64,000 nt of DNA, taken from positions 76,830 through 140,829 of the forward strand of contig JAFWNB010000003.1 of NCBI GenBank assembly GCA_017545505.1, in the 5' to 3' direction. A program made the position numbers and the translations under genes. Source of the stretch: Candidatus Saccharimonadota bacterium. Lineage in GTDB: Bacteria; Patescibacteriota; Saccharimonadia; Saccharimonadales; Saccharimonadaceae. Below the pieces are notes generated by a model. It was not told the origin of the DNA and did no database searches. It was given only the letters and a program-made list of their open reading frames with translations. Positions 1-64,000 of the stretch are shown here, piece by piece; positions within the stretch are counted from its first letter, which is position 1; the number at the start of each line of letters is the position of its first letter.

Positions 1-1659
1 ACTATTAGTACAACTGCCAGTATCCGTATCTACTTTATTTACGGTTACCTTACCCTTAATGCCAGTATTTGTAAATGCTAATCGAGCTGAATCGCCAGCC
101 AAAGTAACTTCTTTAGAAGGCGTATCAATCGTATATCCAACACTTACGGATGCTTCACGAACTTCGTATTTTCCATAAGGAAGATTATCAAACTCAACCC
201 CACAAGCGTTATTTGATATAGCCGAAATCGTTTTAGAAACGATTTTGGCGCCATTCGCAATCTTATTACCACCATATTTAATTTCTCCGCCCGTTTTATT
301 ATAAATATCAAATACTGTTCCGACTAATGATGCATTACCATTAGCTGCACAAGAACCAAGATCCTTGTCGGTTTTACTGATAATTATTTTACCCTTCTTA
401 GGCGCGTTTGAGAAAGACACAGAAGCAGAGGCCCCAGAAAGCGTTACTGTCTTATCGGTGTCACCAGTATATCCCGTCGCCACAGAACTCTCCCTTATAG
501 TATATGTTCCATATGGCAAATCAGAAAATTCAACTGAACAATTTGGGCTTGTCAATGTCTTAGCATCACCAATTGTCCCTCCATTAGGAATAGACTCGTT
601 GCCATATTTGACGGGGCCACCAGTGCTGTTTATGAGCGTAAATGCCGTGCCATCATACGAAAGAGAACCAGTCGTAGTACAAGTACCAGTGTCGGCGTCA
701 ATCTTATTTACGGTAATTTTACCCTTGATTGGGGCATTAGATAAAGTAATAGTTAAATTCGGTATGTTCATAACTACGCTTTTATCCGTATCTTTAGTGT
801 ATCCAGTTGCGGCGACAGTTTCTCTCACTGTGTAATTACCGTAAGGAACATTTTCAAATACTACGCCACAAGTACCAGCCGCAATTGATTTTGTACTAAT
901 TGTATTCCCGCTAGCATCGAGCAAGGCAAACGTGGTGCCATTGAGCGAAAGATTAGAAGTAGTTGTAGTACAGCTATTAGTATCAGCATCTACTTTATTC
1001 ACTGTTAAGGTACCAGTAGTAGGAGCTTCGATCCACATAATGCGCTGATTACCATCATTATTGGTGGTAATATAAAGCTTGTACTGGCTCGCCTCCTGCC
1101 AAACAGAATCATTTGCTATGATAAGATCCCCAAGCTGACCATATACAGCCTCGAGCCAGACTACTCTAGCCGGTTCCAAACCAGATGTATCAGTCTTGTT
1201 TGTATTTAGCCACCCCACAAACGCGTGTACGTAAGCGAATCGATCATCAGGATCTGGTGTATCTTGAAACATACCGTTAATAATATTTTGATTAGAAGGA
1301 GTATTGACGAAAAAGATATAGAGCATTAATTTAATATATTGAAAATCACCAACATTGTATCTTTCTTCGGCGCCATATGACACGTTTAATTCCGGAGTAT
1401 TCATCTTTGGATCGGCACAAACACCCTGAAAATATGAATCACCTGATTTAATTGTAAATCTATTAGTAGACCACCCTCCATATTCAATCCTAGGCCCTAT
1501 TCCCGCAACCTGAACGGAGCCCCCAGTGCTAGGCGTGTTAGCACTAACCTTATTTTGAACATGTTTTATAATGGCAAACATCGCCAAGCCAGCCAAAACA
1601 AAACCGACAAAAACAAGAAGAGCACGTTTCAATAAACCTTTTCGACTCAAAACAAACAT
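1..1659 (-). CDS. Large secreted/surface protein with tandem SpaA/Cna-B (prealbumin-like) repeats; runs off the left edge
   Basis: Not in the ORF track. Manual translation from ATG 1659 (SD aaggaa): MFVLSRKGLLKRALLVFVGFVLAGLAMFAII (signal/TM), then ~100-aa repeats of G(K/T)(I/L)TVNK(I/V)DADT...GT.F.L...LPYG.Y.(V/I)RE...GY. The frame is open to base 1. Confidence 0.82.
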   Translation of the reverse strand, partial: MFVLSRKGLLKRALLVFVGFVLAGLAMFAIIKHVQNKVSANTPSTGGSVQVAGIGPRIEYGGWSTNRFTIKSGDSYFQGVCADPKMNTPELNVSYGAEERYNVGDFQYIKLMLYIFFVNTPSNQNIINGMFQDTPDPDDRFAYVHAFVGWLNTNKTDTSGLEPARVVWLEAVYGQLGDLIIANDSVWQEASQYKLYITTNNDGNQRIMWIEAPTTGTLTVNKVDADTNSCTTTTSNLSLNGTTFALLDASGNTISTKSIAAGTCGVVFENVPYGNYTVRETVAATGYTKDTDKSVVMNIPNLTITLSNAPIKGKITVNKIDADTGTCTTTGSLSYDGTAFTLINSTGGPVKYGNESIPNGGTIGDAKTLTSPNCSVEFSDLPYGTYTIRESSVATGYTGDTDKTVTLSGASASVSFSNAPKKGKIIISKTDKDLGSCAANGNASLVGTVFDIYNKTGGEIKYGGNKIANGAKIVSKTISAISNNACGVEFDNLPYGKYEVREASVSVGYTIDTPSKEVTLAGDSARLAFTNTGIKGKVTVNKVDTDTGSCTNS

Positions 1660-1705
1660 AATTATTCCTTCGTTTTTATATTTATTAATTATTTTTTTGT
1701 TTGTG

Positions 1706-1755
1706 TATAACTCTGACTCTACCCCATATTATACTTATGTTTAAATATTTGTCAA
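1706..1755 (-). promoter_or_regulatory. sigma70 promoter (TTGACA-16-TATAAT) plus 16-nt leader motif TAGAGTCAGAGTTATA
   Basis: -35 at 1750-1755, -10 at 1728-1733, motif at 1706-1721. The same arrangement occurs at 44886-44935. Confidence 0.7.
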
Positions 1756-1788
1756 GCCCAAATTTTGCGTTAAAAAAGACGCTTGAAT

Positions 1789-2028
1789 TCAAGCGTCTTC
1801 TTCCCACGGAGGAGTCTCTTTGTTAGTTGTATCCAATTTATCTATTGGATCTTCGTACACGACGGCATTTCTAAATTCTCTTGCCATTACAAAAATCGTT
1901 AATCCGATAAAAACAAACAGACAAATAAGCGGAACTAAAGTCCTGACCTTGCCAGCGATACGCAGGACAAATGTCACAACTGTCGCCCAAAGCGACAACA
2001 TATCGACAGTTAATAAAAACTTGTCCAT
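1789..2028 (-). CDS. Small two-TM hypothetical membrane protein
   Basis: 79 aa, strong SD (ggaggtg) upstream, two hydrophobic stretches, palindrome at the stop (~1771-1798). Confidence 0.6.
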   Translation of the reverse strand: MDKFLLTVDMLSLWATVVTFVLRIAGKVRTLVPLICLFVFIGLTIFVMAREFRNAVVYEDPIDKLDTTNKETPPWEEDA

Positions 2029-2230
2029 AGATTCACCTCCTTAATGTGCAAGTCCCCCATGTATTCTTTCATTTTAACCTTTTTTTATAAAAATGTCAAA
2101 TCGCGCCAAAATACGAAAAATAGCATAAATACTCTTTACAAGTTTATAAAAATAGTCTAAAATAGTAGGGTAGAGATTTGGAGCTGGTTTTTATTAGCGC
2201 TCCAAACATAATAATATAAAAGGAGAAAGA

Positions 2231-3412
2231 ATGGCAAATTTTGACCGTTCCAAACCACACATTAATGTGGGTACTATGGGTCACGTAGACCATGGTAAAA
2301 CTACTTTAACTGCGGCAATTACTAGCGTTCTCGCGAAAAACTTTCCGTCAGACGTAAACAAACCTGTCGCTTATGACCAAATCGATAACGCTCCAGAAGA
2401 AAAAGCACGTGGTATCACCATTGCTACTTCTCACCAGGAGTACGAATCCAGCAAACGCCACTACGCACACGTAGATATGCCAGGCCACGCCGATTACATC
2501 AAAAACATGATTACCGGTGCTGCCCAAATCGATGGCGCTATCCTCGTAGTAGCAGCAAACGATGGTGCTTTACCACAAACTAAAGAGCACATTCTCTTAG
2601 CTCGCCAGGTAAACGTACCTAAAATTATCGTTTTCCTAAACAAAATGGACCTCGCCGACCCAGAAATGGTTGAGCTCGTCGAAGAAGAAGTTCGCGACAT
2701 CCTAGAGAAAAACGGCTTCGATCGCAATTGTCCAATCATCCGCGGTTCTGCAACCAAAGCCCTCGAAGGTGACCCAGAAAACGAAAAGGCAGTAATGGAT
2801 CTTATTGACGCTATGGACGAATATTTCGATATCCCAGAGCACGATCTAGACAAACCATTCTTAATGCCAATCGAAGACGTCTTCTCAATCAAAGGTCGTG
2901 GTACCGTTGCTACTGGCCGTATCGAACAGGGCGTCGTCAAACTAAACGACGAAGTCGAAATCGTAGGTCTTCGTGACACCCAAAAATCAGTTGTTACCGG
3001 CATCGAAGCCTTCCATAAGACTTTGGATCAGGGTCAAGCTGGCGATAACGCTGGTTTACTACTTCGTGGTATCGAACGCGATCAAATCGAACGTGGTCAA
3101 GTAATTGCCAAACCTGGCACCATTACCCCACACACCGAATTTGAAGCCGAAGTTTACATCCTTAAGAAAGAGGAAGGTGGCCGCCACACTCCATTTTCTA
3201 AAGGTTACAAACCACAATTCTACTTCCGCACTACCGATGTTACTGGTGAAGTAGAACTTCCAGCTGACAAAGAAATCGTCATGCCTGGTGACCAAGTAAC
3301 CTTCAAGGTTAAACTCTTGGCTCCAGTCGCTATGAACGACCAAGATCGTTTCGCTATCCGCGAAGGTGGCAAAACCGTCGGCTCTGGTGTTATCACCAAA
3401 GTTATCAAGTAA
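2231..3412 (+). CDS. tuf: Elongation factor Tu
   Basis: [48 protein letters not shown]. Confidence 0.99.
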
Positions 3413-3426
3413 TTTGATACTTAATT

Positions 3427-3456
3427 AAAAAATCTCCCCAAAAGGGGAGATTTTTT
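3427..3456. terminator. Bidirectional intrinsic terminator
   Basis: aaaaaatctcccc-aaaa-ggggagatttttt between convergent genes. Confidence 0.85.
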
Positions 3457-4324
3457 ATCTAATTTCTTCAAGATTTATCTTTTCACTTACAGGTTTTTCT
3501 AATTCTTCGGGATTAGACAAAAGATACTGCAACAAATCGGCGGATTTCGCAAAATAATAGCCATCCGCAATCCGTTCGTCAAAATTCATCCCCCATTCAC
3601 ACATCTTGCGTGTGGATTTTTTTCCATCTTCTATTATCTCTTCATCTCGTATCTCGCCCATCGTAAGTAGGGAAGACGAATTACCAAAATCCGTAATATT
3701 GTGATGAATTGCCCCACAACCAATTGAACCGAGATTCGATAAAATCATCGTACTATAATAAAGATTGTCTTCAATTAATGAGCTAGGCAAAATCCCTTTT
3801 TTATCGCACCATTTAAAAAGCCCAACAATCGGGACGCGAAGAATATTTGGAAGCTTTCCCAAAGTATCAATTGCAGAATTGGCCCCAGCTTTTTCGATAC
3901 CACCAGTTTTGCGATTGCGAAAACTATCGATCTTTTTCTTTATCTTATCGCCTAGCGTATAAATATTATCATTCTTTTCAATCGGAATCATTACCATCAT
4001 CTCTTCTGAATGATCGTCAAAACTCACTTTGGCTACAAATGACAAAACTATTTGCTCGTGCTCCCACAAGTGACGATTCGCTACAAAGTAATTAAGTTTT
4101 GGGCGATTATAAACGGTTTTCGCAATAGCCGTCAAAAAAGCATGAAAATAAGTAACACTTTCACCGGCTTTTTTCTTTTTTTCGATAAATTTTGACAGAT
4201 TGGTTAAATCCATCTTTTGATTAATATAAACATCACTCACGCTACGATTAGGTTTCAAATCAATGCTAATCTGCGCCATCCCAGTGACATTCTTTACCCT
4301 TCGGGCTCCTCCGTATTTCTTCAT
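3455..4324 (-). CDS. Stand-alone 2-oxoacid dehydrogenase E2-like (acyltransferase catalytic domain) protein
   Basis: ILSNLGSIG and FDERIADGYY motifs (E2 DHRxxDG equivalent). No lipoyl domain. Start revised to ATG 4324, 6 nt after TATAAT. Confidence 0.75.
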   Translation of the reverse strand: MKKYGGARRVKNVTGMAQISIDLKPNRSVSDVYINQKMDLTNLSKFIEKKKKAGESVTYFHAFLTAIAKTVYNRPKLNYFVANRHLWEHEQIVLSFVAKVSFDDHSEEMMVMIPIEKNDNIYTLGDKIKKKIDSFRNRKTGGIEKAGANSAIDTLGKLPNILRVPIVGLFKWCDKKGILPSSLIEDNLYYSTMILSNLGSIGCGAIHHNITDFGNSSSLLTMGEIRDEEIIEDGKKSTRKMCEWGMNFDERIADGYYFAKSADLLQYLLSNPEELEKPVSEKINLEEIR

Positions 4325-4464
4325 ATCACTATTATAACAAGAGACCAAAAAAGCCACTATCTTGTGTTTTTTAGTAATCTGTGATATAATATAGATATAA
4401 ATATCATTAATTATCAAATCCGAAAAACTCATGTCTTAGAGGTTATCGGATAAGAAAGGAAACT

Positions 4465-4791
4465 ATGGCTGAAGCCAAAAAACAAGAAGGTCTTAAAATT
4501 CGTATCCGCCTTAAGGCCTACGATCATCGCGTTATCGACCAAAGCGCAAGGCAAATTGTAGACACCGCTATCCGTACCGGTGCCTCCGTAAGTGGCCCAA
4601 TCCCACTTCCTACCAAACGCTCAACTTTTACAGTAGTTAAATCACCACACGTCTACAAAACTGGCGGCGAAGCATTTGAAATGAAAGTGCACAAACGCCT
4701 AATCGACATTTCCAATGCTACTCCAAAAACCATCGAGAGTCTCCAAAATCTCTCTTTACCTGCAGGCGTAGACGCCGAAATCAAGATGTAA
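4465..4791 (+). CDS. rpsJ: 30S ribosomal protein S10
   Basis: [36 protein letters not shown]. Confidence 0.98.
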
Positions 4792-4796
4792 TACAT

Positions 4797-4822
4797 AAAT
4801 CCCCCAAAAATGGGGGATTTTT
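4797..4822 (+). terminator. Intrinsic terminator after rpsJ
   Basis: aaatccccc-aaaaat-gggggattttt. Confidence 0.8.
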
Positions 4823-4836
4823 GATATAATAATTTT

Positions 4837-6108
4837 ATGAGCGTTGCTAGATTTAAGAAACGTTTTTATTTCGTGGTCGCAAACTATTTCCGACGTTTTG
4901 CAAACATGGCTTACAAAAGATGGCAACCTAGAGTAATTGCCGTAACTGGCTCAGCCGGTAAAACCACCATGATGACTATGTTAGAACACGAAATTGGCAA
5001 AAAAGCGCATTACTCACACGATGCCAACTCTGCTTTTGGTATTCCATTTGATATTCTTGGCTTAAAAGGTATTCGTGGCTCCAAAATTCGTTGGATTTGG
5101 CTAATCATTGCTGCGCCATTTAAAGGTTTATTTCACCGCCACAAAGAAGAGTTTTATATTGTTGAAATAGATGGTGAGCGCCCTCACGAAACCGAATTCC
5201 TCGCCGAATGGCTTAAACCAGAAGTAACCATCTGGGTATCAATCGGCCTTTCTCATGCCGTCCAATTCGAAAAAGAAGTCGAAAGTGGCAAATTCAAAAA
5301 TGTCAAAGAAGCTATCGTAGCAGAGTTTGCCAACCTTCCTGCTCACACCTCAAAAAGAGTCTATATTGATGCCGATTCAAAATACATGGTAGAAGCAACC
5401 TCAAATATTAAAGCTAAAGTTATCCCTATCAAAAAAGCCGAACTTAAAAAATACGTGGTATATCCAGATTCTACCGATTTTACCTACGGAGATACGACCT
5501 TCCATTTTAACCATCCAGAACCTAAAGATATTGCATTTAATCTTTTCGTAGTGCGCGATCTCATGAAATATCTCAAACTGAAATTTAATCCAGATTTTTC
5601 GGCAATGAAAATTGCCCCTGGACGTTGTTCATATTTTAGAGGTAAAAAGGGAATTAATATCATAGATAGTAGCTATAACGCTCACATGATTTCCATGACA
5701 TCAGTATTAGACATGGCAAAACGCATGCATGCCGAACATAAATGGCTTGTTATTGGCGACATCGTAGACCAAGGTTCGCTCGAAGAAGAAGAACATCGCA
5801 AATTAGCCAAACTAATTGCTGCAGTTAAACCAGAAAAAGTAATCCTAGTCGGAAAACGCACCAAAAAATATACCGCACCAGAGCTCAAAGAGCTCGGCGT
5901 ATCGGCTGTTGCCACCCTGGACCCCAAAAAAGCCCTTGAATATATTGAAAAAAATATCACCGGCAAGGAAACATTGCTCTTCAAAGGTAGTCAATATTTA
6001 GAATGGGTTATTGAAAAACTACTCTTAGATCCAAAAGACAGCAAAAAACTTTGTCGACGCGAAAAAGCAGCTGTCGCGCGTCGTAAAAGTTGGGGGCTAG
6101 ATTCATAA
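4837..6108 (+). CDS. Mur ligase family protein (MurF-like)
   Basis: VIAVTGSAGKTT P-loop, IIDSSYNA, LLFKGSQ C-terminal motif. Confidence 0.8.
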   Translation: MSVARFKKRFYFVVANYFRRFANMAYKRWQPRVIAVTGSAGKTTMMTMLEHEIGKKAHYSHDANSAFGIPFDILGLKGIRGSKIRWIWLIIAAPFKGLFHRHKEEFYIVEIDGERPHETEFLAEWLKPEVTIWVSIGLSHAVQFEKEVESGKFKNVKEAIVAEFANLPAHTSKRVYIDADSKYMVEATSNIKAKVIPIKKAELKKYVVYPDSTDFTYGDTTFHFNHPEPKDIAFNLFVVRDLMKYLKLKFNPDFSAMKIAPGRCSYFRGKKGINIIDSSYNAHMISMTSVLDMAKRMHAEHKWLVIGDIVDQGSLEEEEHRKLAKLIAAVKPEKVILVGKRTKKYTAPELKELGVSAVATLDPKKALEYIEKNITGKETLLFKGSQYLEWVIEKLLLDPKDSKKLCRREKAAVARRKSWGLDS

Positions 6109-6125
6109 ATGAAAGGAGGTGGAAA

Positions 6126-6806
6126 ATGGCAGATTTATACATAATCCATGGCTGGACATATACCATAGAACCATGGAAACAAACTCTTGAAAAGCTCCGC
6201 GACAAAGGAATCAGCGTCAAAATGCTAAAAGTCCCAGGACTAACCTCTGAATCGAAAAAAACCTACACTATCGACGACTACGTCAAATGGGCAAATCAAG
6301 AAATACCAGATGGCGCCATAGCGCTTGGCCACTCCAATGGCGGGCGAATACTTCTAAACCTCTGTGCAAAAAAACCAGATAAACTGAAGTATTTAATTTT
6401 GCTTGATTCGGCTGGCATTTACGAACCTACCACCAAGAAAAAAATCGTCAGTTTTCTCGCTAAAATCGGAAAACCATTAAAGAAAATACCAATTATTAAC
6501 AAAGTTTTTCATAAAGTCACTGGCTCCACTGATTATTCGCGCGCTCCCGAAAACATGAAAAAAACTTTAACCAATATGCTAGAATCAGATAAAAATCTTG
6601 ATTTTAGCAAAATTACTACAAAGACCTTTATCCTCTGGGGCAAGAATGACACCATCACGCCGCCCCATCAAGCAACTAAAATATACGAACAATTAGAAAA
6701 CGCCGAACTTAAATTTTACTCAAATTGGACACATGCTCCATATATTTCTAGCCCAGACGAACTAGCTCGCGCTCTCGTGGCATTAGTAGAAAGGCTCAAA
6801 AAATGA
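6126..6806 (+). CDS. Alpha/beta hydrolase
   Basis: IIHGW, GHSNGG nucleophile elbow, WGKND, THAP. Start at ATG 6126 after ggaggtg. Confidence 0.85.
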   Translation: MADLYIIHGWTYTIEPWKQTLEKLRDKGISVKMLKVPGLTSESKKTYTIDDYVKWANQEIPDGAIALGHSNGGRILLNLCAKKPDKLKYLILLDSAGIYEPTTKKKIVSFLAKIGKPLKKIPIINKVFHKVTGSTDYSRAPENMKKTLTNMLESDKNLDFSKITTKTFILWGKNDTITPPHQATKIYEQLENAELKFYSNWTHAPYISSPDELARALVALVERLKK

Positions 6807-7906
6807 AACGATTCTTTTTGGGTTTAGCAGCAAATTATAGTAAGGAGGATCGCCGCTCCCAATTATTTAGCCTCGGCCGTAAAGAAGACTTAAAGGATCT
6901 AGAACACTTCTTACTTCGTAAATATAACGGCGAGCGCGCAATTTTAACTAAAAATGGTCGCTCAGCCTTAACGCTTGCCCTCAAAGCATATTTTAATAAA
7001 GGAGATAAGATCCTAGTAAACGGATTTACTTGCTATGCGGTTTACGAAGCAGTAAAAGCCGCCGACCTTGATCCGGTTTTCGTTGATATTAATAAAGACG
7101 ACTTAAACTTTGACATAGAAACGTTAAATAAGATTTCCGACCCCGCAATAAAAGGCATCATAATTCAAAACACCCTCGGATTCCCAGTAGATATCGCAGC
7201 GATAGAACAATTTGCTAAAAAACATGATTTAGTTATCATCGAAGATCTTGCGCACTGCGCCGGCGTCAAATACCAAGACGGCAGAGAAGCTGGTACAGTT
7301 GGTGCAGCTGCAGTATTATCTTTTGGTAAAGATAAATCAATAGACACAGTTTCTGGTGGAGCAGTAGTATTACGTCACCCCTGTCAAAACAAGATTACGG
7401 CGCCTAGCAAATCCCCGAAACTATCCGACCATCTTCGAGCTAGATTCTACCCTACTTTTGGTGCCATTTGTCGCGTACTTACACATGTACACCTCGGTGG
7501 CATATTAATGAAATGCTTAGTTAAAATCCACTGGGTAGAAAAATCTGCTGATAATAAACTGGATATTAGCCGAAAACCCAGTAAATTTGAAGCCAGAAGA
7601 GCTCTTATTCAAATTAAAAGCCTTAATAAATCCGGCGAAAAACCAATTCGCGAATTCTATCTAGTTAAGAATCGTGACGAAGTTCTAAAAAAACTTAAAA
7701 AATCAGGATTTTATTTTGATGGTTTTTGGTATGAGAAACCTATTTCGCCTGCCAGATACTATCAAAAAACTAATTTTCCAGAAGAAGAGTGTAAAAACGC
7801 AGTCTACATCTCAGAGCACATCATTAATCTACCAACTTATTACAGAAAAAATAATCTTAAAAAAGCTCGCGAAATAATAGAAAAACATTTGGAGGATCAA
7901 GCATGA
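6803..7906 (+). CDS. DegT/DnrJ/EryC1/StrS-family PLP aminotransferase
   Basis: NGRSAL, IIEDLAH, SFGKDK (PLP lysine), INLPT. Confidence 0.85.
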   Translation: MKRFFLGLAANYSKEDRRSQLFSLGRKEDLKDLEHFLLRKYNGERAILTKNGRSALTLALKAYFNKGDKILVNGFTCYAVYEAVKAADLDPVFVDINKDDLNFDIETLNKISDPAIKGIIIQNTLGFPVDIAAIEQFAKKHDLVIIEDLAHCAGVKYQDGREAGTVGAAAVLSFGKDKSIDTVSGGAVVLRHPCQNKITAPSKSPKLSDHLRARFYPTFGAICRVLTHVHLGGILMKCLVKIHWVEKSADNKLDISRKPSKFEARRALIQIKSLNKSGEKPIREFYLVKNRDEVLKKLKKSGFYFDGFWYEKPISPARYYQKTNFPEEECKNAVYISEHIINLPTYYRKNNLKKAREIIEKHLEDQA

Positions 7907-8874
7907 ATTGGCCGAAAATTATCAAAAATTTTCCTGAAGCAAACTTCCTTCAGTCGCCCAATTATGCAAAAATGAATTCTTCTCTTAATAATAAAGTTAT
8001 AACAGAAGAAATAGAAGATGGTTCCGGCTACGCACTAATGATTGTACGTAATGCTAAACGCGGTCGCTATCTAGAAATTCCATGTGGACCATTAATTAAT
8101 TGGCAGGACCAAAAAACAATTAAAAAAACAATTTCAAAAATCACAGAAATAGCCAAACGTGAAAAATGTGTCTTTGTACGTATGCGTCCACAACTACCAG
8201 CCACTAAAGAAAATTTGAAGCTATTGGAGAATATAGGTCTAAAAAAATCCCCAATGCATCTTGCAGCCGAACACACCGTAATGATAGATTTAAAAAAATC
8301 AGAGGACGAATTACTTGCCAATATGCGACGCCAAACTCGTTACGAAGTTCGTCGCGCCGACAAGTTAAACATTAGAGTCGAAAACTCTAATTCTGAAGAA
8401 TTATTCAAAGAATTTCATAAAATCCAAGTCGCAACTGCCAAGCGTCAAAAGTTTATACCACCAGATTTAAAAACCCTTCTAGCCGAAAGAGAATCGCTTA
8501 ATTCTACGATATATGTCGCAAAAACCGAAGATAACCAGCCAATTGCGTACGGATTAATCATTAAAGAAGGAAAAGAAGGGGATTATTACGAGGCTGCTTC
8601 TACCGATTTAAATCGTAAGCTTCCAGGAGCTTATGCCCTACTTTGGCAAGTCATCAAAGATCTCAAAAAAGAAGGTTATGAAAGATTCAATCTATGGGGA
8701 ATCGCTCCCGCAAACCAGCCAAATCACCGCTATGCTGGCGTAACAACGTTTAAAACAGGTTTTGGCGGTGAAATAATCGAATATGTACCAGCACACGATT
8801 TAGTTATTTCAAAAATCAAATATCTTAAAAATCTTGCGGTGGAAACAGTGCGCAAGAAAAAGAGGCATTTATGA
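7903..8874 (+). CDS. FemABX/MurM-family peptidoglycan bridge aminoacyltransferase
   Basis: NFLQS, GP, FVRMRP, RRQTRYEVRRA, FNLWGI, FKTGFGG. Confidence 0.85.
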   Translation: MNWPKIIKNFPEANFLQSPNYAKMNSSLNNKVITEEIEDGSGYALMIVRNAKRGRYLEIPCGPLINWQDQKTIKKTISKITEIAKREKCVFVRMRPQLPATKENLKLLENIGLKKSPMHLAAEHTVMIDLKKSEDELLANMRRQTRYEVRRADKLNIRVENSNSEELFKEFHKIQVATAKRQKFIPPDLKTLLAERESLNSTIYVAKTEDNQPIAYGLIIKEGKEGDYYEAASTDLNRKLPGAYALLWQVIKDLKKEGYERFNLWGIAPANQPNHRYAGVTTFKTGFGGEIIEYVPAHDLVISKIKYLKNLAVETVRKKKRHL

Positions 8875-9890
8875 AAATTGAAACAATCACGAATCAAAAC
8901 AATTGGGATACTTTTATAAAGTCGCACCATGAATCCAATTTTTTGCAATCATGGGATTTTTATGAGTTTCATGCAATGCGTGGCAAAACCATTATTCGTC
9001 GCGCAGCCCTAAACGACGAAGGAGAAATCATGGCAGCCTACGCTGGTGTAATAGAAACCGCCAAACGTGGGCGCTATTTGGCAATCGCCGGTGGTCCAAT
9101 TATGGATTGGCAAAACAAATCTCTAGTTAAAGATATTTTTGCGGACATAAAAAAGCAAGGCCAAGAAAATGATTGTGTCTTTGTGCGCGTTAGACCGCAA
9201 CTAGAATTATCGCCGGAATCATTAGAATTAATGAAAAAACTAGGCCTTAAAAAGGCCCCTATGTATCTCTCGGTTGAATATGCCGGCATCTTAGATTTAA
9301 ACAAAACCGAAGAAGAGATCTTAGCTGGCGCCTCTCAAGGTTTTCGCCGCAAGCTCAGAAAAGCTAAAAAAGCCGAAATCACTATAGAAACTTCTTCGGA
9401 TCCCAAAATAGTTAAAACATTTTATAATCTAGAAGTTAAACATGCGAAACGCCAAGGGTTTGTCGCTTTCTCTGAAGATTTTTTGACCAAACAATTTACC
9501 GCTTTCGCCAAAAACAATGAAGTTTTAATGTATACCGCCAAAAAAGACGGAGAAATACTAGCTCAAAACTTTATAATTTTTTATGGCCCCGAAGCCAGCT
9601 ATCATTATGGCGTGTCATCTGATCTTGGCACCAAGTATTCCGCTGCCCCACTCCTTCATATTAAAGCCATGGCGGAGGCCAGGGAACGTGGTTGCACTCG
9701 TTACAACCTCTGGGGGATTGTTGGTCTAGAAGAAAAATCGCATCGCTTTTATGGTGTCTCGGAGTTTAAACGCTCATTTGGATGCGAGGAGCTTAAATAT
9801 ACCCCAGCCCATGATTTAGTGTTGAAGCCCACTAAATATCAAATTACAAAACTAGTTGAAAGTACCCGTAAAAAAATCCGACATGTCTAA
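8871..9890 (+). CDS. FemABX/MurM-family peptidoglycan bridge aminoacyltransferase (paralog 2)
   Basis: NFLQSW, GGP, FVRVRP, YNLWGI, FKRSFG. Confidence 0.85.
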   Translation: MKIETITNQNNWDTFIKSHHESNFLQSWDFYEFHAMRGKTIIRRAALNDEGEIMAAYAGVIETAKRGRYLAIAGGPIMDWQNKSLVKDIFADIKKQGQENDCVFVRVRPQLELSPESLELMKKLGLKKAPMYLSVEYAGILDLNKTEEEILAGASQGFRRKLRKAKKAEITIETSSDPKIVKTFYNLEVKHAKRQGFVAFSEDFLTKQFTAFAKNNEVLMYTAKKDGEILAQNFIIFYGPEASYHYGVSSDLGTKYSAAPLLHIKAMAEARERGCTRYNLWGIVGLEEKSHRFYGVSEFKRSFGCEELKYTPAHDLVLKPTKYQITKLVESTRKKIRHV

Positions 9891-9930
9891 CAATGTGCTA
9901 TAATAAGCATAAGTAATATAAAGGATTTTT

Positions 9931-10554
9931 ATGGCACATATAAATAGAAGATTTATTGATAAACATTGGTTTATCTTTATTATTCGCGGCGTATTGGCCG
10001 GAATTTTTGGCTTTATCGCCTTATTTGGCGGCATGGCCGACGTAGAAAACATGATTGCAATTATTAGTCTCTTCTTGTTATTTATGGGGATTATTGACTC
10101 TGCCGGTGCACTATATAATTCTACAAAGAAGCATGGTTGGATCAACTCCATCATCGACGCCGTCATAGATGTTGCCGCTGCATTATTATTACTTTTCCTT
10201 GCGCAAGGAAACCTAGTATTTGGTTTAATGATTCTATCAGTCTATACCGTCTTGTCCGGTGTTATAGATATCTTTCACGGCTTTCTCTCGACCACCGATC
10301 CGACCGACCGTTTTATTCGTATCCTCGCCGGCGTCTGTGGCTGTATTATGGGTGCCGTAATCGTCAATGCTGGTAACTTTGAAGTATCTACCTTTATTCG
10401 CTTCTTTGGTGCATATATGCTAATTGTGGGCGTTACTAGCATGATTTATGGCGTTCATAATCGCGCCCAAAATATTGAAGACAAAATTGCTAGAAAAGAA
10501 GCGCGTACAAAACTTCCGAAAAAAACTAAGAAATCATCCAGAAAATCTAGATAA
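9931..10554 (+). CDS. DUF308/HdeD-like membrane protein
   Basis: Six hydrophobic segments, RG.LA.IFG N-terminal pattern, basic tail. Confidence 0.65.
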   Translation: MAHINRRFIDKHWFIFIIRGVLAGIFGFIALFGGMADVENMIAIISLFLLFMGIIDSAGALYNSTKKHGWINSIIDAVIDVAAALLLLFLAQGNLVFGLMILSVYTVLSGVIDIFHGFLSTTDPTDRFIRILAGVCGCIMGAVIVNAGNFEVSTFIRFFGAYMLIVGVTSMIYGVHNRAQNIEDKIARKEARTKLPKKTKKSSRKSR

Positions 10555-10589
10555 ATTATGTTATAATTAAGGCTCAAGGAGATCTTATT

Positions 10590-11465
10590 ATGCCAGTAAA
10601 AAAAGCAATCATCACTGATGCCGGTTTTGCTAGTCGGTTTTTACCGATTACTAAAACCATCCCTAAAGCTATGATACCAATTGGGGCTAAACCCGTAATG
10701 CAACTCTGCGTAGAAGAATGCGCCGCAGCCGGAATCGAAGAAATAATTATCGTTGTAGCACCAAATACTAAATCTAAAGAAATCTACGAAGATTATTTCC
10801 ATGGCCAATCCGAAAACGTCAAAGCCTTGTTAGATAAACAGGGAAAATCCGATCGCTTTGAACCAGTCAAAGAAATTTTAAATTTCCCCAAAATCACCAT
10901 TATAGAACAAGACTCTAGCTTACCTTACGGCAATGGTTCACCTATTGTCTCTGCCAAAGAATACGTCAAAGACGAAGAAGCTTTTGTAGTACTCTATAGT
11001 GACGATTTAATCCTTGGTGAAAGCGACGTTAAAATCTTGATCGATACCTACACTAACCACCCTTCAGCCAAAGCTGTAATTGCCGCCCAAGAAATGCCAG
11101 AAAAAGACTGGAGTAAATATGGTATGATCGCCTTAAAAGAAAACGGCACATTAAGTCATATCGTAGAAAAGCCAAAAACTCCAGATTTAAGCCCTAGCAA
11201 TCTAACCAGCTACGGGCGTTATTTACTAACTCCAGAAGTATTTGAGTACTTAATCCCATCAAATACTGGTCTAGATGATGAGCTTTGGACTGTAGATGCC
11301 ATTACAAAACTCGCCAAAAACGGCGATGTAATTATCGCAAAAAGTCAAGGCCATTGGATTACCACGGGTGACCCAAAAAACTATTTTCTAGCACAATTAA
11401 AGTATATTTTATCTGAAGCCGACTATGCAGATGATATTAGAAAAATCTGTGATACAATAAAATAA
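10590..11465 (+). CDS. galU: UTP--glucose-1-phosphate uridylyltransferase
   Basis: KAIITDAGFASRFLPITKTIPKAM, IVEKP, GRYLLTP. Confidence 0.8.
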   Translation: MPVKKAIITDAGFASRFLPITKTIPKAMIPIGAKPVMQLCVEECAAAGIEEIIIVVAPNTKSKEIYEDYFHGQSENVKALLDKQGKSDRFEPVKEILNFPKITIIEQDSSLPYGNGSPIVSAKEYVKDEEAFVVLYSDDLILGESDVKILIDTYTNHPSAKAVIAAQEMPEKDWSKYGMIALKENGTLSHIVEKPKTPDLSPSNLTSYGRYLLTPEVFEYLIPSNTGLDDELWTVDAITKLAKNGDVIIAKSQGHWITTGDPKNYFLAQLKYILSEADYADDIRKICDTIK

Positions 11466-11477
11466 AGGAGCATAATA

Positions 11478-11756
11478 ATGAATACAGCTGAATGGATTAT
11501 CGTAGCGATTCTAGCGATTACACTCTTAATCTTTTTAATCGTCGGAATTGTTTTAATAGTAAAACTAATTGACCTCACTAAAGAAGTAAAAGAAGTAGTT
11601 GTTGAAGGTCAAGATATCGCTAAAAATACCAACGGTATCGTTTCCAATGTTAAAGGTATGACATCAATCGGCGGAACCATCGAAATGTTTGTTGATAAAT
11701 ATATCAATCCCAAATTAAAAGATAAAATTAAAGAAACTAAAAAGGAGGAAAAGTAA
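11478..11756 (+). CDS. Membrane-anchored hypothetical protein (DUF948/YtxG-like)
   Basis: N-terminal TM then amphipathic/coiled region; adjacent to a YtxH-like gene. Confidence 0.55.
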   Translation: MNTAEWIIVAILAITLLIFLIVGIVLIVKLIDLTKEVKEVVVEGQDIAKNTNGIVSNVKGMTSIGGTIEMFVDKYINPKLKDKIKETKKEEK

Positions 11757-11757
11757 A

Positions 11758-11982
11758 ATGGCAGAAAAATCTGAAAAGTCCGAAAAAGGTAAAAGTGGTG
11801 CAGGTAAATTCTTTTTAGGCGCTCTACTTGGTGGTATCGCTGGAGCAGTCGCTGGTAAATTTATCAAAATTGGCGCAGATGACGGCGGCGAAGAAATTGA
11901 AGAAAAATGCAATTGCAAAGGTAAATGTGATTGCAAAAAAGAGCCAGAAAAGAAACCGGAAGAAAAAAGTACTAAGAAATGA
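11758..11982 (+). CDS. YtxH-like small protein
   Basis: GKFFLGALLGGIAGAVAG motif, charged tail, SD aggagg. Confidence 0.6.
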   Translation: MAEKSEKSEKGKSGAGKFFLGALLGGIAGAVAGKFIKIGADDGGEEIEEKCNCKGKCDCKKEPEKKPEEKSTKK

Positions 11983-14900
11983 AATTAAAGCCTAGTGATT
12001 TTGTACACCTACACAATCACACGCATTATTCTTTACTGGATGGGCTAACTAAAATCCCAGAACTTGTTGATTTTGTTAAAAAAGATGGCATGGAAGCCGT
12101 AGCCGTTACAGACCATGGCACTATGTCTGGTTTGGTAGAGCTATATAAAGAATGTAACGATAAAGGAATTAAACCAATTCTCGGTCTTGAGGCTTATGTT
12201 GCAGCTCGCAAAATGACAGACAAAGACCCAGCTCACGATAAACAAAGATTCCACATTACTTTGCTTGCCATGAATAATCAAGGTTATGAAAACCTTTGTC
12301 GGATTATGAGTAATGCAGAAGAATATGGTAAATATTACAAACCTCGTACAGACCACGACGAGTTAGAAAAATATAATGAAGGAGTCATATGTCTCTCTGG
12401 TTGTATGGGGTCAGAAATCTCCGAAGCTATTCGTGCAAACGACGACAAAAGAGCATTAGACCTGATAGAGTGGTATAAAAATACCTTTAAAGACCGTTTT
12501 TACCTAGAAATGCAGGACCATGGCCACCCGAAATCCTCTACTCATTCTGAAGAGCAAAAGAAAGTTAACGATTGGCTTATGGCGCACGCCAAAGAACTAA
12601 ATCTTCCACTCGTCGTTACCTGCGATGCTCACTATTTAAAACACGAGGACCAAGATGCGCACGAAGTTTTACTTTGTATTGGTACAGCCGCATATCTTTC
12701 TGACACTAATCGTATGAGCTTAAAAGATTACGACCTCCATGTTATTTCGTCGCAAGAAATAATTGACCACTGGCAAGATACCTGCCCGGAAGCCGTGTTG
12801 AACACTAAAAAAATCGCCGAGCGCTGCAACGTAGATTTGCAACTTGGTCGTATTTTGATTCCGAAATTTCCAGTTCCAGATGGTGAAGACGAAAAAACGT
12901 ATTTAGACAAACTAGTTTTTCAAGGTCTAACTCATCGTTACGGCGACAAAAGTCTTGAAGAAGCCACGAAACTAGACATAAAAGCTTGCCGCAAAATACT
13001 AACTGAAGTCGATAAAAAACGTGACGACGACCATAAAATACTCCCGCGCATCGACTATGAACTGTCTGTAGTAGATAAAATGGGCTATAATGGCTACTTT
13101 TTGATTGTGCAAGACTTCATTAACTGGGGTAAAAGCCAACGAATCGTTTATGGCCCAGGCCGTGGCTCTGCAGCTGGCTCAATTTTAGCATACGCTCTTA
13201 GGATAACTGACCTAGACCCCCTCAAATATGATCTTCTTTTCGAAAGATTTCTAAATCCAGACCGTATTAGTATGCCAGATATCGATACCGATATTCAGGA
13301 TACTAGACGCGACGAAGTAATTGAATATTGTACAAGAAAATATGGTGAAGCAAGAGTATCAAACATCGCAACCTTTGGTAAAATGATGGCTAAAAACGCC
13401 GTACGAGATGTCGCACGCGTACTAGAAGTACCCTACGCTGAGGCAGATCGCTTGGCAAAGCTTGTCCCAGATCCAGTACAAGGTCATCATGTACATCTCG
13501 CTGATGCAATTAAAGACGTACCAGATCTAAAACAAGAATATGAAACCAACCCCACCTCTAAAGAAGTTATAGATTTTGCTTCTAGACTGGAAGGAACCAT
13601 TAGGAATCACGGCGTTCACGCATGTGGTGTTATCATCGCGCCAGATGATTTGGTTAAGTTCTTACCGCTAGAAGTTTCCGCTAAGGGTCCAATCGCTGCC
13701 CAATTCCCAATGGGTCAAGTCGAAGAACTAGGTCTGCTTAAGATGGATTTTCTTGGCTTGTCTAACCTTTCGGTTATTAATAATGCCTTGCGTATGATTC
13801 GCAAAGTCTATCATAACGATATAAACTTATCCAATCTTCCATTGGACGACAAAAAGACCTACGAACTACTACAACGCGCCGAAACCACCGGTGTATTCCA
13901 ATTGGAATCTGCCGGTATGAAACGGTACTTAAAAGATCTCAAAGCTTCTACCTTTGAAGATATTATCGCTATGGTGGCATTATATCGTCCAGGACCAATG
14001 CAGTTTATTGATTCATTTATTAAGAGAAAACACGGCGAAGAAAAAATCACCTATCTTCACCCTGGTCTAGAAAATTCGCTTAAAAACACCTACGGGATTT
14101 TAATTTACCAAGAACAGTTCATGCAGATTAGTAAGGAATGGTGTGGCTTTACTGGCGGCCAGGCCGATACTTTACGTAAAGCCGTAGGAAAGAAAAAAGT
14201 CGATCTCATGAATAAGGTCAAACCGGAATTCATTGAAGGGGCAATTAAAGTTGGTGGGGCAACTAAAGAAATTGCCGAAACTTTCTGGGATCAGTTGCTA
14301 GAATTTGCGAATTATTGCTTCAATAAGTCACATGCCGCATGTTACGCTTTAATAGCCTATTGGACAGCCTACCTAAAAGCGCATTACCCCGATGCCTTTA
14401 TGGCGGCACTTATGACGGCAGATATGCGCTGGACCGATCGCCTTGCTATCGAAATCGCTGAGTGTAAAAAAATGGGATTAAAAGTATTAGGCCCAGATAT
14501 CAACGAGAGCTATGGTGATTTTGGCATCGTAGGCGGTGAAAAAACCATACGCTTTGGTCTTTCTGGTATCAAAAACATGGGCAAGGCCTTAGTAGAGGAA
14601 TACGTCATACCAGAGCGCGACAAAAATGGTCCGTTCAAATCTGTTTGCGATTTTGCTAAACGAGTAGATTCCACTAAATTTAATAAAAAATCCTGGGAAT
14701 CCGCCATCAAAACCGGTGCATTTGACCGTTTTGGATCTTCGCGCTCAGATTTATTGTTTAATCTAGAAGCTATTCAGGCTTATGGAGCTAAAATTCAAAA
14801 AGATGTAGGTTCTGGCCAAACTGATTTATTTGGTATGATGGGCGAAGCTGGGGCAATCCCAGAAGTAGAAATCAAACCCGCTCCAGTACAACATCCAGAC

Positions 14901-15695
14901 AAAGAGTTACTTCTTTGGGAACGCGATTTAATGGGGCTTTATCTTTCAGCCCACCCACTAGATAAATACGACACTTACTTCGAAGAACAAACCCATCCAA
15001 TGTCTTTAATAACAGCCGAAAATGACAACAAAATTGTAACAATCGGCGGAATTATCACGACCGTACGTACCATTTTAACGAAAAAAGGCGATAAAATGGC
15101 CTTTGTTAAAATAGAGAATAAAACCGACGAAACCGAATTTATAGTTTTTCCGAGTATATTTGAAGAATTTGGAGGAAAACTAGTAGTCGACAACGTCGTT
15201 AAAGTGAGAGGGCGCGTCAATGCTAAAGATAAAAATGGCAACGTTACTTCTGACGCTAAAATACTAGCAGAAGCTGTAGAATTGATTTCGGACGAAATCC
15301 TAGAAAACTATAAATCAACCGGCACCAAATTAGCCGCGCCAATCACCGCGCCAAATCAAGGTCAAAAAAGAGGTCGCTCATCAGCCGAAAGAGTCTATAA
15401 TAAAACGCAAAAGGATTCTTCAATACCAGAAGAAAAACATATTTTAAAAGAGCCACCCAAAGACCCCCGTAAAGAACGCTTATATATTTTAATTAATAAT
15501 CCAGAAGACACGGAAACACTAACCGCCATTCGCCGCCTAGCAGACATCTACCTCGGGATGCAAGAAGTGATATTAGTATTGAAAAATGGCGAAGAAAAAC
15601 GCCCACTCCGTATGCCATTTAAAGTTGAAGTAAGTGAAGAATTACTTACAAAACTGAACGATTTAGTAGGCGCAGACAACGTCAAATTATGCTAA
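11979..15695 (+). CDS. dnaE: DNA polymerase III alpha subunit
   Basis: PHP FVHLHNHTHYSLLDG, GPGRGSAAGS, MPDIDTD, FNKSHAACY, OB fold. Confidence 0.98.
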   Translation: MKLKPSDFVHLHNHTHYSLLDGLTKIPELVDFVKKDGMEAVAVTDHGTMSGLVELYKECNDKGIKPILGLEAYVAARKMTDKDPAHDKQRFHITLLAMNNQGYENLCRIMSNAEEYGKYYKPRTDHDELEKYNEGVICLSGCMGSEISEAIRANDDKRALDLIEWYKNTFKDRFYLEMQDHGHPKSSTHSEEQKKVNDWLMAHAKELNLPLVVTCDAHYLKHEDQDAHEVLLCIGTAAYLSDTNRMSLKDYDLHVISSQEIIDHWQDTCPEAVLNTKKIAERCNVDLQLGRILIPKFPVPDGEDEKTYLDKLVFQGLTHRYGDKSLEEATKLDIKACRKILTEVDKKRDDDHKILPRIDYELSVVDKMGYNGYFLIVQDFINWGKSQRIVYGPGRGSAAGSILAYALRITDLDPLKYDLLFERFLNPDRISMPDIDTDIQDTRRDEVIEYCTRKYGEARVSNIATFGKMMAKNAVRDVARVLEVPYAEADRLAKLVPDPVQGHHVHLADAIKDVPDLKQEYETNPTSKEVIDFASRLEGTIRNHGVHACGVIIAPDDLVKFLPLEVSAKGPIAAQFPMGQVEELGLLKMDFLGLSNLSVINNALRMIRKVYHNDINLSNLPLDDKKTYELLQRAETTGVFQLESAGMKRYLKDLKASTFEDIIAMVALYRPGPMQFIDSFIKRKHGEEKITYLHPGLENSLKNTYGILIYQEQFMQISKEWCGFTGGQADTLRKAVGKKKVDLMNKVKPEFIEGAIKVGGATKEIAETFWDQLLEFANYCFNKSHAACYALIAYWTAYLKAHYPDAFMAALMTADMRWTDRLAIEIAECKKMGLKVLGPDINESYGDFGIVGGEKTIRFGLSGIKNMGKALVEEYVIPERDKNGPFKSVCDFAKRVDSTKFNKKSWESAIKTGAFDRFGSSRSDLLFNLEAIQAYGAKIQKDVGSGQTDLFGMMGEAGAIPEVEIKPAPVQHPDKELLLWERDLMGLYLSAHPLDKYDTYFEEQTHPMSLITAENDNKIVTIGGIITTVRTILTKKGDKMAFVKIENKTDETEFIVFPSIFEEFGGKLVVDNVVKVRGRVNAKDKNGNVTSDAKILAEAVELISDEILENYKSTGTKLAAPITAPNQGQKRGRSSAERVYNKTQKDSSIPEEKHILKEPPKDPRKERLYILINNPEDTETLTAIRRLADIYLGMQEVILVLKNGEEKRPLRMPFKVEVSEELLTKLNDLVGADNVKLC

Positions 15696-15705
15696 AAAAT
15701 AAAAC

Positions 15706-15801
15706 TGTCGAACCAACTTCGACAATTTTTGGCAATAATTACCACTGTTATTTGCAATTTTGCGATTAATTATTTACTTTTTGTCAAATTTAGTATATAA
15801 T
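15706..15801 (+). repeat. Promoter block copy 1 (palindrome + TTTACT-17-TATAAT)
   Basis: Near-identical to 18558-18652. Palindrome tgtcgaa-ccaac-ttcgaca at 15706-15724; -35 at 15773-15778; -10 at 15796-15801. Confidence 0.85.
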
Positions 15802-15937
15802 TAGCACAGTTCAAAAAAATGAACTAGTCCATTAAAAAAGAAGGGTTTCGACCTTTCGCGACAAATATTCCTCCAAGTAAACTTGGAGTTTTATATATAA
15901 GTTGTCAAGTTGAAAACAAATAGAAAGGAGAGACATT

Positions 15938-16129
15938 ATGAAGAAAATGTCCAACGAAACCCCGAAGATCCGCAGAGCGAAGCAGGCGACACCGCCGCCG
16001 CTGCCTCCCAGGAGAGAAAAACCGGCACCTCCGCCGCTTCCTCCTCGGAGAACAGAACAGGCGCCCCCGCCGCTGCCTCCCAAAAGGAAAAAAACGGCAC
16101 CCCCGCCGCTTCCTCCTCGGAGAAAATAA
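15938..16129 (+). CDS. 63-aa Pro/Arg-rich peptide with four PPPLPP(R/K)R repeats
   Basis: SD aaggag 8 nt upstream; 36-nt repeat units with synonymous Pro codon variation. Confidence 0.7.
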   Translation: MKKMSNETPKIRRAKQATPPPLPPRREKPAPPPLPPRRTEQAPPPLPPKRKKTAPPPLPPRRK

Positions 16130-16138
16130 ATTAGGCAT

Positions 16139-16485
16139 AGATCTGTCACCTAAATGGGATACCATTTAGGTGATCCGACCTTAAGTCGGATCTTGTCCCC
16201 AGCTTAGCTGGGTCTCATGGAGCGAAAAAAGCCAAGAAGACAAATCTTGGCGATGCGCACGCCAAGATAAACTCTTACTCTTTGGTGGACGCACCAAGAG
16301 ATGGCTTTATAAGCAGTGAGACAGATCTGGGAGCCCGCGTAGTTACGCAATATCATTCCGGAGTCTTCCTATCTAGTAGAGATTATCTCACTGGATAGGA
16401 ACGTTCTCCGAAGGCGCCCCCCACACGCGACCTTCTAGCTGATATCGGCAGAAGGATAGTGACGAAAGGAGAAATCCTTCGCGTA
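16139..16485 (+). ncRNA. Unidentified structured RNA, copy 1
   Basis: ~125-nt core (16199-16322) near-identical to 19178-19303 with compensatory changes; shared 3' domain acgcg...agga-GAAA-tcct...cgcgt. Confidence 0.7.
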
Positions 16486-16494
16486 AACCAGTTA

Positions 16495-16526
16495 CCCCCG
16501 ACTCAGAAAGAGTTGGGGGCTTTTTA
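16495..16526 (+). terminator. Intrinsic terminator of cassette 1
   Basis: cccccgactc-agaaa-gagttggggg then cttttt. Confidence 0.8.
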
Positions 16527-16595
16527 TGCTATAATTAAGCTAGACCCGGCGAGGATAACCTCTTAAACTCTTACGACCGAGTAGCAGGAGGCTAT

Positions 16596-16817
16596 ATGGA
16601 AATCAATCCTTTAACCACCATTATTCGCGATCGAAATAACACTAAAAAATACTTCATCTATACTTTCTATTCCGAACAGACAAAAAAATGGGAAACCGTT
16701 GCCGTAAAGAAAGTTAATTATGAAAGTATCAAGGAAGTCAAAATGGAACAATCGTATTCCCGCGAAGAAGCTCTTCGCCACCATTTAGACTTCATCGCCC
16801 ACTACAGTGTTTTTTAG
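16596..16817 (+). CDS. Hypothetical protein (73 aa)
   Basis: SD aggagg, own terminator hairpin at ~16836-16870. Confidence 0.65.
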   Translation: MEINPLTTIIRDRNNTKKYFIYTFYSEQTKKWETVAVKKVNYESIKEVKMEQSYSREEALRHHLDFIAHYSVF

Positions 16818-16986
16818 AGTTTTTTGATAGCACCTTCAGCCCAGATTGTATCTGGGCATTTTTCTTTTTTTATCATTTATTTTAAATATATACAAATTTA
16901 TATAATAGATATTGACTATTTATACACTATATGATATAATCAAAAAGTAAGCCTTTAGGCTAGGTACTTTTACAGTGCAGGATTAC

Positions 16987-17052
16987 TGATTGCAGAATAG
17001 GGTTTGACGGGATAATTACATTTACATCTCTTTTAATCCTATTCTGCAATCA
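16987..17052 (+). promoter_or_regulatory. Long leader hairpin upstream of the sigma4/alpha-CTD gene
   Basis: Perfect 15-bp stem tgattgcagaatagg/cctattctgcaatca, downstream of a TTGACT...TATAAT promoter. Confidence 0.5.
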
Positions 17053-17142
17053 ACTAAATCAAAAAAGGCGTAGCAAGGAGACGCTTTCCAGGTTTAAAGC
17101 AGAGTAACTTGAAAAAAATCGAAAAGAAAGGCGAACGAAAAA

Positions 17143-17973
17143 GTGGGAAAAAGCAGAGAAAAATATAATATCTTCGGAACTAACAAAGAAACTTGGGGCC
17201 AGCGCCTCGCAAATGCTATTTGCGGGCATTCATACGAGTATGGTATACTTGGATGCTTCCTTACGGAAGTGACCGAACTCCTTAAGGCAAAACTCTCTGA
17301 AAGAGAGTTCGAAATTGCCGTAAGGTGTTTCGGTATAAATGCCGCAAATAAAAGAGAGACTCAAAAGGCTGTAGCTGCCAGTTTGGGTATCGCGGAGTCC
17401 CAGATGAGATCCACATCCAAAAAGGTTGTGGAAAAAATCAACCGGACCTGCGGTCCAGACCTGAGGGGGCTAATGCTGAAACCCGATGAGGTCTCGAAAA
17501 GAATCGTCGGCCTAGAACACGAAAACGAGCGACTCAGAAAGCAAGCGGTGGACCCCGCTAGCTTCACGCGCCTTCAGCAGGAGGCCAAAAACGCTCGGAA
17601 CGCCTATGCCGGCGAAAAGGCCAAGCGCGAAAAGCTTGAAGCCGAACTTGCTAAGCTTGTCGCCTCAGTCGAGAAGCTCAAGGAAGAGCGCCGAGTCGCT
17701 ATTAACGAAAAGGCGAAAGCCCTGAGCAAATACGACGCAATAGTAACTCAGGTAACCAACGTGATAACAGCAACGATAGACTTTAACGTCACGTTAGAGA
17801 CCTTTGACTTCAGCGCGGAAACCATGAATGAGCTCACTAGAGCTCATATCGTGAGTGTAGAAGCTCTTCTAAAGAGAGACTCTCACTCCCTCCGAAGATT
17901 AGGAGTGAGCAATAAAGCGATCTCTGAAATCATGGAGAAACTGAGGCTTAAGGGCTTCGAGCTGACCGCGTAA
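17143..17973 (+). CDS. sigma70 region 4 HTH + coiled coil + RNA polymerase alpha-CTD-like fusion protein
   Basis: LSEREFEIAVRCFGI...TQKAVAASLGI (sigma4 pattern); LETFDFSAETMNELTRAHIVSVEALL...EIMEKLRLKGFEL (alpha-CTD pattern). GTG start; terminator ~17997-18028. Confidence 0.6.
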   Translation: MGKSREKYNIFGTNKETWGQRLANAICGHSYEYGILGCFLTEVTELLKAKLSEREFEIAVRCFGINAANKRETQKAVAASLGIAESQMRSTSKKVVEKINRTCGPDLRGLMLKPDEVSKRIVGLEHENERLRKQAVDPASFTRLQQEAKNARNAYAGEKAKREKLEAELAKLVASVEKLKEERRVAINEKAKALSKYDAIVTQVTNVITATIDFNVTLETFDFSAETMNELTRAHIVSVEALLKRDSHSLRRLGVSNKAISEIMEKLRLKGFELTA

Positions 17974-18083
17974 AGTCCTACATACAACCTTGCACTAACC
18001 AGCGAATATTAATTCGCTGGTTTTTTTATAAAAATGGCCCGTTCAATGAACGAGCCGGTTTTGATGAAAATGGTTTTGGTAAA

Positions 18084-18386
18084 TTAATAATAATTAATTG
18101 CCTTTTTGTAACTCGTATCGTCCAAGATTTCCCTGATAGTCTTCTCGACAAAAGGAAAAACGGTCTTAGTTTCTGCATCTATAAACCCGATTTTTATTAA
18201 CCTATTAATTATAATAGAATCGAGAATCGGTTCCGCAAAAACACAATACGAACCAAGAGCCATAAAGGCATCGAAATCCTTCGCAACTAAAATGAGCGTC
18301 CTACACAGTATTTCTCCATATGTTAGCTCTTTCGAATCGTTACGGTTCGGCTTTCGGCCTTTCGCAAAACTAATAATATCCCCCAT
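18084..18386 (-). CDS. Hypothetical protein
   Basis: ATG 18386 after ggag; hairpin terminator ~18032-18062. Confidence 0.55.
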   Translation of the reverse strand: MGDIISFAKGRKPNRNDSKELTYGEILCRTLILVAKDFDAFMALGSYCVFAEPILDSIIINRLIKIGFIDAETKTVFPFVEKTIREILDDTSYKKAINYY

Positions 18387-18557
18387 CTTATTATCTCCCA
18401 TCTGACAAAAGTACAATACCTACAGTTAAAAGTATATTATATTAATATAACACATAATATATTTCTAGTCAAGAAGACCGCAATAATTTGTCATCAATTA
18501 TATTTCAAATAGCTAGAAAAGATATTGGAAAGGTATATGATAAGTATAGATAGGATT

Positions 18558-18652
18558 TGTCGAACCAACTTCGACAATTTTTATAAAAATTACCCCTGTT
18601 ATTTGCAATTTTACGATTAATTATTTACTTTTTGTCAATTTTAGTATATAAT
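18558..18652 (+). repeat. Promoter block copy 2
   Basis: Near-identical to 15706-15801; -35 at 18624-18629, -10 at 18647-18652. Confidence 0.85.
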
Positions 18653-18786
18653 ATATCACAAGCTTACATAATTAAGCTAGAAATTTAAAAAGGAGGAGAT
18701 TATTCGCTTCATTTTCTTTTCGAAGGAATTTCCTTCGAAATTTCACATATAGAAACAATAAGGAAATTCACGAAAAGGAGATGCAT

Positions 18787-19062
18787 ATGTTCTACAAAAT
18801 CGCAAGCTTTCGGTATTATGATGGAGCCATCGACGAAAAAGCAAGCTTTTACGTCAAAGAGGAAGATATTTCTTCCTTCGTCAACTACCTGATAAAATGC
18901 GGTTATTCCGGCGAATTCGATGGAATTAGCGGTATCTACACCATAAAATCCTTCGATAGATATAATGATCCTATACATTCAACGATCATTATAGACCGGA
19001 TTCGCATCTTTAACAGGAAGAGGTGGCATTCATTTGTTCGCGATTCAGTGCCATCGTCTTGA
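18787..19062 (+). CDS. Hypothetical protein (cassette 2 cargo)
   Basis: SD aaaaggag 6 nt before ATG 18787; no similarity to the cassette 1 peptide. Confidence 0.6.
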   Translation: MFYKIASFRYYDGAIDEKASFYVKEEDISSFVNYLIKCGYSGEFDGISGIYTIKSFDRYNDPIHSTIIIDRIRIFNRKRWHSFVRDSVPSS

Positions 19063-19139
19063 CGTTGGGCTACTGACTTATCGGGAAAACCTTGCGGTTC
19101 GGTCGAAATCGTAGGAACGTTTATAAGACGTGATCGACC

Positions 19140-19384
19140 TTCTTCTATTGCTTAAATTATCGCCAGTTTAAGCATAACCAGTTCTACTGGGTCCCACGGA
19201 GCGAAACAAAAAGCCAAGAAGACAAATCTTGGCGGTGCGCACGCCAAAATAAACTCTTACTCTTTGGTGGACGCACCGAGAGAAGGCTTTATAAGCAGTG
19301 GGGTAGAAGAATTCCAAAAAGGCGGATAAAATCCGAACGAACGCGCTCCGATAAGGAGATACTAACAAAGGAGAAATCCTCGCG
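19140..19384 (+). ncRNA. Unidentified structured RNA, copy 2
   Basis: Homologous to 16139-16485; closing helix ttcttcta/tagaagaa; compensatory changes in several stems. Confidence 0.7.
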
Positions 19385-19387
19385 TAG

Positions 19388-19412
19388 GGAAAAGCCGCCT
19401 GAGCGGCTTTTT
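19388..19412 (+). terminator. Intrinsic terminator of cassette 2
   Basis: aaaagccgc-ctga-gcggcttttttt. Confidence 0.85.
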
Positions 19413-19484
19413 TTCATGCATTTAATATAATTCGTAATAAGATACCACTAAATGATTCTTTATCTATTATGGTATAATTAATCT

Positions 19485-19901
19485 ATGAAAAAGCCCAAAA
19501 CCCTAGATTCGGTAACAGTCAATCGTAAAGCAAAATACGATTATATTTTGGGCGATGAACTCACCGTAGGCATGGCACTTTCTGGGCCCGAAGTTCGCTC
19601 TATTCGCGATCATCACGTTCAGCTTAAGGGTTCATTTGTTACCATCAGAAACTCAGAGCTCTGGTTAAATAATCTTACTCTCGGCGCCGAAACTACCCGC
19701 AATATCAAGCTCCTCGCCACCAAAAAACAAATTAAAAGCCTGGAGCGCGAAAAGGTCGCCGGCTCCACCATCGTACCAGTCAAACTCCTTGGTGGTGCTC
19801 GCCATATTAAACTCGTAATTGCTATTGGCAAAGGAAAGAAAAAATATGACAAACGCGAATCAATCAAAAAACGCGACATAGAGCGAGGACGCTATGCTTA
19901 A
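19485..19901 (+). CDS. smpB: SsrA-binding protein
   Basis: NRKAKYDY, G..L.G.EV.SIR, IGKGKKKYDKRESIKKRD. Confidence 0.95.
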   Translation: MKKPKTLDSVTVNRKAKYDYILGDELTVGMALSGPEVRSIRDHHVQLKGSFVTIRNSELWLNNLTLGAETTRNIKLLATKKQIKSLEREKVAGSTIVPVKLLGGARHIKLVIAIGKGKKKYDKRESIKKRDIERGRYA

Positions 19902-20679
19902 AATCTATTCATGGAACGTAAATGGCTTGCGCGCGGTCATCAAAAAAGGAGCATTTCAGGATTTTATTACAAAAGAACACCCTGATATTTTATGTTTACA
20001 AGAAACTAAAGCTAAACAAGGTCAAGCCGAAATCGATCTTCCAGAATACGAAGAAATCTGGAATTCGGCTGAGCGACCAGGCTATTCTGGTACTGCAATT
20101 TTTACCAAAATTAAACCTTTATCCATCAAAAACACTCTCGAAACAAACAAAAATTTCGAAGATCAATTCGGTAATCCACTTACCGAGGGTCGCGTCCTTA
20201 CTGCTGAGTTTGAAATATTCTTTTTAGTTAACGTCTACACTCCAAATTCAAAAAACAATTTAGAAAGGTTAAATTTACGCGAAAAACTCTGGGATAAAGA
20301 ATTCTTGGAGTATCTCAAGAAACTGGAGAAGCAAAAACCCGTGGTAGTTTGTGGCGACTTTAACGCAGCTCACCAAGAAATAGATATCGCCAGACCAAAA
20401 ACCAATCATCACTCCGCCGGCTTCACTGACGAAGAAAGAAGGGGAATTACCAACTACATCAATGCCGGTTTTATCGACACTTTTCGTTATCTTTATCCAG
20501 ATTCCGTGCGCTATACTTGGTGGAGCCACTGGGGTAATGCCCGCGCTAATAATGTTGGTTGGCGTATCGACTATTTCTTCGTTTCTGAATCCCTCAAGAA
20601 TAATCTCAAATCCGCCGATATTTATGAAAAAATCATGGGATCCGATCATTGCCCAATTTCAATCGAACTGGAGTTTTAA
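19894..20679 (+). CDS. xth: Exodeoxyribonuclease III / AP endonuclease
   Basis: SWNVNGLRA, LQETK, GDFN, GWRIDYF, SDHCP. Confidence 0.95.
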   Translation: MLKIYSWNVNGLRAVIKKGAFQDFITKEHPDILCLQETKAKQGQAEIDLPEYEEIWNSAERPGYSGTAIFTKIKPLSIKNTLETNKNFEDQFGNPLTEGRVLTAEFEIFFLVNVYTPNSKNNLERLNLREKLWDKEFLEYLKKLEKQKPVVVCGDFNAAHQEIDIARPKTNHHSAGFTDEERRGITNYINAGFIDTFRYLYPDSVRYTWWSHWGNARANNVGWRIDYFFVSESLKNNLKSADIYEKIMGSDHCPISIELEF

Positions 20680-21452
20680 TGGATTATTTTGAAAAAATCG
20701 AAGTTCAAAAAGAAGATCTTACTTGGAACATACCAGAAACCAATCAAGGTTCCGTCAATGTAATTGGTGGAAATAGCAAACATTTTAAAACAGAAATCAA
20801 AACAACAGAATTTATAAGTAAATACCCTATCAAATCCCTAAAATTAATCCTACCGAACTCGCTAAAATCCCAACTACCTAATTTGCCAAATTTTACCTTC
20901 TTAGAGTCAACCGATTCAGGCTCATTTGCAAACGAAAATGAACTACTAGATTCTTTTAATTCTGCAGACTACAACCTTTTACTTGGAGACTTATCAAAAA
21001 ACACTATCACAGAAAAAGCGGTAGCAGCCGCGTGCAAAAACTCCGAAAAACCTCTGCTAATTACGCGCGATAGCATAGATTTAATCGCTAGTCATCAACC
21101 AGAAAAAGTATTAATGAATGAAAATGTTACCCTCATGGCCTCCATGGCGCAATTACAGAAACTATTTCGTGCGGTCTATTATCCTAAAATGTTGCTGCTT
21201 AGCCAATCCCTTATTCAAGTTGCCGAAACACTGCATAAGTTTACTCTAAGCTACCCCACTAAAATAATAACTCTCCATAGCGACCAAATTCTCATAGCAG
21301 AAAATGGGCAAGTAAAAGCTATCCAACTCGCAAAAACAAACTACAACGCTCTTTCTTTTTGGCAAGGAGAAGTCGCCGCCAAAATTGTGGCCCTTAATCT
21401 CTATAATCCAAACAATTTCATAAATGCCACAATTAGTGCGTTTTTTTCTTAG
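20679..21452 (+). CDS. YjeF C-terminal / carbohydrate-kinase-like protein (divergent)
   Basis: GSVNVIGG N-terminal pattern. Start ATG 20679 overlaps the xth stop (TAATG). Confidence 0.45.
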   Translation: MDYFEKIEVQKEDLTWNIPETNQGSVNVIGGNSKHFKTEIKTTEFISKYPIKSLKLILPNSLKSQLPNLPNFTFLESTDSGSFANENELLDSFNSADYNLLLGDLSKNTITEKAVAAACKNSEKPLLITRDSIDLIASHQPEKVLMNENVTLMASMAQLQKLFRAVYYPKMLLLSQSLIQVAETLHKFTLSYPTKIITLHSDQILIAENGQVKAIQLAKTNYNALSFWQGEVAAKIVALNLYNPNNFINATISAFFS

Positions 21453-22071
21453 CTAACTCTTTTTCAATTTCTACTGCATCACGCGAAACGTTTTTGCGAC
21501 GCTGTCTTAAGAAAAACCAGATAAAGACAAATATCGAACAGCCAAAGGCAAACAAAACTATTTTAACCGGCAATGGCCAGCTTGTAGCAAACAAAATAAA
21601 AGCATTTAATATTCCAAGACAAATTGTGTATAGATATCGCCTAGCTAAAACAATTTTCTTCGCTAATGGAAAATTTCTCCTAGTTAAAGAGTTTTTAGTA
21701 CAATTATCCGGATGTCCAAATAGTTTTCCATAAACAATTAATTCAATTGTGCCGCAAATTACTGTGTAATAAATAATCACAATCAGGCCAGCAATTACAT
21801 TAATACGTAACGTGACAAATAACACCTGGGCAACCGCTAGTAACGCATCTGAAACCATATCATATAATGCCGCATATTTACGATATTTTGGAATTTTATT
21901 CTTTGGAAATGGCCATTTTCGTGCGCAAGTCCCATCGAAAGTATCCGTAAGCTCTGCTGTCAAAAAAATTACAAATGCCGCATCTGCTGATCCGCCCGCA
22001 AAAGCCAGAACAAGTAATACAATGCCTAAAATAAATCTCGATAAAGTTAATAAATCTGCTAAATATCTCAT
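21433..22071 (-). CDS. CDP-alcohol phosphatidyltransferase family protein
   Basis: ADLLTLSR, TDTFDGTCARK, YDMVSD signature. Confidence 0.85.
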   Translation of the reverse strand: MRYLADLLTLSRFILGIVLLVLAFAGGSADAAFVIFLTAELTDTFDGTCARKWPFPKNKIPKYRKYAALYDMVSDALLAVAQVLFVTLRINVIAGLIVIIYYTVICGTIELIVYGKLFGHPDNCTKNSLTRRNFPLAKKIVLARRYLYTICLGILNAFILFATSWPLPVKIVLFAFGCSIFVFIWFFLRQRRKNVSRDAVEIEKELAKKKTH

Positions 22072-23300
22072 TCTTTTATTATATCATTAAATATTTTCTC
22101 CAAAATTTTTATTCTTTCTGAAGCTAATATTTCTTTACGATGCAAAATCATTACTTTGCTCATTTGCGAAATTTTTTCCGAATGACGCATTAAATTATCT
22201 AAAGCTTCGGCCATGCTATCGGAACTTTCGGACGCGCTCATTATAAAGCTTCCTTCCGGTACTACTTCCTTCATATCTGGATCACAAAAGAATACTGGTA
22301 CCGCGTAGGCCTCCGCCTCGATCAAAGTCATACCAAAAGTATCGAAATTATATGACACTAGAACATCTAAATGAGATCTATTAATTGCATCAGATAACTT
22401 ATCAAATGCCACATTACCGTGAAAAACCACGTTCATGTTATGTTTTTTTGAAAACCTTTGCGCACGCCAAAAATCTCCACCGCCACCATAAACGTCCATT
22501 TTATATTTTCCATTAACTTTTGACAACGCCCTTAAAAACGGCATCATACGCTTTTCGGCCGAAACTCTAGAATGCCAAATAATCTTTAATGTTTCATTTG
22601 GCGCCAAAGATTTAACTTCAGCTTTCTTGGGAAACATTTCATCTGAATAACTGTTCGGAAGCACCTTTATATCTTTTTTTACGCCATAATGTATTAGTTT
22701 TTGACGAAAATGATTGGACGGCGTCAAGACTAAATCAGCATAATTCGCATGGTTCACCATTAGAGTCCACATTTTGGCTTTTGCGATTGTATTAGCCAGA
22801 TAATCATCTCGGCACACCGTCTTAAAATGCGGCAAATACCACGAATGAAACCAATTTAATAATATTGCAACGATAGTCCTAAAACCAAAGGGAATAATAT
22901 TTCCTTCACCCATATCTTCTCGCCCATGCATTACTTGCACAGACGGAATCTTCAATCGACGCGCTAGTCTAAGACCTGCAATCGAACATCCCCCTTCATA
23001 ATGCACGTAAAAAACATCAAAATCCTTAATCTCTGGATATTTTTTTAGTAACCATTTTTCAATTATCTTTGGACGACGCGAAACAGGAGTTAGGCCACGA
23101 AAAAACAAACGACAACTTGGTACTTGAAAAATATTTTTTTCAGCTAATTTTTTTAACTCTTTATTATTTTTTGGGAAACCGGTACTAAAAATATAGACAG
23201 TGTGGCCGTTTTTCTCTAAAGCAACCTTTTGCGCATCGATTGAAGTTTTTATTCCGCCAGTTAAATCTAAATAACAATCAGAAAAGAAAGCAATTTTCAT
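22068..23300 (-). CDS. GT4 glycosyltransferase (possible glycolipid synthase)
   Basis: MKIAFFSDCY, DTFGMTLIEA. Start revised to 23300 (TATAAT-N6-ATG). Coupled to the CDP-alcohol phosphatidyltransferase. Confidence 0.85.
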   Translation of the reverse strand: MKIAFFSDCYLDLTGGIKTSIDAQKVALEKNGHTVYIFSTGFPKNNKELKKLAEKNIFQVPSCRLFFRGLTPVSRRPKIIEKWLLKKYPEIKDFDVFYVHYEGGCSIAGLRLARRLKIPSVQVMHGREDMGEGNIIPFGFRTIVAILLNWFHSWYLPHFKTVCRDDYLANTIAKAKMWTLMVNHANYADLVLTPSNHFRQKLIHYGVKKDIKVLPNSYSDEMFPKKAEVKSLAPNETLKIIWHSRVSAEKRMMPFLRALSKVNGKYKMDVYGGGGDFWRAQRFSKKHNMNVVFHGNVAFDKLSDAINRSHLDVLVSYNFDTFGMTLIEAEAYAVPVFFCDPDMKEVVPEGSFIMSASESSDSMAEALDNLMRHSEKISQMSKVMILHRKEILASERIKILEKIFNDIIKE

Positions 23301-23351
23301 ACCATCATTATACATCATTATTATTTGTGCTATAATAACTATACAATATTA

Positions 23352-23440
23352 ATATCAAGAAGGAGCGAGGGAACGGCCCAACGACCTCCTGCCAACCTAG
23401 CTTTGCCAAGGTGGTAATTCCGACCAGAAAGGAAAGATAT
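23352..23440 (+). promoter_or_regulatory. SAM-I riboswitch upstream of metK
   Basis: atatcaaga...gagggaacggccc...gccaacc...aaggtggtaattcc...gaaagatat matches the SAM-I core; P1 atatc/gatat abuts the start codon. Confidence 0.88.
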
Positions 23441-24482
23441 GTTCTATCGAACTGCGGAGAGTGTTTCTCCAAAACATCCAGACAAACTTTGCGACCAAAT
23501 CAGCGATGCGATTTTGGATGCCTATTTAGCTAAGGATCCTAACGCACGCGTAGCCGCCGAAACCTGTGGTGGACACGGCGTAGTATTTGTGACTGGCGAA
23601 ATCACCAGTACGGCGAACGAAGTAGATATTCCAAAAATCGTCAAACGCATTGCAGGTGATGATGTAGAAGTTCATACTAAAGTCGTCAAACAATCACCAG
23701 AAATCGCTCAAGGCGTAGATACTGGTGGTGCCGGCGACCAGGGAATCATGATTGGCTACGCCTGTGATGAAACTCCTGAAATGGTACCACGCGAAGTAAT
23801 CTTAGCTCGCCGCCTCAATCAGTTTATTTATGAAAAATATCCATATGACGGCAAAACTCAAGTCACTATCGCCCCGAACGGCTCGATCGATTCAATTGTG
23901 GCAAGTTTCCAGAATGTACCACACGATAAATTAGAAAAGTTGGTTCGAGAGTTTATTGAAAAATTTGGGTTAATTGATGCTCCAAAACCATATTCTGAGG
24001 ACCATAAGCTTGGGCGAGCGCCCTCGAGCGCGTCCGAAGAAGATGGTTTGGAGCACGCAATCAAACTTCACATTAACCCGGCTGGCGACTGGAACCAAGG
24101 CGGCTTCGATGCTGATACTGGACTTACCGGACGCAAGCTTATCGTAGATAATTATGGCCCACGCGTCGCTATTGGCGGTGGTTGCTATTCTGGCAAAGAT
24201 CCAAGTAAAGTAGACCGCTCCGCTGCCTACATGGCTAGAAAAATTGCCGTAGATTATTTAAAAAAACGCCACGCCCATGAAGTTTTAGTCCGCCTAGCTT
24301 ACGCCATCGGCTACGCCGAACCATTAGAAAAAACCGTAATCATCGATGGAAAACCCGAAGAAATCGAAGGTTACGACTTAACACCAAACGGTATTATTAA
24401 ATTCTTAGATTTAAAACGACCAATCTACGAAAAAACTGCTATGTGGGGCCACTACGGCGAAGGTTTTGACTGGGATAAATAA
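23439..24482 (+). CDS. metK: S-adenosylmethionine synthetase
   Basis: ESVSPKHPDKLCDQISD, GAGDQG, DTGLTGRKLIVD, GKDPSKVDRSAAY; carries a palindromic insertion. Confidence 0.97.
   Translation: MFYRTAESVSPKHPDKLCDQISDAILDAYLAKDPNARVAAETCGGHGVVFVTGEITSTANEVDIPKIVKRIAGDDVEVHTKVVKQSPEIAQGVDTGGAGDQGIMIGYACDETPEMVPREVILARRLNQFIYEKYPYDGKTQVTIAPNGSIDSIVASFQNVPHDKLEKLVREFIEKFGLIDAPKPYSEDHKLGRAPSSASEEDGLEHAIKLHINPAGDWNQGGFDADTGLTGRKLIVDNYGPRVAIGGGCYSGKDPSKVDRSAAYMARKIAVDYLKKRHAHEVLVRLAYAIGYAEPLEKTVIIDGKPEEIEGYDLTPNGIIKFLDLKRPIYEKTAMWGHYGEGFDWDK
23985..24049 (+). repeat. Palindromic repeat element, in frame within metK
   Basis: Core gaggaccataagcttgggcgagcgccctcgagcgcgtccga matches 46160-46225 and 57588-57660. 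Confidence 0.8.
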
Positions 24483-24500
24483 TCGTGCCATAATATATAC

Positions 24501-26267
24501 ATGGCAAAAACAGGAAACATAAAAAGAACATTACATTATTTTTGGTTAGCTTTAATGCAGCATAAAATTAGAGCTATACTATTGCTTATTTTGATTCCAA
24601 TTTGGATTTTTATTCTTAATGTCGTCGTCCCATACGGCACATCGCAAATTATCGGCAAATTATCAAGCGGTGATTTCGAAATCGAAAATTACATCGGCGT
24701 GCTACTATTAACGATATTACCAGCAGCTTTTAATAATCTCGCCATGGTACGCTTTATTGACTGGCTAGATTGGTCAATTGATGCGCTTAGCGGAGAATAT
24801 TTATCAAAATTAGCATTCAAGGCAGTTATAAATCAATCTATGACTTTTCATAGCGAAAAGTTTTCCGGCTCACTAATTAGTGCGGCCAACAAGTTGCCAA
24901 GAGCATTTATAAACTTCAAATCTAACTTTGTATGGGATTTTTATCCTTTAATTCTAACTACAATTTATTCAATAGTCGTAGCAGCATTAATCTGCGCGCC
25001 ATTCGCGGCAATCCTAGCAGCATTTACTATTATTTATACGGCAGTAGCAGTTACTACCTACTACAAAACACGTAAAGTTGACGAAAACCTAGCAAATGCC
25101 GAAAACAAACAAACCGGACAACTAGCAGATGCAATCACGAACGAGATGTCGGTAAAATCATACGCGCGCGAAAATCTAGAAAACACCAGATTTGCTATTG
25201 CTACTAAACACACTAAAAAAGCAACTTTTAACGTTGCTAAAGTTTCCATGTGGCGTAATCTTTCTATGAATATAGTAAATATGATAACCTTTGCGGGGTT
25301 GCTTATTCTGATCGTTATGAGCCATAATTGGTTTGGTCTTTCAGTGGCAAATATGGTCTTTTTGTATTCACTTTCAAATTCATTACTTTCAAAAGTTTGG
25401 ACAATTAATCATATTTTAAGATCTATCAACCGCTCATTTGGAGATGCAAAAGAAATAGTAGAAATCTTGGACCTTCCTTTAATAATTGATGACAAAACAG
25501 ACAAACCACTCAAAATTACACAGGCAGAAATATGCTTTAATCATATTGCATTTAAACACCATGATCAAAAAACTGAATTATTCAAGGATTTTTGCTTAAC
25601 CATCCCAAGCGGCAAAAGCATAGGTCTAGTTGGCGTATCTGGCTCTGGCAAGACTACACTAACTAAGCTTTTATTAAGATTTGACGACGTTACATCTGGC
25701 TCAATTGCTATAGACGGGCAAGATATCAAAGATGTGACCCAGAAAAGTTTACGCGAGAATATAGCATATGTCCCTCAGGAATCCTCACTATTTCATCGTT
25801 CAGTTTTTGAAAACATTGCCTACGGCAAAATAGATACTACAAAGGAAGAAGTTATTCGCGCCGCAAAACTAGCCAATGCGGATGAATTTATCAACGAACT
25901 TCCAAACAAATACGAAACCCTAGTCGGTGAACGCGGGATAAAACTATCTGGTGGCCAAAGACAAAGAATCGCAATTGCGCGAGCTATTTTAAAAGATGCA
26001 CCAATTTTAATCTTAGATGAAGCGACCTCCGCGCTAGACTCAGAATCTGAAGGATTAATTCAAGAAGCACTTAAAAATCTCATGAAAGGCCGTACCGCAA
26101 TCGTCGTAGCTCATCGCTTGTCTACTATTGCTGGACTAGACGAAATTGTTGTTTTAAAAAATGGCCGCATCGTTGAACGCGGCACACATCATGAATTATT
26201 AAAATCAAACAAAGAGTATGCTAAGCTTTGGTCAAAACAAAGTGGAGCATTTCTAAAAGAAAATTAA
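24501..26267 (+). CDS. ABC exporter, fused permease/ATPase (MsbA/multidrug-like)
   Basis: Six TM, GVSGSGKTT, LSGGQRQR, ILDEATSALD. Confidence 0.93.
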   Translation: MAKTGNIKRTLHYFWLALMQHKIRAILLLILIPIWIFILNVVVPYGTSQIIGKLSSGDFEIENYIGVLLLTILPAAFNNLAMVRFIDWLDWSIDALSGEYLSKLAFKAVINQSMTFHSEKFSGSLISAANKLPRAFINFKSNFVWDFYPLILTTIYSIVVAALICAPFAAILAAFTIIYTAVAVTTYYKTRKVDENLANAENKQTGQLADAITNEMSVKSYARENLENTRFAIATKHTKKATFNVAKVSMWRNLSMNIVNMITFAGLLILIVMSHNWFGLSVANMVFLYSLSNSLLSKVWTINHILRSINRSFGDAKEIVEILDLPLIIDDKTDKPLKITQAEICFNHIAFKHHDQKTELFKDFCLTIPSGKSIGLVGVSGSGKTTLTKLLLRFDDVTSGSIAIDGQDIKDVTQKSLRENIAYVPQESSLFHRSVFENIAYGKIDTTKEEVIRAAKLANADEFINELPNKYETLVGERGIKLSGGQRQRIAIARAILKDAPILILDEATSALDSESEGLIQEALKNLMKGRTAIVVAHRLSTIAGLDEIVVLKNGRIVERGTHHELLKSNKEYAKLWSKQSGAFLKEN

Positions 26268-26301
26268 GCCCGTAGGCTTATTCTATTTTCCATGCGTAGC
26301 A

Positions 26302-26417
26302 TGGTGGGCGAAGAGGGAATCGATTCGAAGAACGATTCCAACTTTTTACATACGCAGTATGGTGGGCGAAGAGGGAATCGATTCGAAGAACGATTCCAAC
26401 TTTTTACATACGCAGTA
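26302..26417 (-). repeat. Two tandem 58-bp repeats each ending in the tRNA-Leu 3' end (incl. CCA)
   Basis: tggtgggcgaagagggaatcga at 26302, 26360 and 26418 with identical intervening sequence. Confidence 0.9.
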
Positions 26418-26504
26418 TGGTGGGCGAAGAGGGAATCGAACCCTCATGGTATCGCTACCATTGGATTTTGAGTCCAACGCGTCTACCAATTCCGCCATTC
26501 GCCC
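26418..26504 (-). tRNA. tRNA-Leu(CAA)
   Basis: gggcgaa...ttgga-ctCAAaa-tccaa, long variable arm, ggttcgattcc, encoded CCA. Confidence 0.96.
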
Positions 26505-26552
26505 GTGTCAATAATTATACCATATCTAAATCTGATATGCTATAATAAACCT

Positions 26553-27740
26553 ATGGATTCAAAAATAGGTGGGCAATCTTCAAATGACTTGCAACGCCAA
26601 GCTGCGGCAACTATCGCCAGACGTAAAGTTTTGGCAGCTTATGCTAAATCCGCAAAAAATGCCGAAAAGGAACAAAATGCCAGTTCGTATAAAAATGAGC
26701 CCGTAACGCATAAAATTAATTCAGAATCTTGGAAAAAATACCATTCCGCGTGGCAAGACTACTACCAAAAGTATTACAGCGAATATTACTCCAATGCTGC
26801 TAGAAATTATATAGCAAAAGAGCGCCTAAAAGATGCCCGCGAAAAAGCCGAAGAAGAAGAAATCATGAACTCTGTTTTAAAATCTAGCGCCAAGCTAGAC
26901 AAAAAATCCGGTCTTTCTCTTGGCGCGTCCGCAAACTCCGAAGAAAATAACAGTATCCGTCAAAATTTACGCGCTCATATTCGCAAGAAAGCTACAGATA
27001 GCGCCAAAAAAACCCGTCGCCATCGCCGATTAATCCCCATCATCGCGGGAATTACCGTAGTCTTACTGATTTTATTTTTGCAATATAACCGTTTAATTTT
27101 TGCGCCAATCATGGCCTATGTCTCTCCCGGTAATTCACCAGCCTCAGAAATTGAAGCAATAGATCCAACCATTACGCAAACCGTCTCGGCTGATCCACGC
27201 TTAATTATTCCAAAACTAAATATCGACGTACCGGTCCATTTTGGTATTGGACTTTCGGAAGTAATGTCGGCGATGAACAACGGTGTAGCTCACTATCGCA
27301 TCGCCGGTGCTAGCGCCTTCCCAGGCGAAATTGGTAATTTAGTAATTACCGGTCATTCCGCAGGCGATGTTTATAGCTCTAACCCATACAAATACATTTT
27401 CTCTGGGCTAGAAAGATTAAGTGACGGCGACCTTATTTACATTAATTACAAATCCACCAGATATACGTATCGCGTAATCAAAAAAGAAGTTGTAGAGCCT
27501 TCAAATGTGGCTGCTCTCGTCGTAGAAACCAATAAACCACTTCTTACTCTAGTGACTTGTACGCCACTCGGTACATCAAGATACCGTTTGCTTGTTACTG
27601 CTGAACAGATTTCTCCAAGCTACGATGCGGCCGAACAATCCGAAAACATGCCAACTATAGACCAAAATTCAGAAGAATTTCTTCCTTCCAACGAACCATC
27701 ATTCTTTGAAGGAATATGGAATTGGTTAACCGGCAATTAA
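26553..27740 (+). CDS. Sortase with long N-terminal extension
   Basis: ITGHS, LTLVTCTPLGTSRYRL (His/Cys/Arg triad), TM at ~RLIPIIAGITVVLLILF. Confidence 0.88.
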   Translation: MDSKIGGQSSNDLQRQAAATIARRKVLAAYAKSAKNAEKEQNASSYKNEPVTHKINSESWKKYHSAWQDYYQKYYSEYYSNAARNYIAKERLKDAREKAEEEEIMNSVLKSSAKLDKKSGLSLGASANSEENNSIRQNLRAHIRKKATDSAKKTRRHRRLIPIIAGITVVLLILFLQYNRLIFAPIMAYVSPGNSPASEIEAIDPTITQTVSADPRLIIPKLNIDVPVHFGIGLSEVMSAMNNGVAHYRIAGASAFPGEIGNLVITGHSAGDVYSSNPYKYIFSGLERLSDGDLIYINYKSTRYTYRVIKKEVVEPSNVAALVVETNKPLLTLVTCTPLGTSRYRLLVTAEQISPSYDAAEQSENMPTIDQNSEEFLPSNEPSFFEGIWNWLTGN

Positions 27741-29134
27741 TGTTCCACTAACCATTCTCTTATTAAACTGTCATCACTAATATAATACAACCACTTATCC
27801 GAAGTAATGGTAACAGGGAAGTGATCGGAAACATTTGAAGCTAATACTCTATGGTTTAACCCATCAAAATCATACACTGTCAATTCACCACCATTAACCG
27901 CATATATCATATCATCATCCAACCAGCCGTATCTCTCACCACCCAGCGACCATTCTATAATATTGGTAGACTCCATATCGAGCGTCGCAATATTAGCGCC
28001 ATTAAACATTATAATGAACTCACCATTATGACCGACTTTCATTTTTTCTGGCACAAAACTAAGTCTAAATTCCTGAATCCTAGAAAAATCATCTTCTTTA
28101 AACAGATTTACGTTATCATTCTGGATGATAGTTAAATACTTATCATCATAGAATTTACTAATCAGTATTTTTGCCGGATCGGTTATTGTTTCGAGTTTTT
28201 CGAGTTTACTATCACCAATTTTTGTAATTCCTACTTCAAACTCACTATCGAGCTTAGCGACATATGCAATTTCGTTTTCAAAATGATCAAAACTAACAAC
28301 ATTGTCAACAATAATTGCGGATATCACTTTACCTGAAACATCAATTTTATGTAAATTATTGTTTTGTACGACTAATAAACTGTTTGCCGAATTATCTAAG
28401 ATTCTTACATCTGTAAAAGTTGCACCAAACTCCTTTGTAAGATTTGTGCTATTCTTTAAGTTCTTTACATCAATTAAAGCCCATTCGATTTCTTCACCGT
28501 TTTTTACTTTGAATAACACATGACTATTATCCTTTGCCCAATCTATACTAATTATTTCGCCGCCGAACAAACCAACCGATGCCCCCTCGGCTACACTTGC
28601 ACTAGAAAAGTATTCCGATGTATTTATTATATTTATCTCGGCTTTTTCTCGATCAAGATTTATTAGCTTCCATTCCGTAGTGTTATTAATCATTATTGCC
28701 ATTTCACGATTTGGAGAAACGCTAGCGAGAGTTGTACCACTAATATCTAAGATTTTTTCTTTTTCGCGTTTTAACAAAAATAATCTAGGATAGTGGATTC
28801 GGTATAATAATCCTTCAGATATTTCTACTGTTTTCGACCACGAATCATAACCATCTTTTTTTAGCTTTATTGTATGTTTTCCGCTAGGCAACACCTTGGA
28901 CGTATTCGTACGTTGTAACCATGCCGCTTTGTCGTCAATTATTACTTCGGCGCCAGTAGGCACGGAAGATATTTGCAAAAGCCCTTGTCTTTCAACTTTA
29001 AAATCTGAGTTCACCCAATAACCAGAAACCACGAAAGCAAGAGAAATCACCGTAACGATTACCGCTAAAGTCATTATTATCTCAGAAGCAATCACTCGAT
29101 AACTTTGACGACGTCGCTTTTTTTCTCTATCCAT
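27737..29134 (-). CDS. PEGA-domain membrane-anchored protein with beta-rich C-terminus
   Basis: GLLQISSVPTGAEVIID...LPSGKHTIKLKKDGYDSW. Confidence 0.8.
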   Translation of the reverse strand: MDREKKRRRQSYRVIASEIIMTLAVIVTVISLAFVVSGYWVNSDFKVERQGLLQISSVPTGAEVIIDDKAAWLQRTNTSKVLPSGKHTIKLKKDGYDSWSKTVEISEGLLYRIHYPRLFLLKREKEKILDISGTTLASVSPNREMAIMINNTTEWKLINLDREKAEINIINTSEYFSSASVAEGASVGLFGGEIISIDWAKDNSHVLFKVKNGEEIEWALIDVKNLKNSTNLTKEFGATFTDVRILDNSANSLLVVQNNNLHKIDVSGKVISAIIVDNVVSFDHFENEIAYVAKLDSEFEVGITKIGDSKLEKLETITDPAKILISKFYDDKYLTIIQNDNVNLFKEDDFSRIQEFRLSFVPEKMKVGHNGEFIIMFNGANIATLDMESTNIIEWSLGGERYGWLDDDMIYAVNGGELTVYDFDGLNHRVLASNVSDHFPVTITSDKWLYYISDDSLIREWLVEH

Positions 29135-29227
29135 ATATGCCTAAATTATATCATGAAAATACAAAATTAGCTCTTGCATTTTATTTTAAACAATAGTATC
29201 ATGGATATAAGAATAAGCGAGGTTATA

Positions 29228-29965
29228 ATGCAATCAAAAGACAACACAGCTCTAAGCGTCAGAAGACAAGTCCAAGCGTCCACTACGCTTAATCGTCGAT
29301 ACGTCAAACGTCCCGTTAGAAGCACCGATGTTATGGTTAAAGTAAACAAGAAACCATCTCAACCACAACAACAACCTCAAGTTTCTAAACTTACTGCTAA
29401 AGAACTCAAAGAACGCGCCATTAAAAAAGCCCTTGCCGAAGCATCTACCACTACCACAGTTGCAACTCAAGAAACTAAATCTAAAAAAAGCGGTAAAATC
29501 AAATTTGGCTTTGGTCGCGTCATGTTGGCTTTATCATGTGCCGCAACAGCAGTTTTTGCTATCGCATATTTTGTTAACATTAATATGCCCGATATATCTC
29601 TAAAAGTCGCCGCCATGCAAACCGGCATTAATGCATCTTACCCAAGCTATGTTCCACGCAACTACTCTACGTCTAGCATTACGTCGGAAAACGGTAAAAT
29701 TACCCTTAATTTCACTAATTCCGTAGAAGATACCAGTTTTTCTTTAGTTGAAGAAAAATCTTCCTGGGATTCAAATGCTTTATTAGCAAATTACGTCAAA
29801 CCGACTTTTAAAGAAAATTATTCAATCATCAAAGAACAAGGGCTTACGCTTTTCATTAGTGGTAGCAACGCCGCCTGGGTTAATGGTGGAGTTGTTTATA
29901 TAATCAAAGCAGATAATAATATACTCACCAATAAACAAATTCGCTCAATCGCAGTATCACTATAA
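29228..29965 (+). CDS. Single-TM hypothetical protein (DUF4367-like C-terminus)
   Basis: Basic N-terminus, TM, AAWVNGGVVYII...IRSIAVSL end; start uncertain (29174-29228). Confidence 0.55.
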   Translation: MQSKDNTALSVRRQVQASTTLNRRYVKRPVRSTDVMVKVNKKPSQPQQQPQVSKLTAKELKERAIKKALAEASTTTTVATQETKSKKSGKIKFGFGRVMLALSCAATAVFAIAYFVNINMPDISLKVAAMQTGINASYPSYVPRNYSTSSITSENGKITLNFTNSVEDTSFSLVEEKSSWDSNALLANYVKPTFKENYSIIKEQGLTLFISGSNAAWVNGGVVYIIKADNNILTNKQIRSIAVSL

Positions 29966-29971
29966 TTATTT

Positions 29972-31411
29972 TTAAATTGCACTAGCGACCGCATTAAGTC
30001 TTGCTAATGAGGTTTCTTTTCCAAGAACTTCGAGCGTAAGATTAAGTGCCGGACTAAACGGGGCAAAACTAATTGCAATTCTAATCAAACTAAATAATTC
30101 GGCCGGTTTCTTTTTGGTTTCATTTAACAATTCATTAAGAGCCGCCTGAATACTATCCGCATCCCATTTATTAATATCGGAAAGCTTTCTTACTACAAGT
30201 TTTAATAGACTTTCTATTTCGGATTCTGACATTTTTTTCAAAAACTTGTTTTTGACCAACATATCTAAATCAATTTTCGGCTCTTTGAAAAAGTAATCTG
30301 TCATACTTCGAAGATCGGATAAGGTTTTTAGTCTATCGTAGATTATTGAGAATACTTTTACTTTATAGTCGTCATCAGCTTCTTTTGCAGATTCAGGCCA
30401 AAAATCTTTGGTCCTAGTATATAATGCTTCTGCGCCTTTTTCGTCAAAGATTTTACGTATCCATTGCCCGTTATACCAATACAATTTATTTTCATCGTAT
30501 CTAGCTCCAGAATTCTGAATACGATCTACCGAAAAACACTTAATTAATTCTTCTTTAGAATAAATCTCCTTTTCCGTACCATCATTCCAACCAAGGCAAG
30601 CTAAATAGTTTAACATTGCTTCGGCCAAAACTCCATCATCACGGTATTCCGTAACTGACTTCGCGCCATCGCGTTTGCCTAATTTTTTGTTACCTTGTGG
30701 GGCTAAAATATGTGGCAGAGAAACGAGCTTAGGACGCTCTAAGCCAAAAGCTTCATACAAAGCTAAATAATTAGGTGTGCTAGAAAGATATTCTACACCC
30801 CTCATCACATGTGTCACGCCCATTTCAGCATCATCTACAATGTGAGCAAAATTATATGTCGGAAAACCATCTTTTTTAATTAAAATAATATCATCCAAAA
30901 CTTCCGGACCAGAACTCATCTCTCCCATTACTTCATCTTGCCATTCATATGATTTTGGCTCCGACTTAAACCTTAGAGGTAAGCCCAGTTCCCATTTGGG
31001 CGGATTCTCCGGTCGAAAATTTCTATATAAAAAAGGTATTTTCTTATCAGTACATTCTTTACGATACTTTTCTATTTGTTCTGGCGAAGTAGGATCAGCA
31101 TATGCTCTACCTTCCTCGATTAACTTTTTTGCCCATTTAATATAGATATCTTTTCTTTCACTTTGGAAATATGGTTCATGCGGACCGCCAACAACTGGAC
31201 CCTCGTCCCAATTCAAGCCCAACCATTCTAACGTATCTTCAATCAATTCTGTTGCACCATCAACATAACGCGCTCTATCAGTATCTTCTATTCTTAAAAT
31301 CATTTTTCCATTATTTTGTTTTGCTAAAAGATATGGATAAATAGCTGAACGCACATTACCAATATGAATATACCCAGTAGGGCTTGGCGCAAACCTTGTA
31401 ACAATTTCCAT
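29972..31411 (-). CDS. gltX: Glutamate--tRNA ligase
   Basis: RFAPSPTGYIHIG, LRIEDTD, KKLGKR, PTYNFA. Confidence 0.97.
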   Translation of the reverse strand: MEIVTRFAPSPTGYIHIGNVRSAIYPYLLAKQNNGKMILRIEDTDRARYVDGATELIEDTLEWLGLNWDEGPVVGGPHEPYFQSERKDIYIKWAKKLIEEGRAYADPTSPEQIEKYRKECTDKKIPFLYRNFRPENPPKWELGLPLRFKSEPKSYEWQDEVMGEMSSGPEVLDDIILIKKDGFPTYNFAHIVDDAEMGVTHVMRGVEYLSSTPNYLALYEAFGLERPKLVSLPHILAPQGNKKLGKRDGAKSVTEYRDDGVLAEAMLNYLACLGWNDGTEKEIYSKEELIKCFSVDRIQNSGARYDENKLYWYNGQWIRKIFDEKGAEALYTRTKDFWPESAKEADDDYKVKVFSIIYDRLKTLSDLRSMTDYFFKEPKIDLDMLVKNKFLKKMSESEIESLLKLVVRKLSDINKWDADSIQAALNELLNETKKKPAELFSLIRIAISFAPFSPALNLTLEVLGKETSLARLNAVASAI

Positions 31412-31430
31412 ATTCTATATTATATCACAA

Positions 31431-32411
31431 CTACGCTGGGTTATCTTCTTCTTCGTCCTCTTCGTCTCCCTCATCGCGACCAGCAATGATAAAGAAGAAC
31501 ATCCCGGATGCAGCCGCAACTGAAGCAGCTGTCCCAAGACCCGCTGCAAGCATTGAACCAGCGGCAACATTAGATAAAGTATCCTCTATTACACCGGCTG
31601 GAGCGGAGTAAGAATTTCTTACGTCACCAGAACTGACTTCAGTAGTAGTGGATGTGCCACTACCAGAAGTAGACCTAATCGTACGAACCGTAGTTCCATT
31701 ACCAGAACTTGTACCCATACCAGTAGTGCCAGGAGTATAAGTTGGCGTCGAATCAGGATTATCGTTCACAGGATCAGTAGGGGTGACCGGATTATTATTG
31801 TCGACCGCACCAGTTACTACGCTAATGATTACAGTGTTAGCATAAGTACCAGATCCCTGAGTCAAATCAGCTTTTGCACCAAAATAAATATCTTGACCTT
31901 CAGTACCGTTTGTCGTCCTATAAATCAAGGTAATAGGCGAAGATGGTGTGGCCACCATCGGATGATAACGGCTAGACTGATTACCGGCTTGGGTTTCGCC
32001 ATAAGTTTTGCCAGTTACACCATTTGGCACCGTACCAAGAGAGTAACCCCAATAATTACTTGGAAAGCTAGACCTAAGGGAACTAGTACTTAATGTAGGA
32101 ATAGTCAAAGTAGATTTAGATTTATTCACTAAATTTGTTGTCGACTGTGAATACATTGAAGCCGTAAAACCAGTCTGTACATTTGTAGTAACAGAAAGGC
32201 CGACATAATTCCGTAAAAATACACCAGCGGAAGTTACATTTTCTGTATGAGCCCATTCAGGCGGCGTAGTGACAGTGACAGACAAATTGTCGACCACATT
32301 CACTTGAAAATCAACATCTCTTTCTTCGGCTAAAGCACCATCAAAACTCAAAAACATCACTGCTATTACAAGAATAATACATGTTATGACCTTCGTTTTG
32401 ATTTTTAACAT
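31431..32411 (-). CDS. Secreted beta-sandwich protein with Thr/Gly linker and C-terminal membrane anchor
   Basis: Signal peptide; TN..TGF, YWGYS, YFGAK, GTYANTV; hydrophobic C-terminal segment with acidic tail. Confidence 0.7.
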   Translation of the reverse strand: MLKIKTKVITCIILVIAVMFLSFDGALAEERDVDFQVNVVDNLSVTVTTPPEWAHTENVTSAGVFLRNYVGLSVTTNVQTGFTASMYSQSTTNLVNKSKSTLTIPTLSTSSLRSSFPSNYWGYSLGTVPNGVTGKTYGETQAGNQSSRYHPMVATPSSPITLIYRTTNGTEGQDIYFGAKADLTQGSGTYANTVIISVVTGAVDNNNPVTPTDPVNDNPDSTPTYTPGTTGMGTSSGNGTTVRTIRSTSGSGTSTTTEVSSGDVRNSYSAPAGVIEDTLSNVAAGSMLAAGLGTAASVAAASGMFFFIIAGRDEGDEEDEEEDNPA

Positions 32412-32501
32412 AACTATATTGTAACACATATTTTTAATTTTTATGCTAAAATTATAAAAAATAGTTATGTTTTTTTGAAAAACTTAAAGTGGAGTAAGAA
32501 A

Positions 32502-33740
32502 ATGGCAGAAGAACTCATAGTCAAAACAGAGAAAAAAGACGAAGATAAACTATGGCCTGTGGAAAACTCTAATAAAAAACCTTCAAAAAAATGGCTCATA
32601 TTTTTGATAATTGGATGTACTTTTCTTATTGCAGGAATTGGTTTAATTCTTACTGCCTTTTTAATACCAAAAACTGAAAGCGAAAATCTATCTTTTCCAG
32701 AAATCCCATCTCAAAAATCCAACAAAGAAAAAATCTACAGCAATCTTACTGGTGAAGAATTAGCAGATGCCTCCTTAAAAAACGCCCCCACTTTCTGTAT
32801 ACAAACACCTAACGGTACCGATGGAGCACGCCCTCAGGCGGGTCTAACTGAGGCCGGCGTAGTATTTGAAGCTATAGCCGAAGCCGGAATTACACGTTTT
32901 GCTGCAATTTACCAAAATCCTACTTCTGCCATTATTGGTCCAATTCGTTCACTTCGTATTTATTACCTCGAATGGGATACTCCATTTGATTGCACGATTG
33001 TTCACGCTGGTGGCTCTGGCGATGCGCTCGCGGCAGTTAGTAGCGGAAGATATCGTGACCTCACCGAAAACTACGCATATATGTACCGTGGTACTTACCA
33101 AAATCGCCGATGGAATAATCTATTCACCACCTCAAGCTATCTCAAAAAATATAATTCAGATCACGGCTATAATTCATCAGACGTTAAAGGTTTTACCAGA
33201 CTTACACCTGAGGAATCCGCTAAATCACGTATCGACGAGTTGGCTACAAACAAGCTAGAAATAACTACACCTACCACAAACAATACCTCAGAACTTACGG
33301 CAAAAGTTTCAAATATTAGAATTAACCTGGCGAGCAGCGCCAATTATAATCCTATATATATCTACAATGCCGACACAAACACCTACGCTCGCAGCTATGC
33401 TAGCGCCATGAGCCACGATGTTTACAAATGTCCAAACGATGATTTAGGCGAAAAAAATCCAGAAGATACTTGCAATTTATCAAATGTTAACCCATCAGTC
33501 GTAATTGCAATGATAGTTCAAGAGAAACGCGCCTCAGATAATTATCACGAGGACATCACGACGATCGGTTCTGGCGATGCCTATATTTTCCAAAACGGTA
33601 CCGCAATCAAAGGCTCTTGGCATAAATCCACCCGTGAAGATCAAATCAAATTCCTCGATTCTAATAATCAAGAAATTCCACTCGCTCCAGGACAAACCTT
33701 TATCACGGCTGTGCCAACCTATGGCAGTGTTGAATATTAA
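32502..33740 (+). CDS. DUF3048 domain protein
   Basis: ARPQAGL..A.VVFEA.AEAGITRF, GPIRSLR, GQTFI. Confidence 0.85.
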   Translation: MAEELIVKTEKKDEDKLWPVENSNKKPSKKWLIFLIIGCTFLIAGIGLILTAFLIPKTESENLSFPEIPSQKSNKEKIYSNLTGEELADASLKNAPTFCIQTPNGTDGARPQAGLTEAGVVFEAIAEAGITRFAAIYQNPTSAIIGPIRSLRIYYLEWDTPFDCTIVHAGGSGDALAAVSSGRYRDLTENYAYMYRGTYQNRRWNNLFTTSSYLKKYNSDHGYNSSDVKGFTRLTPEESAKSRIDELATNKLEITTPTTNNTSELTAKVSNIRINLASSANYNPIYIYNADTNTYARSYASAMSHDVYKCPNDDLGEKNPEDTCNLSNVNPSVVIAMIVQEKRASDNYHEDITTIGSGDAYIFQNGTAIKGSWHKSTREDQIKFLDSNNQEIPLAPGQTFITAVPTYGSVEY

Positions 33741-33810
33741 TTAACTTTGTGCTAAAATAAATTTGCGGACCTAACCCCCCTTGGGTCCGCACTTGGTATA
33801 TAAATAATTT

Positions 33811-33887
33811 GGCTCCGTCGTCTAGTGGTCTAGGACGTCTGGTTCTCATCCAGAAAATCGCGGGTTCGACTCCCGCCGGAGTCACCA
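33811..33887 (+). tRNA. tRNA-Glu(CUC)
   Basis: ggctccg/cggagtc acceptor, tctgg-ttCTCat-ccaga, gggttcgactccc, CCA. Confidence 0.95.
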
Positions 33888-33946
33888 ATGAAAAGAAGAC
33901 GCTTGCGTCTTGTTTTTATTGGTGACGAGAAGGGAAAAACGAAGTT

Positions 33947-33965
33947 ACTCCCGCCGGAGTCACCA
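33947..33965 (+). repeat. 19-bp direct repeat of the tRNA-Glu 3' end
   Basis: actcccgccggagtcacca identical to 33869-33887. Confidence 0.85.
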
Positions 33966-34009
33966 GAATTTGAATAAAAAACGCTGGGCTAATTTAGCCC
34001 AGCTTACTT

Positions 34010-34357
34010 TTATACGGCATAATCGTAAATCAAATTTACCGTACAAACGATGGGAGAAACGAACGCCGATATCTTGTTAAGTTTATTCTGATATTCAACA
34101 AAACTATCGGAGTTCAAAAGCGCACCTATCGACTCGTCGATTAAAGATGAGCTGCATTCAAGCAGGTTAATGATCATTTGGTTCAACTCAGCTTTCTTCG
34201 GTGAATCGGTAGAATCGATCATTTCAATCATAGAATCAACTACCGAAATAATCTTGTCTACAATTGTCTTTTTATCATAAACAATCGAACGAACTTTTTT
34301 GTAAACCATTCGCTTCTCATAATAGTTGTTACGAGCAGCAATTAAAGCGTCTTTCAT
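34010..34357 (-). CDS. Hypothetical helical protein
   Basis: ATG 34357 with SD aggagg; hairpin terminator ~33977-34005. Confidence 0.6.
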   Translation of the reverse strand: MKDALIAARNNYYEKRMVYKKVRSIVYDKKTIVDKIISVVDSMIEMIDSTDSPKKAELNQMIINLLECSSSLIDESIGALLNSDSFVEYQNKLNKISAFVSPIVCTVNLIYDYAV

Positions 34358-34441
34358 AGCCCCTCCTTTCTTAAAGAACAATATACGTCTCTATATTATA
34401 TCACACTTGACTTAAAAAGTCAAATCTGTTATGATTAAATT

Positions 34442-35803
34442 ATGAGTAGATTACCAATCGTAGCACTAATCGGACAAACTAATGCGGGCAAATCCAGCCT
34501 GTTAAATCGCATGGCTCATAAAAATATTGCCATCGTAGCACGTGAAGAGGGCACTACTCGCGACAATGTAATAGCTACTATCGATAATCGTTTTATCCTA
34601 ATTGATACAGCCGGCTTAAAAGACCCTTCAGATGCTTTTGAAGCCTCGATTCAAGATCAAATTGAAGATGCCATCGATTCGGCAGACCTTATTATAGTTA
34701 CCATAGATTCTACCAAGTATCCAGATCATCGCGACAAAGAAATCGCTAAAAAAGCCTTAAAGTCTAAAAAACCGGTATTTTTGGCACTTAATAAAACTGA
34801 TTTGAAAGAAGCACTTGAAGCAAACGAATTCTTATCACTAGGTATTAAACCAAACGAGACCTTCCAAGTTTCCGCCACCACCGGACTGGGAATTAGCAAA
34901 TTAAAGGAGAGCTTAATTGGCTCTTTGAGGGGATTTCGGAGCGTGGCAGCGCGAGAATTAGCGCCGTCCGCCCGTGGCGACGGGCCGGACGGACGCGACC
35001 CGAAAAGAGCTAATAAGCTCCCTCTGAAAGTTGCTTTAATTGGTCGTCCGAATGTGGGGAAATCAAGTTTATTTAATAGTCTTAGTAAAAAACAACAGGC
35101 CATTGTGAGCTCCAAACAAGGAACCACAAGAGATGTCAACAGAGTACAAATTAAATATAAAGGTCAGGAAATTGAAATTTTAGACACCGCTGGTCTCAGA
35201 AAACCAGGCAAACGCGAAGTTGGTATTGAAAAATTCAGTGCAATCAGAAGTCTCGCCGCCATCGAAGAAGCTGATATTTGTGCATTACTTGTTGACGCTA
35301 CTGAACCCCATTCAAAATTAGACCAATCACTGGCCGGCCAAACTATTGAAGCCGGCAAGGGAATTATTGTAGTTTTGACTAAAGCCGATCTCGTAGAAAA
35401 CACAGATCAAATTTTAGATGATTTAGAACGTGATTATAATTTTCTTCCTTTTGCACCAGTATTAATCACAAGTTCCGAAACCGGTAAAAATGTCACTCAA
35501 TTATTTGAACTTGCTTTAGAAATAAATCAAACCAGACATCAAGAAGTTAAAACATCAGAATTAAACAAAATCCTAAATGAGGCTATTATCAGCCATCCTC
35601 CAGCCGGCCTAAAAAATACAAGGCCAAAACCAAAATATATCGTCCAAACCGATGTTTGCCCGCCCTGGTTTGTAGTCCATGGTCACGATCTAGGGCTACT
35701 CCACTGGTCTTATAAGCGCTTTTTAGAGCGTAAAATCCGAGAAAAATATCCGTTTGTTGGCACGCCAATTAAATTTTCTTTTGTTAGTGATAAAAAATCT
35801 TAA
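34442..35803 (+). CDS. der: Ribosome biogenesis GTPase Der (EngA)
   Basis: Two G domains (GQTNAGKS, GRPNVGKS; DTAG; NKTD/TKAD) and KH-like C-terminus; GC-rich insertion in the linker. Confidence 0.96.
   Translation: MSRLPIVALIGQTNAGKSSLLNRMAHKNIAIVAREEGTTRDNVIATIDNRFILIDTAGLKDPSDAFEASIQDQIEDAIDSADLIIVTIDSTKYPDHRDKEIAKKALKSKKPVFLALNKTDLKEALEANEFLSLGIKPNETFQVSATTGLGISKLKESLIGSLRGFRSVAARELAPSARGDGPDGRDPKRANKLPLKVALIGRPNVGKSSLFNSLSKKQQAIVSSKQGTTRDVNRVQIKYKGQEIEILDTAGLRKPGKREVGIEKFSAIRSLAAIEEADICALLVDATEPHSKLDQSLAGQTIEAGKGIIVVLTKADLVENTDQILDDLERDYNFLPFAPVLITSSETGKNVTQLFELALEINQTRHQEVKTSELNKILNEAIISHPPAGLKNTRPKPKYIVQTDVCPPWFVVHGHDLGLLHWSYKRFLERKIREKYPFVGTPIKFSFVSDKKS
34910..35019 (+). repeat. GC-rich palindromic element, in frame in the der interdomain linker
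   Basis: Closing stem agcttaattggctcttt/aaagagctaataagct; shares tttgagg...cgcgac(c)cgaaaaga ends with the other copies. Confidence 0.6.
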
Positions 35804-35910
35804 TTTTTTAACGTGCTTTAAAAATCGTGTTAAAATAAAATAGGTGGGGATATTGAAGTATCCTCTTTTTATTCGAGGCACTTCACGCACTTTAAAAAGG
35901 AGGGATTATA

Positions 35911-37497
35911 TTGAGACCTATCTATGTTGTAGACACTAACATCCTAGTAGATTATGTAGAAATCATTCCGAACGGTTACAGTTATCAGCCGGAAAAACCT
36001 ACGGTCGACTTAAGCCACGCTCACATCGTAATTCCCACGGCGGTAATCCGGGAGTTATCACAGTTTAAAAGCGAAAAGTCTGACCGCGGCAAAGCAGCCA
36101 GGGAAGCTTTAAGACGAATCCGTCACTTAGTGGAAAATGATGTCCACACTATTGGTGATAGTTATCACCTTGAAGCACCTATTAGCGTAACAGTTAGCGA
36201 TCAATTAATTTCTGTTTTACCCGTCCATCAAGATTTCAGTAAGTGTCTGCCATTCCGACCAGCAGATACAGATATGGATGGCCAAATTATCTTGGCTACT
36301 TTGGTAGTAGGGTTTATTCAGAAAAAGATGTCGATCGACGGCACCGCTTCGTCAGAAAGTGTAGCTGCATACTCCAACAAAGATATTACTTTGCTTACCA
36401 ACGACAACGGTCTGGCTATTCGCGCCCGCGAAAGAGGAATCAAAACTCAGCGCTATGGCTATAAATATCCAGAACCATACACAGGAAGAAGGGAAGTGAT
36501 TGTTCCTAAAAGACTCTTCTGGGAATTTTTTGATTATGGCGACATCGATCTTGCTACCTGGGAAGAATATATGCCCAAACAGCCTCCGCTCATCGCAAAT
36601 GAGTTCATCGTGATGAAATTGGAAGATGAATTGGACTACCCTAGCGATTTTGATCCTAAGCACAATCCATATTTCAGTCATATCGGACGCTACGATGAGT
36701 ATAGTAACAAAATTACTAGACTCCGCCATATCCAAGATTTCCCGATTTGCCTCAAAAATGCTGGTCAGGCAATTTACGCCGAAGCATTAATGGATCCTAA
36801 TATTTCCGCGGTGGTTTGTACGGGGCCCGCCGGCTCCGGAAAAACCTACATGGCCACGGTTTACGGCTATCAAGCCTGCAAAAATGGCGATTTTATCGGT
36901 GTTACGGTAGTACCTTGTGACTCCAAAAGTAAACTCGGTGCCTTACCCGGAGACTTGGATGAAAAGATGGACCCTGAAGTCCAACCCATCAAAAATGCCT
37001 TAAGAAACTATCTTTTAAATGAAGAACAGAAGTTTCATAAGGAGTTAGGTAACCTCAAGAAATATGGCCCGAACGACAGGCCTAGGTATTCAAAAGAAGA
37101 TTCTTCAGAGAAAAGATCTATTAAAGCACGTCTTAAAGACCGCGTTGATATGATTTGGGATAACTGGTTTTCTAACATCCCGATTGAAAATGCTCGCGGC
37201 CGTGACTTTTCTCACGAATTAGCAATCTACGACGAATTCCAGGATCAGAGTGTCAGTCAAGCCGACACTTTGATTAAACGTCTCGGTGCCGATGGAAAAA
37301 TCATCATCACTGGTGATATCGAGCAAATCCACGCTCCCTATATCGACCAGAGTAGTAGCGGCCTCGTTTATGCCTCGAAGCAACTCAAAGACAGTCCTAT
37401 GGTGGCTCAGGTCCACTTTACGGAAGATGAAGTTATTCGTCATCCATTGGTTAGAATGATAGCTAAACGTCAAAAAGACGACAAAAGCAATTTCTAA
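35911..37497 (+). CDS. PIN-PhoH family protein (PhoH2/YlaK-like)
   Basis: YVVDTNIL, PTAVIREL, LLTNDNGL (PIN); GPAGSGKT, ARGRDF, DEFQD, ITGDIEQ (PhoH). TTG start with aggagg. Confidence 0.88.
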   Translation: MRPIYVVDTNILVDYVEIIPNGYSYQPEKPTVDLSHAHIVIPTAVIRELSQFKSEKSDRGKAAREALRRIRHLVENDVHTIGDSYHLEAPISVTVSDQLISVLPVHQDFSKCLPFRPADTDMDGQIILATLVVGFIQKKMSIDGTASSESVAAYSNKDITLLTNDNGLAIRARERGIKTQRYGYKYPEPYTGRREVIVPKRLFWEFFDYGDIDLATWEEYMPKQPPLIANEFIVMKLEDELDYPSDFDPKHNPYFSHIGRYDEYSNKITRLRHIQDFPICLKNAGQAIYAEALMDPNISAVVCTGPAGSGKTYMATVYGYQACKNGDFIGVTVVPCDSKSKLGALPGDLDEKMDPEVQPIKNALRNYLLNEEQKFHKELGNLKKYGPNDRPRYSKEDSSEKRSIKARLKDRVDMIWDNWFSNIPIENARGRDFSHELAIYDEFQDQSVSQADTLIKRLGADGKIIITGDIEQIHAPYIDQSSSGLVYASKQLKDSPMVAQVHFTEDEVIRHPLVRMIAKRQKDDKSNF

Positions 37498-37563
37498 CTG
37501 ATGGGAGTACCTCCTTTCAACCCCCGCTATTTAGTGGGGGTCTTTTCATGGTATAATTAAGAT

Positions 37564-38088
37564 ATGAAATTAATAGTAGGATTAGGGAATCCAGGTAGCA
37601 AATATAACTTCACGAGGCATAATATTGGCTTCTTGGTACTTGATTTTTATTTTAAGCTCAATAACCTTAATTGGGACGCAAAGCCTCATCTAGGTGCCAT
37701 AAAGGGCCGCAAAAATGATGTTTTATTCATAAAACCACAAGAGTTTTATAACGAAACAGGCTCAGTAGTCCAAAGATACATGCATTATTACAAAATACCC
37801 ATCTCGAACATTTTAATTATTTGTGATAATTTTGACCTACAGTTCGGCCTTTTTCGCTATCGTTCTTCTGGAGCTGCAGGAGGGAATAATGGTCTAAAAT
37901 CTATTGACCAGGCCCTTAGTACTAACGAATATTCTCGTATCAGAATCGGTACAAGAAATGACGAACTTCGCTCAAAGATGAGTGATATCGATTTTGTTCT
38001 TTCGCGCTTTACGCCAGAAGAAAAAAGCAAACTTCCAGAAATATTACGCGAAATCAGCGACAAAATCACCGAAATTACAAGTGTTTAA
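37564..38088 (+). CDS. pth: Peptidyl-tRNA hydrolase
   Basis: LIVGLGNPG..Y..TRHNIGF, GGNNGLKSI, RIRIG. Confidence 0.95.
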   Translation: MKLIVGLGNPGSKYNFTRHNIGFLVLDFYFKLNNLNWDAKPHLGAIKGRKNDVLFIKPQEFYNETGSVVQRYMHYYKIPISNILIICDNFDLQFGLFRYRSSGAAGGNNGLKSIDQALSTNEYSRIRIGTRNDELRSKMSDIDFVLSRFTPEEKSKLPEILREISDKITEITSV

Positions 38089-38738
38089 TTTGGATTTGGA
38101 GCCGTTACGGCATAAAAATTAATTACATTTCTATAAGTACCAGCGGGTTTCGTAATCGAAGCTTTAGCTGCAACCTTAAATTTAATGCTCTTGCTATCTG
38201 CTGCATTAGTAGTAGTAATCAACGATGCACCCTGAGTACAGTCACCACTAACCGGTGTACAATATGGTAAACCAGAGTAATTAACCCACGTACTACCATT
38301 ATTAGTAGAATAAGAATAGCCCCAAGTGTCATCACCCGCCGAGCTCATTGAACTATAGCTGGCAGAAGTAGGTAAGCTAGTAAACTTATTCGTAGAAGGG
38401 TCGCTATCACTACTATTTATTATATTGGTATTTGCATAAGTAACACCATCACCGGCTGCAGCATACAAAGTATAACCATAGGCCGCATTAGTATTCACAT
38501 TGATTGTAACAATATTAGAATCACTATAATTGCCCGGCAATAAATTAATAAAGAAATCCGCCGCAGACAACTCAAGATTTAAAGTAGGACCAAAAGTAAA
38601 CTCTACGTCTACATCAGTTTGATAAGTCACAGCATGGGCATTTATACTTACAAAAAAGAGAATAGCCATACAGGCCACAGTTATCAAACCAAAATTTCTT
38701 CTGGCACTTCGATTATTTCGCGCAAACATCCTTCTCAC
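38085..38738 (-). CDS. Secreted single-domain beta-sandwich protein (paralog of 31431-32411)
   Basis: Signal peptide; VNTNAAYGY, TWGYS, FKVAAK, GTYRNVINF. Start likely GTG 38738. Confidence 0.7.
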   Translation of the reverse strand: MRRMFARNNRSARRNFGLITVACMAILFFVSINAHAVTYQTDVDVEFTFGPTLNLELSAADFFINLLPGNYSDSNIVTINVNTNAAYGYTLYAAAGDGVTYANTNIINSSDSDPSTNKFTSLPTSASYSSMSSAGDDTWGYSYSTNNGSTWVNYSGLPYCTPVSGDCTQGASLITTTNAADSKSIKFKVAAKASITKPAGTYRNVINFYAVTAPNPN

Positions 38739-38777
38739 GCTTTTATTATACACAAGTTTTTTGATATACGCAATTTT

Positions 38778-39680
38778 TTATTTTAAAGCCCAATAATTAG
38801 CGCCAAGCGAACGAATTCGCCCCTTAATCTCTAACAAAGTTATCGCTTCGTTAAATACTTCTGGCGGCAAACAAGCATTTTCCATTATTTTTTCACCATC
38901 AGAAATCCCTTCATTTAATAATTGCAAAATCAAAGTTTCAACATCAGTATCACCGATTATTTTTTTCTGACGCATTTTCTTCTGTTTTTTAAAATATTCA
39001 TCCGGAAACAGCACCTGTAAAATATCATCTAATTCAGTATATGGAATCGCACCTTGTTTTATTAACTTATTGCAGCCCCTAGAATAAGGATTATTAATAT
39101 TTCCTGGCACCGCAAATACTTCTTTACCTTGGTTCAGAGCATGAGTTGCGGTATTTAAAGAACCAGAACGTTCTGCCGCTTCTACTACGACCACTGCATC
39201 GGCAAGCCCGGAAATTAAACGATTCCGCTCTAAAAAACTGGTTTTTGGATAGACTTTTGTACTAGGTGCATATTCGCTAATTATGGCACCGTCACTCTCT
39301 ATGATTTCTTTTGCTAAAGTCAAGTGACCGCGCGGATATATCTGATCGATTGGTGTACCCAGTATCGCTATTGTGCGCCCGCCCGCATCTAGACACCCAC
39401 GATGCGCAATAGAATCTATACCATAAGCCAACCCCGATATTATTATTACTCCGTTCTTAGCTAGTCCATAAGCCATTTCGTATGCTACTACTTCACCATA
39501 TTTTGTATTGTGTCTTGAGCCAACTATAGCCACCGTTTTTACCATATTTTCAGGCAATTTTCCATAAAAATACAATGTTTTAGGCTTAAGCGCAATAGAT
39601 TCTAACACCTCTGTAAATTTATGCTCTAGGGGTAAAACATGGTTGATATTTTGTGAAAAGTGTGAAAAAAGTGTTGACAT
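38778..39680 (-). CDS. dprA: DNA processing protein DprA
   Basis: VAIVGSR, IISGLAYGIDS.AH, FLERNRLISGL, SGSLNTA, VFAVPG. Confidence 0.95.
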   Translation of the reverse strand: MSTLFSHFSQNINHVLPLEHKFTEVLESIALKPKTLYFYGKLPENMVKTVAIVGSRHNTKYGEVVAYEMAYGLAKNGVIIISGLAYGIDSIAHRGCLDAGGRTIAILGTPIDQIYPRGHLTLAKEIIESDGAIISEYAPSTKVYPKTSFLERNRLISGLADAVVVVEAAERSGSLNTATHALNQGKEVFAVPGNINNPYSRGCNKLIKQGAIPYTELDDILQVLFPDEYFKKQKKMRQKKIIGDTDVETLILQLLNEGISDGEKIMENACLPPEVFNEAITLLEIKGRIRSLGANYWALK

Positions 39681-39702
39681 ATTTTTACTCCTGTGATATA
39701 AT
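39674..39702 (+). promoter_or_regulatory. Consensus sigma70 promoter overlapping the dprA start, pointing away from dprA
   Basis: TTGACA 39674-39679, 17 nt, TATAAT 39697-39702, with extended TG. Confidence 0.75.
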
Positions 39703-39708
39703 TAAAGC

Positions 39709-40017
39709 AGTTGGCACAAAAAAATGTGCCACACCGCACCTAAATAAGTTATAATTTCAGCTATACTACTCCTAGTATAGCAGAAATTGCGAGCTTTTGA
39801 AACCCTTTCGGGCTTAGAATTTCTTCATGGTTTTAAGTTTTATAAGTATTACCTCCACTTTGAAAGGTCACTTTCAAAGGCTTAGCAATCCCTCTAACCG
39901 GCGGGCCCCAATTTGTGTGAGGTGGGTTACGCTCCGGGGTCTCCCCGGTATAAAATAGAGAAGCGTTAGAGGGCCAAAATAGCCTCAGGTGATGCCCACC
40001 CTTACCTGAGGCTTTTT
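39709..40017 (+). ncRNA. Candidate ~310-nt small RNA
   Basis: Lies between the consensus promoter and a U-tailed terminator (gcctcaggtga...ttacctgaggc-tttttt); multiple hairpins; no SD-led ORF. Confidence 0.4.
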
Positions 40018-40022
40018 TGATA

Positions 40023-40739
40023 CTAATTATTTAAAAACGAAATAAAATAAATGACAACAAAAGCAATCAATAAAATCTGAATAAAAAATGTACTTTTAAA
40101 TCTTTTAAACTCCAAGTCAACCAATTCATTACCTTTATTATTTCTATTAACAAGAAAAAATGGTATTAAAGATATCGCAAACAAAACAATACTAGCTATC
40201 AATAGAATGGGGAAAAGTACGAAAGCCATAATTGCCACGCCTCCGCCACCCGGCAACAATCCAAGGCTTGGCGGCAAACCCATACTTTTCATTAGTAACG
40301 TCAACCATATTGGTGCCGTAATAACAATATTTACATATGTAACCACTCGAGCCATTTTTATTTTACTTACAACCGCTAAGAATTTCTTATCAGCCTTATT
40401 TAGAGCCTCGTTGTTTAACAATTTTTTGTTTTTTATTGCTACTGGCTTACTTTGATCATATTTTACCGCTTCTATTATCGCCCAAATCCAATTAGCAAGT
40501 AATAGAACAGTATATATCCATGCCCAATGGTTCAATGAGCGGAATAACGAATCAGGAAATGCAAACCTATATCCGAAAAGCAAGGTGGGGATTAAAAAAA
40601 GTAAAAAATGAGCCACAGTCTTTTTGTACTCGCGAATTACTAAGTCATGTAGTCCAAACTCCCCAAAGAAAAAAGCCAACACAACCACCAACCATTTAGG
40701 TGTTTTCTTGATAACCGTTCCAGCTCCGACATACTTCAT
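40023..40739 (-). CDS. TM2-domain membrane protein
   Basis: LAFFFGEFGLHDL TM2 pattern and further TM segments. Confidence 0.6.
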   Translation of the reverse strand: MKYVGAGTVIKKTPKWLVVVLAFFFGEFGLHDLVIREYKKTVAHFLLFLIPTLLFGYRFAFPDSLFRSLNHWAWIYTVLLLANWIWAIIEAVKYDQSKPVAIKNKKLLNNEALNKADKKFLAVVSKIKMARVVTYVNIVITAPIWLTLLMKSMGLPPSLGLLPGGGGVAIMAFVLFPILLIASIVLFAISLIPFFLVNRNNKGNELVDLEFKRFKSTFFIQILLIAFVVIYFISFLNN

Positions 40740-40803
40740 ATTTTTATAATAACATGCTTTTTCGAAAAAACTTATGCTTGCATAAATATGCTATTATATA
40801 TTT

Positions 40804-43089
40804 ATGGCAAAAAATCTGGTAATAGTAGAGAGCCCCGCAAAAGCACACACGATCGAGAAATATCTCGGTTCCGATTTTAAAGTTTTAGCTTCAGTAGGGC
40901 ACATCAGGAAAGACATCAAAGTAGATAAAGAAACTTTTGATGTTACTTATGAGATAGATCCAGAACACACCAAGATTATTTCAGAATTAAAAAAGGAAAC
41001 TAAAAACGCCGACAAAATCTGGCTCGCAACCGATGAAGACCGCGAAGGAGAGTCGATTTCTTGGCATCTTTTAGAAGTTTTAAAACTCCCCAAAAATACA
41101 GCTAGAATAACTTTTCATGAAATTACGAAACCAGCTCTAGAATCTGCAATTAAAAACCCTCGTACGGTCGATATGGATATGGTATCATCTCAACAAGCTC
41201 GTCAAACTCTAGATATGCTAGTAGGGTACGATTTATCAGATATAGTCCGTAAAAAAGTACCTGGCGCTATTTCGGCTGGACGCGTTCAGTCACCAGCTCT
41301 CCGTTTGATCGTAGAGCGTGAAAGACAAATCGAAAAATTTGATTCTAAATTTACTTTTAAGATCACCGGAAGCTTTGACGGTTTTTTAGCCTCGTATAAT
41401 GGCAAAAACCCAGAAACAGAAAATGATGCTAAAAACCTTCTAGAAAAACTGATTAATCAAGATTATAAAGTTGAAAAAATCAACGAAACCGAAAGTCTCA
41501 AAGCCAATCCGGTGCCTTTTACTACCGCAGCCTTGCAAATTGAAGCCAACTCTAAACTCGGTTTTTCTGCTCGTACTACCATGAGTGCTGCCCAAGGTCT
41601 ATACCAAGCCGGTCTAATCACCTACCACCGCACGGACTCTCTAAACCTTTCTTCGCAAGCGATAGCCGAAATCGCGAATTACATTGAATCTACCTTCGGC
41701 AAACAATATTTAAAAACACGGCATTTTAAAACCAAAGACACATCGGCGCAAGAAGCACACGAAGCTATTCGCCCTACCGATGTAACGCGTACAGCAGCAG
41801 GAAAAAATGATTACGAGAAAAAGCTCTACAAACTCATCTGGTCGCGCACAATAGCCACCCAAATGGCCAGTGCTAAAGTTGCCAAAACAAACATAGAACT
41901 CTCCCATGACTTTGTTGCAAATGGTGAAGTAGTAGTATTTGATGGTTTTTTGAAAGTATATGGCAAATCAAAAGATACTGAACTCCCTAAATTAAAAAAA
42001 GGCGATTCGGTCAACTGTCAAGAAATAGTCGCTAAACAAACCTTTGCAAAACCGCCCGCAAGATACACTGAAGGTTCTCTCGTCAAAAAGCTCGAGGAAC
42101 TCGGTATCGGCCGTCCGTCTACCTATGCTTCCATCATGACAGCTATCCAAGCTAGAAACTATGTAATAAAGGGTGAGTCCGAAGGTGAAGAACGTGAGGT
42201 AGTCGAACTGAAGGTGACACCAACAGATAACCAAGCGAAGAGAGAATTAACTAAAGAAAAATTCGGCGCCAACAAGGGAAAACTTATTCCTACGCCTATT
42301 GGCGAACTAGTAGCCGATTTCTTAACCGATAATTTTAAAAATATCGTCGACTATAAGTTTACCGCAAATATCGAAAAGGATTTAGATTTAGTTGCTGAAG
42401 CTAAATTAGAGCGCGTTAAAATGCTCCGAGATTTTTATAAACCATTTCGAGATTCCGTGCTTATAGCCAACGGAGTAGAAAGATACAATAACTCTCGTTT
42501 GCTCGGTCACCATCCAGAAACCGGCAAACCAATTTATGCCAAAGTTGGAAAAAACGGCGGCTTCATTCAGCTTGGCGACAACGAAAAGGAAACCAAAGAA
42601 AAACCGACTTTTGCTCCGCTTCCTAAGCGAAAATCCGTTAAAACTGTTACGTTAGAACAAGCCCTAAAACAATTAGAATTACCATCACTACCTAGAGAAC
42701 TCGGACAAGCCCCAGACGGTATTACATTAATTGCCGCCAATGGCCCATTCGGCCCATATCTAAAAGGTGGCAAATATAATATACCAATTAAAGACCACGA
42801 CCCCTACACTGTAACATTTGAAGAAGTTTTACCTTTATATCAAGCAAAAATTGATTCCATTATCGCAGATTGGGACGATATTATGATTATAAATGGCGCA
42901 TATGGTCCATATGTTAAAGGACCAGGTCGCCGCAATAACGTCAAAATACCTAAAGATATAAATCCTAAATCTCTTACTAAAGCGCAAGCTGAAGAAATGC
43001 TTAAAAATAAGCCCAAAACAGTAGCCAAAGCTCGCCGCGGCAAACGTGGCACCCGCAAAACCAAAACAGCTAAAACCGCCAAGAAATAA
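40804..43089 (+). CDS. topA: DNA topoisomerase I
   Basis: LVIVESPAKA, ATDEDREGE, SAGRVQS, ITYHRTDS, GIGRPSTYA; non-zinc C-terminal repeats. Confidence 0.97.
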   Translation: MAKNLVIVESPAKAHTIEKYLGSDFKVLASVGHIRKDIKVDKETFDVTYEIDPEHTKIISELKKETKNADKIWLATDEDREGESISWHLLEVLKLPKNTARITFHEITKPALESAIKNPRTVDMDMVSSQQARQTLDMLVGYDLSDIVRKKVPGAISAGRVQSPALRLIVERERQIEKFDSKFTFKITGSFDGFLASYNGKNPETENDAKNLLEKLINQDYKVEKINETESLKANPVPFTTAALQIEANSKLGFSARTTMSAAQGLYQAGLITYHRTDSLNLSSQAIAEIANYIESTFGKQYLKTRHFKTKDTSAQEAHEAIRPTDVTRTAAGKNDYEKKLYKLIWSRTIATQMASAKVAKTNIELSHDFVANGEVVVFDGFLKVYGKSKDTELPKLKKGDSVNCQEIVAKQTFAKPPARYTEGSLVKKLEELGIGRPSTYASIMTAIQARNYVIKGESEGEEREVVELKVTPTDNQAKRELTKEKFGANKGKLIPTPIGELVADFLTDNFKNIVDYKFTANIEKDLDLVAEAKLERVKMLRDFYKPFRDSVLIANGVERYNNSRLLGHHPETGKPIYAKVGKNGGFIQLGDNEKETKEKPTFAPLPKRKSVKTVTLEQALKQLELPSLPRELGQAPDGITLIAANGPFGPYLKGGKYNIPIKDHDPYTVTFEEVLPLYQAKIDSIIADWDDIMIINGAYGPYVKGPGRRNNVKIPKDINPKSLTKAQAEEMLKNKPKTVAKARRGKRGTRKTKTAKTAKK

Positions 43090-43095
43090 CTCTAA

Positions 43096-44844
43096 TTATT
43101 CATTATTTCTCACAACACAACGTATAAAACTACCCACGTCGCCGAATTCGTGTGCGTCTATTATGACATTTTGAGAATTAAGAGCATTAATATCCATAAA
43201 ATAAGCTTGTTTGTCGGCATAAGCTACAGAAGACCAATACCATGCTTCATGTCCAACCTCAAAGCTATCTCCAAGCCAATACCCTCCTAAAGTATAGTAA
43301 AGCGGGGATTCCCAAATTGCTGGATTAGATATAGATTGAGTCGTAGAACCCCAACCGTATGAATTAACAAGTTGATAGAATGAACCTGGCGTTGGATTAG
43401 TGGCGGGGAAAAACTTAGGCAACATCCAACCAGCAGGGCAAATAGATTGGTTAACGTCATCCCCATCCTGATAACCAATGCTAGAATCATCTTGAGCAGT
43501 AGCAGCTGCCCAGTTATAGAAGTTACCAATGCTATAATGAGTGTCTGAACCTTGTGGCATATCATCTAAACTCACGTAATCATCAACAATGCCATCCCAT
43601 ATTATTTCGCCTGGATCATATGATTCTGGGCTAGTTAAAGATTTCCAAGTATCATCTTTATACGTATCGTTTGGCGATGTCCACGTAGCATCTGGGTCAA
43701 AACTACCCCAACCAAGGTCAGTATCTTCATGAGTCAAGCTTACGGTAGAATCTAAATTCAAATCTAAATTCTGCGTCATCCAACACTGTCCATCCTTTAA
43801 TCTAGCAACCCAATAAAGCTTGTCATCGCGAATATCTATTAATTGCAATTGTTCACTTTCTATCGTTGCCGCTTCACATAGAGCCGGCTTCATATCCTGC
43901 ATTTTGTAATAACCATTGTATTTTTCAAGTCCAAAATCTTCGAAGGCATCCTCTAATGTGATCGCCCCATCTTTTATCCATTCTGCATATAGTGTTATAC
44001 TATTAAGCACACTAGTAAGATTTATCACTTCGAAACCATCAGAATAATGTATTCCTGTACCATCCTGTGCTGTATTCCAACCATTAAATTGATAACCTTC
44101 TGGTGCAATATAATTATTTGAGGACAGTGGTGTTAGAATATTTTCATAGATAACTTGCGGCTCCATAGTCCCCGTACCATACACTAATTGCCCATCCACT
44201 ATAGATGCAGGATTAAAAACAACTGTATAGGTTACACAACCGATATTTGGGGTTAAAGTATATGTAATCACGTTGTCCTTAGCACCCGTTGATGATTCCG
44301 CCATTTTATACTGGCCAGAAGTTATCAATGTGTCCACACTAGCTCCATAATAAACCGATATTGTATCTTTACCAGTTTCCGGATCGCCCGTGCCATCACC
44401 AGAAGCTTTTTCTGAAGAAAAAATATTAAACATTTCATTAGACAATCCTATAAAATCCGAACGCGTCGTTACCGTCTCTCCATTGTTTAACTCCTCCGTC
44501 GTAAAACCCCAAGTACCATAATATGAGTCACCCACGATAGGTGTAGGAAAAGTCGATGAGCTTCTAATCATAGATTCGCTGTTATTATTGCCATCTTTAT
44601 ATAAATTAGTATCATACGGCCCAGAAATATACATATCATATCCCGCTGGACAAGTATAAATAACATCAATATCATTTCTTATAATATTTGCCCTTTCATT
44701 ATTAGCAGGAACATCTAAACTTATCTCACTATCGACAGACATAGACATATAAAAATCTTCAGCAAAAACACCTTTACTGGAAATAAAACTCAAAAATAAT
44801 ATCGATAGAATAACTATCACAAAATTATATTTATGTCTGAACAT
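43096..44844 (-). CDS. Surface protein: beta-sandwich + Listeria-Bacteroides (Flg_new) repeat + FISUMP domain
   Basis: GYQFNGWNTAQDGTG...TLYAEW; DGQCWMTQNL, GNFYNWAAA, ICPAGWMLP, WYWSS, FIRCV. Confidence 0.85.
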   Translation of the reverse strand: MFRHKYNFVIVILSILFLSFISSKGVFAEDFYMSMSVDSEISLDVPANNERANIIRNDIDVIYTCPAGYDMYISGPYDTNLYKDGNNNSESMIRSSSTFPTPIVGDSYYGTWGFTTEELNNGETVTTRSDFIGLSNEMFNIFSSEKASGDGTGDPETGKDTISVYYGASVDTLITSGQYKMAESSTGAKDNVITYTLTPNIGCVTYTVVFNPASIVDGQLVYGTGTMEPQVIYENILTPLSSNNYIAPEGYQFNGWNTAQDGTGIHYSDGFEVINLTSVLNSITLYAEWIKDGAITLEDAFEDFGLEKYNGYYKMQDMKPALCEAATIESEQLQLIDIRDDKLYWVARLKDGQCWMTQNLDLNLDSTVSLTHEDTDLGWGSFDPDATWTSPNDTYKDDTWKSLTSPESYDPGEIIWDGIVDDYVSLDDMPQGSDTHYSIGNFYNWAAATAQDDSSIGYQDGDDVNQSICPAGWMLPKFFPATNPTPGSFYQLVNSYGWGSTTQSISNPAIWESPLYYTLGGYWLGDSFEVGHEAWYWSSVAYADKQAYFMDINALNSQNVIIDAHEFGDVGSFIRCVVRNNE

Positions 44845-44885
44845 TATTGTATGACCTTTTTGTTATTATTTATTTTTAGTGTTTA

Positions 44886-44935
44886 TATAACTCTGACTCT
44901 AAAATAATTATACTAATGCTTTATTATTTTGTCAA
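44886..44935 (-). promoter_or_regulatory. sigma70 promoter (TTGACA-17-TATAAT) plus leader motif TAGAGTCAGAGTTATA
   Basis: -35 at 44930-44935, -10 at 44907-44912, motif at 44886-44901, identical to 1706-1721. Confidence 0.7.
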
Positions 44936-45123
44936 TAGGAAAAATTCTACTTATGGTATATTTTAGAATATTTAGAAAGCTTTTTTCCATTTTTTTTGGT
45001 AATTGTAAAAAGTATGTTACAATAGTATTGCAAAGATGATAATTTCATAGTTGACATATATATAGAATTATGATATTATAGCATAAATTAATAGAATTAA
45101 TAGGGGTGGAATAAGGAAAGAAT

Positions 45124-46161
45124 TTGATGGACAAAAATGCGGAAATTCTGAAAAAAGCAATCTCTGGCAGCCTAAAAATTATCGAACAAGACCGCGAAAA
45201 GGAAATTATTTCCCGTCGTTTTGGACTCAACGGTCCAAAGGAAACCCTCGAACAAATAGGTGAATTACTTTCAATCACTAGGGAACGAGTACGCCAACTA
45301 GAGAAAGCAATTTTGATTCATCTTCAAATAGCCGCAGAGGACAATCAAATTCCAGAATTAGCTGCCGCCGAAAAACTTCTTGTTCGTAATCTTACTGAAA
45401 TGGGTCGCGTAGCTAGACTCGACGATCTAGCTGACAAAATTTATGAGCACAAAACCAATGCCAGAGAAAAATCCGGTCTCTATTTTATTGCAACATTTTC
45501 CAAAAATCTTACAATCGTCGAAGAAAACGATAAATACTACGCTTCAATTGGTATAGCAGAATATGGTAATAGCCGTAAAATTCGCGACCGAATTGATGAA
45601 ATCGTTCAAATAATTAAAGCTAACAAAAAACCGATGACCTTAGATGAACTTGACGAAAAACTAAATTATGAACACCCTGATCATATTAAAGCCATCGCGT
45701 CAACTTCAAAATTGCTAGCTACCCTTAACAATGTCTGGGGATTGGCTAAATGGCCATCCGTTAATCCTAAAAACATTCGTGATAAAATTTACGTTATCCT
45801 AGAATCCAAAAAAGAACCAATGCATTTTTCTGAAATTGCTAAAGAAATTAAAGATTCTAATTTTAAACGTAAAAATGTCACCATTCAAGCAATCCATAAC
45901 GAATTAATCAAAGATGAACGTTTTGTCTTAATCGGACGTGGTATTTATGCGCTTTCTTCCTGGGGCTATAAAAAGGGAACTATATCTGATATTATCAAAT
46001 CAATCTTAGAAAAATCCAATGAACCATTAACACGCGAAGAAATCGTCAAACAAGTTCTAAAAGTTCGCAAAGTTAAAGAAACTACTATCCTCTTAAACCT
46101 CCAAAACAAGAAACTATTCAAGAAAATTGATAAAAATTTATATACATTAACGGAAGTCTAA
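45124..46161 (+). CDS. sigma70 region 4 HTH + HARE-HTH (RNAP delta-like) domain protein
   Basis: RRFGL...ETLEQIGELLSITRERVRQLEK; IRDKIYVIL...PMHFSEIA...AIHNELIKDERFVLIGRGIYAL. Confidence 0.75.
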   Translation: MMDKNAEILKKAISGSLKIIEQDREKEIISRRFGLNGPKETLEQIGELLSITRERVRQLEKAILIHLQIAAEDNQIPELAAAEKLLVRNLTEMGRVARLDDLADKIYEHKTNAREKSGLYFIATFSKNLTIVEENDKYYASIGIAEYGNSRKIRDRIDEIVQIIKANKKPMTLDELDEKLNYEHPDHIKAIASTSKLLATLNNVWGLAKWPSVNPKNIRDKIYVILESKKEPMHFSEIAKEIKDSNFKRKNVTIQAIHNELIKDERFVLIGRGIYALSSWGYKKGTISDIIKSILEKSNEPLTREEIVKQVLKVRKVKETTILLNLQNKKLFKKIDKNLYTLTEV

Positions 46162-46225
46162 AATAATCATTTGAGGACCATAAGCTCGGACGAACACCCT
46201 CGAGTGTGTCCGAAAAGATTATTTT
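46160..46225 (+). repeat. Palindromic repeat element, intergenic
   Basis: aaaataatc...gaggaccataagctcggacgaacaccctcgagtgtgtccga...gattatttt. Confidence 0.8.
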
Positions 46226-46257
46226 AGACTTCTTAATAATGTGGTATAATTATTCTT

Positions 46258-49161
46258 ATGGAAAATGTCATACATTTTATTTTAATGCCAATCGTTTGGA
46301 TCCCAATTGTAGCTATTTTGGCTTTCCTAACTTATAGGAACTACAAGAAACTCAACAAATTAAAAGTACTAAATGTTGATTCTGTACTCTTAATGCTAGA
46401 AATCCCGCGTGAAAACGACAAAAAAGAGCTCGCTGCCGAGCAATTATTTGCTTCTCTTCATGGCATCTTGCGCGACAAACAAGAATTAAAAAATTCTGGC
46501 GGAGTCCAAGAACACCTATCTTTTGAAATTGTCTCCACCGGTGGCCAAATTCGATTTTACGTTTGGACGCCAAAAATTTTGCAAAGTTTTGTGGAAGGGC
46601 AAATCTACTCTCAGTATCCAACCGTTCAAATCTACAAAATGAACGAAGACTACGTAGATAAACGCACAGAATACCCTGTTATATACTCTTCTGAATTAGG
46701 ACTAGTCGATAGTGAAGTTTTACCAATTAAAACCTTTGACAATTTTGAAGTAGACCCACTTGCCGGCATTACTGGCACACTCGCCAAACTCAATACCGAC
46801 CGATCAGAAGAACTTTGGATTCAGATTCTTGCTCGTCCAATTGCTGATGATTGGCATAAAAACACTACTGATAAATGGGTACAACGTGTTAAATCTGGTA
46901 AAAAATCCATCTTGGCTGGTACCGGTATTGATTGGACGTGGCTGGTAGAAGCTCTCGGAGCTCTATTTCGTCCACCCGCAGGCGGTACTAATTCCGAAGT
47001 CAAAATTGAATTATCCGAGCGAGATAAAACCCGCATAGCAAAAGCAGAAGAAAAAGCTACTAAACTAGGTTATGATGTAAAAATCCGCTTGGCGTATCTT
47101 GGTCAAAACCAAACTGATGCTAAGCTCAACATGCAAGCCTTAGTAGGGACTTTCAAACAGTATAACTCTACCAACCTAAATGGTTTTAAACAGCTCGGTT
47201 CAAGTTTTAACGCTACAGATTTAGATGGCTACAAAATGCGCCAATTTTCTGATCGTGGCTTCATTTTAAATATTGCTGAGTTAGCTTCCGTTTATCATCT
47301 ACCACATACCTCAGTAGAAACCCCAAATATAGTCTGGGCCACTTCAAAAACAGCTGAACCACCTGCCAAGCTTCCAATTCTCACTGGTGAAGTAATAAAC
47401 GACAAAAATGTTTCAGCCTTTGGGCTTACCAATTTCCGTGGCATTAACCAACAATTTGGCTTACTTCGACGTGACCGTTCTCGTCATGTATATATTATCG
47501 GCCAAACAGGAGCAGGGAAAAGCGGTATGTTAGAGCTCTTAGCGCTCTCTGATATATTTTACGATCAAGGGTACTGTATTATAGATCCACATGGTGATTT
47601 TGCGATAGACAACCTCAGGTTTATTCCGGAATCACGTGTTAATGATGTGATATATTTCAACCCGGCAGATACCGCCTTCCCTATTGCCTTTAACCCGCTC
47701 GAAGTAACCGACCCAGCCAAAAAGCCAAATATCTGCTCTGAAGTTATCGGCGTATTAAAACGTATGTTTGGCGACTCTTGGGGTCCTAGACTTGAGCATA
47801 TTCTTCGCTATACCCTACTAGCACTATTAGATCGTCCAGAAACCACCCTACTAGATATTTCCAGACTCTTAACAGACAAAGACTTTCGTAAGGAGACCCT
47901 AAACTATTGTAATGATGTCACGGTGTTGCAATTCTGGAAACACGAATTTGGGCAATGGAACGAAAAACAAGTCAATGAATCAATTGCTCCAGTGCTAAAC
48001 AAAGTCGGTGCCTTTACCGCAAATCCTATTATCCGAAATATTATTGGTCAGCCAAAATCATCTTTCGATATTCGCAAAATTATGGATGAAGGTAAGATTC
48101 TGGTTGTAAACCTATCAAAAGGCTTAATCGGTGAAGATAACGCCGCGATACTCGGTGCATTTTTAGTGACTAAAGTTCAATTAGCCGCTATGAGCCGCTC
48201 GGACATCCCTAACGTTGCTGATCGTAGGCCATTCTATCTTTATGTTGACGAGTTCCAAAACTTCGCTACCGAATCTTTCGCAGTCATCCTTTCAGAAGCT
48301 CGTAAATATGGTCTTAATTTAACCGTAGCAAACCAATATGTAGCTCAAATGACCGACCAAGTCCGCGATGCAGTATTCGGTAACGTTGGTACCACTATTT
48401 CCTTCCGTGTCTCCCCAGAAGACGCACCGACCTTAGTAAAGCAATTCGAGCCAACTTTTGACGAATCAGACCTAATTCAACTCAATAACCGCCATTTCGT
48501 TATCTCGATGATAATAAACGGCGAGAAAGTCCCAGCTTTCTCTGCTACAACTCTTTCTATTCCAGAAAGCCCCAAAGACAACCTTGACGCTATTATTGCG
48601 CATTCCCGCGAATATTTTGCTCGTCCACGCCTAGAAGTCGAAAAAGAAATCCGTGAAACAATTGAGCAATCCGAAAAATATAAAAGGGAATTAGCTAACT
48701 CTGGTCGCCAAGAGCCTAAACTCGTGATAGATTCGAAAACTGTCGAATTCAAACCGATTTCTCATACCGAACAAAAACCGAACTTAAAACAATCATCGCT
48801 AAAGGAAGATTTTAGACGTCAAAATCTTAGCCCAAATACAGCTGAAGGTAAAGAAAGATTGGGTCTGAAAGATTTAGCCAAGTTAGCCGCCGAAGCAGGG
48901 AAAGTCGAATACAAAACCACCAAAAAGGGGAATAAACACACAAAAAAGAAAGGGAAAGCTAATTCTACCCCTGTAATTCCCCCTGTTAAAACAAAAGAAA
49001 AAGCTACCCCTGTTCGACCAGAGGTGGAATATCAAGAAAAAACAACTGCCGAAATAGCGCCCTCGCATCATTCGACACCCCTGTCTACCCCTATAAATCG
49101 CACGGATCATTATGTAGAAAAAGATAACTCGGTAGATGGATTTCTTGCAATTAAACACTAG
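46258..49161 (+). CDS. TraG/VirD4-like (DUF87/HerA-type) membrane ATPase
   Basis: RHVYIIGQTGAGKS, IIDPHGD, LYVDEFQNF, SEARKYGL, GNVGT; low-complexity tail. Confidence 0.85.
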   Translation: MENVIHFILMPIVWIPIVAILAFLTYRNYKKLNKLKVLNVDSVLLMLEIPRENDKKELAAEQLFASLHGILRDKQELKNSGGVQEHLSFEIVSTGGQIRFYVWTPKILQSFVEGQIYSQYPTVQIYKMNEDYVDKRTEYPVIYSSELGLVDSEVLPIKTFDNFEVDPLAGITGTLAKLNTDRSEELWIQILARPIADDWHKNTTDKWVQRVKSGKKSILAGTGIDWTWLVEALGALFRPPAGGTNSEVKIELSERDKTRIAKAEEKATKLGYDVKIRLAYLGQNQTDAKLNMQALVGTFKQYNSTNLNGFKQLGSSFNATDLDGYKMRQFSDRGFILNIAELASVYHLPHTSVETPNIVWATSKTAEPPAKLPILTGEVINDKNVSAFGLTNFRGINQQFGLLRRDRSRHVYIIGQTGAGKSGMLELLALSDIFYDQGYCIIDPHGDFAIDNLRFIPESRVNDVIYFNPADTAFPIAFNPLEVTDPAKKPNICSEVIGVLKRMFGDSWGPRLEHILRYTLLALLDRPETTLLDISRLLTDKDFRKETLNYCNDVTVLQFWKHEFGQWNEKQVNESIAPVLNKVGAFTANPIIRNIIGQPKSSFDIRKIMDEGKILVVNLSKGLIGEDNAAILGAFLVTKVQLAAMSRSDIPNVADRRPFYLYVDEFQNFATESFAVILSEARKYGLNLTVANQYVAQMTDQVRDAVFGNVGTTISFRVSPEDAPTLVKQFEPTFDESDLIQLNNRHFVISMIINGEKVPAFSATTLSIPESPKDNLDAIIAHSREYFARPRLEVEKEIRETIEQSEKYKRELANSGRQEPKLVIDSKTVEFKPISHTEQKPNLKQSSLKEDFRRQNLSPNTAEGKERLGLKDLAKLAAEAGKVEYKTTKKGNKHTKKKGKANSTPVIPPVKTKEKATPVRPEVEYQEKTTAEIAPSHHSTPLSTPINRTDHYVEKDNSVDGFLAIKH

Positions 49162-49833
49162 GGAATAATAAAAATTGATAACAATTAGAAAAGGTATAGC
49201 CGCCAAGGCAACAAAACTGGCGGCTTTACTGATCGCAATTTTAGCATAAGTTTAATGTCGCACAATATAGATTTCAAGACATTAAGCTTATGTTTATAAG
49301 ACGATAAAGTAATCGTCCAAAACATAGAAATATCCCCAGAAAAGCGGGAAGAGCTCTAAGAAATATTATTTGTACCTATATAATATTAATTTTATTTACA
49401 TTGAACGAGCCCGATAATAATTAGATTTTTACAGGGCGAGTACGGTACTGAAATACCGGCGCAGCCCTGCCTAAAAATCTAATAATTATCGGACGCGTAG
49501 TGAAGCGTAAATAAAATTAATATTATGTAGGCGCATTAACTATATCTTTAACCCGACCCCTGTCTTATCTGAATTTTTGCAAGTTTTCACAAAAAGTTTT
49601 CCACATTTGACATTTCCCCATTTTATTTCCCTTTTTTACGTTTTCCCCTGTTATTTTCTATATTTTGTTTCCCTACTCTAAAAAACAACATCAATTTTTA
49701 GAACAAAAACCGAACAAAAACAGAGAATAATATAACAGAGGTAGAAACCAATTTCACCCCTGTTATTTCCCTATTTCCAATATGCTTTCCCCTCTATTCG
49801 TACATCGATATACTCGTACTCGCCTACCCCTGT
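48968..49833 (+). repeat. Cluster of eight same-strand CCCCTGT heptamers
   Basis: Starts at 48968, 48980, 49007, 49078, 49557, 49645, 49757, 49827. Confidence 0.6.
49371..49535 (+). ncRNA. Candidate long-hairpin RNA (6S-like or divergent SRP RNA)
   Basis: Outer stem cctatataatattaattttatttac/gtaaataaaattaatattatgtagg, central bubble, inner stem, apical cggta-ctgaaa-taccg. Confidence 0.5.
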
Positions 49834-50373
49834 TCCCTCTAGATAACGTATCATTCGATCGGCATCTTCAACCGATACGGCAGTTTCGCGGTCGACAACC
49901 ATTTTAATAAATCCCGGTTTCCCCTCTAAATAAAAATCTACTTCCCGAATTGCCGCAGACGGAATTACCGCCTTTACTGGAATGTAATTTAGATCTTTAA
50001 AATCCTTTTCTGCTTGTCCAATATAAGATTTCATACGACTCGTAATTTGTCCGTTGGCATTATCCTCATCAATTATCTCGATTGTTGGCTGATAGTTTTC
50101 TGCAACGACGCCCTGCACTTCAGCATCATCAACTTTATTATTACTAATTAAAACTATCGCTAATATTATCAATATAATAATTAAAATCAAGAAACCTATT
50201 ACAGTTAATGCAATTCGAGTTGCCTTTTTCTGCTTGTCCTTCTTACGTGCCGCAGCTCGCTCATTCGCAGTTTCGAGCTTTTCCCTTTTTTCTCCAATCG
50301 TTCGCCCCATTCTAAACGTAGACTTTCGATTGTCGCGGCGATTTACCAATTTCGGTTGAGTTTTGTCATCCAT
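49771..50373 (-). CDS. FtsQ/DivIB-like cell division protein
   Basis: Basic N-terminus, one TM, EYIDVRIEGKAYWK end; last gene of the dcw cluster. Confidence 0.6.
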   Translation of the reverse strand: MDDKTQPKLVNRRDNRKSTFRMGRTIGEKREKLETANERAAARKKDKQKKATRIALTVIGFLILIIILIILAIVLISNNKVDDAEVQGVVAENYQPTIEIIDEDNANGQITSRMKSYIGQAEKDFKDLNYIPVKAVIPSAAIREVDFYLEGKPGFIKMVVDRETAVSVEDADRMIRYLEGTGVGEYEYIDVRIEGKAYWK

Positions 50374-51604
50374 TAATGGCTTCTTCCAAAATTATATCAG
50401 CCAAACGTCTGGCCGCATCGGCTCGTGCTTCCTCATGTAACCGATCAGCCATATCAGCACGCAATCTAGGTGATTTTATTAAATGTCGTATCTCTTCAAA
50501 TAGTATATTTGGGTCTTCCATCATTTTCATATCATCCACCACGACCGCTGCTTTTGCCATCTCTAATCTTTCGGCGTTCTTTTGCTGATGTCCACCCGGT
50601 AAACGTGCAAACGGCACTAGAATCACTGCTTTCTTTAGCGCTGCAAGCTCAGCAATTGTTGTCGCCCCAGCTCTAGACACCACTACATCCGCTGCGCCCA
50701 TCAATTCGTTCATTGTAGTATTAAATTCCCACATCCTAAAATTAGATTCAAGGCTAGCTTTATCCCAGTTTTCATACTTTTTAAGATCGACCATATTTTC
50801 AAAGTGTTTACGCCCAGCAATTAGCCCGACCGAAGTAAATTCTAATAGTTTTGGCAAAATCGCCCTAGTCGCTTCATTTAAGTTTTCTGATCCTTGTGAG
50901 CCACCAGTAATCACTACGAGTGGTTTTTCTGTATTAAAAGAAAAGGCTTTTTTTAATGAAATCTGCCGAGTAGCACTTACGGCTTTAAACTCTGGCCCAA
51001 CCGGAATACCAGTCCATACATAATTCGGATGCTTTTCTAGCATTTCGTTAGTTAAAGGCATACCAAAAGCTACTTTTTTAGCTTGCTTCATTAATAATCT
51101 ATTAGCTAGACCCGCAACCACGTCAGATTCATGGATTACATAGGGTATCTTAAACATCCGAGCCATTAGTCCAATCGGCAAGCAAACATACCCACCTTTC
51201 AAAAAAATAATATTTGGACGCGTTTTTTTAACCACTAATCTACAAAAACTCGTAACGATTCCAGCTAGAAAACCAAAAAAACCAACTATATTACCAAATA
51301 TTAGCTCTTTCAAAGTTACCTCAAAATGCACAAAATAATCTTTAAAATGCCAATCAGCATAACGATGGAACTTCCCTGCCGGCAATCGTCGCACCCTAAT
51401 ATAAGGCGCTTTACGTACTTTCTTGCGATCGTCGCCCCAGGCAAAACCAATTTCTGTAGTTAATTTAGTAACGTTTTTATAATATTTAAAATCAGTCCAG
51501 AATTCTACCTCAGCGCGAGGTTTTTTCTCTAATATTTCACGGACGACTGCGACGGCTGGAGTTATATGACCTCCGGAGCCCCCGCCCACTATTAGTATCT
51601 TCAT
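50366..51604 (-). CDS. murG: UDP-GlcNAc:lipid I GlcNAc transferase
   Basis: GGGSGGHITPA, KGGYV, HESD, GGSQGS, SRAGATT, HQQKNA. Confidence 0.95.
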   Translation of the reverse strand: MKILIVGGGSGGHITPAVAVVREILEKKPRAEVEFWTDFKYYKNVTKLTTEIGFAWGDDRKKVRKAPYIRVRRLPAGKFHRYADWHFKDYFVHFEVTLKELIFGNIVGFFGFLAGIVTSFCRLVVKKTRPNIIFLKGGYVCLPIGLMARMFKIPYVIHESDVVAGLANRLLMKQAKKVAFGMPLTNEMLEKHPNYVWTGIPVGPEFKAVSATRQISLKKAFSFNTEKPLVVITGGSQGSENLNEATRAILPKLLEFTSVGLIAGRKHFENMVDLKKYENWDKASLESNFRMWEFNTTMNELMGAADVVVSRAGATTIAELAALKKAVILVPFARLPGGHQQKNAERLEMAKAAVVVDDMKMMEDPNILFEEIRHLIKSPRLRADMADRLHEEARADAARRLADIILEEAING

Positions 51605-52766
51605 TCTTTATTACCTCTCTACTAGTATAACACGAAAGTTGCAAAACTAGACCTAAAGCAAAAGCAATAAAGATCATACTTGTCCCACCGTAAGATAAGA
51701 GCGGCAGAGTAATCCCGGTCACTGGCACCAAGCTCGTCATCGCCATAATATTTACTACGATCTGAGCTAGCATCCAAGAAAATACCCCAACAACTAGCAA
51801 CCGATCTTCGTTATCTTCAGTATGTTCCGCAACTTTAAGCATCCTAAATAACAAAGAAGCAAACACCGCTATTATTAAGAATAATCCCACAAATCCAAAA
51901 GTTTCACCCATAATCGCAAATACCGAATCATTAATTGATTCTGGCAAATAACCCGTTGCTTGCACTGAATTTCCTATTCCTACGCCAAAGAATCCACCTA
52001 CGCCAATAGCGAGCATTGCATTCTCCACGTGATAAGTCGAATCCGAACTCTCGCTCCCAGACATTGTTGCCAACCACGCATTAACCCGCTCCATACGGTG
52101 CGTAGAAGTCACTACCGCCCCCACCGCAACCACTAAAACTATTGCCACCATTATTAAATATTGTCGCATTGATAGTCCGGACATGAGGAGCATTCCAAAA
52201 ATTATCGCAATTAATGCTACACCAGTGCCTAAATCACCCTGCGCAATTACAACTAAAAAGAGCGAAAGACCGCAAACTACTAACAGCGGCAACCAAAACT
52301 CTTTAAATTTACCTACAGTTCCCTCCTCTTTTTTACGATTCAAAAAGTCCGCCAAGTAAATTACTAAAGCCAATTTCAAAAACTCCGCCGGCTGAAAGCT
52401 AATTATTCCGAAATTAAACCACCTACACTCGCCTAATTCGCATTTTGCTAAACTAGAACCAACTAACGACAAAAACCACAATAAGGCCGATAATACTAAG
52501 GCGACAATCATCATCGGTTTAGCCCATTTTTTCAGATATTTATAAGGGATCCATTTAAAAGCTGCAAAAAAAGCAATTAAAGAAAGGCCGACCGAGCGCA
52601 ATTGACCAATAAAGAAATAATTAGCATCATAATCAGTACCATATGTTGAGTTCAGTACATTTGCCCTCATGGGCCCAATGGCATAAATTACAATTAGTCC
52701 CACCGCCATCAAACCAAGCGTAGCAAATAGAATAGCAAAATCCGATTTATGCTTCCTAGTTTTCAA
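51537..52766 (-). CDS. ftsW: SEDS peptidoglycan polymerase FtsW
   Basis: RWFNFG..SFQPAEFLK, DLGT, YLPESIND, GITLPLLSYGGTS. Start TTG 52766 overlaps the mraY stop. Confidence 0.9.
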   Translation of the reverse strand: MKTRKHKSDFAILFATLGLMAVGLIVIYAIGPMRANVLNSTYGTDYDANYFFIGQLRSVGLSLIAFFAAFKWIPYKYLKKWAKPMMIVALVLSALLWFLSLVGSSLAKCELGECRWFNFGIISFQPAEFLKLALVIYLADFLNRKKEEGTVGKFKEFWLPLLVVCGLSLFLVVIAQGDLGTGVALIAIIFGMLLMSGLSMRQYLIMVAIVLVVAVGAVVTSTHRMERVNAWLATMSGSESSDSTYHVENAMLAIGVGGFFGVGIGNSVQATGYLPESINDSVFAIMGETFGFVGLFLIIAVFASLLFRMLKVAEHTEDNEDRLLVVGVFSWMLAQIVVNIMAMTSLVPVTGITLPLLSYGGTSMIFIAFALGLVLQLSCYTSREVIKNEDTNSGRGLRRSYNSSRRSRP

Positions 52767-53785
52767 ATCGCTCCTCCGGTAGCCGCAATAAAAATGCCCA
52801 CGAATGCACAAACCCCAGCAATAATCCAAAATCTCATCACGATTTTAGCCTCGCCCCATCCCTTTGCTTCTAAATGATGATGTAGAGGCGCCGAAATAAA
52901 TACTTTCTTGTGAAAAAACTTTTTTGAGGTTAACTGTATTAAACTTGAGGCAGTTTCGACCACAAATGGCAAACCGATAATTGGCAAAAGCAAAAATGCA
53001 TTTGTCATCATCGACACCACTCCAAGCCCAGCCCCAAGCGCAAACGACCCGGTATCCCCCATCATGAATCTCGCTGGTGGCACGTTAAACCAGATATAGC
53101 TAAGTAGCCATCCCACTACAGTCAAACAAAAACCAAATAACATCACATTGCCCTGAAACAGAGCAATAATACCAAATGCAGCATAAGCCATCAATGCGAG
53201 ACCGCCAGATAAACCATCCAGTCCATCTGTAATATTTACCGCATTAGAAGTAGCAACCAGTGCAAATGCGAATATTAGTATCATCCAAAACACTCCTACT
53301 TCAAAATCTCCCACAAAAGGAACTAAAATCGTTGTCCAACCTAATTTTACTGCGAAAAACCAACCAAGGATCAGGCCTACAACCGTGATTAGGAAAAACT
53401 TAACTGGACCGCGCAAGCCTGCTGCCCCCCTTCCCGAACCAAATATATTAATTACATCGTCGATTACTCCTACTAACGCTCCACCCAAAAAACCAACTAG
53501 AGGCAACCAAGTTTGTCCACGATCAAGATTAAAAATCCAAGTCACAGCCGTTACCGCCACGACTCCAATTAACCCCGCCATCGTTGGGAATACGTGCTTA
53601 AACTTATGAGCATGCAGTTTAGTCATTACTGGAAGTTCTTTTCCGTCAACTGTAGTTTTCTTTTGTTTTTTCCAAAACTTATACTTATATGCAAAATGCG
53701 TATAAAATGGCGTTAGAACCATCGAAAACAAAAATCCTGCAAGTGCTAACAAAAGTCCATAGAATACTCTATCATTTATTGACAT
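52763..53785 (-). CDS. mraY: Phospho-MurNAc-pentapeptide transferase
   Basis: PTMAG, GVIDD, NAVNITDGLDGL, MGDTGS, APLHHHLE. Confidence 0.95.
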   Translation of the reverse strand: MSINDRVFYGLLLALAGFLFSMVLTPFYTHFAYKYKFWKKQKKTTVDGKELPVMTKLHAHKFKHVFPTMAGLIGVVAVTAVTWIFNLDRGQTWLPLVGFLGGALVGVIDDVINIFGSGRGAAGLRGPVKFFLITVVGLILGWFFAVKLGWTTILVPFVGDFEVGVFWMILIFAFALVATSNAVNITDGLDGLSGGLALMAYAAFGIIALFQGNVMLFGFCLTVVGWLLSYIWFNVPPARFMMGDTGSFALGAGLGVVSMMTNAFLLLPIIGLPFVVETASSLIQLTSKKFFHKKVFISAPLHHHLEAKGWGEAKIVMRFWIIAGVCAFVGIFIAATGGAI

Positions 53786-53786
53786 A

Positions 53787-55544
53787 TTATACCCCTGGTT
53801 TAATCTTTAAATAATCAATGAGGTAATTCGAAAGCGAATCGAACAAAGACATTGCTTGACCACTATCAATGCTTTGACCCTCTCCCCACATTTTAACCAT
53901 TATTACGTATTTTGGCAACTCATTCGATGGTCCAACAAAACCAATATAAGAACCGACCAGTTGTGCAAAAGTATCGTCATACGCCCCATTCACCACAACT
54001 TGTGCCGTACCAGATTTACCACCAATCGCATAGCCAGCACGATCGATACCGCCTCTTACTTTATAACCACGGTTATTTATCAACATATCACGCATCATCG
54101 CAGATGTTTCGTCGCTCAAGATTTTATCATTTACGTCTTCTACCATAGATTTAGCAGTAAATTTTCCGTTATTAATTGTTCCTTTGACTACATTGGGCGT
54201 ATGATAAACTCCGCCATTTACTACCGCCGAAAAAGCCGTAGCCGTCTGAATCATTGTGATTCCAAGATTCTGGCCAAAAGTCATGTTAGCATAGGTTGAA
54301 TCACGCCCCCAACCTTCATTTGGATCCTCAATATATCCTGCCGCTTCTATTAATTCGATCCCTGTAATTTTACCTAGACGAAACTTATTATGGTAGTAAT
54401 CGTATAGCTTTTCCCTACCAGTTTGGTTAATACTATTTGGATCATCTCCCAACAATTTTAGCGCATATATCGAACCAGTATTAAGCGACCAATACAAAGC
54501 ATCTTTCATTGTTAAAGTGCCGTATAAAGAAGCTCTTTGTTCGGCATTTTGAATTTTCCATCCATCTACTTCTTCAAAACCTTTATTGAAATAAGTCGTT
54601 TCGCTAGTCATTTTACCCTCATTAATTGCCGCCGAAAATGCAAAGTTTTTACAAATTGAAGCCGGTTCATACGGCACATCGGTCACCTGGTTCACGTAGA
54701 CCGAAGCATCTGATACTTTGGCATAATTTCCCGGATCATAAGTTGGCACGTTTGCCATTGTAATCACTTCCCCATTATTTGGGTTCATAATCAAGACCGA
54801 TGCATTCGTAGCTGTACTATTAGCTACTGTATTAGCCGCAATCTCTTCGACTCCTTTCTCAAGTCCACGGTCAACTGACAAAACAATGTTTTCTCCATCC
54901 TCTGCAGGTATTTTTATATTATCATTGCCAATTGAAAGCGCTACCTTATTAACATCCGCAATAGTTTTTATTAAACCTTCCTTCCCCGACAAAACATCGT
55001 TTAGTGATCCTTCTACACCATATTGCCCAACACCTTCATTGTTTACGAACCCAAGCAAGCCCGAGGCTAATTCTCCTTCGGGATATACTCTTTGATTAAC
55101 TTTTTTTAACCAAATCGCCGGGATACCAGATTCAGCAACTTTTTCCGCCGTTTCTCTTGGTACATTTTTTGCCACAATTGAATAGCGTAACCCATCAGTA
55201 TTATATACTTCGTTTAAGTCTACTATTGTATAATCCTTAACATATTCGTTGACAATCTTTTCAATATCCTCTTTTTTTGTAACAGTAGGATCGATTACCA
55301 CCTGGTAAGTTGTTTGATTTAACACTACAGCTACAGGCTCTCCGTCATCCATCATATATATCTCACCTCTTCTCGGTGTGATCACCTCAAGAAGAGTATG
55401 CTGCTCATCGGCCCTAGCCACCCAATCATTATGCTCAATTATCTGAATAAAAAATAGACGCACTAAAATTACGCCTATTAAAACAAAAACTATATTTCTT
55501 AAAATCTTAAAACGTTGTAAAACCCCAGTATTACTCTGTGGCAT
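53787..55544 (-). CDS. ftsI: Class B penicillin-binding protein (FtsI)
   Basis: PRRGEIY, YEPASICK (SxxK), SLN, GKSGTAQ. Confidence 0.88.
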   Translation of the reverse strand: MPQSNTGVLQRFKILRNIVFVLIGVILVRLFFIQIIEHNDWVARADEQHTLLEVITPRRGEIYMMDDGEPVAVVLNQTTYQVVIDPTVTKKEDIEKIVNEYVKDYTIVDLNEVYNTDGLRYSIVAKNVPRETAEKVAESGIPAIWLKKVNQRVYPEGELASGLLGFVNNEGVGQYGVEGSLNDVLSGKEGLIKTIADVNKVALSIGNDNIKIPAEDGENIVLSVDRGLEKGVEEIAANTVANSTATNASVLIMNPNNGEVITMANVPTYDPGNYAKVSDASVYVNQVTDVPYEPASICKNFAFSAAINEGKMTSETTYFNKGFEEVDGWKIQNAEQRASLYGTLTMKDALYWSLNTGSIYALKLLGDDPNSINQTGREKLYDYYHNKFRLGKITGIELIEAAGYIEDPNEGWGRDSTYANMTFGQNLGITMIQTATAFSAVVNGGVYHTPNVVKGTINNGKFTAKSMVEDVNDKILSDETSAMMRDMLINNRGYKVRGGIDRAGYAIGGKSGTAQVVVNGAYDDTFAQLVGSYIGFVGPSNELPKYVIMVKMWGEGQSIDSGQAMSLFDSLSNYLIDYLKIKPGV

Positions 55545-55881
55545 AACCACTTACCACCGCTGTTTCCATTGCGGCAGCCACTGCACTATTTTTGGCTGTA
55601 GCAATCGAAGACAAACGTGCCTTTTCAACTGCCAAATCTTCTTTTTTTGCTGTCATTTCTGTAATCTCAGTCTCCACATTTGATAATTCATAATCAAAGC
55701 TCGTAGCTTTACTTCCCTCTGCTACATATATTAAACCAAAAACCAGCGTTAGCATACTTACAATTACAATCTGAGATATTGAGCCTAAACTTCTCTTTGT
55801 ATGGCGGACAGTATTACGATTACGTGCAAAGCTATTAGAAAATGCATCACGCCTCGTAACATAGGTAGTTTGGTTTATCAT
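55531..55881 (-). CDS. FtsL-like cell division protein
   Basis: One TM plus leucine-zipper-like region; position between rsmH and ftsI. Confidence 0.65.
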   Translation of the reverse strand: MINQTTYVTRRDAFSNSFARNRNTVRHTKRSLGSISQIVIVSMLTLVFGLIYVAEGSKATSFDYELSNVETEITEMTAKKEDLAVEKARLSSIATAKNSAVAAAMETAVVSGYATE

Positions 55882-55930
55882 TTTTTCCTCGCTATTTATT
55901 TTTTATTTGTTTTTTCACAGTTTGTATTTT

Positions 55931-56102
55931 CTTAGTCCGGGGCCCCTACAGCCAGAGCTATAAGTAAACTGTAAGGGTTATCCCGGGAAGGTCATACACT
56001 TCACACTCTCTGTGAAACTCTAAATTGGCGGACCGATCTCGGCCCATGTCACTTCTGTCTCGGCCCTTGAGTGGGGATTTCCCACTCAAGGTAAGGGAGA
56101 CT
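55931..56102 (-). ncRNA. Candidate structured RNA between rsmH and the ftsL-like gene
   Basis: GC-rich island in an AT-rich spacer; stems ccttgagtggg/cccactcaagg, cccttacag/ctgtagggg, ttcac/gtgaa. Confidence 0.35.
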
Positions 56103-56168
56103 TTAGCGGAAATGAACCTTTACGGTTTGTTTGCGAGATTTATTCGCAACTAGTATTTGTTTTGGCAT
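56103..56168 (-). CDS. Candidate 21-aa basic leader peptide MPKQILVANKSRKQTVKVHFR
   Basis: Perfect SD aaggagg 5 nt before the ATG; stop immediately precedes the structured region. Confidence 0.4.
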   Translation of the reverse strand: MPKQILVANKSRKQTVKVHFR

Positions 56169-56199
56169 ATTGCCTCCTTTTTTTATGTTTTTATTTTTA

Positions 56200-57075
56200 T
56201 CAATTCCTCTCGGCAACCCGAAGCTTAGCGCTTCGAGACCTGGGATTGATAGCTATTTCCTCATTCCCCGCAACAATTGGTTTTTTCGTTATAATTCTTA
56301 ATTCCGATTCTTCACCATGGCTACTTGCTTCCCTAAAATAATCCTTAACTAGTCTATCTTCTAGACTATGGAATGTAATAATTCCCACGCGTCCATTTTT
56401 ATTCATTAGTTTAGGCAAAATCGGCAATGCTCGTTCTATTTCACCAAGCTCATCGTTTACTTCGATGCGTACCGCTTGAAAGATTTTTGTAGCAGGATGC
56501 GTTTTACTATACCCATGCCATCGTACTCGTATCAACTCTGCTAGTTCCCTCGTCGTCTTAATTGGACGATGATGCACGATTATCCTTGCAAACATCGCTG
56601 CTCGTCCTGGCGACTCTTCGCCATACTTAATAAATAACTCTGCTAAATCCTTCTCGCTGTATTTATTTATTACATCACTCGCTGTTAATTTTTGCCTTCT
56701 ATCCATTCTCATGTCCAGTGGCGCATCATACCGAAACGAGAAACCTCTTTCACCTTTATCCAGCTGCGGAGACGAAACCCCAAAATCTGCAAGTATTAAA
56801 TCAAAAGTTTCTCCACTTTCATAAAGCTGTAGCATAGCGTTATAAAAGCTTTCATGTTTAATTTCTACCTCAGATGAGAAAATGCTTTTAAGATAATCTA
56901 TTGCAAATCCATCTCGGTCAACCAAACAGGCACCTTTATAATTCTGTGTTACATCCAAAAATTCACTAGCATGTCCACCGTAACCGGCAGTCAGATCTAA
57001 ATATCGTTCCCCGGGATGCGGCTCCATAGTTGCTAGAACTTCCGATAATAATACTGGATTATGTAGTTTCTCCAT
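56200..57075 (-). CDS. rsmH: 16S rRNA m4C1402 methyltransferase
   Basis: HNPVLLSEV, DLTAGYGGH, DFGVSSPQLD..ERGFSF, FHSLEDRLVK, NPRSRSAKLR. Start revised to 57075. Confidence 0.96.
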   Translation of the reverse strand: MEKLHNPVLLSEVLATMEPHPGERYLDLTAGYGGHASEFLDVTQNYKGACLVDRDGFAIDYLKSIFSSEVEIKHESFYNAMLQLYESGETFDLILADFGVSSPQLDKGERGFSFRYDAPLDMRMDRRQKLTASDVINKYSEKDLAELFIKYGEESPGRAAMFARIIVHHRPIKTTRELAELIRVRWHGYSKTHPATKIFQAVRIEVNDELGEIERALPILPKLMNKNGRVGIITFHSLEDRLVKDYFREASSHGEESELRIITKKPIVAGNEEIAINPRSRSAKLRVAERN

Positions 57076-57097
57076 GTATTTATTATACATCACTTGC

Positions 57098-57350
57098 TTG
57101 AGACCAGCCAACTAGAAACTTCAGCGGTTTTGTTTTTGCTTCGATTTTTATTTGTTTACACAATTAATCCACCACGATTTACCAGCGCGAAGCTAATCTT
57201 ATATCGCAGCCGTTGAGAGACTTATTGTGTGTTGGTTTTAGACCATATAGAGTTTTATTGGGAGGTGTGTTAAAGAAGGAACGCACGATTTTGTTGACGC
57301 ATCTCGCTATCTTTTAATGCGCGCCGAAACTCCTAGTTGGCCGATCTCAA
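57098..57350 (-). ncRNA. Candidate RNA closed by a 29-bp long-range helix
   Basis: 57322-57350 pairs with 57098-57126; all six non-Watson-Crick positions are G-U on the minus strand. Confidence 0.5.
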
Positions 57351-57478
57351 ACTGATTTTAATGTACGACTTTTTGTTTAGCGTTTTTGTATTGTATTTCG
57401 CTGACTTCAGTTTAGTATATTTTTTTTAAAAATGCAAGTGTTTTTTTAGACTTTTTATATATAGTTTTTACCTACGAC

Positions 57479-57498
57479 TTTTCCACAACTGTGGATAT
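57479..57498. promoter_or_regulatory. Inverted pair of DnaA-box-like 9-mers
   Basis: ttttccaca (57479-57487) and tgtggatat (57490-57498), each one mismatch from TTATCCACA. Confidence 0.45.
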
Positions 57499-57587
57499 TT
57501 TCTCTGTTATTTTTCCCGAACAAATACCATTGATTTTATGTACTTTTCATGTCATAAAAACCGAACATATAGATAAATAAGATATTT

Positions 57588-57660
57588 TTTAAATTCTCTT
57601 TCAGAGGTCGTAAGACTTGGCCTAGCGGCCCGGAGCGCGACCGATGAAAGAGAATTTAAA
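57588..57660 (+). repeat. Palindromic repeat element, intergenic
   Basis: tttaaattctctttca-gaggtcgtaagacttggcctagcggcccggagcgcgaccga-tgaaagagaatttaaa. Confidence 0.7.
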
Positions 57661-57697
57661 AAGTGTGGTATAATTTAACAAATAAGTGAGGTAAATT

Positions 57698-58675
57698 ATG
57701 AAAAATACAGAATTCGATGTCTTCCTGTGGGCGAACGAAATCGACGAAGTCAAAAATAATGTTAGTGCAGAACTATTTTTATTCAATAAAAACTACACCC
57801 CTTACAAAATCAAATATTCTGACAAGCTTACCGGTGCAGTTAAATCTATGTTTATGCAAGAAGCCGTACACTATATCATCGAAGAAGCCGACAAAGGCCT
57901 AGAGTGCCGAGAATACGAAAAAGCTGACGGCGAAGAAAAAGTCATCTATAAAACTTCCCTTTCTAAAGTCGGCCGTGCTGAAACTTTGATTCATCTCATC
58001 GAAAATGAATATAAAGATATCGATTATTTTTCCGAAAACGAATACGACTTCAAAAAAGTCAAAGGTATTATTGCTAAATTCACTTACCCAGGCGAAGAAG
58101 GTATGAAAACTTTCTATATCGCTAAAATTCTACCCGCCTCGAGCGCTTTAAAAGGCACCTCGAGCTGGGAAATCAACGGTGAATCATTCGAACCATTCTC
58201 GGCCGAAATCGCCCTTAAAATGCCAGAAGATAACCAAGTAGCCATCGTTGATGGCAATATTGTCGTCTTTAATCAGGCAAAATTCGAAAATCTCTTCCAA
58301 TACGACTATAAATCCCAAGTTATCGCCGAAGCTAAAGCTAAAGAACTTACCGAAAAATATAAATTATCTTTCTCTGAAGGTCTCACTCTTGATTCCCTTC
58401 TTGCCGACAAAAAACCAATTCTAAAAAAGGTCCAAGCCATGGATATCGCCGAAGAAATGCCCCAAGAAAAACTTCTAGATTACGCCGACGAAATGCAACT
58501 TGAACTTATGACGGATGATGACGGCTCCATTATCATCATGGATGATAAAGATCTCACCATGTTTGTCAACCTCTTAAATGAAGATTATTATATTTCACCA
58601 GTAAATGGCCGAAGATACGAAATTAAATCTAAAAAACTCCTCGGCGAACCAGACGGTGAGCCACCACGCGGATAA
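57698..58675 (+). CDS. DUF4868 / KwaB-like domain protein
   Basis: Pattern ...IVVFNQAKFENLFQY...LFVNLLNEDYYISPVNGRRYE, recalled as DUF4868; not searched. Confidence 0.5.
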   Translation: MKNTEFDVFLWANEIDEVKNNVSAELFLFNKNYTPYKIKYSDKLTGAVKSMFMQEAVHYIIEEADKGLECREYEKADGEEKVIYKTSLSKVGRAETLIHLIENEYKDIDYFSENEYDFKKVKGIIAKFTYPGEEGMKTFYIAKILPASSALKGTSSWEINGESFEPFSAEIALKMPEDNQVAIVDGNIVVFNQAKFENLFQYDYKSQVIAEAKAKELTEKYKLSFSEGLTLDSLLADKKPILKKVQAMDIAEEMPQEKLLDYADEMQLELMTDDDGSIIIMDDKDLTMFVNLLNEDYYISPVNGRRYEIKSKKLLGEPDGEPPRG

Positions 58676-58676
58676 A

Positions 58677-59213
58677 TTAATTATTCATTTCGCTATAGGG
58701 TAAATCGATAAAATTAGATTCACCCAAAGTCTTGAAAGTCTTTTCTAAATCTGACCTTGCTTCAACTACTGAATCATCGGCCGTTATATCTGATTCAATT
58801 TTGGCATAATATCCAGGCAATTTTTCTATTCTATCTAGAAAAATATAATTCCCTTCATCCATCTTTAAATCCTGACGACGACGAGAAACCTCTGTAAGTA
58901 GTTTAAAACCAAGTTGCATAATAATATTAACCACTTTTTCATAATCCGTTACGGCGGTTTCCTCAACTATATCTACACCAGAATCTTCGATATGGCGCTT
59001 CAAAATAAAATAGTATTTTGCGGGCTTATCCACGGAGCGCATCTCCGTCCGCATAATTAATCTAGGCAGGTTCATACCCTTCTTATAACCACGCGGTACA
59101 TAAATACGATCATGTTGCCAATAAATTGGACCAAAATCTAAATCAATGTCACTCAGTTTCTCTTCAAATCGCTCATGTGAAGATAATTTACATTTTACAA
59201 TTACTTTTCTCAT
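58677..59213 (-). CDS. CYTH-domain protein
   Basis: QHDRIY, LILK, VSRRRQ, LDRIEKLPGYYAKIE. Confidence 0.75.
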   Translation of the reverse strand: MRKVIVKCKLSSHERFEEKLSDIDLDFGPIYWQHDRIYVPRGYKKGMNLPRLIMRTEMRSVDKPAKYYFILKRHIEDSGVDIVEETAVTDYEKVVNIIMQLGFKLLTEVSRRRQDLKMDEGNYIFLDRIEKLPGYYAKIESDITADDSVVEARSDLEKTFKTLGESNFIDLPYSEMNN

Positions 59214-59216
59214 GCT

Positions 59217-60836
59217 TTAATTATACCATATGTCAATTATGCGCGCCTCTACCGATCTCACACCATTAAACTCGTTTTCTACTAATTGCACAATAGGCTC
59301 AATTGTGTCGTCATATTCCAAATTTAGCCATTTTTCTGGTGCATAAAATGCCACCAGTTTTATAGCTTTACCGTCTTTCCCTTTTACGTCTAACCGTAAA
59401 TGCTGTCCCTCTGTGCCCATCTTGCGCTTTTCAATAATTTGAACATTCATCAAACGAAAAATTGGTTCCTCATTACCTAAGCCAAAAGGTTCCAAAGATT
59501 TTAATTCTTCCAAAAACTCTAAAATTAACTCACTGATATTTTCAACATCTAAATCTGGCTGTTTTTTCAAAAACCGCTCTTGGTTTTCAAGATTTAAACT
59601 TCGATAATAATCATTGATTCTTTCGCGAAAACTATAAAGGTTCTCTCGTTTCAATTTAACTCCAGCCGCCGCCGCATGTCCACCACCAGTAATAATTAAA
59701 TCATTAACAAAATCTAGCGCCAAAGCAAGATTAAAATCACCGAAACTCCGGCCAGATCCTTTTAAAACTCCATCAGCAGATGTTTCCGCCAACACAAATG
59801 CAGGTTTTTTATATTTATCTACCAATCGTCCAGCTACAATCCCTAGTATACCCTCATGCCAATTACCAACTTCAATTATCACTGGTTCATCAGAAATACC
59901 CCGCGCTTCAATTTCGCGCGTAGCAATATTTTGTTCATTTTTTCTTTTTTTGTTCAATGACTCAAGCTTTTCCGCCAGCTCAGCCGCCTCTGCGCTAGAC
60001 TTAGCGCGAAGCAGTTCCAAAGATATATTAGCAGTATCTAATCTCCCAGCTGCGTTTAATCTCGGTCCAATTTGAAAACCAATCGACTCAGAGTTCAATT
60101 TTTTTACTCCTGCTCTTTGCATCAATTCCCGCAAACCAACACGTTTAGTTTTTTCTAAAACCTTAATTCCGTAGTGCCCTATAATACGATTTTCGCCAGT
60201 AAGCAGCATGCTATCACAAATCGTTCCGATTAAAACTAAATCAAGCAACCATTTTTCTTGCCCCTCACGAATTAAGCCCTCCTTAACCAATGCCTGTGCA
60301 AGCTTAAATGCCACTCCGACCCCAGCCAACTCTCGTAAGTCTTCATCCGAAGAATCATTGCGCTTAGGATTAATCACCGCAATTGAGTCCGGCAAAGAAT
60401 CACCAACTTCGTGATGATCCGTAATGATACTGTCAATCTCAAGATTATTTAGTTCATCTATTATTTGATGATTCCGAGAACCGCAGTCTACTGTAATCAC
60501 TAAATTAATTTTTTGTTTTTTTGCACGCTTCACCAACTCTGAGCTCATACCGTAACCATCGGCAAATCTATCCGGCAACATTATTTCGATTTTCGCAGGT
60601 TCCACACCCGCCATCACTAAAGCTTGTTCCATCACCGTACTAGCCGTTACTCCATCAACATCATAATCACCATATATCAAAATCTTCTCTCCATCGTTAA
60701 TGGCTTTTTCTATTCTCTCTACTGCCTTTTTCATGTCCGGCAATATAAACGGATCTTTTAAATCTTCATAGCGCGGATTTAAAAATAGAGTAGAAAACCC
60801 ACGTTTTTCTACTAATCGTTCAAATAACTTACTCAA
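59217..60836 (-). CDS. recJ: Single-stranded DNA exonuclease RecJ
   Basis: YGDYDVDG, DRFADGYG, TVDCG, TDHH, PRLNAAGR, GSGRS, GGH..AAG. Confidence 0.96.
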   Translation of the reverse strand: MSKLFERLVEKRGFSTLFLNPRYEDLKDPFILPDMKKAVERIEKAINDGEKILIYGDYDVDGVTASTVMEQALVMAGVEPAKIEIMLPDRFADGYGMSSELVKRAKKQKINLVITVDCGSRNHQIIDELNNLEIDSIITDHHEVGDSLPDSIAVINPKRNDSSDEDLRELAGVGVAFKLAQALVKEGLIREGQEKWLLDLVLIGTICDSMLLTGENRIIGHYGIKVLEKTKRVGLRELMQRAGVKKLNSESIGFQIGPRLNAAGRLDTANISLELLRAKSSAEAAELAEKLESLNKKRKNEQNIATREIEARGISDEPVIIEVGNWHEGILGIVAGRLVDKYKKPAFVLAETSADGVLKGSGRSFGDFNLALALDFVNDLIITGGGHAAAAGVKLKRENLYSFRERINDYYRSLNLENQERFLKKQPDLDVENISELILEFLEELKSLEPFGLGNEEPIFRLMNVQIIEKRKMGTEGQHLRLDVKGKDGKAIKLVAFYAPEKWLNLEYDDTIEPIVQLVENEFNGVRSVEARIIDIWYN

Positions 60837-60856
60837 TTTTACCTCTGTTTAATAAC

Positions 60857-61147
60857 TTATCCGATAGTCTTATTTGGCTTATTGCCTCTTTGACTTTTTA
60901 TTACAATACTCTGGAGCTCTTTTAAAATTGGAAATTGTTTATTCGTCTGATAAATTTTAGTTTTCCCCTTTTTTGTAACAACCAAAAAATTGCCCTCCGC
61001 CATTCGGTTCAATTCCCTTTGGATATTGCCCGGATCCTCTTTGATTAGTTTAGCTAATCCTCTAACATGTGTTTTAAAATCTGGATACTTAGCAAAAACC
61101 ACCAGTATTTTACGACGCACTCTAGAAGTTACAAATATATCTAACAT
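60857..61147 (-). CDS. Winged-HTH transcriptional regulator
   Basis: HVRGLAKLIKEDPGNIQRELNRM helix-turn-helix and wing. Confidence 0.7.
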   Translation of the reverse strand: MLDIFVTSRVRRKILVVFAKYPDFKTHVRGLAKLIKEDPGNIQRELNRMAEGNFLVVTKKGKTKIYQTNKQFPILKELQSIVIKSQRGNKPNKTIG

Positions 61148-61294
61148 ATTTCCTCACTTAGCTCATTTCATTATATCATGGACTTTGTAATTTTTACAAC
61201 ACTTTTAGCTAAAAAGGTTATGCTAGATTTTTTCTCGAAATCTGGTATAATTAAGCAAATGTAATTAGGACATAGCACTTTAGGAGGAGAACAA

Positions 61295-61603
61295 ATGACG
61301 AATATGATCATCGATTCATATGGAATCAGCGTAGAATTGTCTATGCATGAGCCCATAGTGATGTCAGAATCGGAAACTCTCAAAAAATTCTTCACCCGAA
61401 GAATAGAAAAAGAAATTGATTGTACTTGGCGCAAAAATTTCGAACGCGCCCGCAATCTAGTAGAGTATGCCGAATCTTGCGGCGGAAAAGTCAAAAAAAT
61501 CAGTAATCATGGTAGCAAAACGACGTTTACATTTGAATTCAACGAGCTTGAAATGCTCTTAAATTTCGCAAGAAGTTTAAGATCATACATAGAAGGAGCT
61601 TAG
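61295..61603 (+). CDS. Hypothetical protein
   Basis: SD aggagg, TGGTATAAT promoter upstream, terminator agcgcccaacta/tagttgggcgct downstream. Confidence 0.65.
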   Translation: MTNMIIDSYGISVELSMHEPIVMSESETLKKFFTRRIEKEIDCTWRKNFERARNLVEYAESCGGKVKKISNHGSKTTFTFEFNELEMLLNFARSLRSYIEGA

Positions 61604-61668
61604 TCTCCGGTTCACCCCCCTTAGCGCCCAACTAATAGTTGGGCGCTCTTTTGTTGTATAATAGAGAC

Positions 61669-63600
61669 ATGTTTTACGAGGTTGTACCAGTAGGTAAAAT
61701 TGGTAAGTTAATCTATTTTTCAGATGATTCCCTATTACCCGGCCAAATCGTTTTAGTAACACTCGGCAAAAGAACGCTTCCGGCCATAGTTTTTAAAAAA
61801 GTTGCACAACCAAGTTTTGAATGCAAAAAGATTTTACAAGTTTTGTATTCAAAACCAATTCCGACCCACTTGCTAAAAACAATAGAATTCTTCAATAAGT
61901 ATTATTTAACATCGTCCGGCGCAGCAGCATCCCTGATACTCCCTAAAGGCGTCGAAAAGCATCGAAGAAAAACCGAACATTTGTTCGGTAAAATAAATAA
62001 ATCCAGTAAAGATTCGCTAACACCGCCTATTCCACTCAACCCCCACCAAAAAAATGCTCTAATTGCCCTCCAAGAGGCCCCAGGAGCCACGAAACTCCTT
62101 CATGGCGTTACTGGTAGTGGTAAAACTAATATATATCTCAAAATGGCCGAAAATGCCCTTAAACAACAAAAGTCTATTATCGTCCTCGTACCAGAAATTG
62201 CCTTAACTAGCCAGCTTATCCAAGTTTTTAATCAATTCTTTAAAGACAGCATCACTCTTATTCACTCCAAACAAACCGAAGCAGAGCGCCATATAATCTT
62301 TAATTCTCTTTTAGAATCAGACTCTCCTAAAATAATTATTGGCCCTCGTTCCGCCCTTTTTGCGCCCCTAAATAATATCGGACTCATCATCATAGACGAG
62401 GAACACGACTATGCCTATTATCAAGAAAACAGCCCCAGATATTCAACCGTTCGTATAGCAAGCTTTATAGCCAAAACCCTTAATATACCCCTAATATTGG
62501 GTTCAGCCACACCAACAATAGAAGATTATTATTTAGCAAAACAGCATAATTCCCTCATAACACTTAATCAAAAAGCTAAATCTGCAAAAAAACCAATAAT
62601 CAATGTGATTGACCTAAAAAATCGCGACAATTTCACCAGAAATCATTACTTCTCAAATTCACTCTTAGAAAGCATCTCGGATAATCTTAAAAACCATCAG
62701 CAGACTTTAATATTTCACAATCGTCGCGGTTCAAGCCCTCTTACCATTTGTGAACACTGCGGCACCGAAATAGTTTGTCCAAATTGTTTTCTTCCCCTTA
62801 CTCTCCATGCTGATCAATACGAGCTTGTCTGTCATACCTGTAATCATCACGAAAAAGTCCCCACCAACTGCCCGAATTGTCACCAAATTGGAATGATTCA
62901 TAAAGGATTTGGCACTAAGCTCCTCGAGACGGAATTGAAAAAACTCTTCCCTCAAGCCAAAATTGCCCGTTTTGACGCAGATAATAAAAAAACTGAAAGC
63001 CTAGAGGCTATTTACGATGTAGTAAAAGACGGCAAAATAGACATATTAGTTGGCACCCAAACCCTAGCAAAAGGATTAGATCTGCCAAAACTCGCTACCG
63101 TTGGTATCGTACAAGCTGACGCCGGTCTGTCGCTTCCTGATTACAGCGCCGAAGAGCGTACTTTTCAGCTTCTTACCCAAGTTATCGGAAGAGTCGGACG
63201 CGGTCACATCACCAATACTAATGTTTTTATTCAAACTTACCGCCCTGAACACCAGATCATTAAATACGCAGTCGAAGAAAATTACCTAGAATTCTATAAT
63301 TACATTATTTCTGAGCGTAAAAAATCCGGCTTCCCACCTTTTAGATTCATCGCCAAATTAGAAATTACTCTAAAAACCGAATCTCTAGCTCTAAAAAAAG
63401 TCCGTAGTACCATAGCAGAGCTTACCAAAACCCAAAATCTTGTTGTTTCCCCTCCTATACCAACTTTCCACGAACGCACCATTCATGGTTACACTTGGCA
63501 AATCATTATTCGTGCCAAATCTCGTACCGCTCTATTAAAAACCTGTCAAAACTTGGACCCAAATTTCAAAATAATCCTCGACCCTCCTTCTTTGCTATAA
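61669..63600 (+). CDS. priA: Primosomal protein N' (PriA)
   Basis: LLHGVTGSGKT, IIDEEHD, GSATP, CxxC zinc motifs, VGTQ.LAKGLD, QVIGRVGR. Confidence 0.95.
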   Translation: MFYEVVPVGKIGKLIYFSDDSLLPGQIVLVTLGKRTLPAIVFKKVAQPSFECKKILQVLYSKPIPTHLLKTIEFFNKYYLTSSGAAASLILPKGVEKHRRKTEHLFGKINKSSKDSLTPPIPLNPHQKNALIALQEAPGATKLLHGVTGSGKTNIYLKMAENALKQQKSIIVLVPEIALTSQLIQVFNQFFKDSITLIHSKQTEAERHIIFNSLLESDSPKIIIGPRSALFAPLNNIGLIIIDEEHDYAYYQENSPRYSTVRIASFIAKTLNIPLILGSATPTIEDYYLAKQHNSLITLNQKAKSAKKPIINVIDLKNRDNFTRNHYFSNSLLESISDNLKNHQQTLIFHNRRGSSPLTICEHCGTEIVCPNCFLPLTLHADQYELVCHTCNHHEKVPTNCPNCHQIGMIHKGFGTKLLETELKKLFPQAKIARFDADNKKTESLEAIYDVVKDGKIDILVGTQTLAKGLDLPKLATVGIVQADAGLSLPDYSAEERTFQLLTQVIGRVGRGHITNTNVFIQTYRPEHQIIKYAVEENYLEFYNYIISERKKSGFPPFRFIAKLEITLKTESLALKKVRSTIAELTKTQNLVVSPPIPTFHERTIHGYTWQIIIRAKSRTALLKTCQNLDPNFKIILDPPSLL

Positions 63601-63643
63601 AAATTTCTTGTGTTAAAATAGGCATAAGCAACAAGGAGTATTT

Positions 63644-64000
63644 ATGTGTACAGGCATAAGATTTAACGATAATCAAGGTAATATGTATTTTGGTAGAAAT
63701 CTAGATTGGTCAACTGGATATGGGCAAAAAGTTATTATTACCCCACGCGGTTATAAATACCAAACGGCCTTTTTAGGCGAAAACATAAACTCGCCAGCCG
63801 TTATCGGAATGGGTATCATAGCAGAAAACGTTCCCCTGTATTTTGATTGTGCCAATGAATACGGGCTAGCTGTCGCAGGTTTAAATTTCCCCAGTTACGC
63901 CAAATACGAGTCAGAAGCCAAGGAAAACAAAATTAATATTGCGGCTTACGAATTTCCTACGTGGGTTGCTCTTAATTTCGCCTCTGTTGATGATGCCGAA
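63644..64000 (+). CDS. Choloylglycine hydrolase / bile salt hydrolase (Ntn hydrolase); runs off the right edge
   Basis: Not in the ORF track. MCTGIRFNDNQGNMYFGRNLDW...PLYFDCANEYGLAVAGLNFP...YEFPTWV; catalytic Cys2; SD aaggag. Confidence 0.88.
   Translation, partial: MCTGIRFNDNQGNMYFGRNLDWSTGYGQKVIITPRGYKYQTAFLGENINSPAVIGMGIIAENVPLYFDCANEYGLAVAGLNFPSYAKYESEAKENKINIAAYEFPTWVALNFASVDDAE

Follow-up and report, generated by a model that had tools for sequence, protein, structure and literature searches.

RNAIII/hld of S. aureus is a dual-function small RNA that is also coding, while CpxQ, SroC and DapZ represent the 3'UTR-derived small RNAs of enterobacteria, which are 50-150 nt long, Hfq-dependent and simple in structure. 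In flaviviruses, the exoribonuclease-resistant RNAs (xrRNA) give rise to sfRNA, and, generally, stable 3' fragments are frequent by-products of decay. The genomes of CPR bacteria are tiny and have little spare sequence, and, to our knowledge, non-coding RNAs have hardly been described from Saccharibacteria or from other CPR bacteria. Here, a 64-kb stretch of DNA from a rumen Candidatus Saccharibacteria (the window, to which all coordinates refer unless stated otherwise) was found to carry two related units between dnaE and smpB. On balance, these units probably yield a dual-function or 3'UTR-derived stable RNA, units 1 and 2 being paralogous stand-alone transcription units with a third in a sister species, L008. 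Each unit consists, in order, of a palindrome, an A/T-rich promoter of the sigma-70 type, a leader of about 130 nt, a small ORF, an RNA domain of about 190-280 nt and a terminator.

The promoter block and downstream RNA that the original prediction placed at both units were recovered by repeat and pattern searches. Three blocks are common to the two units in a repeat search of the window: 15706-15730 equals 18558-18582 (25/25 identical, with a palindrome inside), 15727-15801 resembles 18578-18652 (91%), and 16199-16325 resembles 19178-19307 (78-93%). The promoter block (15706-15801 vs 18558-18652) is 91-100% identical and the RNA core (16196-16322 vs 19175-19304) 93% identical, and these two are the only flanks that the units have in common. 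Each block is present exactly twice per 64 kb in pattern searches with 3 mismatches, with 0 expected. In four metagenomes holding this genome at 15-19x, a single contig contains both copies, and no further copy at 80% likeness or more was found. A wider search for the promoter block and RNA core, suggested along with the original prediction, added only the copy in the sister species (L008:5183-6010; n = 3 distinct copies overall), where homology extends over the promoter, the leader, the sequence after the stop codon and the core. The core pattern gave chance matches only in 185,579 genomes, the JGI metagenomes and IMG/VR, and covariance model R1 had no match in 429 kb of related loci. The family was found in two species.

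The palindrome TGTCGAA-N5-TTCGACA lies 5' of the unit 1 promoter (15706-15724, + strand) and, identically, 5' of the unit 2 promoter (18558-18576, + strand) in the repeat and pattern searches, and is a candidate operator. The unit 1 palindrome also resembles a weak hairpin after dnaE, and upstream of the unit 2 palindrome there is no + strand gene that it could terminate. Moreover, the palindrome is decayed in strain L009, where the promoter is lost, and L008 has a different palindrome at the equivalent position with unchanged spacing. The anticipated TTTACT-17-TATAAT promoters were found by a promoter scan at both units (15773-15801 and 18624-18652). The unit 1 promoter (15745-15801, +; -35 TTTACT at 15773-15778, -10 TATAAT at 15796-15801) has the A/T-rich upstream block CTGTTATTTGCAATT... 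and is 78% identical to L008:5183-5284, and the unit 2 promoter (18596-18652, +) has its -35 at 18624-18629 and its -10 at 18647-18652. At the 3' end, a 14-nt motif, AAAGGAGAAATCCT, lies 5' of both terminators (16465-16478 and 19367-19380). The motif and the intrinsic terminator of unit 1 occupy 16465-16526 on the + strand (terminator 16495-16519 plus T-run), and those of unit 2 occupy 19367-19414, also + (GCCGC-CTGA-GCGGC plus T-run); L008 also carries the motif GGAGAAATCC. With one promoter and one terminator per unit, the small ORF and the conserved structured RNA lie on one transcript.

The unit 1 leader (15808-15937, +; fold z = -2.9), composed of a 5' hairpin, an A-rich segment and, at 15871-15888, a further hairpin with a U-run behind it, is homologous to the L008 leader, and the unit 2 leader (18660-18786, +; fold z = -6.6) is weakly similar to the other two, yet alignable. 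Both predicted ORFs exist: a basic, proline-rich one of 63 aa in the ORF list for unit 1 (15938-16129, +) and one of 91 aa for a small alpha/beta protein in unit 2 (18787-19062, +; 93 aa if the start is 18781). The ORFs of all three units have good ribosome-binding sites, and the + strand ORFs are basic and hydrophilic. In unit 1, PPPLPPRR is repeated four times (36-nt tandem repeats, 15992-16129), neither the repeat-to-repeat differences nor strain variants 16030 and 16099 alter the encoded residues, and variant 16083 is a K-to-R change. The AlphaFold2 model of the unit 2 protein has a pLDDT of 86.7 and no match in PDB, and a profile search of 1.84 billion proteins returned only two Saccharibacteria clusters and distant relatives of 137-153 aa.

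The ORFs of units 1 and 2 are not alignable to each other. Because the L008 leader is homologous, the 88-aa L008 ORF matches that of unit 2 (BLASTP E = 3e-8) and its C-terminus (...PALPPRRN-stop) resembles that of unit 1 (PPPLPPRRK-stop), the units are, on sequence grounds, paralogues of one fast-evolving gene family, that is, diverged duplicates. The membership of the unit 1 ORF, which has lost the folded domain of the family, is suggested by the short C-terminal motif in common with L008 (BLASTP E = 0.72) together with the homologous flanks. Calling the leaders and the cargo ORFs unrelated, as had been done originally, was therefore wrong in both cases, while the idea of an RNA-regulated effector family came close to the evidence in that a small-protein family is tied to a conserved RNA.

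In all three units, a multi-helix RNA domain (P0, H1, H2, P1-P6) starts 10-16 nt past the stop codon. The unit 1 domain (16139-16328, +) is closed by P0 (16139-16147 with 16320-16328) and contains H1 (16148-16171), H1b (16172-16192), H2 (16198-16212) and the core P1-P6 (16196-16322). The unit 2 domain (19077-19355, +) is enclosed by an outer helix (19077-19084 with 19348-19355), inside which lie P0 (19140-19147 with 19304-19311), H1 (19150-19173), H2 (19178-19190) and the core (19175-19304). The core is a junction at which six or seven helices meet, and its loops are invariant. RNAalifold agrees with the separately drawn structure, 94.5% of cells being paired compared with 29-46% when the partners were slid, and P0, H1 and H2 are fully paired in 3/3 units despite completely different sequences. 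Five pairs have changed on both sides in a compensatory manner, and about 11-14 of 500 shuffles reach the observed covariation values, which is weak statistics given only three distinct sequences. In addition, the strain variants 16218, 16267, 16274, 16321 and 19082 keep pairs or give G-U, and variant 19248 restores a C-G pair. Such G-U pairs are possible solely when the core is read on the + strand, and therefore the RNA is on that strand. The 3' UTR fold z is -11.4 in unit 1 and -4.6 and -8.9 in the other two units, against about 0 for housekeeping genes, and leader-to-tail pairing (z between -1.2 and -2.0) is not significant.

Between species, the RNA core is 83% identical (nucleotide) and the island proteins 30-41% (amino acid); the RNA domain is more conserved than any island protein and is the part under the strongest selection. 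Rfam 15 gave no match at the gathering threshold in 15600-19600, and at E up to 10 it gave 12 chance-level matches, none of them on the RNA core. With smpB adjacent, tmRNA (ssrA) was considered and rejected, since ARAGORN found none in the window, L008, L009 or L011 and Rfam was negative as well. The RNA tail is best read as a previously undescribed, narrowly distributed family.

The metatranscriptome data consist of assembled contigs, which carry neither strand nor exact ends and whose depth is a poor measure of expression. Across 8 rumen metatranscriptomes (4 studies), the 4.2 kb island yielded either no contigs but those of the 3' domains or contigs among which these domains had the greatest depth. 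The contig depth in run X1, which is not quantitative, reached 34 over the 3' domain of unit 2, compared with 8.7 over its ORF and 2-5 over adjacent genes, while in runs X2, X3, X5 and X6 the 3' domain alone was assembled. The unit 1 contigs span 16128-16331 and 16183-16368, those of unit 2 lie within 19010-19385, and the contigs end before or at the terminator. As well, in one rRNA-depleted run, the depth of the RNA was similar to that of an elongation-factor gene region (4.7 vs 2.7). Judged by contig depth, what accumulates in cells is the 3' RNA domain, and it is probably made by processing, because the promoter scan predicted no internal promoter for it.

Three other small transcription units are present in the island. 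The 73-aa ORF (16596-16817, +), homologous to a 106-aa ORF of L008 (E = 5e-11), has an extended -10 promoter right after the unit 1 terminator and its own terminator at 16839-16857. A 276-aa protein (17143-17973, +), whose L008 ortholog is 41% identical, contains a weak sigma region 4-like HTH, a coiled coil and a C-terminal alpha-CTD fold, for which Foldseek matches the RNA polymerase alpha-CTD (rmsd 1.1-1.5 A over ~60 residues); judging from the modelled fold, it might be a regulator of the island promoters. On the minus strand, an ORF of 100-110 aa (18084-18416; promoter 18472-18444, terminator 18056-18036) has an ortholog in L008 (E = 8e-16). The dnaE-smpB junction, which was to be compared in close relatives, differs among all related species sampled. 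Strain L009 and run X28 have, in place of the complete unit 1, a structured RNA unit unrelated to it, with exact boundaries from the dnaE hairpin to the unit terminator, and this swap exchanges the promoter and RNA too, not just the cargo between them. Modularity is thus real in the weaker form of a whole-unit swap, but not in the proposed form of swapped cargo between fixed flanks. An AGCGAAA/AUAAGC internal-loop motif is common to the type-B RNAs, which take the place of unit 1 in other strains. A broader reading, which we regard as doubtful, is that the dnaE-smpB interval is a self-contained, fast-evolving RNA island whose payload is the RNAs and not the proteins, with units swapped between strains. 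The 276-aa protein would then be a private transcription factor acting with private, operator-bearing promoters on several unrelated, structured and abundant RNAs (the core family and the type-B RNAs), whole units would recombine at hairpin and terminator boundaries, and the RNAs might have a role in phage conflict or in the relationship of the epibiont with its host.

According to the reading that we favour, the mRNA would be translated, making the transcript dual-function, and the 3' domain, closed by its long helices (P0 and, in unit 2, the outer helix as well), would survive decay or be cut out to give an abundant stable RNA. The likeliest mode of action of this RNA is in trans, with a protein or a second RNA as a possible binding partner. 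Gene conversion, or else a species-specific partner common to both copies, might have kept the promoter and core near-identical, while the leaders, ORFs and flanks of the two copies would have drifted apart. A stabiliser acting purely in cis would also explain why the 3' fragment accumulates. The RNA domain might act in cis only, as a 3' UTR stabiliser or a translation-coupled element, with the small protein as the real product and the abundant fragment as a decay intermediate protected by structure; such fragments commonly arise in decay, a terminating ribosome 10-16 nt upstream would touch P0 or the outer helix, the ORFs of 3/3 units have good ribosome-binding sites, and the unit 1 ORF varies only synonymously or conservatively. 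However, the core is 83% identical (nucleotide) against about 30% (amino acid) for the proteins, unit 1 is without a folded protein domain, and a plain exonuclease block could do without invariant loops and a conserved junction of this many helices (six or seven), so we consider action in cis only unlikely, though a possibility of some weight. The GCCAAGA on both sides of UCUUGGC allows two mutually exclusive hairpins, of which the unit 2 minimum-energy structure takes the alternative one, and with a terminator after the domain this could suggest a riboswitch-like attenuator of read-through into smpB (unit 2) and the 73-aa ORF (unit 1). The L008 substitutions, however, favour fold A (P5, P6) and disrupt the alternative, Rfam has no riboswitch match, and the metatranscriptome contigs stop before or at the terminator. 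Moreover, the genes 3' of the units are unrelated (the 73-aa ORF, smpB and, in L008, a 490-aa ORF), each with its own promoter directly after a strong terminator, and in the face of no consistent downstream gene a cis-regulatory riboswitch or attenuator was rejected as very unlikely. A function of the minus strand, encoding either the antisense RNA in a type I toxin-antitoxin pair or a small ORF of 50 aa (unit 1) or 66 aa (unit 2), is hardly credible: the ORFs are open in both window copies and the core contains terminator-like hairpins with T-runs on that strand (16251-16231 and 19233-19213), but in L008 the frame is disrupted by two indels, which are compensatory at the level of the RNA helices, nearly all of the 7 positions at which the cores of units 1 and 2 differ would be non-synonymous changes, the G-U pairs would turn into A-C mismatches, and a conserved promoter is absent. 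The toxin-antitoxin pair was rejected on the + strand G-U pairs, the broken L008 frame and the basic, hydrophilic + strand ORFs, unlike type I toxins, the contigs being unstranded.

What gave the locus its striking look was the original suggestion of a modular gene-capture or expression cassette, in which promoter and RNA arms surround interchangeable cargo and a mobiliser acts in trans. The mosaic identity (promoter and core 91-100%, ORFs mutually unalignable), the exchange of the whole of unit 1 at sharp hairpin and terminator boundaries in L009 and X28, and a dnaE-smpB junction that changes from species to species speak for it. Against it, the cargo ORFs are homologous and not foreign, each unit has its own promoter, the strain-level swap takes the promoter and RNA along, only two copies exist in the genome and three distinct ones anywhere, and neither the core pattern in the genome and metagenome collections nor model R1 on the 429 kb of related loci extended the family. 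Pfam, PHROGs and PADLOC scans found no integrase, transposase or reverse transcriptase among the island ORFs of the window and L008, in agreement with the earlier remark that the island has no recombinase, and no att-like repeats flank the units. The proposed look for circular or excised forms revealed no excision or empty-site joint in the DNA runs, where rare forms could be missed in contigs. A mobile element was also rejected, given one contig with both copies at 15-19x, no joints and nothing else at 80% likeness or more. Most of what the original prediction had named as refuting it was found. Gene capture is not supported and is already largely refuted, and we regard it as very unlikely. 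If the stable RNA of our preferred reading is trans-acting, it would be among the first regulatory RNAs proposed for the phylum and would offer a way into a hypervariable island whose content varies from strain to strain, while its two-species distribution limits the general reach of the family.

Among known systems, integron cassettes have in common with this locus the idea of repeated flanks around small ORFs in a variable island and nothing else; an integron or gene-cassette system was rejected, as there is no integrase (IntI), attC or attI, every unit has its own promoter and terminator, and the ORFs are homologous. Like xrRNA, the locus has a compact structure right after the stop and a 3' fragment that accumulates beyond it, but the sequence and fold are not similar, the host is bacterial, and resistance to RNase J or another nuclease is hypothetical here. 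As in CpxQ, SroC and DapZ, a stable RNA with the terminator region of the mRNA is more abundant than the coding part and is probably made by processing, whereas here the RNA is a multi-helix junction of 190-280 nt in a Saccharibacterium. Unlike RNAIII/hld, to which no sequence or structure similarity exists, no target pairing motif was identified in the units, their ORFs are longer (63-91 aa) and come from a family of folded proteins, the 3' domain seems to build up apart from the ORF part, and the action in trans is only inferred; the likeness lies in an abundant transcript of about 0.5-0.75 kb with its own regulated-looking promoter, a 5' small ORF and a 3' domain that is large, conserved and multi-hairpin, the RNA part being more conserved than the peptide. 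Finally, in contrast to OLE, the raiA motif, ROOL and GOLLD, the RNA described here has no Rfam match even at E = 10, is smaller, sits in a 3' UTR and occurs in two species only, but it shares with them a complex conserved structure, high abundance and ties to particular neighbouring genes.

The window derives from a rumen member of Candidatus Saccharibacteria; relatives of its SmpB are named Candidatus Saccharibacteria in NCBI records, and contigs identical to the window were found in ruminant gut metagenomes. Bordered upstream by dnaE (11979-15695) and downstream by smpB (19485-19901), an island of 3.8 kb holds five stand-alone transcription units, and its G+C content reaches up to 0.54 compared with about 0.39 outside. 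Unit 1 (15706-16526) and unit 2 (18558-19412) each have one promoter and one terminator, and the original prediction that they share a repeated promoter block and RNA core was borne out by a repeat search. The stretch 15706-15730 is exactly identical to 18558-18582 and includes the palindrome TGTCGAA-N5-TTCGACA, while 15727-15801 and 18578-18652 show 91% identity and both carry TTTACT-17-TATAAT. In addition, 16199-16325 and 19178-19307 are 78-93% identical, and the 14-nt motif AAAGGAGAAATCCT lies upstream of both unit terminators. Every shared block occurs exactly twice in 64 kb, where none would be expected by chance. A 37-nt stretch of unit 2 from -35 to -10 (18620-18656) is also present, with different flanks, in other contigs of the DNA runs X25 and X27, and may represent a promoter type that is common in these communities. 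Elsewhere in the window, an ordinary SAM riboswitch (Rfam RF00162, 58.8 bits) is located at 23349-23443, directly 5' of metK (23439-24482).

For the 276-aa protein of the island, a homology search among 5.8 billion proteins returned only three relatives, whose contigs led to two informative loci. On contig L008, SmpB is 84% identical to the window SmpB and the 276-aa-family protein is 41% identical to the window protein, and L008 represents a sister species of the window organism. L008 carries one unit of the same kind as units 1 and 2 (L008:5183-6010), with a promoter 78% identical to that of unit 1 and a core conserved at 83% identity, versus 30-41% for the island proteins. Its leader can be aligned with that of unit 1, including a hairpin and a U-run ahead of the ribosome-binding site, and the two units have the sequence TAGGCATA.A.CTGTCA after the stop codon in common. 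The leader and flanks of unit 1 are closer to those of L008 than to those of unit 2, although in promoter and core the two paralogues are 91-100% alike and stand closer to each other than to L008. Elsewhere in the island, the window and L008 are syntenic, with gene products of 73 and 106 aa, 276 and 295 aa and, on the minus strand, 110 and 109 aa. Homology extends across the whole length of the units, and their cargo is not foreign.

The conserved block folds into a junction in which a long closing helix, P0, encloses H1, H2 and a core consisting of P1, a GC clamp, P3, P4, P5 and P6, with an extra hairpin, H1b, within P0 in unit 1 only. The same core was predicted independently by RNAalifold. 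On the three-sequence alignment, 94.5% of the cells are paired, versus 29-46% with partners slid by 1-3 columns, and five pairs are changed on both sides. P0, H1 and H2 have wholly different sequences among the three units, with pairing of 5/5 to 10/10 in every case; the P0 arms are AGAUCUGUC/GACAGAUCU, UUCUUCUA/UAGAAGAA and AAACCUGUC/GGCAGGUUU. With three sequences and weak statistics, the predicted structure is well supported, not proven. Strain variants in metatranscriptome and metagenome contigs retain the pairs or make G-U pairs (16218 T>C, 16267 A>G, 16274 C>T, 16321 A>G and 19082 C>T), and P5 regains a C-G pair through 19248 A>G, upon which unit 2 folds like unit 1. Because of the G-U pairs, the RNA was assigned to the plus strand. 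Minus-strand frames are open in the window copies and broken in L008 by indels that are compensatory in helices, and these frameshifts rule out a minus-strand ORF. The 3' UTR folds have z-scores of -11.4, -4.6 and -8.9, versus -1.4 to +1.2 for dnaE, smpB and xth.

The RNA had no Rfam match at the gathering threshold or at E up to 10, and ARAGORN found no tmRNA next to smpB. Likenesses to hammerhead, K-turn and T-box elements seen by eye in the core were without Rfam support and were dropped, and a leader-to-tail duplex closing the mRNA was not convincing (z between -1.2 and -2.0). The P5 loop, (A/G)UGCGCA (16243-16268 and 19225-19250), includes the self-complementary hexamer UGCGCA, which could permit kissing-loop dimerisation, and GCCAAGA stands on both sides of UCUUGGC, making an alternative hairpin possible.

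The 88-aa ORF of the L008 unit matches the 91-aa ORF of unit 2 (BLASTP E = 3e-8), and its C-terminus (...RPALPPRRN-stop) resembles that of the unit 1 ORF (...APPPLPPRRK-stop), a likeness too short for significance alone (E = 0.72). From this motif together with the homologous flanks, we infer that the unit 1 ORF belongs to the same family. The motif is amplified fourfold in the unit 1 ORF by 36-nt tandem repeats, and both the repeats and the strains differ by synonymous or conservative changes, suggesting translation of this ORF. When 1.84 billion representative proteins were searched in full with HMMER, the 91-aa protein family appeared in only two Saccharibacteria clusters; the search also returned distant relatives of 137-153 aa in rumen assemblies, beside which no RNA core was found. 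These distant relatives (L017, L018-L024; P0126, P0129, P0131) are stand-alone genes with acidic C-terminal tails, and one of their contigs also holds a gene for a dockerin-bearing protease. The homology search with the 88-aa protein gave one match, compared with three for the 276-aa protein, and Foldseek with the model of the 91-aa protein gave no match (TM < 0.4).

The units had also been proposed to form a gene-capture system, in which unrelated cargo is swapped between promoter and RNA flanks. The interpretation is partly supported, in that the units represent a family of small proteins linked with a conserved RNA. The capture system is not supported, as the analysis found neither a recombinase nor att-like repeats, further copies or excision joints, and the ORFs are of one family. 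The DNA runs contained no excision or empty-site joints, and PADLOC returned only coiled-coil noise on the island. Between strains, it is whole RNA units that differ, not ORFs. Strain L009, whose island is 97% identical, and run X28 have another unit in the exact place of unit 1, from the dnaE hairpin to the G5 arm of the terminator. The replaced stretch is 15725-16500 in the window versus L009:1095-1465, and a loose end of run X28 lies at 15727. This exchange of unit 1 for a type-B RNA unit is a strain-level allelic replacement with sharp boundaries, outside which the genomes are about 97% identical. The replacing unit is unrelated to unit 1: its promoter is TTGACA...TGTGATATAAT, and its RNA, some 320 nt long, lacks a credible ORF (fold z = -9.1). 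The L008 unit directly after dnaE has this promoter type too (z = -7.1). These type-B units (L009:1100-1480 and L008:3338-3740), both directly after dnaE, have the promoter TATTGACAT..TGTGTGnTATAAT in common; their RNAs are 320-400 nt long, highly structured, without a credible ORF, absent from Rfam, and end in a C5-6/G5-6 terminator. Moreover, L008:3506-3583 resembles a miniature core (H2, P1, an AGCGAAA/AUAAGC internal loop common with the core, and P3), and R1, a covariance model of the core, scored 16 bits on this part (E = 5e-4 within 1 kb).

In four metagenomes with the genome at 15-19x, the only contig at least 80% like the core carries both units, 2,872 nt apart. Sequence collections were scanned with a pattern of three core blocks that matches all three known copies. 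It gave one hit in 185,579 GTDB genomes (L010) and two in JGI metagenomes, one of which was inspected (L026); L010 and L026 are chance matches in GC-rich coding sequence. The IMG/VR scans gave zero and two hits, the two not matching R1, and blastn of the whole island against phage GenBank found no match, while R1 on 429 kb of related loci recovered the known copies and a weak hit inside another RNA only. A literature search found no description of such an RNA. The unit family, known from three copies in two species, appears to be confined to these two. In related species, dnaE and smpB are variously adjacent, 45 nt apart, separated by one minus-strand gene, or affected by other insertions or rearrangements, including 402-aa and 144-aa genes between them or a relocated dnaE. 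Each related species sampled (L011, L029, L031, L034 and L036) has a different arrangement at the junction, which is therefore a variable spot and a hot spot of insertions and rearrangements.

Pieces of the island were present in eight rumen metatranscriptomes from four studies, and the 3' domain is in excess in the RNA data. In runs X2, X3, X5 and X6, the sole contig from 4.2 kb is the unit 2 3' domain, within 19048-19362, while in X1 this domain reaches a depth of 34, the ORF 8.7, the 276-aa gene 2-5 and dnaE 2. The unit 1 3' domain was recovered as 16128-16331 in X10, nearly exactly the P0-closed 16139-16328, and as 16183-16368 in X7. In X2, the 3' domain has a depth of 4.7, similar to 2.7 for the organism's own near-identical contig at 2-4 kb. 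Window 2000-4000, which served as a yardstick, has very high metatranscriptome depth with many contigs at 90-95% likeness, suggesting that a conserved and strongly expressed gene in other organisms, at a guess an elongation factor, cross-maps here. Uniform DNA contamination cannot produce the observed depth pattern. Since every metatranscriptome contig stops short of the terminators and promoter prediction gave none inside the units, the simplest reading of these contigs, which carry neither strand nor exact ends, is a processed, end-protected 3' fragment.

Each unit has a translatable small ORF, and its conserved structured domain starts 10-16 nt after the stop codon. The transcript is probably a dual-function RNA with the 3' domain as its main selected product, which would persist as a stable RNA and act on a partner in trans. 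The main rival explanation is that the RNA domain does no more than stabilise or tune its own mRNA. Gene conversion, or a species-specific partner common to both copies, would keep their promoters and cores similar, and the palindrome is a candidate operator. At unit 2, which has no gene upstream that it could terminate, the palindrome is fully conserved, and in strain L009, which lacks the promoter, it has decayed; L008 has a different palindrome instead, with the same 5-nt spacing.

The 276-aa island protein is a candidate regulator; its Pfam hits are weak, and its C-terminal domain adopts the fold of the RNA polymerase alpha-CTD (rmsd 1.1-1.5 A across some 60 residues). Ahead of this domain lie a coiled coil and a weak sigma region 4-like HTH. 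The predicted mRNA structure of its ORF (17143-17973) and of the 295-aa ortholog (L008:8751-9638) is unusually strong for coding sequence (z = -7.9 and -6.0), and the leader of about 200 nt (16945-17142) contains a 27-nt inverted repeat, 16987-17013 with 17026-17052, and has a fold z-score of -4.4. The RNA of these units forms a new candidate family, although its general kind is known, namely a structured, stable 3' UTR or dual-function RNA.

Follow-up and report, generated by a model that had tools for sequence, protein, structure and literature searches.

Between dnaE (11979-15695) and smpB (19485-19901) lies an open reading frame of 63 codons whose predicted product, MKKMSNETPKIRRAKQATPPPLPPRREKPAPPPLPPRRTEQAPPPLPPKRKKTAPPPLPPRRK, is built on a proline-rich repeat. 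The question raised by this locus is whether such a frame, sitting directly ahead of a structured RNA, is translated at all and, if it is, what its product might do. Positions are those of the window, the 64,000-nt stretch of DNA that was analyzed, which belongs to a 707-kb Saccharibacteria assembly (39% GC, 94% complete); the DNA runs containing the sequence are gut metagenomes, and the labelled ones are from sheep and cattle. The encoded peptide starts with MKKMSNETPKIRRAKQA and continues with four 12-residue units, each composed of (T/A)PPPLPP(R/K)R and a short polar linker, resulting in a pI of 12.0, a net charge of +14.5 and a proline content of 35%. The four repeats and their 12-residue period had been reported in a preliminary description made from the sequence alone, and they are recovered here both in the frame itself (hereafter the PPPLPP ORF) and by Tandem Repeats Finder (36-nt period, 3.8 copies, 15990-16126). 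Units 1 and 3 resemble each other, as do units 2 and 4 (89.7% identity over 58 nt), and the array is therefore taken to have grown from 36 to 72 to 144 nt. The N-terminus, read directly, contains no hydrophobic stretch, and hence, as described previously, the peptide carries no signal peptide; no other export signal was seen there either. Predicted tryptic peptides specific to this frame are AKQATPPPLPPR, EKPAPPPLPPR, TEQAPPPLPPK/TEQAPPPLPPR and TAPPPLPPR.

The base composition of the tract is as unusual as its product. The PPPLPP ORF has a GC content of 0.62 versus 0.39 for the genome, and 200-nt windows give 0.555-0.56 at the ORF versus 0.29-0.40 in the flanks, in agreement with the contrast noted earlier; the high GC arises from 22 CCN codons and from G-rich third positions. 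The tract has a C/G ratio of 1.6 and is poor in T (9%), and all six frames are open across it. Hence, the mere presence of an open frame is no evidence of coding. The array is not a chance occurrence in this genome, and a six-frame scan of the 707 kb for other repeated PPPxPP or PPxPP[RK] arrays returned none, bar one antisense case on contig C6 (~50970-51070). There, a real protein with a Gly-rich C-terminal tail (…GGGGGGFSGGGGGGGGFSGR) is encoded on the minus strand, and the Pro-rich PPPPPPPPEKPPPPPPEKP is what the complementary strand of that tail reads, frames of these two compositions being mirror images of one another.

The PPPLPP ORF is embedded in a compact unit, termed here cassette A (15706-16526), the features of which are listed in Table 1. 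A single promoter-like site is found upstream and a single strong terminator downstream (match at 16495-16519), with no promoter between them, and the ORF lies in the sense orientation of this promoter-terminator unit. The Shine-Dalgarno (SD) sequence, already remarked upon as a good one, is separated from the ATG by 5 nt (6 nt if counted from the last G of GGAG). The preliminary description had also placed the start of an RNA just 3' of the stop codon, and a structured RNA of ~400 nt does begin 5 nt past it, with a minimum free energy of -176 kcal/mol and a z-score of -12.7 relative to shuffled sequences.

Table 1. Features of cassette A and location of its sister cassette in the window.
Feature	Position	Strand	Remarks
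Palindromic hairpin (dnaE terminator), first element of the duplicated block	15706..15724	+	Terminator-like match on both strands; identical at 18558-18576 in cassette B
Cassette promoter, TTTACT-17-TATAAT	15773..15801	+	10/12 matches; ~93% identical over 96 nt to the cassette B promoter
Transcript 5'-terminal hairpin, AGTTC...GAACT	15808..15825	+	
Leader hairpin CTCCAAG-TAAA-CTTGGAG, then TTTTATATAT	15871..15898	+	Terminator/attenuator-like; homologous hairpin in cassette B
Shine-Dalgarno sequence, AAAGGAGAG	15924..15932	+	Aligns with the cassette B SD
PPPLPP ORF, 63 aa	15938..16129	+	ATG start, TAA stop; fills the cargo slot of cassette A
Tandem array of four units of 36 nt (12 codons), paired into two double units of 72 nt	15989..16126	+	
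Structured RNA body, cassette A	16134..16494	+	No Rfam match
Conserved covarying RNA core	16191..16334	+	Model R1, 114 bits
Intrinsic terminator	16495..16526	+	10-bp stem with 7 GC pairs, U tract
Sister cassette B	18558..19415	+	Hairpin and promoter as in cassette A; leader and SD homologous; RNA; terminator

A sister cassette, termed B, lies within the same dnaE-smpB interval, so that the window contains two copies of the structured RNA (16134-16526 and 19063-19415). The leaders of both cassettes share one architecture, in which a 5' hairpin is followed by an A-rich stretch, a second hairpin with a U/A tract and then AAAGGAGA, and the two cassettes also have in common the 3' motif GA.AAAGGAGAAATCC.CGCGTA and the terminator. 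Their RNA cores are 92-95% identical (19170-19312 in cassette B), reaching 95.7% over a 93-nt stretch. The sequence between the SD and the RNA is, in contrast, unrelated: cassette B carries at this position a 91-residue ORF (ORF B, 18787-19062) that bears no relation to the PPPLPP ORF and is itself without relatives, yet is called by gene callers and has its product in the public protein collection. In both ORF-bearing leaders a hairpin and U/A-rich tract are located just 5' of the SD (15871-15898 and 18713-18755); they could act as an attenuator gating the ORF and RNA that follow, the tract being terminator-like in cassette A.

Several other elements occur in or near this interval. A 276-residue coiled-coil protein is encoded between the two cassettes (17143-17973, +) and gives weak matches to sigma-70 region 4 and to RNA polymerase alpha-CTD/AF1548-C-like domains; in another species (G347), a 342-residue protein adjoining the RNA (L030 2971-3999, -) has a sigma-4-like segment in common with it (pairwise E 3e-6). 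A SAM riboswitch (RF00162, 58.8 bits) occupies 23349-23443, ahead of a gene starting at 23439. The smpB gene directly follows the cassette B RNA, likewise in the lineage of locus L024, an adjacency that prompted consideration of a tmRNA or two-piece tmRNA. This identification was rejected, since a canonical tmRNA is found elsewhere in the genome (C3:93143-93497, 88 bits) and the RNAs analyzed here match neither RF00023 nor any other Rfam family. Finally, a 4093-nt metagenome contig aligns to 15771-15802 and 16521-16538, with ~1380 nt between the promoter -10 and the post-terminator sequence versus 720 nt here, a hint that another organism or strain may possess one more cassette, filled differently.

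An Rfam search with the RNAs of cassettes A and B matched no family, and members of the family were located by a match in a congener, by a pattern scan of metagenomes and by a covariance model built on the core (R1, with 44 pairs, 10 of them showing compensatory changes). The pattern scan yielded seven metagenome matches, two real and five due to chance, and none in viral contigs. Within the genus, the R1 model has matches in 18 of the 369 genomes, and out of 401 genomes sampled from the family it matches 3; the loci collected include L016, L023, L024, L029, L030 and L033-L049. All members present the same promoter type and a CAAGTTC-type 5' hairpin, this start being kept in ORF-less and ORF-bearing members alike, and the order of elements in the transcription unit is promoter, 5' hairpin, an optional segment comprising leader, SD and small ORF, the structured RNA with its covarying 140-nt core, and terminator. 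Neither the RNA nor the ORF belongs to any described family, and the structured RNA family, from one genus of ruminant-gut Saccharibacteria, is undescribed.

What occupies the optional segment differs from locus to locus. In at least five loci (L023, L026, L042, L044 and L049) this cargo slot is empty, with 137-307 nt from promoter to core and no SD-bearing ORF, and in more than 10 loci the RNA is preceded by ORFs that are not proline-rich. The slot ORFs fall into four unrelated types, of which two are conserved: an acidic protein of ~102 residues found in seven loci (C-type; L016 3145-3453, L024 1065-1382 and five more) and a basic, Cys-rich protein of 119-127 residues found in two (F-type); ORF B and the PPPLPP ORF are each known from one locus. 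The C-type proteins of the C and E lineages are 55% identical, differ by in-frame indels and show a dN/dS of 0.37. The C-type protein, characterized by FLSPNTIA.IARG...YPNGYGASI...WEV.LLKD, gives a confident, beta-rich AlphaFold model (pLDDT 84) that has no neighbor in the PDB (best E 0.69), and a weak match to phrog_4074; Pfam and PHROGs return nothing for the ORFs of cassettes A and B. Since the slot contents vary while the RNA recurs, the RNA is the constant element and the ORF is optional and exchangeable. Judging from these comparisons, the slot is genuinely coding in other loci, and a conserved, covarying core together with the existence of ORF-less copies indicates that the RNA has a function of its own.

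Whether the slot is also coding in cassette A was assessed from several angles. The SD and ATG of the PPPLPP ORF are found at the position homologous to the start of ORF B and constitute the sole SD-equipped start in the tract, and the repeat period of 36 nt is a multiple of three. When the four units are compared with one another, the ORF frame gives a pN/pS of 0.23, versus 0.96-4.4 for four other frames, and the synonymous variation previously noted among the repeats is evident in the PPPLPPRR core, where all but one of the seven variable sites are synonymous, the exception being an R to K change. The wobble-aligned antisense frame, reading LLGGSGGG, gives a pN/pS of 0.21, however, so that two frames, and not a single one, are compatible with the pattern of substitutions. 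Polymorphism offers a second view of the same question. The PPPLPP ORF exists as two intact alleles, in this species alone. The second allele, recovered from several independent metagenomes, differs by seven substitutions and no indel across the 192 nt of the ORF, versus two 1-nt insertions in its 125-nt leader; it thus retains the reading frame along with the repeat, where the preliminary description had pointed to repeats conserved without their frame as evidence against coding. Three substitutions are synonymous and the others include P21S, K49R and K51E, and three of six changed codons are non-synonymous; unit 1 of this allele reads PPSLPP, and in unit 3 conversion has produced the PPRREK version found in unit 1. 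Because the ORF (7/192) has diverged at least as much as the non-coding RNA beside it (~12/400) and about half of the codon changes are non-synonymous, constraint on the peptide is weak.

Codon usage and database searches bear on the origin of the frame. CCA accounts for none of its 22 proline codons versus 49% of proline codons in the genome (p ~ 4e-7), and the rare codons CTG and CGG are present. Import of the ORF in an actinobacterial codon dialect was considered and found no support, as arginine is encoded mostly by AGA/AGG, lysine mostly by AAA and glutamate always by GAA. Derivation of the repeats from the RNA 5' domain of other members, which contains GGCUCCGCC motifs, was likewise rejected, local alignments being no better than those of shuffled sequences. 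In a collection of 15 billion proteins, exact matching recovered neither allele of the peptide nor any of four alternative frames, and the PPPLPP ORF has therefore been called by no gene caller. A search of 5.8 billion protein clusters detected no homologs, and a six-frame search of 400 genomes of the family produced just one out-of-frame chance match. At the RNA level, where the evidence consists of assembled metatranscriptome contigs that give neither strand nor 5' ends nor a depth ratio that can be used, one 151-nt contig of depth 2, possibly attributable to DNA carry-over, covers 15985-16135; further contigs cover the structured RNA, and none spans the junction between ORF and RNA, as contigs break at repeats. 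Translated or not, the PPPLPP ORF is evolutionarily young. The earlier inference that the tract encodes a peptide is thus moderately supported by the placement of SD and ATG, the in-frame pN/pS and the intact second allele, and is held back by the equally low antisense value, the aberrant codons and the weak constraint; on balance, these sequence data make translation of the PPPLPP ORF somewhat probable.

Two explanations dispense with the peptide altogether. The tract could be a non-coding module, its C-rich repeats serving as a part of the RNA (for instance through five CCUCC anti-SD-like seeds or protein-binding sites) or simply as a spacer generated by repeat expansion, with the ORF being an accidental outcome of low T content. 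Six open frames, codon usage devoid of CCA, an ORF that is uncalled and without homologs, and weak constraint between alleles are all compatible with this explanation, as is a tract that folds somewhat better than shuffled sequences (z -3.65) and matches the neighboring RNA in GC. It does not account, however, for an SD and ATG exactly where the real cassette B ORF starts, nor for a period that is a multiple of three with variable sites at third codon positions, which a sequence-specific RNA motif does not predict; moreover, the tract is unlike the 5' domains of other family members. A role as a sponge for CsrA or Hfq through GGA motifs recurring every 36 nt was eliminated, since tblastn detects no homolog of either protein in the 94%-complete assembly. 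We consider a non-coding module unlikely. Alternatively, the real gene could be the antisense ORF of 105 codons (15832..16149, -) that encodes the LLGGSGGG repeats. Its low pN/pS among repeats is matched by the fact that only two of the seven allele differences alter its product, and the genome does encode real proteins that end in Gly-rich tails, such as the one on contig C6. This ORF is nonetheless discounted because it starts with GTG, lacks an SD and has no promoter-like site on the minus strand; it is also antisense to the promoter-terminator unit, would run into the leader and encodes a product whose remainder is nonsense-like and which is absent from the protein collection. Such a gene is hardly credible.

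In the explanation that we favor, at about even chances, the PPPLPP ORF is a young coding insert, specific to this species, that occupies the 5' cargo slot of a transcript with dual function and is translated, in dependence on EF-P, into a cargo peptide. The basic unit is the structured RNA, with its promoter, 5' hairpin, folded body with the conserved 140-nt core and terminator; many copies also carry, after the 5' hairpin and ahead of the body, a leader, an SD and a small ORF, the identity of the ORF depending on the lineage. The ORF of cassette A would have been born by the successive tandem duplications deduced above, and translation from the common initiation region would most likely yield an unfolded polyproline-II (PPII) peptide with a charge of ~+15. 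Its four PPP and four PP motifs would make synthesis dependent on EF-P, a homolog of which is encoded in the genome (C4:44187-44741, 38% identity, E 2e-36). The long ORFs of this genome contain six PPP motifs in 210,946 residues, versus ~11 expected from composition, and the PPPLPP ORF alone contains four; given this load and the encoded EF-P, its synthesis should be EF-P-dependent. The peptide may then act in trans as a multivalent cationic PPII ligand, candidate partners being the co-transcribed RNA, the ribosome or a component of the host cell, and would presumably be dispensable for the RNA. If it has a function, the most plausible target would be a polyanion or a surface that recognizes proline, its own RNA and the ribosome being the nearest candidates. 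A bolder version, to which we give little credence, would have the RNA, in this view an abundant one, serve as a plug-in platform whose 5' slot captures and expresses micro-genes, with a polyproline/arginine peptide born de novo through repeat expansion that forms a ribonucleoprotein with its own RNA or targets the ribosome of the bacterial host, under EF-P gating.

If the ORF is translated, its product may still act differently. The preliminary description had proposed that the peptide stalls ribosomes and thereby governs folding of the RNA, and a cis-acting leader could indeed operate if slow, EF-P- and proline-dependent translation of the PPP motifs set the folding, processing or synthesis of the downstream RNA. 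The four PPP and four PP motifs, the rarity of PPP in the genome and the presence of EF-P are in keeping with such a mechanism, as is a stop codon 5 nt before the first long-range helix, the 5' strand of which would be covered by a terminating ribosome. EF-P is also known to maintain transcription-translation coupling (PMC5021804), and leader ORFs rich in proline codons with EF-P-dependent effects provide a precedent (PMC5299641, PMC6460261). Against it, most members of the family present the RNA either with no ORF (at least five loci) or with an ordinary, non-proline ORF ahead of it (more than 10), and the RNA thus needs no stalling leader; in the fold predicted for the complete transcript, ORF and RNA body form distinct domains with no alternative pairing; and 63 codons with four repeats far exceed known leader peptides. 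A tblastn search of the 94%-complete assembly, with an approximate query, further detected no Rho homolog (best E 0.59), which makes a C-rich rut or polarity route unavailable; a Rho rut site masked by translation, considered in view of the C/G ratio, was discarded on the same grounds. Regulation through stalling is hence mechanistically possible but weakened, and in our estimation improbable; the control of RNA folding proposed earlier finds no support in these observations.

An equally doubtful proposition is that the translated peptide is an effector directed at another cell, either a mimic of class II SH3 or WW ligands acting on a eukaryote or a Pro/Arg-rich, ribosome-targeting peptide acting on a bacterial host. 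Saccharibacteria live attached to other bacteria (PMC7427843), which favors such a role. The high net charge and proline content of the peptide point the same way, and every repeat fits the class II consensus PxΦPxR exactly, as PPLPPR or PPLPPK, four times in all. The SH3-ligand mimicry put forward in the preliminary description is therefore sustained as far as the motif is concerned, and fails to find support in the genome, which has no match to SH3_1 (PF00018) or SH3_3 (PF08239), or in the peptide, which lacks an export signal. We know of no eukaryotic partner for these bacteria. In addition, the peptide is confined to a single species in which one allele breaks the motif (PPSLPP), and its 63 residues make it longer than known proline-rich antimicrobial peptides, whose PRP repeats it does not contain. 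The resemblance to such peptides suggested earlier is one of composition only: with no PRP or oncocin-type motif and no signal or propeptide, this part of the original proposal is not supported.

Should the cargo peptide be translated, the PPPLPP ORF would represent an unusually clear case of a very young gene, restricted to one species, built from repeats and written off-dialect, which exploits the promoter, ribosome-binding site and terminator already available within a non-coding RNA gene; its product would be the heaviest single EF-P client in the 707-kb genome. Factors mediating host interaction or defense in Saccharibacteria could plausibly be sought among the variable cargo of these cassettes, and a slot that truly served as a platform would illustrate natural gene birth inside a non-coding RNA with EF-P-gated synthesis. 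Without translation, what is left is a new RNA whose leader contains a C-rich repeat.

Comparison with known systems places the locus near several of them. SOS1 contains a class II SH3 ligand, PPPVPPRRR, and bacterial effectors with proline-rich repeats include EspF and EspFU. Four exact tandem PxΦPxR motifs with basic flanks suit multivalent PPII binding of this kind; unlike those ligands and effectors, the PPPLPP peptide has no secretion signal, comprises 63 residues without any other domain and is encoded in a genome devoid of SH3. PR-39, Bac7, oncocin and apidaecin, which block the ribosomal exit tunnel, are eukaryotic, secreted peptides of 18-43 residues with PRP/YLPRP-type motifs. The PPPLPP peptide is, like them, Pro/Arg-rich and strongly cationic, and PR-39 contains PPxLPPR-like strings; it differs in being bacterial, in having 63 residues and no signal, and in being made of PPPLPPRR units separated by acidic or polar linkers. 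The Salmonella mgtP and mgtL leaders are ORFs of fewer than 20 codons, including proline codons, with defined alternative hairpins and an EF-P readout (PMC5299641, PMC6460261). The PPPLPP ORF resembles them in presenting consecutive proline codons in a short ORF just 5' of a structured RNA in a genome encoding EF-P, and departs from them in its 63 codons, in the lack of any alternative pairing found and in the nature of the downstream element, a non-coding RNA that also occurs without the ORF. The arrangement is comparable to that of dual-function bacterial RNAs such as RNAIII/hld, SgrS/SgrT, SR1/SR1P, AzuCR and VcdRP (reviewed in PMC12612679 and PMC12310071). As in these RNAs, an SD-bearing small ORF is located 5' of a conserved structured RNA and an intrinsic terminator, the two functions occupying separate segments of what is here a predicted single transcript. 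The RNA of this family is longer (~400-550 nt) than the described examples, with no homology to them and no known base-pairing target, and, unlike them, it also occurs in ORF-less form and has its ORF swapped among lineages, with at least four unrelated types; if the PPPLPP ORF is translated, this RNA would represent a new kind of dual-function RNA, one with an interchangeable coding module.

Follow-up and report, generated by a model that had tools for sequence, protein, structure and literature searches.

A probable new family of structured noncoding RNA in a strain-variable island of Candidatus Nanosyncoccus

Candidatus Nanosyncoccus, a member of the Saccharibacteria from the ruminant gut, carries two RNA elements that belong to a family without any detectable relative. 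Both lie on the forward strand of the window, the stretch of 64,000 nucleotides analysed here, with copy 1 at 16139-16484 and copy 2 at 19140-19385. Taken together, the sequence repeat, the fold, covariation in a homolog, expression, the negative Rfam searches and the location in an island argue for a genuine, accessory and narrowly distributed new family of noncoding RNA. More likely than not, the two elements are paralogous genes for stable, autonomously folding RNAs of about 250-350 nt. The novelty lies in the family itself and does not extend to its principle of action.

The genomes of Saccharibacteria and other CPR bacteria are tiny and leave little space for DNA that is not essential, and to our knowledge almost nothing has been learned about the noncoding RNAs of these bacteria. 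Here, the genome retains two diverged copies of an RNA of 250-350 nt whose fold, with several junctions, is conserved. The RNA is expressed above every neighbouring gene, yet varies from strain to strain. High expression combined with gain, loss and swapping between strains makes it likely that this RNA serves conflict or host-interaction biology rather than housekeeping. Should a biochemical role be found, it would represent a new class among the few large bacterial RNAs, and provide a handle on the accessory functions of uncultivated rumen epibionts.

Two Copies in Self-Contained Cassettes

The original prediction held that a core occurs twice in near-identical form, and that most differences between the copies preserve pairing; both points are borne out. 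The bacterial group assumed there, Saccharibacteria, is correct as well. BLAST and MAFFT align the cores at 92% identity over 114 nt (16208-16318 against 19187-19300) and find their flanks unrelated in sequence, while the cores as located with covariance model R1 span 16197-16322 and 19176-19304. A second short match (16455-16485 against 19358-19386) marks the 3′ domain, also predicted to be shared, which has the pattern ACGCG-(variable hairpin)-AUAnUnACnAA-AGGA-GAAA-UCCU-(U)CGCGU. The compensatory changes described earlier are present in the sequence: CCAGC/GCUGG and CUCAU/GUGAG in copy 1 correspond to CCAGU/ACUGG and CCCAC/GUGGG in copy 2. So is the difference between CACCAAGAG and CACCGAGAG, read as a switch to a G-U pair, where the altered base indeed faces a U. 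The closing helix does differ in letters between the copies, as proposed, and can be extended to 9 bp (AGAUCUGUC/GACAGAUCU versus UUCUUCUAU/GUAGAAGAA). Each copy also stops just 5′ of an intrinsic terminator, as had been noted (Table 1).

The cassette organisation, the strain-variable island and the narrow distribution of the RNA were overlooked at that stage. Each RNA forms the 3′ section of a transcription unit complete in itself, in which a conserved promoter module, a leader and a small basic ORF come before the RNA and a terminator after it, and the genes downstream of the terminators have -10 boxes of their own. The two cassettes share a 141-nt repeat (15706-15844 and 18558-18696, 84% identity), and their promoter module is also present in L022 and L112, the latter from the closest related Nanosyncoccus species. 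ORF63 is rich in proline and arginine, with four tandem (A/T)PPPLPP(R/K)R repeats and a C-terminal ...PPRRK directly before the stop. ORF93 is homologous (36% identity) to an 88-aa ORF upstream of the L112 RNA. ORF276 is under purifying selection, with 11 of its 13 variant sites in third codon positions, and its family is known only from the two RNA-bearing species. The sole homolog of ORF110 is a 109-aa ORF adjoining ORF295 in L112.

Table 1. Features of the island, in window coordinates
Feature	Position	Strand	Remarks
Terminator-like hairpin 3′ of dnaE	15706-15724	+	TGTCGAACCAACTTCGACA + T-run; opens the 141-nt repeat common to both cassettes
Cassette-1 promoter module	15739-15801	+	conserved box TTACCnCTGTTATTTGCAATTTT; -35 TTTACT 15773-15778; 17 nt; -10 TATAAT 15796-15801
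ORF63 (small ORF, 63 aa)	15938-16129	+	good SD; gene call in related contigs
Copy 1 core domain	16139-16328	+
Copy 1 P1	16139-16147/16320-16328	+
Copy 1 P2	16148-16171	+
Copy 1 extra hairpin	16172-16192	+
Copy 1 P3	16199-16211	+
Copy 1 P4	16214-16218/16316-16320	+	followed by J AGCGAAA
Copy 1 P5	16228-16233/16303-16308	+	J AUAAGCA on 3′ side
Copy 1 P6	16237-16240/16273-16276	+
Copy 1 P7	16244-16268	+	loop AUGCGCA
Copy 1 P8	16278-16300	+	loop GACG
Copy 1 variable linker	16329-16424	+	two hairpins
Copy 1 3′ domain	16425-16484	+	P9 ACGCG/CGCGU around variable hairpin, AUAGUGACGAA, hairpin AGGA-GAAA-UCCU
Cassette-1 intrinsic terminator	16495-16525	+
ORF276	17143-17973	+	sigma-region-4-like HTH, coiled coil, RpoA-CTD-like domain
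ORF110	18084-18416	-	no known domain
Cassette-2 hairpin and promoter module	18557-18652	+	-35 18624-18629; -10 18647-18652
ORF93 (small ORF, 93 aa)	18781-19062	+	91 aa from ATG at 18787
Copy 2 core domain	19140-19311	+	P1 19140-19148/19303-19311; copy 1 helices minus extra hairpin
Copy 2 linker	19312-19340	+
Copy 2 3′ domain	19341-19385	+	P9 19341-19345/19381-19385; GAAA-capped hairpin
Cassette-2 intrinsic terminator	19387-19414	+	GCCGC-CUGA-GCGGC + U7

A Conserved Fold with Variable Stems

In the core, P1 (9 bp) closes a multi-way junction of P1, P2, P3 and P4. From this junction, a conserved internal loop, AGCGAAA opposite AUAAGC, leads to P5, which bears two conserved hairpins, P6/P7 and P8. 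A variable linker (96 nt in copy 1, 29 nt in copy 2, 78 nt in L112) follows the core, and after it comes a small 3′ domain of three-way form whose GAAA tetraloop is invariant. The elements RUGCGCA, GACG, AGCGAAA, AUAAGC and GAAA stay constant while the stems vary. Folding energies are far below those of shuffled sequences, with z = -9.4 for copy 1 (0/100 shuffles fold as well) and z = -5.2 for copy 2 (0/200). Even in folds of whole transcripts (720-760 nt), both the P1-closed core and the 3′ domain arise as separate units, and the core fold is the MFE structure in five of six sequence variants. Two changes in the window's copy 2 weaken P7 and P8. An alternative fold is favoured only in this copy, and a two-state switch was rejected for that reason. 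A pseudoknot between the P8 loop GGACG and J2/3 was also discarded, being available in copy 1 and L112 and missing from copy 2.

A third full-size homolog lies in L112 (5664-5834, 122 bits), directly behind the ORF93 homolog, with a strain variant in L114; the DnaE of L112 is 91% identical to that of the window. The covariation analysis drew on three full-size sequences that are independent of one another, taken from two closely related species, along with minor variants. Under an alignment fitted to the structure, the 59 pairs of the nine-helix fold are 97.4% paired, against 31-44% with slid partners. In the same structure-fitted alignment, 17 pairs have both partners altered, where slid partners give 1-4, and none of 500 shuffles reaches 17. 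A manual helix table gives 22 of 66 pairs as compensatory, six of them in the alignable helices P3, P4, P5, P7 and P9; P1 and P2 of copy 2 are unalignable with the other copies, and compensation there speaks for a helix kept in place rather than for step-wise covariation. A G inserted in L112 turns a U bulge of P8 into a C-G pair. The G-U pairs are functional only on the + strand.

L112 also holds a probable "mini" relative (3488-3584), a mini-core within an ORF-less, promoter-driven RNA whose motifs and spacings are those of the full-size core. Its score is borderline (E about 0.06), and a descriptor of this kind, as long as neither the P3 hairpin nor the exact spacing is demanded, yields roughly one chance match per 1.76 Mb. 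The invariant internal loop GC-GAA / UAA-GC, found in the mini relative too, corresponds to the core of the signature of the UAA/GAN internal-loop module, ccUAAg/uGAagg flanked by two helices (Lee, Gutell & Russell 2006, as described in PMC2615604); the comparison is one of sequence signatures. Unlike that module, the loop has extra unpaired A residues on its P5 side. The UAA/GAN module is a building block and not an RNA family.

Could this conservation reflect something other than RNA? One alternative, largely refuted and of almost no probability in our view, is that the segment encodes a conserved peptide or works as DNA, for instance as a recombination site or as the operator palindrome TCTTGGCG-N7-CGCCAAGA. 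In both window copies, one + strand frame runs through the core without a stop, a 3-nt indel keeps this frame, four of six core substitutions are synonymous in it, and the P7 hairpin is a near-perfect DNA palindrome. However, the frame has neither start codon nor SD, and 1-nt indels shift it in L112, where a stop appears, which rules out a coding role. Metatranscriptome variants are mostly non-synonymous in the frame, and in every contig the RNA is free of gene calls. A conserved + frame peptide, stop-codon read-through (several in-frame stops follow) and a frameshifted PPRR tail for ORF93 were all rejected. On the - strand, the ORFs of the RNA are not in a collection of 15 billion proteins, and a profile of the core translation, run against 1.84 billion representatives, retrieved only tandem-repeat junk. 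A DNA site would not account for compensatory change in nine helices, or for G-U pairs there that only one strand can form, and no recombinase was found within 10 kb. An integron attC or similar recombination site was rejected on the size of the element (250-350 nt), its nine covarying helices with strand-specific G-U pairs, and the gene calls of L102 and L112, among which no recombinase domain appears within 6-10 kb. Repeats of a diversity-generating retroelement were rejected as well, since the copy differences are not A-specific.

Expression and the Relation to the Upstream ORF

The RNA elements are transcribed, and the RNA part accumulates far above neighbouring mRNAs. In five rumen or gut metatranscriptomes, they are the only long assembled transcripts from the region. 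Contigs of 188-342 nt derive from them in X19, X21, X22, X24, X28 and X29, and over 20 kb there is no other assembly from this organism in X22, X24, X28 and X29. In X19, depth is 34 over 19043-19385 against 2-9 for neighbours, as read from assembled contigs in which depth is unreliable. The data consist of assembled contigs that carry neither strand nor true ends, and a degradation-resistant 3′ fragment would look alike.

Such a fragment is what one would expect from a cis-acting 3′-UTR element that protects the small-ORF mRNA from 3′-to-5′ decay or tunes its translation, the abundant RNA being a nuclease-resistant remnant with no function in trans. We regard this as unlikely, but not negligible. 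The RNA lies directly 3′ of a small ORF in all three full-size cases, and P1 begins 10-12 nt past the first stop-codon base in copy 1 and L112. ORF and RNA share one promoter and one terminator, and X19 includes the ORF part at lower depth. These are also properties of stable RNAs derived from 3′-UTRs, in which the 3′ part outnumbers the coding part. Yet loops and junctions that stay constant while stems change go beyond the needs of a stability element, the junction core recurs in an ORF-less RNA, and in copy 2 the ORF stops 78 nt upstream of P1. No conserved pairing of leader or SD with the 3′ RNA is predicted; fold-back of the 5′ leader onto the 3′ domain was rejected as not recurrent in full-length folds. 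RNAs derived from 3′-UTRs are usually short, Hfq-dependent, base-pairing sRNAs, whereas the new RNA is large and folds into several domains, in which no seed or target was found.

The accumulation of the RNA part apart from the ORF part, together with the complex junction architecture and invariant unpaired nucleotides, would also suit a catalytic RNA, self-cleaving or of another type, able to detach itself from the mRNA. Against this, no Rfam 15 ribozyme model matches at E<=10, and the abundant X19 contig begins at 19043, about 100 nt upstream of P1 and off any domain border. We hold a catalytic RNA to be very improbable.

Comparison with Known RNA Families

The failure to recognise the RNA as a known family is upheld by covariance models: in the window, no Rfam 15 family overlaps either element at gathering score or at E<=10. 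These models include raiA, ROOL, GOLLD, OLE, HEARO, RNase P, 6S, SRP, group I/II introns, small self-cleaving ribozymes and riboswitches. At gathering score, the window yields only two tRNAs and a SAM riboswitch, all elsewhere, and the L112 homolog has no Rfam 15 match at E<=5. We found no account of this RNA in the literature. The earlier suggestion of a new multi-domain noncoding RNA stands, backed by the lack of Rfam matches, covariation in a second species and transcription; its alternative, a ribozyme, is not supported, with no match to an Rfam 15 ribozyme model and no sign of a cleavage site in the assembled contigs.

Several known systems nevertheless resemble the RNA in part. The raiA motif RNA (RF03072) and similar orphan bacterial RNAs are abundant RNAs of a few hundred nt in which several helices meet at a junction, nucleotides of junctions and loops are invariant, and peripheral hairpins vary. 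The new RNA is similar in size, junction architecture, invariant loops, variable hairpins and abundance. Unlike raiA RNA, it lies behind a small ORF in a different phylum, is accessory and strain-variable rather than broadly conserved, and has no sequence or structure match by cmscan. ROOL and GOLLD are large ornate RNAs, associated with the rumen and prophages, and are reported to form RNA-only multimers. Like them, the new RNA comes from rumen or gut and from variable or mobile DNA, has an ornate fold, and may self-associate, as predicted from a palindromic loop. In contrast to ROOL and GOLLD, it is about half their size or less, matches no model, has no tRNA or prophage neighbourhood, and is absent from IMG/VR as scanned with five patterns.

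Like tmRNA (ssrA), the RNA is structured and stable, and copy 2 adjoins smpB. A tmRNA was rejected: ARAGORN finds none in the window, no Rfam tmRNA model matches, the RNA has neither a tRNA-like domain nor a tag ORF, and the L112 copy lies away from smpB. A riboswitch or attenuator, whose aptamer would sit in the 5′ leader of the regulated gene and overlap an expression platform, was rejected because the RNA is 3′ of its ORF; the terminator is 75-170 nt from the conserved core and has no strand in common with it. Self-BLAST detects no tandem repeats in the RNA, and a type III toxin-antitoxin RNA was set aside partly on this basis.

Distribution and the Strain-Variable Island

The slot between dnaE and smpB that houses the cassettes is a hot spot for insertions. 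Most relatives have these two genes side by side with no intervening element, and sister-strain contigs delete or replace the RNA elements; cassettes are gained, lost and swapped among strains. Within 10 kb of dnaE, the RNA was not found at the dnaE loci of 80 other Nanosyncoccus species (nhmmer, BLAST, motif co-occurrence and model R1). Exact-pattern scans of IMG/VR returned chance matches or none, and BLAST found no match in phage genomes. A metagenome scan with the 18-mer TAAACTCTTACTCTTTGG, which itself varies among natural variants, gave six chance matches. The ORF276, ORF93 and ORF110 families are likewise each confined to the window species and one other. This narrow distribution lowers, and limits, the likely general importance of the RNA family. 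The idea that structured RNAs generally occupy the dnaE-smpB slot was rejected, as other islands carry mostly small ORFs.

Co-transcription in self-contained cassettes of a variable island, their turnover between strains, and small basic proteins without known relatives would all fit a toxin-antitoxin or effector-immunity pair. The ORF63 or ORF93 protein would then be neutralised or chaperoned by the downstream RNA, the whole forming a mobile accessory module. However, the tandem RNA repeats and nuclease-like toxin of type III systems are missing, and searches with the proteins encoded nearby gave, apart from coiled-coil noise, no match to a nuclease or in PADLOC or PHROG. The two window cassettes combine unrelated ORFs with the same RNA, and a structure model of ORF93 (pLDDT 79) has no PDB fold match and is unlike any known toxin fold. 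Such a pairing strikes us as distinctly unlikely.

Possible Modes of Action

Returning to the reading of an autonomous stable RNA, we speculate that the RNA would be released from, or outlive, the ORF part of its transcript. It may act as an independent structured RNA or RNP and not as a regulator of its own ORF, as the same junction core in the ORF-less, promoter-driven RNA of L112 suggests. The conserved junction and internal loop could be a functional site for protein binding or a tertiary contact. The RNA is probably dispensable for growth, given sister strains that lack it. Our guess, a weakly supported one, is an RNA or RNP scaffold built on the conserved junction, possibly dimerising through its palindromic loop.

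A bolder reading, which we consider quite unlikely, puts the RNA at the heart of a new accessory epibiont module. On this view, the RNA, alone or as an RNP, would assemble with itself into dimers or larger forms, or else would be a catalytic RNA of a new kind. It would be abundant alongside small proline/arginine-rich proteins and act on the ribosome, phages or the host bacterium. If true, its biochemical role would lie outside every known RNA class.

Dimerisation is suggested by the P7 loop. Kissing-loop RNAs of the HIV-1 DIS type are recognised by a self-complementary hexamer exposed in a hairpin loop and by dimer formation; RUGCGCA holds the palindrome UGCGCA, which could allow a dimer. One 6-nt palindrome among several loops has a chance of about 10-15% on a rough estimate. 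What speaks for a role is solely the invariance of the loop in all three full-size RNAs, and through it two molecules may pair as a kissing dimer.

Two cassettes with a shared RNA

The two elements very probably represent a genuine new family of structured non-coding RNA. As the original prediction held, they are related copies, alike in the core (the part closed by helix P1) and, along another short stretch, in the 3′ domain (P9 and a GAAA-capped hairpin), and each is followed by an intrinsic terminator. All the compensatory differences listed for the pair are present in the sequence, and the flanks of the two copies cannot be aligned (MAFFT, BLAST). Further copies were absent from the 64-kb window (BLAST, covariance model R1). 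Compared with shuffled sequence, both elements fold much more stably (z = -9.4 for 16135-16490; z = -5.2 for 19136-19390).

A second repeat lies upstream of both copies and contains a terminator-like hairpin, a conserved box and a TTTACT-17-TATAAT promoter. The small ORF between promoter and RNA differs between the cassettes, ORF63 and ORF93 showing no kinship. Each copy therefore forms a promoter-to-terminator cassette, ordered as module, leader, small ORF, RNA and terminator. ORF73, ORF276 and, on the minus strand, ORF110 occupy the space between the cassettes; ORF276 has a helix-turn-helix, a coiled coil and an RpoA-CTD-like domain.

Coordinates of cassette features and of metatranscriptome contigs covering the RNA
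Feature	Cassette 1	Cassette 2	L112 (closest related species)	Remarks
RNA element (+ strand)	16139-16484	19140-19385	5664-5834	L112: match to covariance model R2
Core match	16208-16318	19187-19300		92% identity over 114 nt
3′ domain match	16455-16485	19358-19386
Intrinsic terminator	16495-16525	19387-19414
Upstream repeat	15706-15844	18558-18696		84% identity
Promoter module	15739-15801	18590-18652	5170-5248	Also at L022 (related locus) 7401-7464
Leader hairpin and U-rich tract	15871-15888	18718-18740	5310-5330
ORF63	15938-16129			63 aa; four tandem (A/T)PPPLPP(R/K)R repeats; good Shine-Dalgarno sequence
ORF93		18781-19062		Good Shine-Dalgarno sequence
X19 contig		19043-19385		Depth 34
X21 contig	16128-16331
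X22 contigs	16183-16368	19010-19302
X24 contig		19048-19362
X28 contig		19121-19338
X29 contig		19055-19325

ORF63 is proline/arginine-rich; its repeats, which we take to resemble SH3-ligand or proline-rich antimicrobial-peptide motifs, arise from a 75-nt DNA repeat, and its C-terminus reads ...PPRRK-stop. The 88-aa ORF ahead of the RNA in L112, unrelated-looking beside ORF63, terminates ...ALPPRRN-stop.

Covariation and fold

Covariation, claimed at the outset from two copies, is borne out in an Infernal alignment of four distinct cores, itself fitted to the model and containing only three independent sequences: pairing in its 59 pairs reaches 97.4%, whereas sliding the partners gives 31-44%, and both sides have changed in 17 pairs, against 1-4 after sliding. 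None of 500 shuffles reached the observed covariation. A manual table that includes the 3′ domain counts 22 compensatory pairs among 66, with P9 passing from ACGCG/CGCGU to GGGCG/CGCCC.

Two core folds compete, and L112, in which one pair of the alternative is broken, decides between them. P7, UCUUGGCG-RUGCGCA-CGCCAAGA, is kept there, with an A-U pair replaced by C-G and the helix extended to 12 bp. P8, CUCUU(U/C)GGUG-GACG-CAC(C/UG)AAGAG, is also kept, an inserted G turning a bulged U into a C-G pair, as is P5 (AAAGCC/GGCUUU versus AGAGCC/GGCUCC). The chosen fold is the minimum free energy structure in five of six variants. The exception is copy 2 of the window, in which two linked changes, 19248 G>A and 19278 A>G, tip the balance towards the alternative.

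These two changes weaken P7 and P8, and at them copy 2 differs from four of the six metatranscriptome contigs spanning both sites, X28 and X29 having the letters of the window. The alternative fold of copy 2 uses the alternately complementary segments GCCAAGA/UCUUGGC/GCCAAGA/CUUUGGU/ACCAAGA.

The invariant unpaired nucleotides comprise AGCGAAA facing AUAAGC, the loop RUGCGCA with its palindrome UGCGCA, the loop GACG, and the GAAA tetraloop of the 3′ domain. Judged by sequence, the AGCGAAA/AUAAGC internal loop appears to resemble the UAA/GAN signature.

Coding potential and known RNA families

The idea that the region is coding was considered seriously, since a plus-strand frame runs without a stop across the core of each window copy, with most differences in it synonymous. 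This candidate frame has neither a start codon nor a Shine-Dalgarno sequence; in L112 it is shifted by 1-nt indels and contains a stop, and metatranscriptome variants are mostly non-synonymous in it. Every contig is without a gene call at the RNA. The G-U pairs are compatible with the plus strand only. We consider a coding or DNA-level element scarcely credible.

Searched across the whole window at gathering score, Rfam 15 (4227 families) returned two tRNAs and one SAM riboswitch, all outside both elements. Relaxing the filters and accepting E<=10 still gave no match that overlapped either element, in keeping with the original prediction, and the L112 homologue likewise lacks an Rfam match. 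A check for tmRNA was worthwhile because smpB starts at 19485; ARAGORN found none in the window, as foreseen. Relatives were absent from searches of phage genomes and IMG/VR, and a description of this RNA from our literature searches.

The riboswitch is of the SAM-I type (23349-23443, 58.8 bits), upstream of the S-adenosylmethionine synthetase gene, and is kept in related species (L011, L017 and L061).

Homologues in a sister species

Among 5.8 billion proteins, ORF276 has one distant relative, encoded on contig L112, whose DnaE is 91% identical to that of the window. This contig carries a third full-size RNA (R1, 97 bits; R2, 122 bits), preceded by an 88-aa ORF93 homologue and the same promoter module as in the window cassettes; contig L114 carries a strain variant of this RNA.

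Directly after dnaE in L112, an ORF-less RNA probably contains a mini version of the core (3488-3584). Its putative P1 is UCCCACAA/UUGUGGGA, P3 CCAGU/ACUGG and P4 UCUGC/GCAGA; it keeps the junctions AGCGAAA and AUAAGC, its 2-nt and 1-nt spacings equal those of the full-size RNAs, and an 18-nt insert caps P5 where the latter have P6-P8. With E ~0.06, this is weaker evidence than that for the full-size homologue; by itself, without the demand for the P3 hairpin and exact spacing, the bare descriptor is expected to give about one chance match in 1.76 Mb.

Expression

Transcription, also anticipated, is seen in contigs from six rumen or gut metatranscriptomes that cover the elements, these being assembled contigs that carry neither strand nor true ends. 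In X19, the depth over copy 2 contrasts with 2-9 for the ORF276, ORF93 and ORF63 contigs. Across 8001-28000, runs X22, X24, X28 and X29 hold no assembled contigs from this organism besides the RNA elements, other matches being 30-40-nt tRNA or metK pieces from other organisms. The RNA part therefore appears to exceed dnaE, smpB, metK and the cassette ORFs greatly in abundance or stability.

Such an excess, and the position between small ORF and terminator, would also suit a cis-acting 3′-UTR stabiliser or a mere decay remnant. The modular fold is predicted to form on its own inside the full-length transcript, and the P1/P3/P4 junction with its AGCGAAA/AUAAGC loop is common to the full-size RNAs and the ORF-less mini relative; we consider this alternative unlikely.

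An accessory island between dnaE and smpB

The window sequence is present in many gut and rumen metagenomes of cattle, sheep, goat and yak, and its DnaE is 74-88% identical to that of 80 Candidatus Nanosyncoccus species (Saccharibacteria). Of the 40 species whose locus includes both genes, 26 have 11-149 nt between dnaE and smpB; the other 14 have insertions of 0.3-5.4 kb with unrelated cargo. Thus, 15696-19484 is an island of accessory DNA, sited in a hot spot for insertion. Gaps in these 40 species, within loci L009-L088, span 11 nt to 5.4 kb.

Within the one species, contigs are polymorphic. Both copies are intact in ten; four (L096, L097, L099, L100) lack 15780-16435 and 16845-19465, and with them both RNA cores; and two (L095, L098) have, in place of 15739-16514, a different promoter-driven ORF-less RNA of ~330 nt, whose fold is also very stable (z = -9.9 for L095). 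Strains thus swap or lose entire transcription units, and the RNA is dispensable.

Immediately behind dnaE, the first slot is taken by ORF-less, promoter-driven RNAs with very stable folds in a sister strain (L095 1112-1464, allelic to 15739-16514) and in the related species (L112 3378-3740). Neither matches Rfam, and the mini-core lies within that of L112 and is absent from that of L095.

The RNA is absent from all 80 Nanosyncoccus dnaE loci (nhmmer, BLAST, motif co-occurrence, R1). So far, only two Nanosyncoccus species, sisters from the ruminant gut, have yielded the family, a distribution identical to that of ORF276 and ORF110. The metagenome scan pattern was a stretch that natural variants show to be variable and the genome scan was aimed at synteny; therefore, the true distribution may exceed that seen here.

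The smpB gene has a TATAAT box ~7 nt before its ATG and lacks a Shine-Dalgarno sequence (19466-19487), so its mRNA may be leaderless.

Possible function

Conserved junction and loop nucleotides, a high steady-state level and accessory status characterise this RNA. We suggest that it would work as a stable RNA or RNP in its own right, with the P1/P3/P4 junction and its AGCGAAA/AUAAGC loop as putative active site. P6-P8 and the GAAA-capped 3′ domain could supply tertiary contacts or self-association, and the palindrome in the P7 loop suggests dimerisation through a kissing interaction. A specific scaffold or dimer mechanism is put forward tentatively, as rather doubtful; towards the combined statement of new family and mechanism we lean modestly.

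Invariant unpaired nucleotides would also suit a ribozyme, which the original prediction allowed; the Rfam families matched neither element, and we regard catalysis as very improbable. A protein-RNA toxin/antitoxin-like pair would draw on the small basic ORF ahead of each full-size RNA; that ORF differs between the two cassettes, and such pairing seems improbable.

The promoter module, box TTACCnCTGTTATTT followed by TTTACT-17-TATAAT, is found at the head of island cassettes in three or more species; a dedicated regulator, for instance ORF276, may act on it. Upstream of ORF276 itself (16912-17142) are a near-consensus promoter, TTGACT-17-TATAAT with TG, and a leader of ~200 nt in which 16987-17052 form a 66-nt inverted repeat. 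In every cassette leader, ahead of the small ORF, a hairpin precedes a U-rich UUUYAYAUA tract; together they could be an attenuator-like element.

Follow-up and report, generated by a model that had tools for sequence, protein, structure and literature searches.

What might a very small bacterium do with a protein whose parts resemble two components of its own RNA polymerase? Saccharibacteria have very small genomes, and their control of transcription has been little studied. In the window analysed here, a 64,000-nucleotide stretch of a Candidatus Saccharimonadota genome, one open reading frame appears to join a homologue of sigma70 region 4 to a homologue of the C-terminal domain of the RNA polymerase alpha subunit (alpha-CTD), with a presumed coiled coil between them. 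An accessory protein built from such homologues would be a concrete, testable candidate of small size for regulation through parts that derive from RNA polymerase. Moreover, the unit is unusually well defined for uncultivated organisms, comprising a promoter, a covarying stem-loop, an ORF, a terminator and a convergent partner (Table 1).

Table 1. Features of the locus, in window coordinates.
Feature	Position	Strand	Basis or detail
ORF	17143-17973	+	GTG start, 276 aa
Family-specific N-terminal segment (residues 1-45)	17143..17277	+	alignment column counts
Sigma70 region 4-homologous helix-turn-helix (residues 46-112)	17278..17478	+	Pfam, NCBIfam, PDB, host sigma
Heptad-rich Ala/Lys/Glu-rich segment, presumed coiled coil (residues 113-210)	17479..17772	+	heptads, coiled-coil matches
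Helix-hairpin-helix (HhH) domain homologous to RpoA alpha-CTD (residues 214-276)	17782..17970	+	Pfam, NCBIfam, PDB, host RpoA
Predicted sigma70-type promoter of the gene	16912..16940	+	TTGACT, 17-nt spacer, TATAAT, TG before -10
Leader stem-loop	16987..17052	+	arms 16987-17013 and 17026-17052, core GATTGCAGAATAGG / CCTATTCTGCAATC
Predicted intrinsic terminator of the gene	17997..18022	+	11-pair stem, then T run
Convergent partner gene (~100-110 aa)	18084..18416	-	probable start MGDIISF at 18386
Promoter of partner gene	18472-18444	-	
Terminator of partner gene	18056-18036	-	
Cassette 1 (context only)	15706..16530	+	terminator hairpin and promoter 15706-15801; 63-aa proline-rich ORF 15938-16129; conserved RNA core 16199-16325; terminator 16495-16519
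Cassette 2 (context only)	18558..19410	+	same terminator hairpin and promoter as cassette 1, 18558-18652; 93-aa ORF 18781-19062, unrelated to the cassette 1 ORF; same RNA core 19178-19307

A real gene of a sporadic family

The ORF, present in one copy in the 707-kb host genome, is a real gene under purifying selection, since dN/dS lies at 0.11-0.19 in four close pairs and a variant (P0002) carries an in-frame insertion of 7 codons (21 nt) at 17522-17525, inside the heptad segment. By homology, its product belongs to an unnamed family of ~295-aa proteins: when 1.84 billion representative proteins were searched with HMMER, 99 matched at E<=1e-3, and about 50 of these are full-length (~290-300 aa). 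An alignment of 46 members (A3) is the source of the family profile and of all column counts given below, and the window protein is a divergent member of the family. Two metagenome loci (L014 and L015) were rejected as spurious members, because the match spans residues 3-32 only and lies in DNA without long ORFs.

Within the window's genus (Saccharibacteria), the family gene is carried by 17 of 369 genomes; 195 genomes of other genera in the taxonomic family yielded no copy. The gene is located in variable islands at differing chromosomal sites, amid co-travelling genes without assigned function.

Two modules related to RNA polymerase

As read from the alignments, the protein opens with a segment specific to the family, after which come a homologue of sigma region 4, a linker rich in heptads and, last, a homologue of alpha-CTD. 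The architecture proposed in the sequence-only reading (sigma4, coiled coil, alpha-CTD) is thus upheld by Pfam and NCBIfam, by profile matches to the PDB and the host genome, and by the heptad analysis. For the window protein alone, the Pfam matches fall below their cut-offs: Sigma70_r4 at residues 49-99 (E 0.009, 15.9 bits, cut-off 24.1), RNA_pol_A_CTD (PF03118) at residues 214-267 (E 0.0023, 18.1 bits, gathering threshold 23.8) and the HhH family AF1548-like_C (E 8.9e-5, below its curated cut-off). NCBIfam places SigE at residues 49-101 and RpoA at 205-274, both with E 1.9e-5. The profile searches recover both domains at the level of the family, RNA_pol_A_CTD being matched by 23 of the 46 members at E<=0.01 (best 1.5e-9) and Sigma70_r4 (PF04545) by 21 (best 3.6e-7). 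Searched against the PDB, the A3 profile finds the alpha-CTD 3gfk_B (5.6e-10) and region 4 of Staphylococcus aureus sigmaA (4g6d_A, 2.4e-4). Against all ORFs of the host genome, once self and coiled-coil matches are set aside, the top matches are the CTD of RpoA (4.4e-8) and then region 4 of the primary sigma factor (8.2e-7), the identities of both host proteins having been verified by Pfam.

The first 45 residues, with the consensus K.N[IL]FG....T[PA]GQN[LV]..A......GIP.Y.Y, include several positions that rank among the best conserved in the family (G12 and G34 in 45/46, G19 and N21 in 43/46, I35 in 42/46), and no Pfam, PDB or NCBIfam match overlaps them. The helix-turn-helix (HTH) that follows includes a tail similar to the sigma C-terminus, with the motif KLQ.SPYK.QL in most family members; the window protein is without the SPYK motif. 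The sequence-only reading had described a recognition helix rewritten from TRERIRQIE to AESQMRSTS, and exactly this pairing is given by the hhalign alignment to the host sigma. The -35-reading residues TRERIRQ are therefore not retained (AESQMRS in the window protein), and serine occupies the last arginine position in 40 of the 46 members. The positions opposite the base-reading residues of sigma vary between members. Scaffold and likely backbone-contact positions are conserved, namely R71 (R/K, 45/46), Q74 (40/46), A78 (42/46), S89 (40/46) and K98 (45/46). A conserved scaffold with variable reading positions is usual in DNA-binding families whose specificity diversifies. No match to Sigma70_r2 or Sigma70_r3 was obtained in the window protein or among the families listed for the 46 members; with the same Pfam library, the host sigma gives r1.2, r2, r3 and r4. 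Since regions 1.2, 2 and 3 are missing, the family protein is not a sigma factor.

The C-terminal domain of ~60 aa aligns with the RpoA alpha-CTD over its full length (hhalign probability to the host RpoA 85%). The RpoA N-terminal domain (RNA_pol_L / RNA_pol_A_bac), present in the host RpoA, is absent from the window protein and from the family. The position of the DNA-contact arginine of RpoA (in LSVRS / LTART), which corresponds to E. coli R265, the main UP-element contact, is occupied by Glu226 in the window protein. The column is acidic in 25 of the 46 members, and its six commonest residues (E 19, D 6, G 4, K 4, S 3, Q 2) do not include arginine. Acidic residues cluster around it, with E/D in 24/46 at column 225 and 30/46 at column 219. 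The asparagine three residues past the arginine column is retained in the window protein (N229), and the glycine of the hairpin is replaced by Ser256.

The segment linking the two modules has the marks of a coiled coil. Hydrophobicity power peaks at a period of 3.5, 80% of the a/d positions of residues 140-210 are hydrophobic in one register, and residues 112-210 contain only two prolines and two glycines. The segment matches coiled-coil families, including myosin and crescentin, and the sole PADLOC match of the gene is a coiled-coil match to DndD (6.4e-5). It is the shortest of the family, with a gap of ~36 columns relative to most members. To judge from the coiled coil only, the protein is probably dimeric or oligomeric.

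A monocistronic unit with a conserved leader stem-loop

By its layout, the gene forms a monocistronic unit with its own strong promoter and terminator and, in the leader, a conserved stem-loop. The promoter matches at 11 of 12 positions and is the best promoter-like site within 15600-19600; its -35, TG and -10 elements align with the DNA upstream of the homologous genes in genomes G478, G494 and G568. Contigs from the RNA library span 17185-17993, stopping at 17993, and give a weak hint that the gene is expressed. These contigs leave out the leader (16940-17073) and the partner gene, and are uninformative on both.

The leader stem-loop, ~100-150 nt upstream of the start codon, has a fold z of -4.5 and is the only conserved motif near the gene. 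The hairpin recurs with compensatory changes in 14 of the 17 genus loci of the family gene and with the exact core in 12. Across loci, pairing holds in 253 of 273 cells of the stem, with changes on both sides at 15 of its 21 positions. On the sense strand, 23 G-T cells stand against 7 A-C cells, an excess that fits a hairpin in the mRNA. Given this G-U bias and the variable spacing between the core arms (25-48 nt across loci), the motif looks like an RNA hairpin and not an operator. By eye, the recognition-helix sequences do not sort with the variants of the stem core. A degenerate form of the hairpin pattern, searched in collections of genome contigs and viral contigs, retrieved chance palindromes, with the family gene at 1 of 139 loci among the matches listed (that of G568). 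No higher conservation is claimed for the leader than for the coding sequence, since shuffled leaders had about the same global identity.

Neighbouring cassettes and the convergent partner

The gene lies between two RNA cassettes that share a promoter, and the sequence-only reading had suggested that its product acts on this duplicated promoter. The suggestion finds little support. Across the 369 genus genomes the gene occurs in 17, the cassette promoter in 15 and both in 5, so that 10 of the 15 genomes with the promoter are without the gene, and linkage of the two is not conserved. They are adjacent only in G000 and G676; the distance is ~76 kb in G478 and ~69 kb in G494, and in G677 they are on different contigs. 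Further, the leader motif of the gene is absent from the cassettes. The TGCRAT repeats of the cassette promoter resemble part of an arm of the leader hairpin, a motif too short to carry meaning.

Cassette 2 closes with a terminator-like hairpin before smpB and is covered at 19043-19385 by an RNA-library contig (depth 33.8). The cassette RNA is not tmRNA, which is found on another contig (88 bits); it gave no match to 6S RNA, and an Rfam search of 14000-22000 returned nothing at E<=1.

The gene often travels with a convergent gene of ~105 aa, a homologue of which has the same placement in 8 of the 17 loci. Among 151 genus genomes the partner turned up in four that carry the family gene (G000, G478, G494 and G568), with a weak match in G538; it is nearly exclusive to gene-bearing genomes. 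Its product has no Pfam, PHROG, PADLOC or PDB match. A fusion of the partner to an alpha-CTD-like domain in 205-aa island proteins was considered and rejected, only 8 N-terminal residues being alignable; the C-terminal similarity to these proteins is weak (E 0.0014). Among the other island genes, no phage or plasmid hallmark was detected by PHROG or Pfam in 19 neighbours from four genomes, no PADLOC defence model matched any of 16 neighbours, and no known functions among the neighbours point to a regulon.

A candidate regulator and its alternatives

Overall, we tentatively favour, with a confidence that stops just short of even, an oligomeric and probably dimeric transcription regulator of a variable Saccharibacteria island, made from diverged RNA polymerase modules. 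The sigma4-type HTH would bind DNA with a specificity particular to each member and other than TTGACA; such binding is not guaranteed, because the base-reading residues of sigma are not kept. The coiled coil would make the protein at least a dimer. The alpha-CTD-like domain may serve for contacts between proteins, possibly with RNA polymerase or the partner protein, given that the DNA-contact arginine has been lost and acidic residues stand in its place. The leader stem-loop would act at the RNA level to control expression of the gene itself. Should the protein be simply an HTH regulator of its island, the family would be an ordinary, though unnamed, one.

The losses in both domains argue against a simple copy that reads -35 and UP elements, and may be compatible with mimicry at the protein level. 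Hence a second reading, which we hold to be unlikely, in which the protein is an adaptor or decoy that redirects or inhibits the host RNA polymerase through protein contacts, without DNA reading of its own. The sigma4-like domain could dock on the beta-flap or alpha-CTD, or the acidic alpha-CTD-like domain on sigma region 4 or activators. Its domains are homologous to the two RNA polymerase components that come together at promoters, the fold core is retained in both where the DNA-reading residues are replaced, and this reading also draws on the acidic residues at 219, 225 and 226 around the former arginine position and on the sigma-like tail kept by most members. However, alpha-CTD-like domains are a widespread, general-purpose module, some proteins carrying 6-11 of them in tandem, and homology to RpoA alone is for that reason not evidence of mimicry; moreover, the window protein is divergent and lacks the SPYK motif of the tail.

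Distinctly unlikely, in our estimate, is true mimicry of RNA polymerase parts by a protein of an ultra-small epibiont. Here the sigma4-like domain would sit on the beta-flap or sequester alpha-CTD, sigma region 4 would be bound in turn by the acidic alpha-CTD-like domain, and the coiled coil would display these domains in pairs, so that host transcription is re-routed or shut down when the island is active; the ~105-aa convergent protein would be the antagonist and the leader stem-loop the system's own brake.

It appears quite improbable that the protein is a DNA-handling accessory of a mobile element, comparable to a small terminase, an excisionase or a partition adaptor, in which an N-terminal HTH is followed by a coiled coil for oligomerisation and by a C-terminal domain that brings in a partner enzyme. 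The sporadic occurrence of the gene at different sites amid co-travelling genes would suit this reading, as would its GC content (~50% against ~40% in the flanks) and its ESM Atlas neighbours with PF04545 and PF03118, mostly labelled viral (scores 0.76-0.86, a lead only). Yet no gene for an integrase, terminase, capsid, relaxase or replication protein adjoins it in G000, G478, G494, G568 or G676, and no relatives were found in 50,697 phage records and 72,556 plasmids (tblastn) or in IMG/VR.

Least probable of all is an RNA-binding autoregulator that binds its own leader stem-loop to control translation or mRNA stability: the stem-loop is specific to the leader of this gene, conserved in sequence and pairing and almost without a counterpart elsewhere in the genome (of only two core hairpins in the 707 kb, one is at this locus), but neither sigma region 4 nor alpha-CTD is known to act as an RNA-binding fold, the stem core is far more conserved than the putative recognition helix, and the stem-loop might just as well be read by a host factor, for example an RNase.

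Comparison with known systems

Set beside sigma70 region 4 (PF04545; the host primary sigma and 4g6d), the family shares the HTH motifs L..E..LL.R.FG, EIA..LG and A..KL and, in most members, the C-terminal-like tail of sigma; it differs in a 45-aa segment of its own before the HTH and in the replacement of the positions aligned with TRERIRQ. With the RpoA alpha-CTD (PF03118; B. subtilis 3gfk_B, Thermus 1doq_A and the host RpoA) the whole domain aligns, whereas the alpha N-terminal domain is missing from the family, and the LSVRS / LTART arginine and the hairpin glycine have become glutamate and serine in the window protein.

A common domain vocabulary is found in the ESM Atlas clusters with PF04545 and PF03118, several of them labelled Uroviricota, and in metagenomic proteins with tandem alpha-CTD-like domains. 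These combine an HTH of sigma4, GerE or HTH_17 type with at least one alpha-CTD-like domain, and some are ~290 aa long. At scores of 0.76-0.86 the Atlas clusters are leads, not homology, and none was recovered by sequence search of phage and viral collections. A literature search for proteins combining PF04545 and PF03118, or carrying tandem alpha-CTD-like domains, found no functional study.

Finally, some phage proteins commandeer sigma region 4 or the beta-flap, such as T4 AsiA/MotA, T4 gp33 and gp67 of phage G1. These have no sequence relation to the family, nor do they consist of sigma4 or alpha-CTD homologues; if the protein acts through the network of contacts between sigma4, flap and alpha-CTD, they could nonetheless serve as its model.

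Domain composition of the protein family

The sigma70 region 4-like helix-turn-helix (HTH) and the alpha-CTD-like segment proposed from the sequence alone are both recovered once the protein is considered as a family. On its own, the window protein yields sub-threshold Pfam matches to Sigma70_r4 (15.9 bits, E 0.009, residues 49-99), RNA_pol_A_CTD (18.1 bits, E 0.0023, residues 214-267) and the helix-hairpin-helix domain AF1548-like_C (23.0 bits), together with NCBIfam matches to SigE (residues 49-101) and RpoA (residues 205-274), both at 1.9e-5 and far under the full-length cut-offs. A profile made from three relatives found by word-index search was used for a full HMMER search, which gathered 99 proteins at E<=1e-3 (52 at E<=1e-10); about 50 align end to end, with lengths of about 290-300 aa. 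The alignment of 46 full-length members begins with P0001, which is the window protein except for one residue. Among these members, Pfam recovers RNA_pol_A_CTD in 23 (best 1.5e-9) and Sigma70_r4 in 21 (best 3.6e-7), the PHROG sigma-factor family phrog_351 is matched by 25, and NCBIfam finds an rpoA model in 25 and sigma70-ECF in 18; no curated Pfam or NCBIfam model spans the whole family in the 46 checked.

The family profile also matches the solved alpha-CTDs of B. subtilis (3gfk_B, 5.6e-10) and Thermus (1doq_A, 1.4e-8), S. aureus sigmaA region 4 (4g6d_A, 2.4e-4) and many coiled-coil proteins. Searched against all host ORFs, it ranks the gene itself first, then RpoA (4.4e-8, CTD only) and the primary sigma (8.2e-7, region 4 only), whose identities Pfam confirms, with further matches to one coiled-coil protein and a second sigma4-bearing protein. 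With hhalign the alpha-CTD match has a probability of 85% and the sigma region 4 match one of 68%, and window G-I-AESQMRSTS falls opposite D-V-TRERIRQIE of the host sigma. The host-genome search and hhalign thus bear out the sequence-only reading, including its detail of a rewritten recognition helix. Between the two modules, residues ~113-210 are rich in Ala, Lys and Glu, with two Pro and two Gly; by a crude test, 80% of the a/d positions in residues 140-210 are hydrophobic, and hydrophobicity peaks at period 3.5.

Column counts in the alignment indicate that the fold-signature positions are kept in both modules and that the residues reading the -35 and UP elements are gone. The sigma4-like scaffold retains L51 (42/46), E55 (43/46), G64 (45/46), R/K71 (45/46), Q74 (40/46), A78 (42/46), K98 (45/46) and L110 (43/46), and most members carry a tail, KLQ.SPYK.QL..L.PT, like the C-terminal end of sigma. 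The positions opposite sigma TRERIRQ are variable, with Ser in 40 of the 46 opposite the last Arg. In the alpha-CTD-like domain, the Arg shared by B. subtilis LSVRS, Thermus LSTRV and host LTART, which we take to be E. coli R265, the main UP-element contact, falls opposite a single column. The window protein has Glu226 there, and the six commonest residues across the 46 members (E 19, D 6, G 4, K 4, S 3, Q 2) do not include Arg; neighbouring columns are also acidic (E/D in 30/46 at 219 and in 24/46 at 225). Residues 1-45, with the consensus K.N[IL]FG....T[PA]GQN[LV]..A......GIP.Y.Y, hold several of the positions best conserved in the family, and this segment is matched by nothing known.

The gene and its leader RNA

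The gene sits in a 3.8-kb stretch between the DNA polymerase III alpha gene and smpB, and has about 50% GC against about 40% in its flanks. A TGA at 17110 precedes the frame, whose first possible start is the GTG; this start is credible because the N-terminus aligns with those of relatives. It is a real gene, as seen from dN/dS values of 0.11-0.19 in four close orthologue pairs and from P0002, a 94%-identical variant with an in-frame 21-nt insertion within the coiled coil; the same insertion is seen in run X15 at 17522-17525. The DNA runs containing this stretch are animal gut or rumen metagenomes. Contigs from one sheep-gut metatranscriptome library cover 17185-17993 at a depth of 2.7-5, a weak hint of expression, since the contigs are strandless and DNA is possible in such a library. 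The gene is single-copy in the host genome (707,176 bases in 7 contigs, estimated completeness 94%).

Features of the gene and its surroundings in the window
Feature	Position	Strand	Remarks
DNA polymerase III alpha (dnaE)	11979-15695		Pfam DNA_pol3_alpha 7.5e-92
Terminator hairpin + promoter, two copies	15706-15801; 18558-18652		91% identical
Cassette 1 ORF	15938-16129	+	63 aa; good ribosome-binding site
RNA core, two copies	16199-16325; 19178-19307		93% identical (over 100 nt)
73-aa ORF	16596-16817	+	ribosome-binding site; between cassette 1 and the gene's promoter; no family match
Terminator of 73-aa ORF	16839-16857
Promoter of the gene	16912-16940	+	TTGACT, 17 nt, TATAAT, TG ahead of TATAAT; 11/12 positions; top promoter-like site within 15600-19600
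Leader inverted repeat	16987-17013 / 17026-17052	+	between promoter and start codon
Family gene	17143-17973	+	GTG start, 276 aa
Terminator of the gene	17997-18022	+	downstream of ORF
Partner gene	18084-18416	-	convergent
smpB	19485-19901		SmpB 1.3e-32
Second sigma region 4 protein	45124-46161	+	Sigma70_r4 7.8e-11 (above cut-off), residues 23-67; HARE-HTH 1.6e-12, residues 222-280

The leader folds far better than its shuffled versions (z = -4.5), and the first four leaders to be compared can be aligned from the -35 element downstream; their consensus fold has 21 pairs, and 8 of these show compensatory changes. Some of the 17 loci of the gene in the genus are close kin, so that the following counts are not independent: the core AT[CT][GA]C[AG]G, followed within 80 nt by its exact reverse complement, lies 132-165 nt upstream of the start at 12 loci, or at 14 if one G-U-type difference is allowed. 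The same hairpin criterion gives two sites in the whole 707-kb genome, one being the gene's locus, and no site in the remaining 57 kb of sequence from the 17 loci. Across 13 distinct hairpins, 253 of 273 cells are paired and 15 of the 21 stem positions show two-sided changes. On the sense strand, 23 cells are G-T and 7 are A-C, and the spacing between cores runs from 25 to 48 nt; this wobble bias and the uneven spacing fit an RNA stem-loop formed by the mRNA leader better than a palindromic operator. One further genome (G576) has a different palindrome at this position, and two (G623, G606) no clear one.

Distribution, islands and cassettes

At E<=1e-15, the gene is present in 17 of 369 genomes of the genus (11 of 248 high-quality ones) and absent from 195 genomes that represent 94 further genera of its taxonomic family. 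Fourteen of the genus genes encode 276-331 aa, and three (in G698, G611 and G521) encode 385 aa with a longer coil. Twenty-four genomes of other families in the order gave partial matches only, mostly RpoA C-termini, with three to regions that are sigma-like or coiled-coil; 400 genomes across the phylum gave 24 matches, none of which extends beyond the C-terminal part of the profile, and we read the ORFs concerned, 304-361 aa long, as RpoA. Searches of 50,697 phage records and 72,556 plasmids with tblastn, and of IMG/VR by pattern scan and tblastn, turned up no relative. The cluster members carry a single name between them, 'hypothetical protein', which comes from a 4-kb contig of a Prevotellaceae MAG.

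The partner gene encodes about 100-110 aa. Its homologues lie convergent in the same position at 8 of the 17 loci, and at one more the available flank is too short to judge. Among 151 genomes drawn from the genus, the partner gene was found in the host genome, G478, G494 and G568, each with the gene adjacent, with a weak partial match in G538; its protein has no Pfam, PHROG, PADLOC or PDB match. The islands vary in both place and content, and no integrase or phage hallmark was seen in them. The dnaE-smpB interval measures 3.8 kb in the window (15696-19484) and 476 nt in G494; in G478, where it holds other genes, it reaches about 7.4 kb, and the three sequences share no mutual similarity. G478 has the gene between dnaE and smpB, as the window does, with otherwise different neighbours; in G494 a small, unrelated ORF on the minus strand occupies the interval (L057 4214-4689), and the gene pair is found three genes past it. 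A Y-family DNA polymerase stands beside the pair, directly adjoining the partner gene, in G676 (L242 1200-2558, IMS 1.7e-30) and G568 (L058 5658-7109, IMS 4.5e-25). G478 has one gene pair (131-aa/493-aa) in common with G676 and another (205-aa/612-aa) in common with G568. Island proteins of about 205 aa (L044 12084-12701 in G478, L058 357-977 in G568, L247 1880-2485 in G538) have a C-terminal helix-hairpin-helix domain (HHH_5, ~2-4e-4) weakly like the family's C-terminal domain, and an N-terminus (MAELIQF...) like the partner protein over 8 residues only.

The duplication of the flanking cassette elements, also noticed in the sequence alone, is real. Each cassette consists of a terminator hairpin and promoter, an unrelated small ORF, a structured RNA core and a terminator. 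No Rfam family matches them, and tmRNA is ruled out, the tmRNA gene lying elsewhere. In cassette 1 the product of the small ORF is a strongly basic peptide that contains the repeat PPPLPP[RK]R four times and matches no family. An RNA-library contig over 19043-19385 has the highest depth in the 4-kb stretch (33.8). The cassettes of G478 and G676 have a TrmB-like gene as neighbour, and their RNA is longer in its 5' part.

The suggested link between the cassettes and the gene fared poorly across genomes. The cassette promoter is detectable in 15 of the 369 genus genomes; five carry both (G000, the host, with G478, G494, G676 and G677, the last by a match of 34 nt only), 12 the gene only and 10 the promoter only, so that most carriers of the promoter lack the protein. 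The overlap is above chance (5 versus ~0.7 expected), a count in which BLAST detection favours close kin of the host and kin are not independent. Gene and promoter are adjacent in the host, 3.4-4.0 kb apart in G676, about 76 kb apart in G478 and about 69 kb in G494, and on different contigs in G677; the leader-hairpin motif was not found in the cassettes. The tie is weak.

Interpretation and related proteins

Overall, the evidence establishes, at the level of sequence, a genus-restricted accessory family with an N-terminal signature segment, a sigma4-like HTH, a predicted coiled coil and an alpha-CTD-like domain; its gene forms a self-contained expression unit, has a conserved stem-loop in the leader RNA and is often accompanied by a small convergent gene. 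The most likely reading, which we hold tentatively, is an oligomeric transcription regulator of its own island, in which the HTH would read DNA through member-specific residues, the alpha-CTD-like domain would be a protein-contact module, and the leader stem-loop would set the protein's own level. A full-text literature search returned, as judged from titles and the beginnings of abstracts, no paper on a sigma4 and alpha-CTD fusion protein, nor any on such fusion factors in Saccharibacteria.

A second modular protein related to RNA polymerase is encoded in the same small genome, combining a sigma region 4 HTH with a HARE-HTH domain. Atlas clusters combining PF04545 and PF03118 score below 0.9 and are hence leads only.

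The adaptor or decoy of RNA polymerase first imagined for this protein is compatible with the lost DNA-reading residues and the acidic face, but is an unlikely alternative to the island regulator, and it is weakened by how commonly alpha-CTD-like domains are used as a building block. Among metagenomic proteins, some carry 6-11 tandem alpha-CTD-like copies, and one combines a sigma4-like HTH with three. Pfam finds 3-11 tandem RNA_pol_A_CTD domains in P0011, P0050, P0052, P0058, P0061, P0066 and P0068, P0066 having in addition a weak N-terminal Sigma70_r4 match. Judged by such domain matches, the alpha-CTD fold serves as a repeated module outside RpoA.
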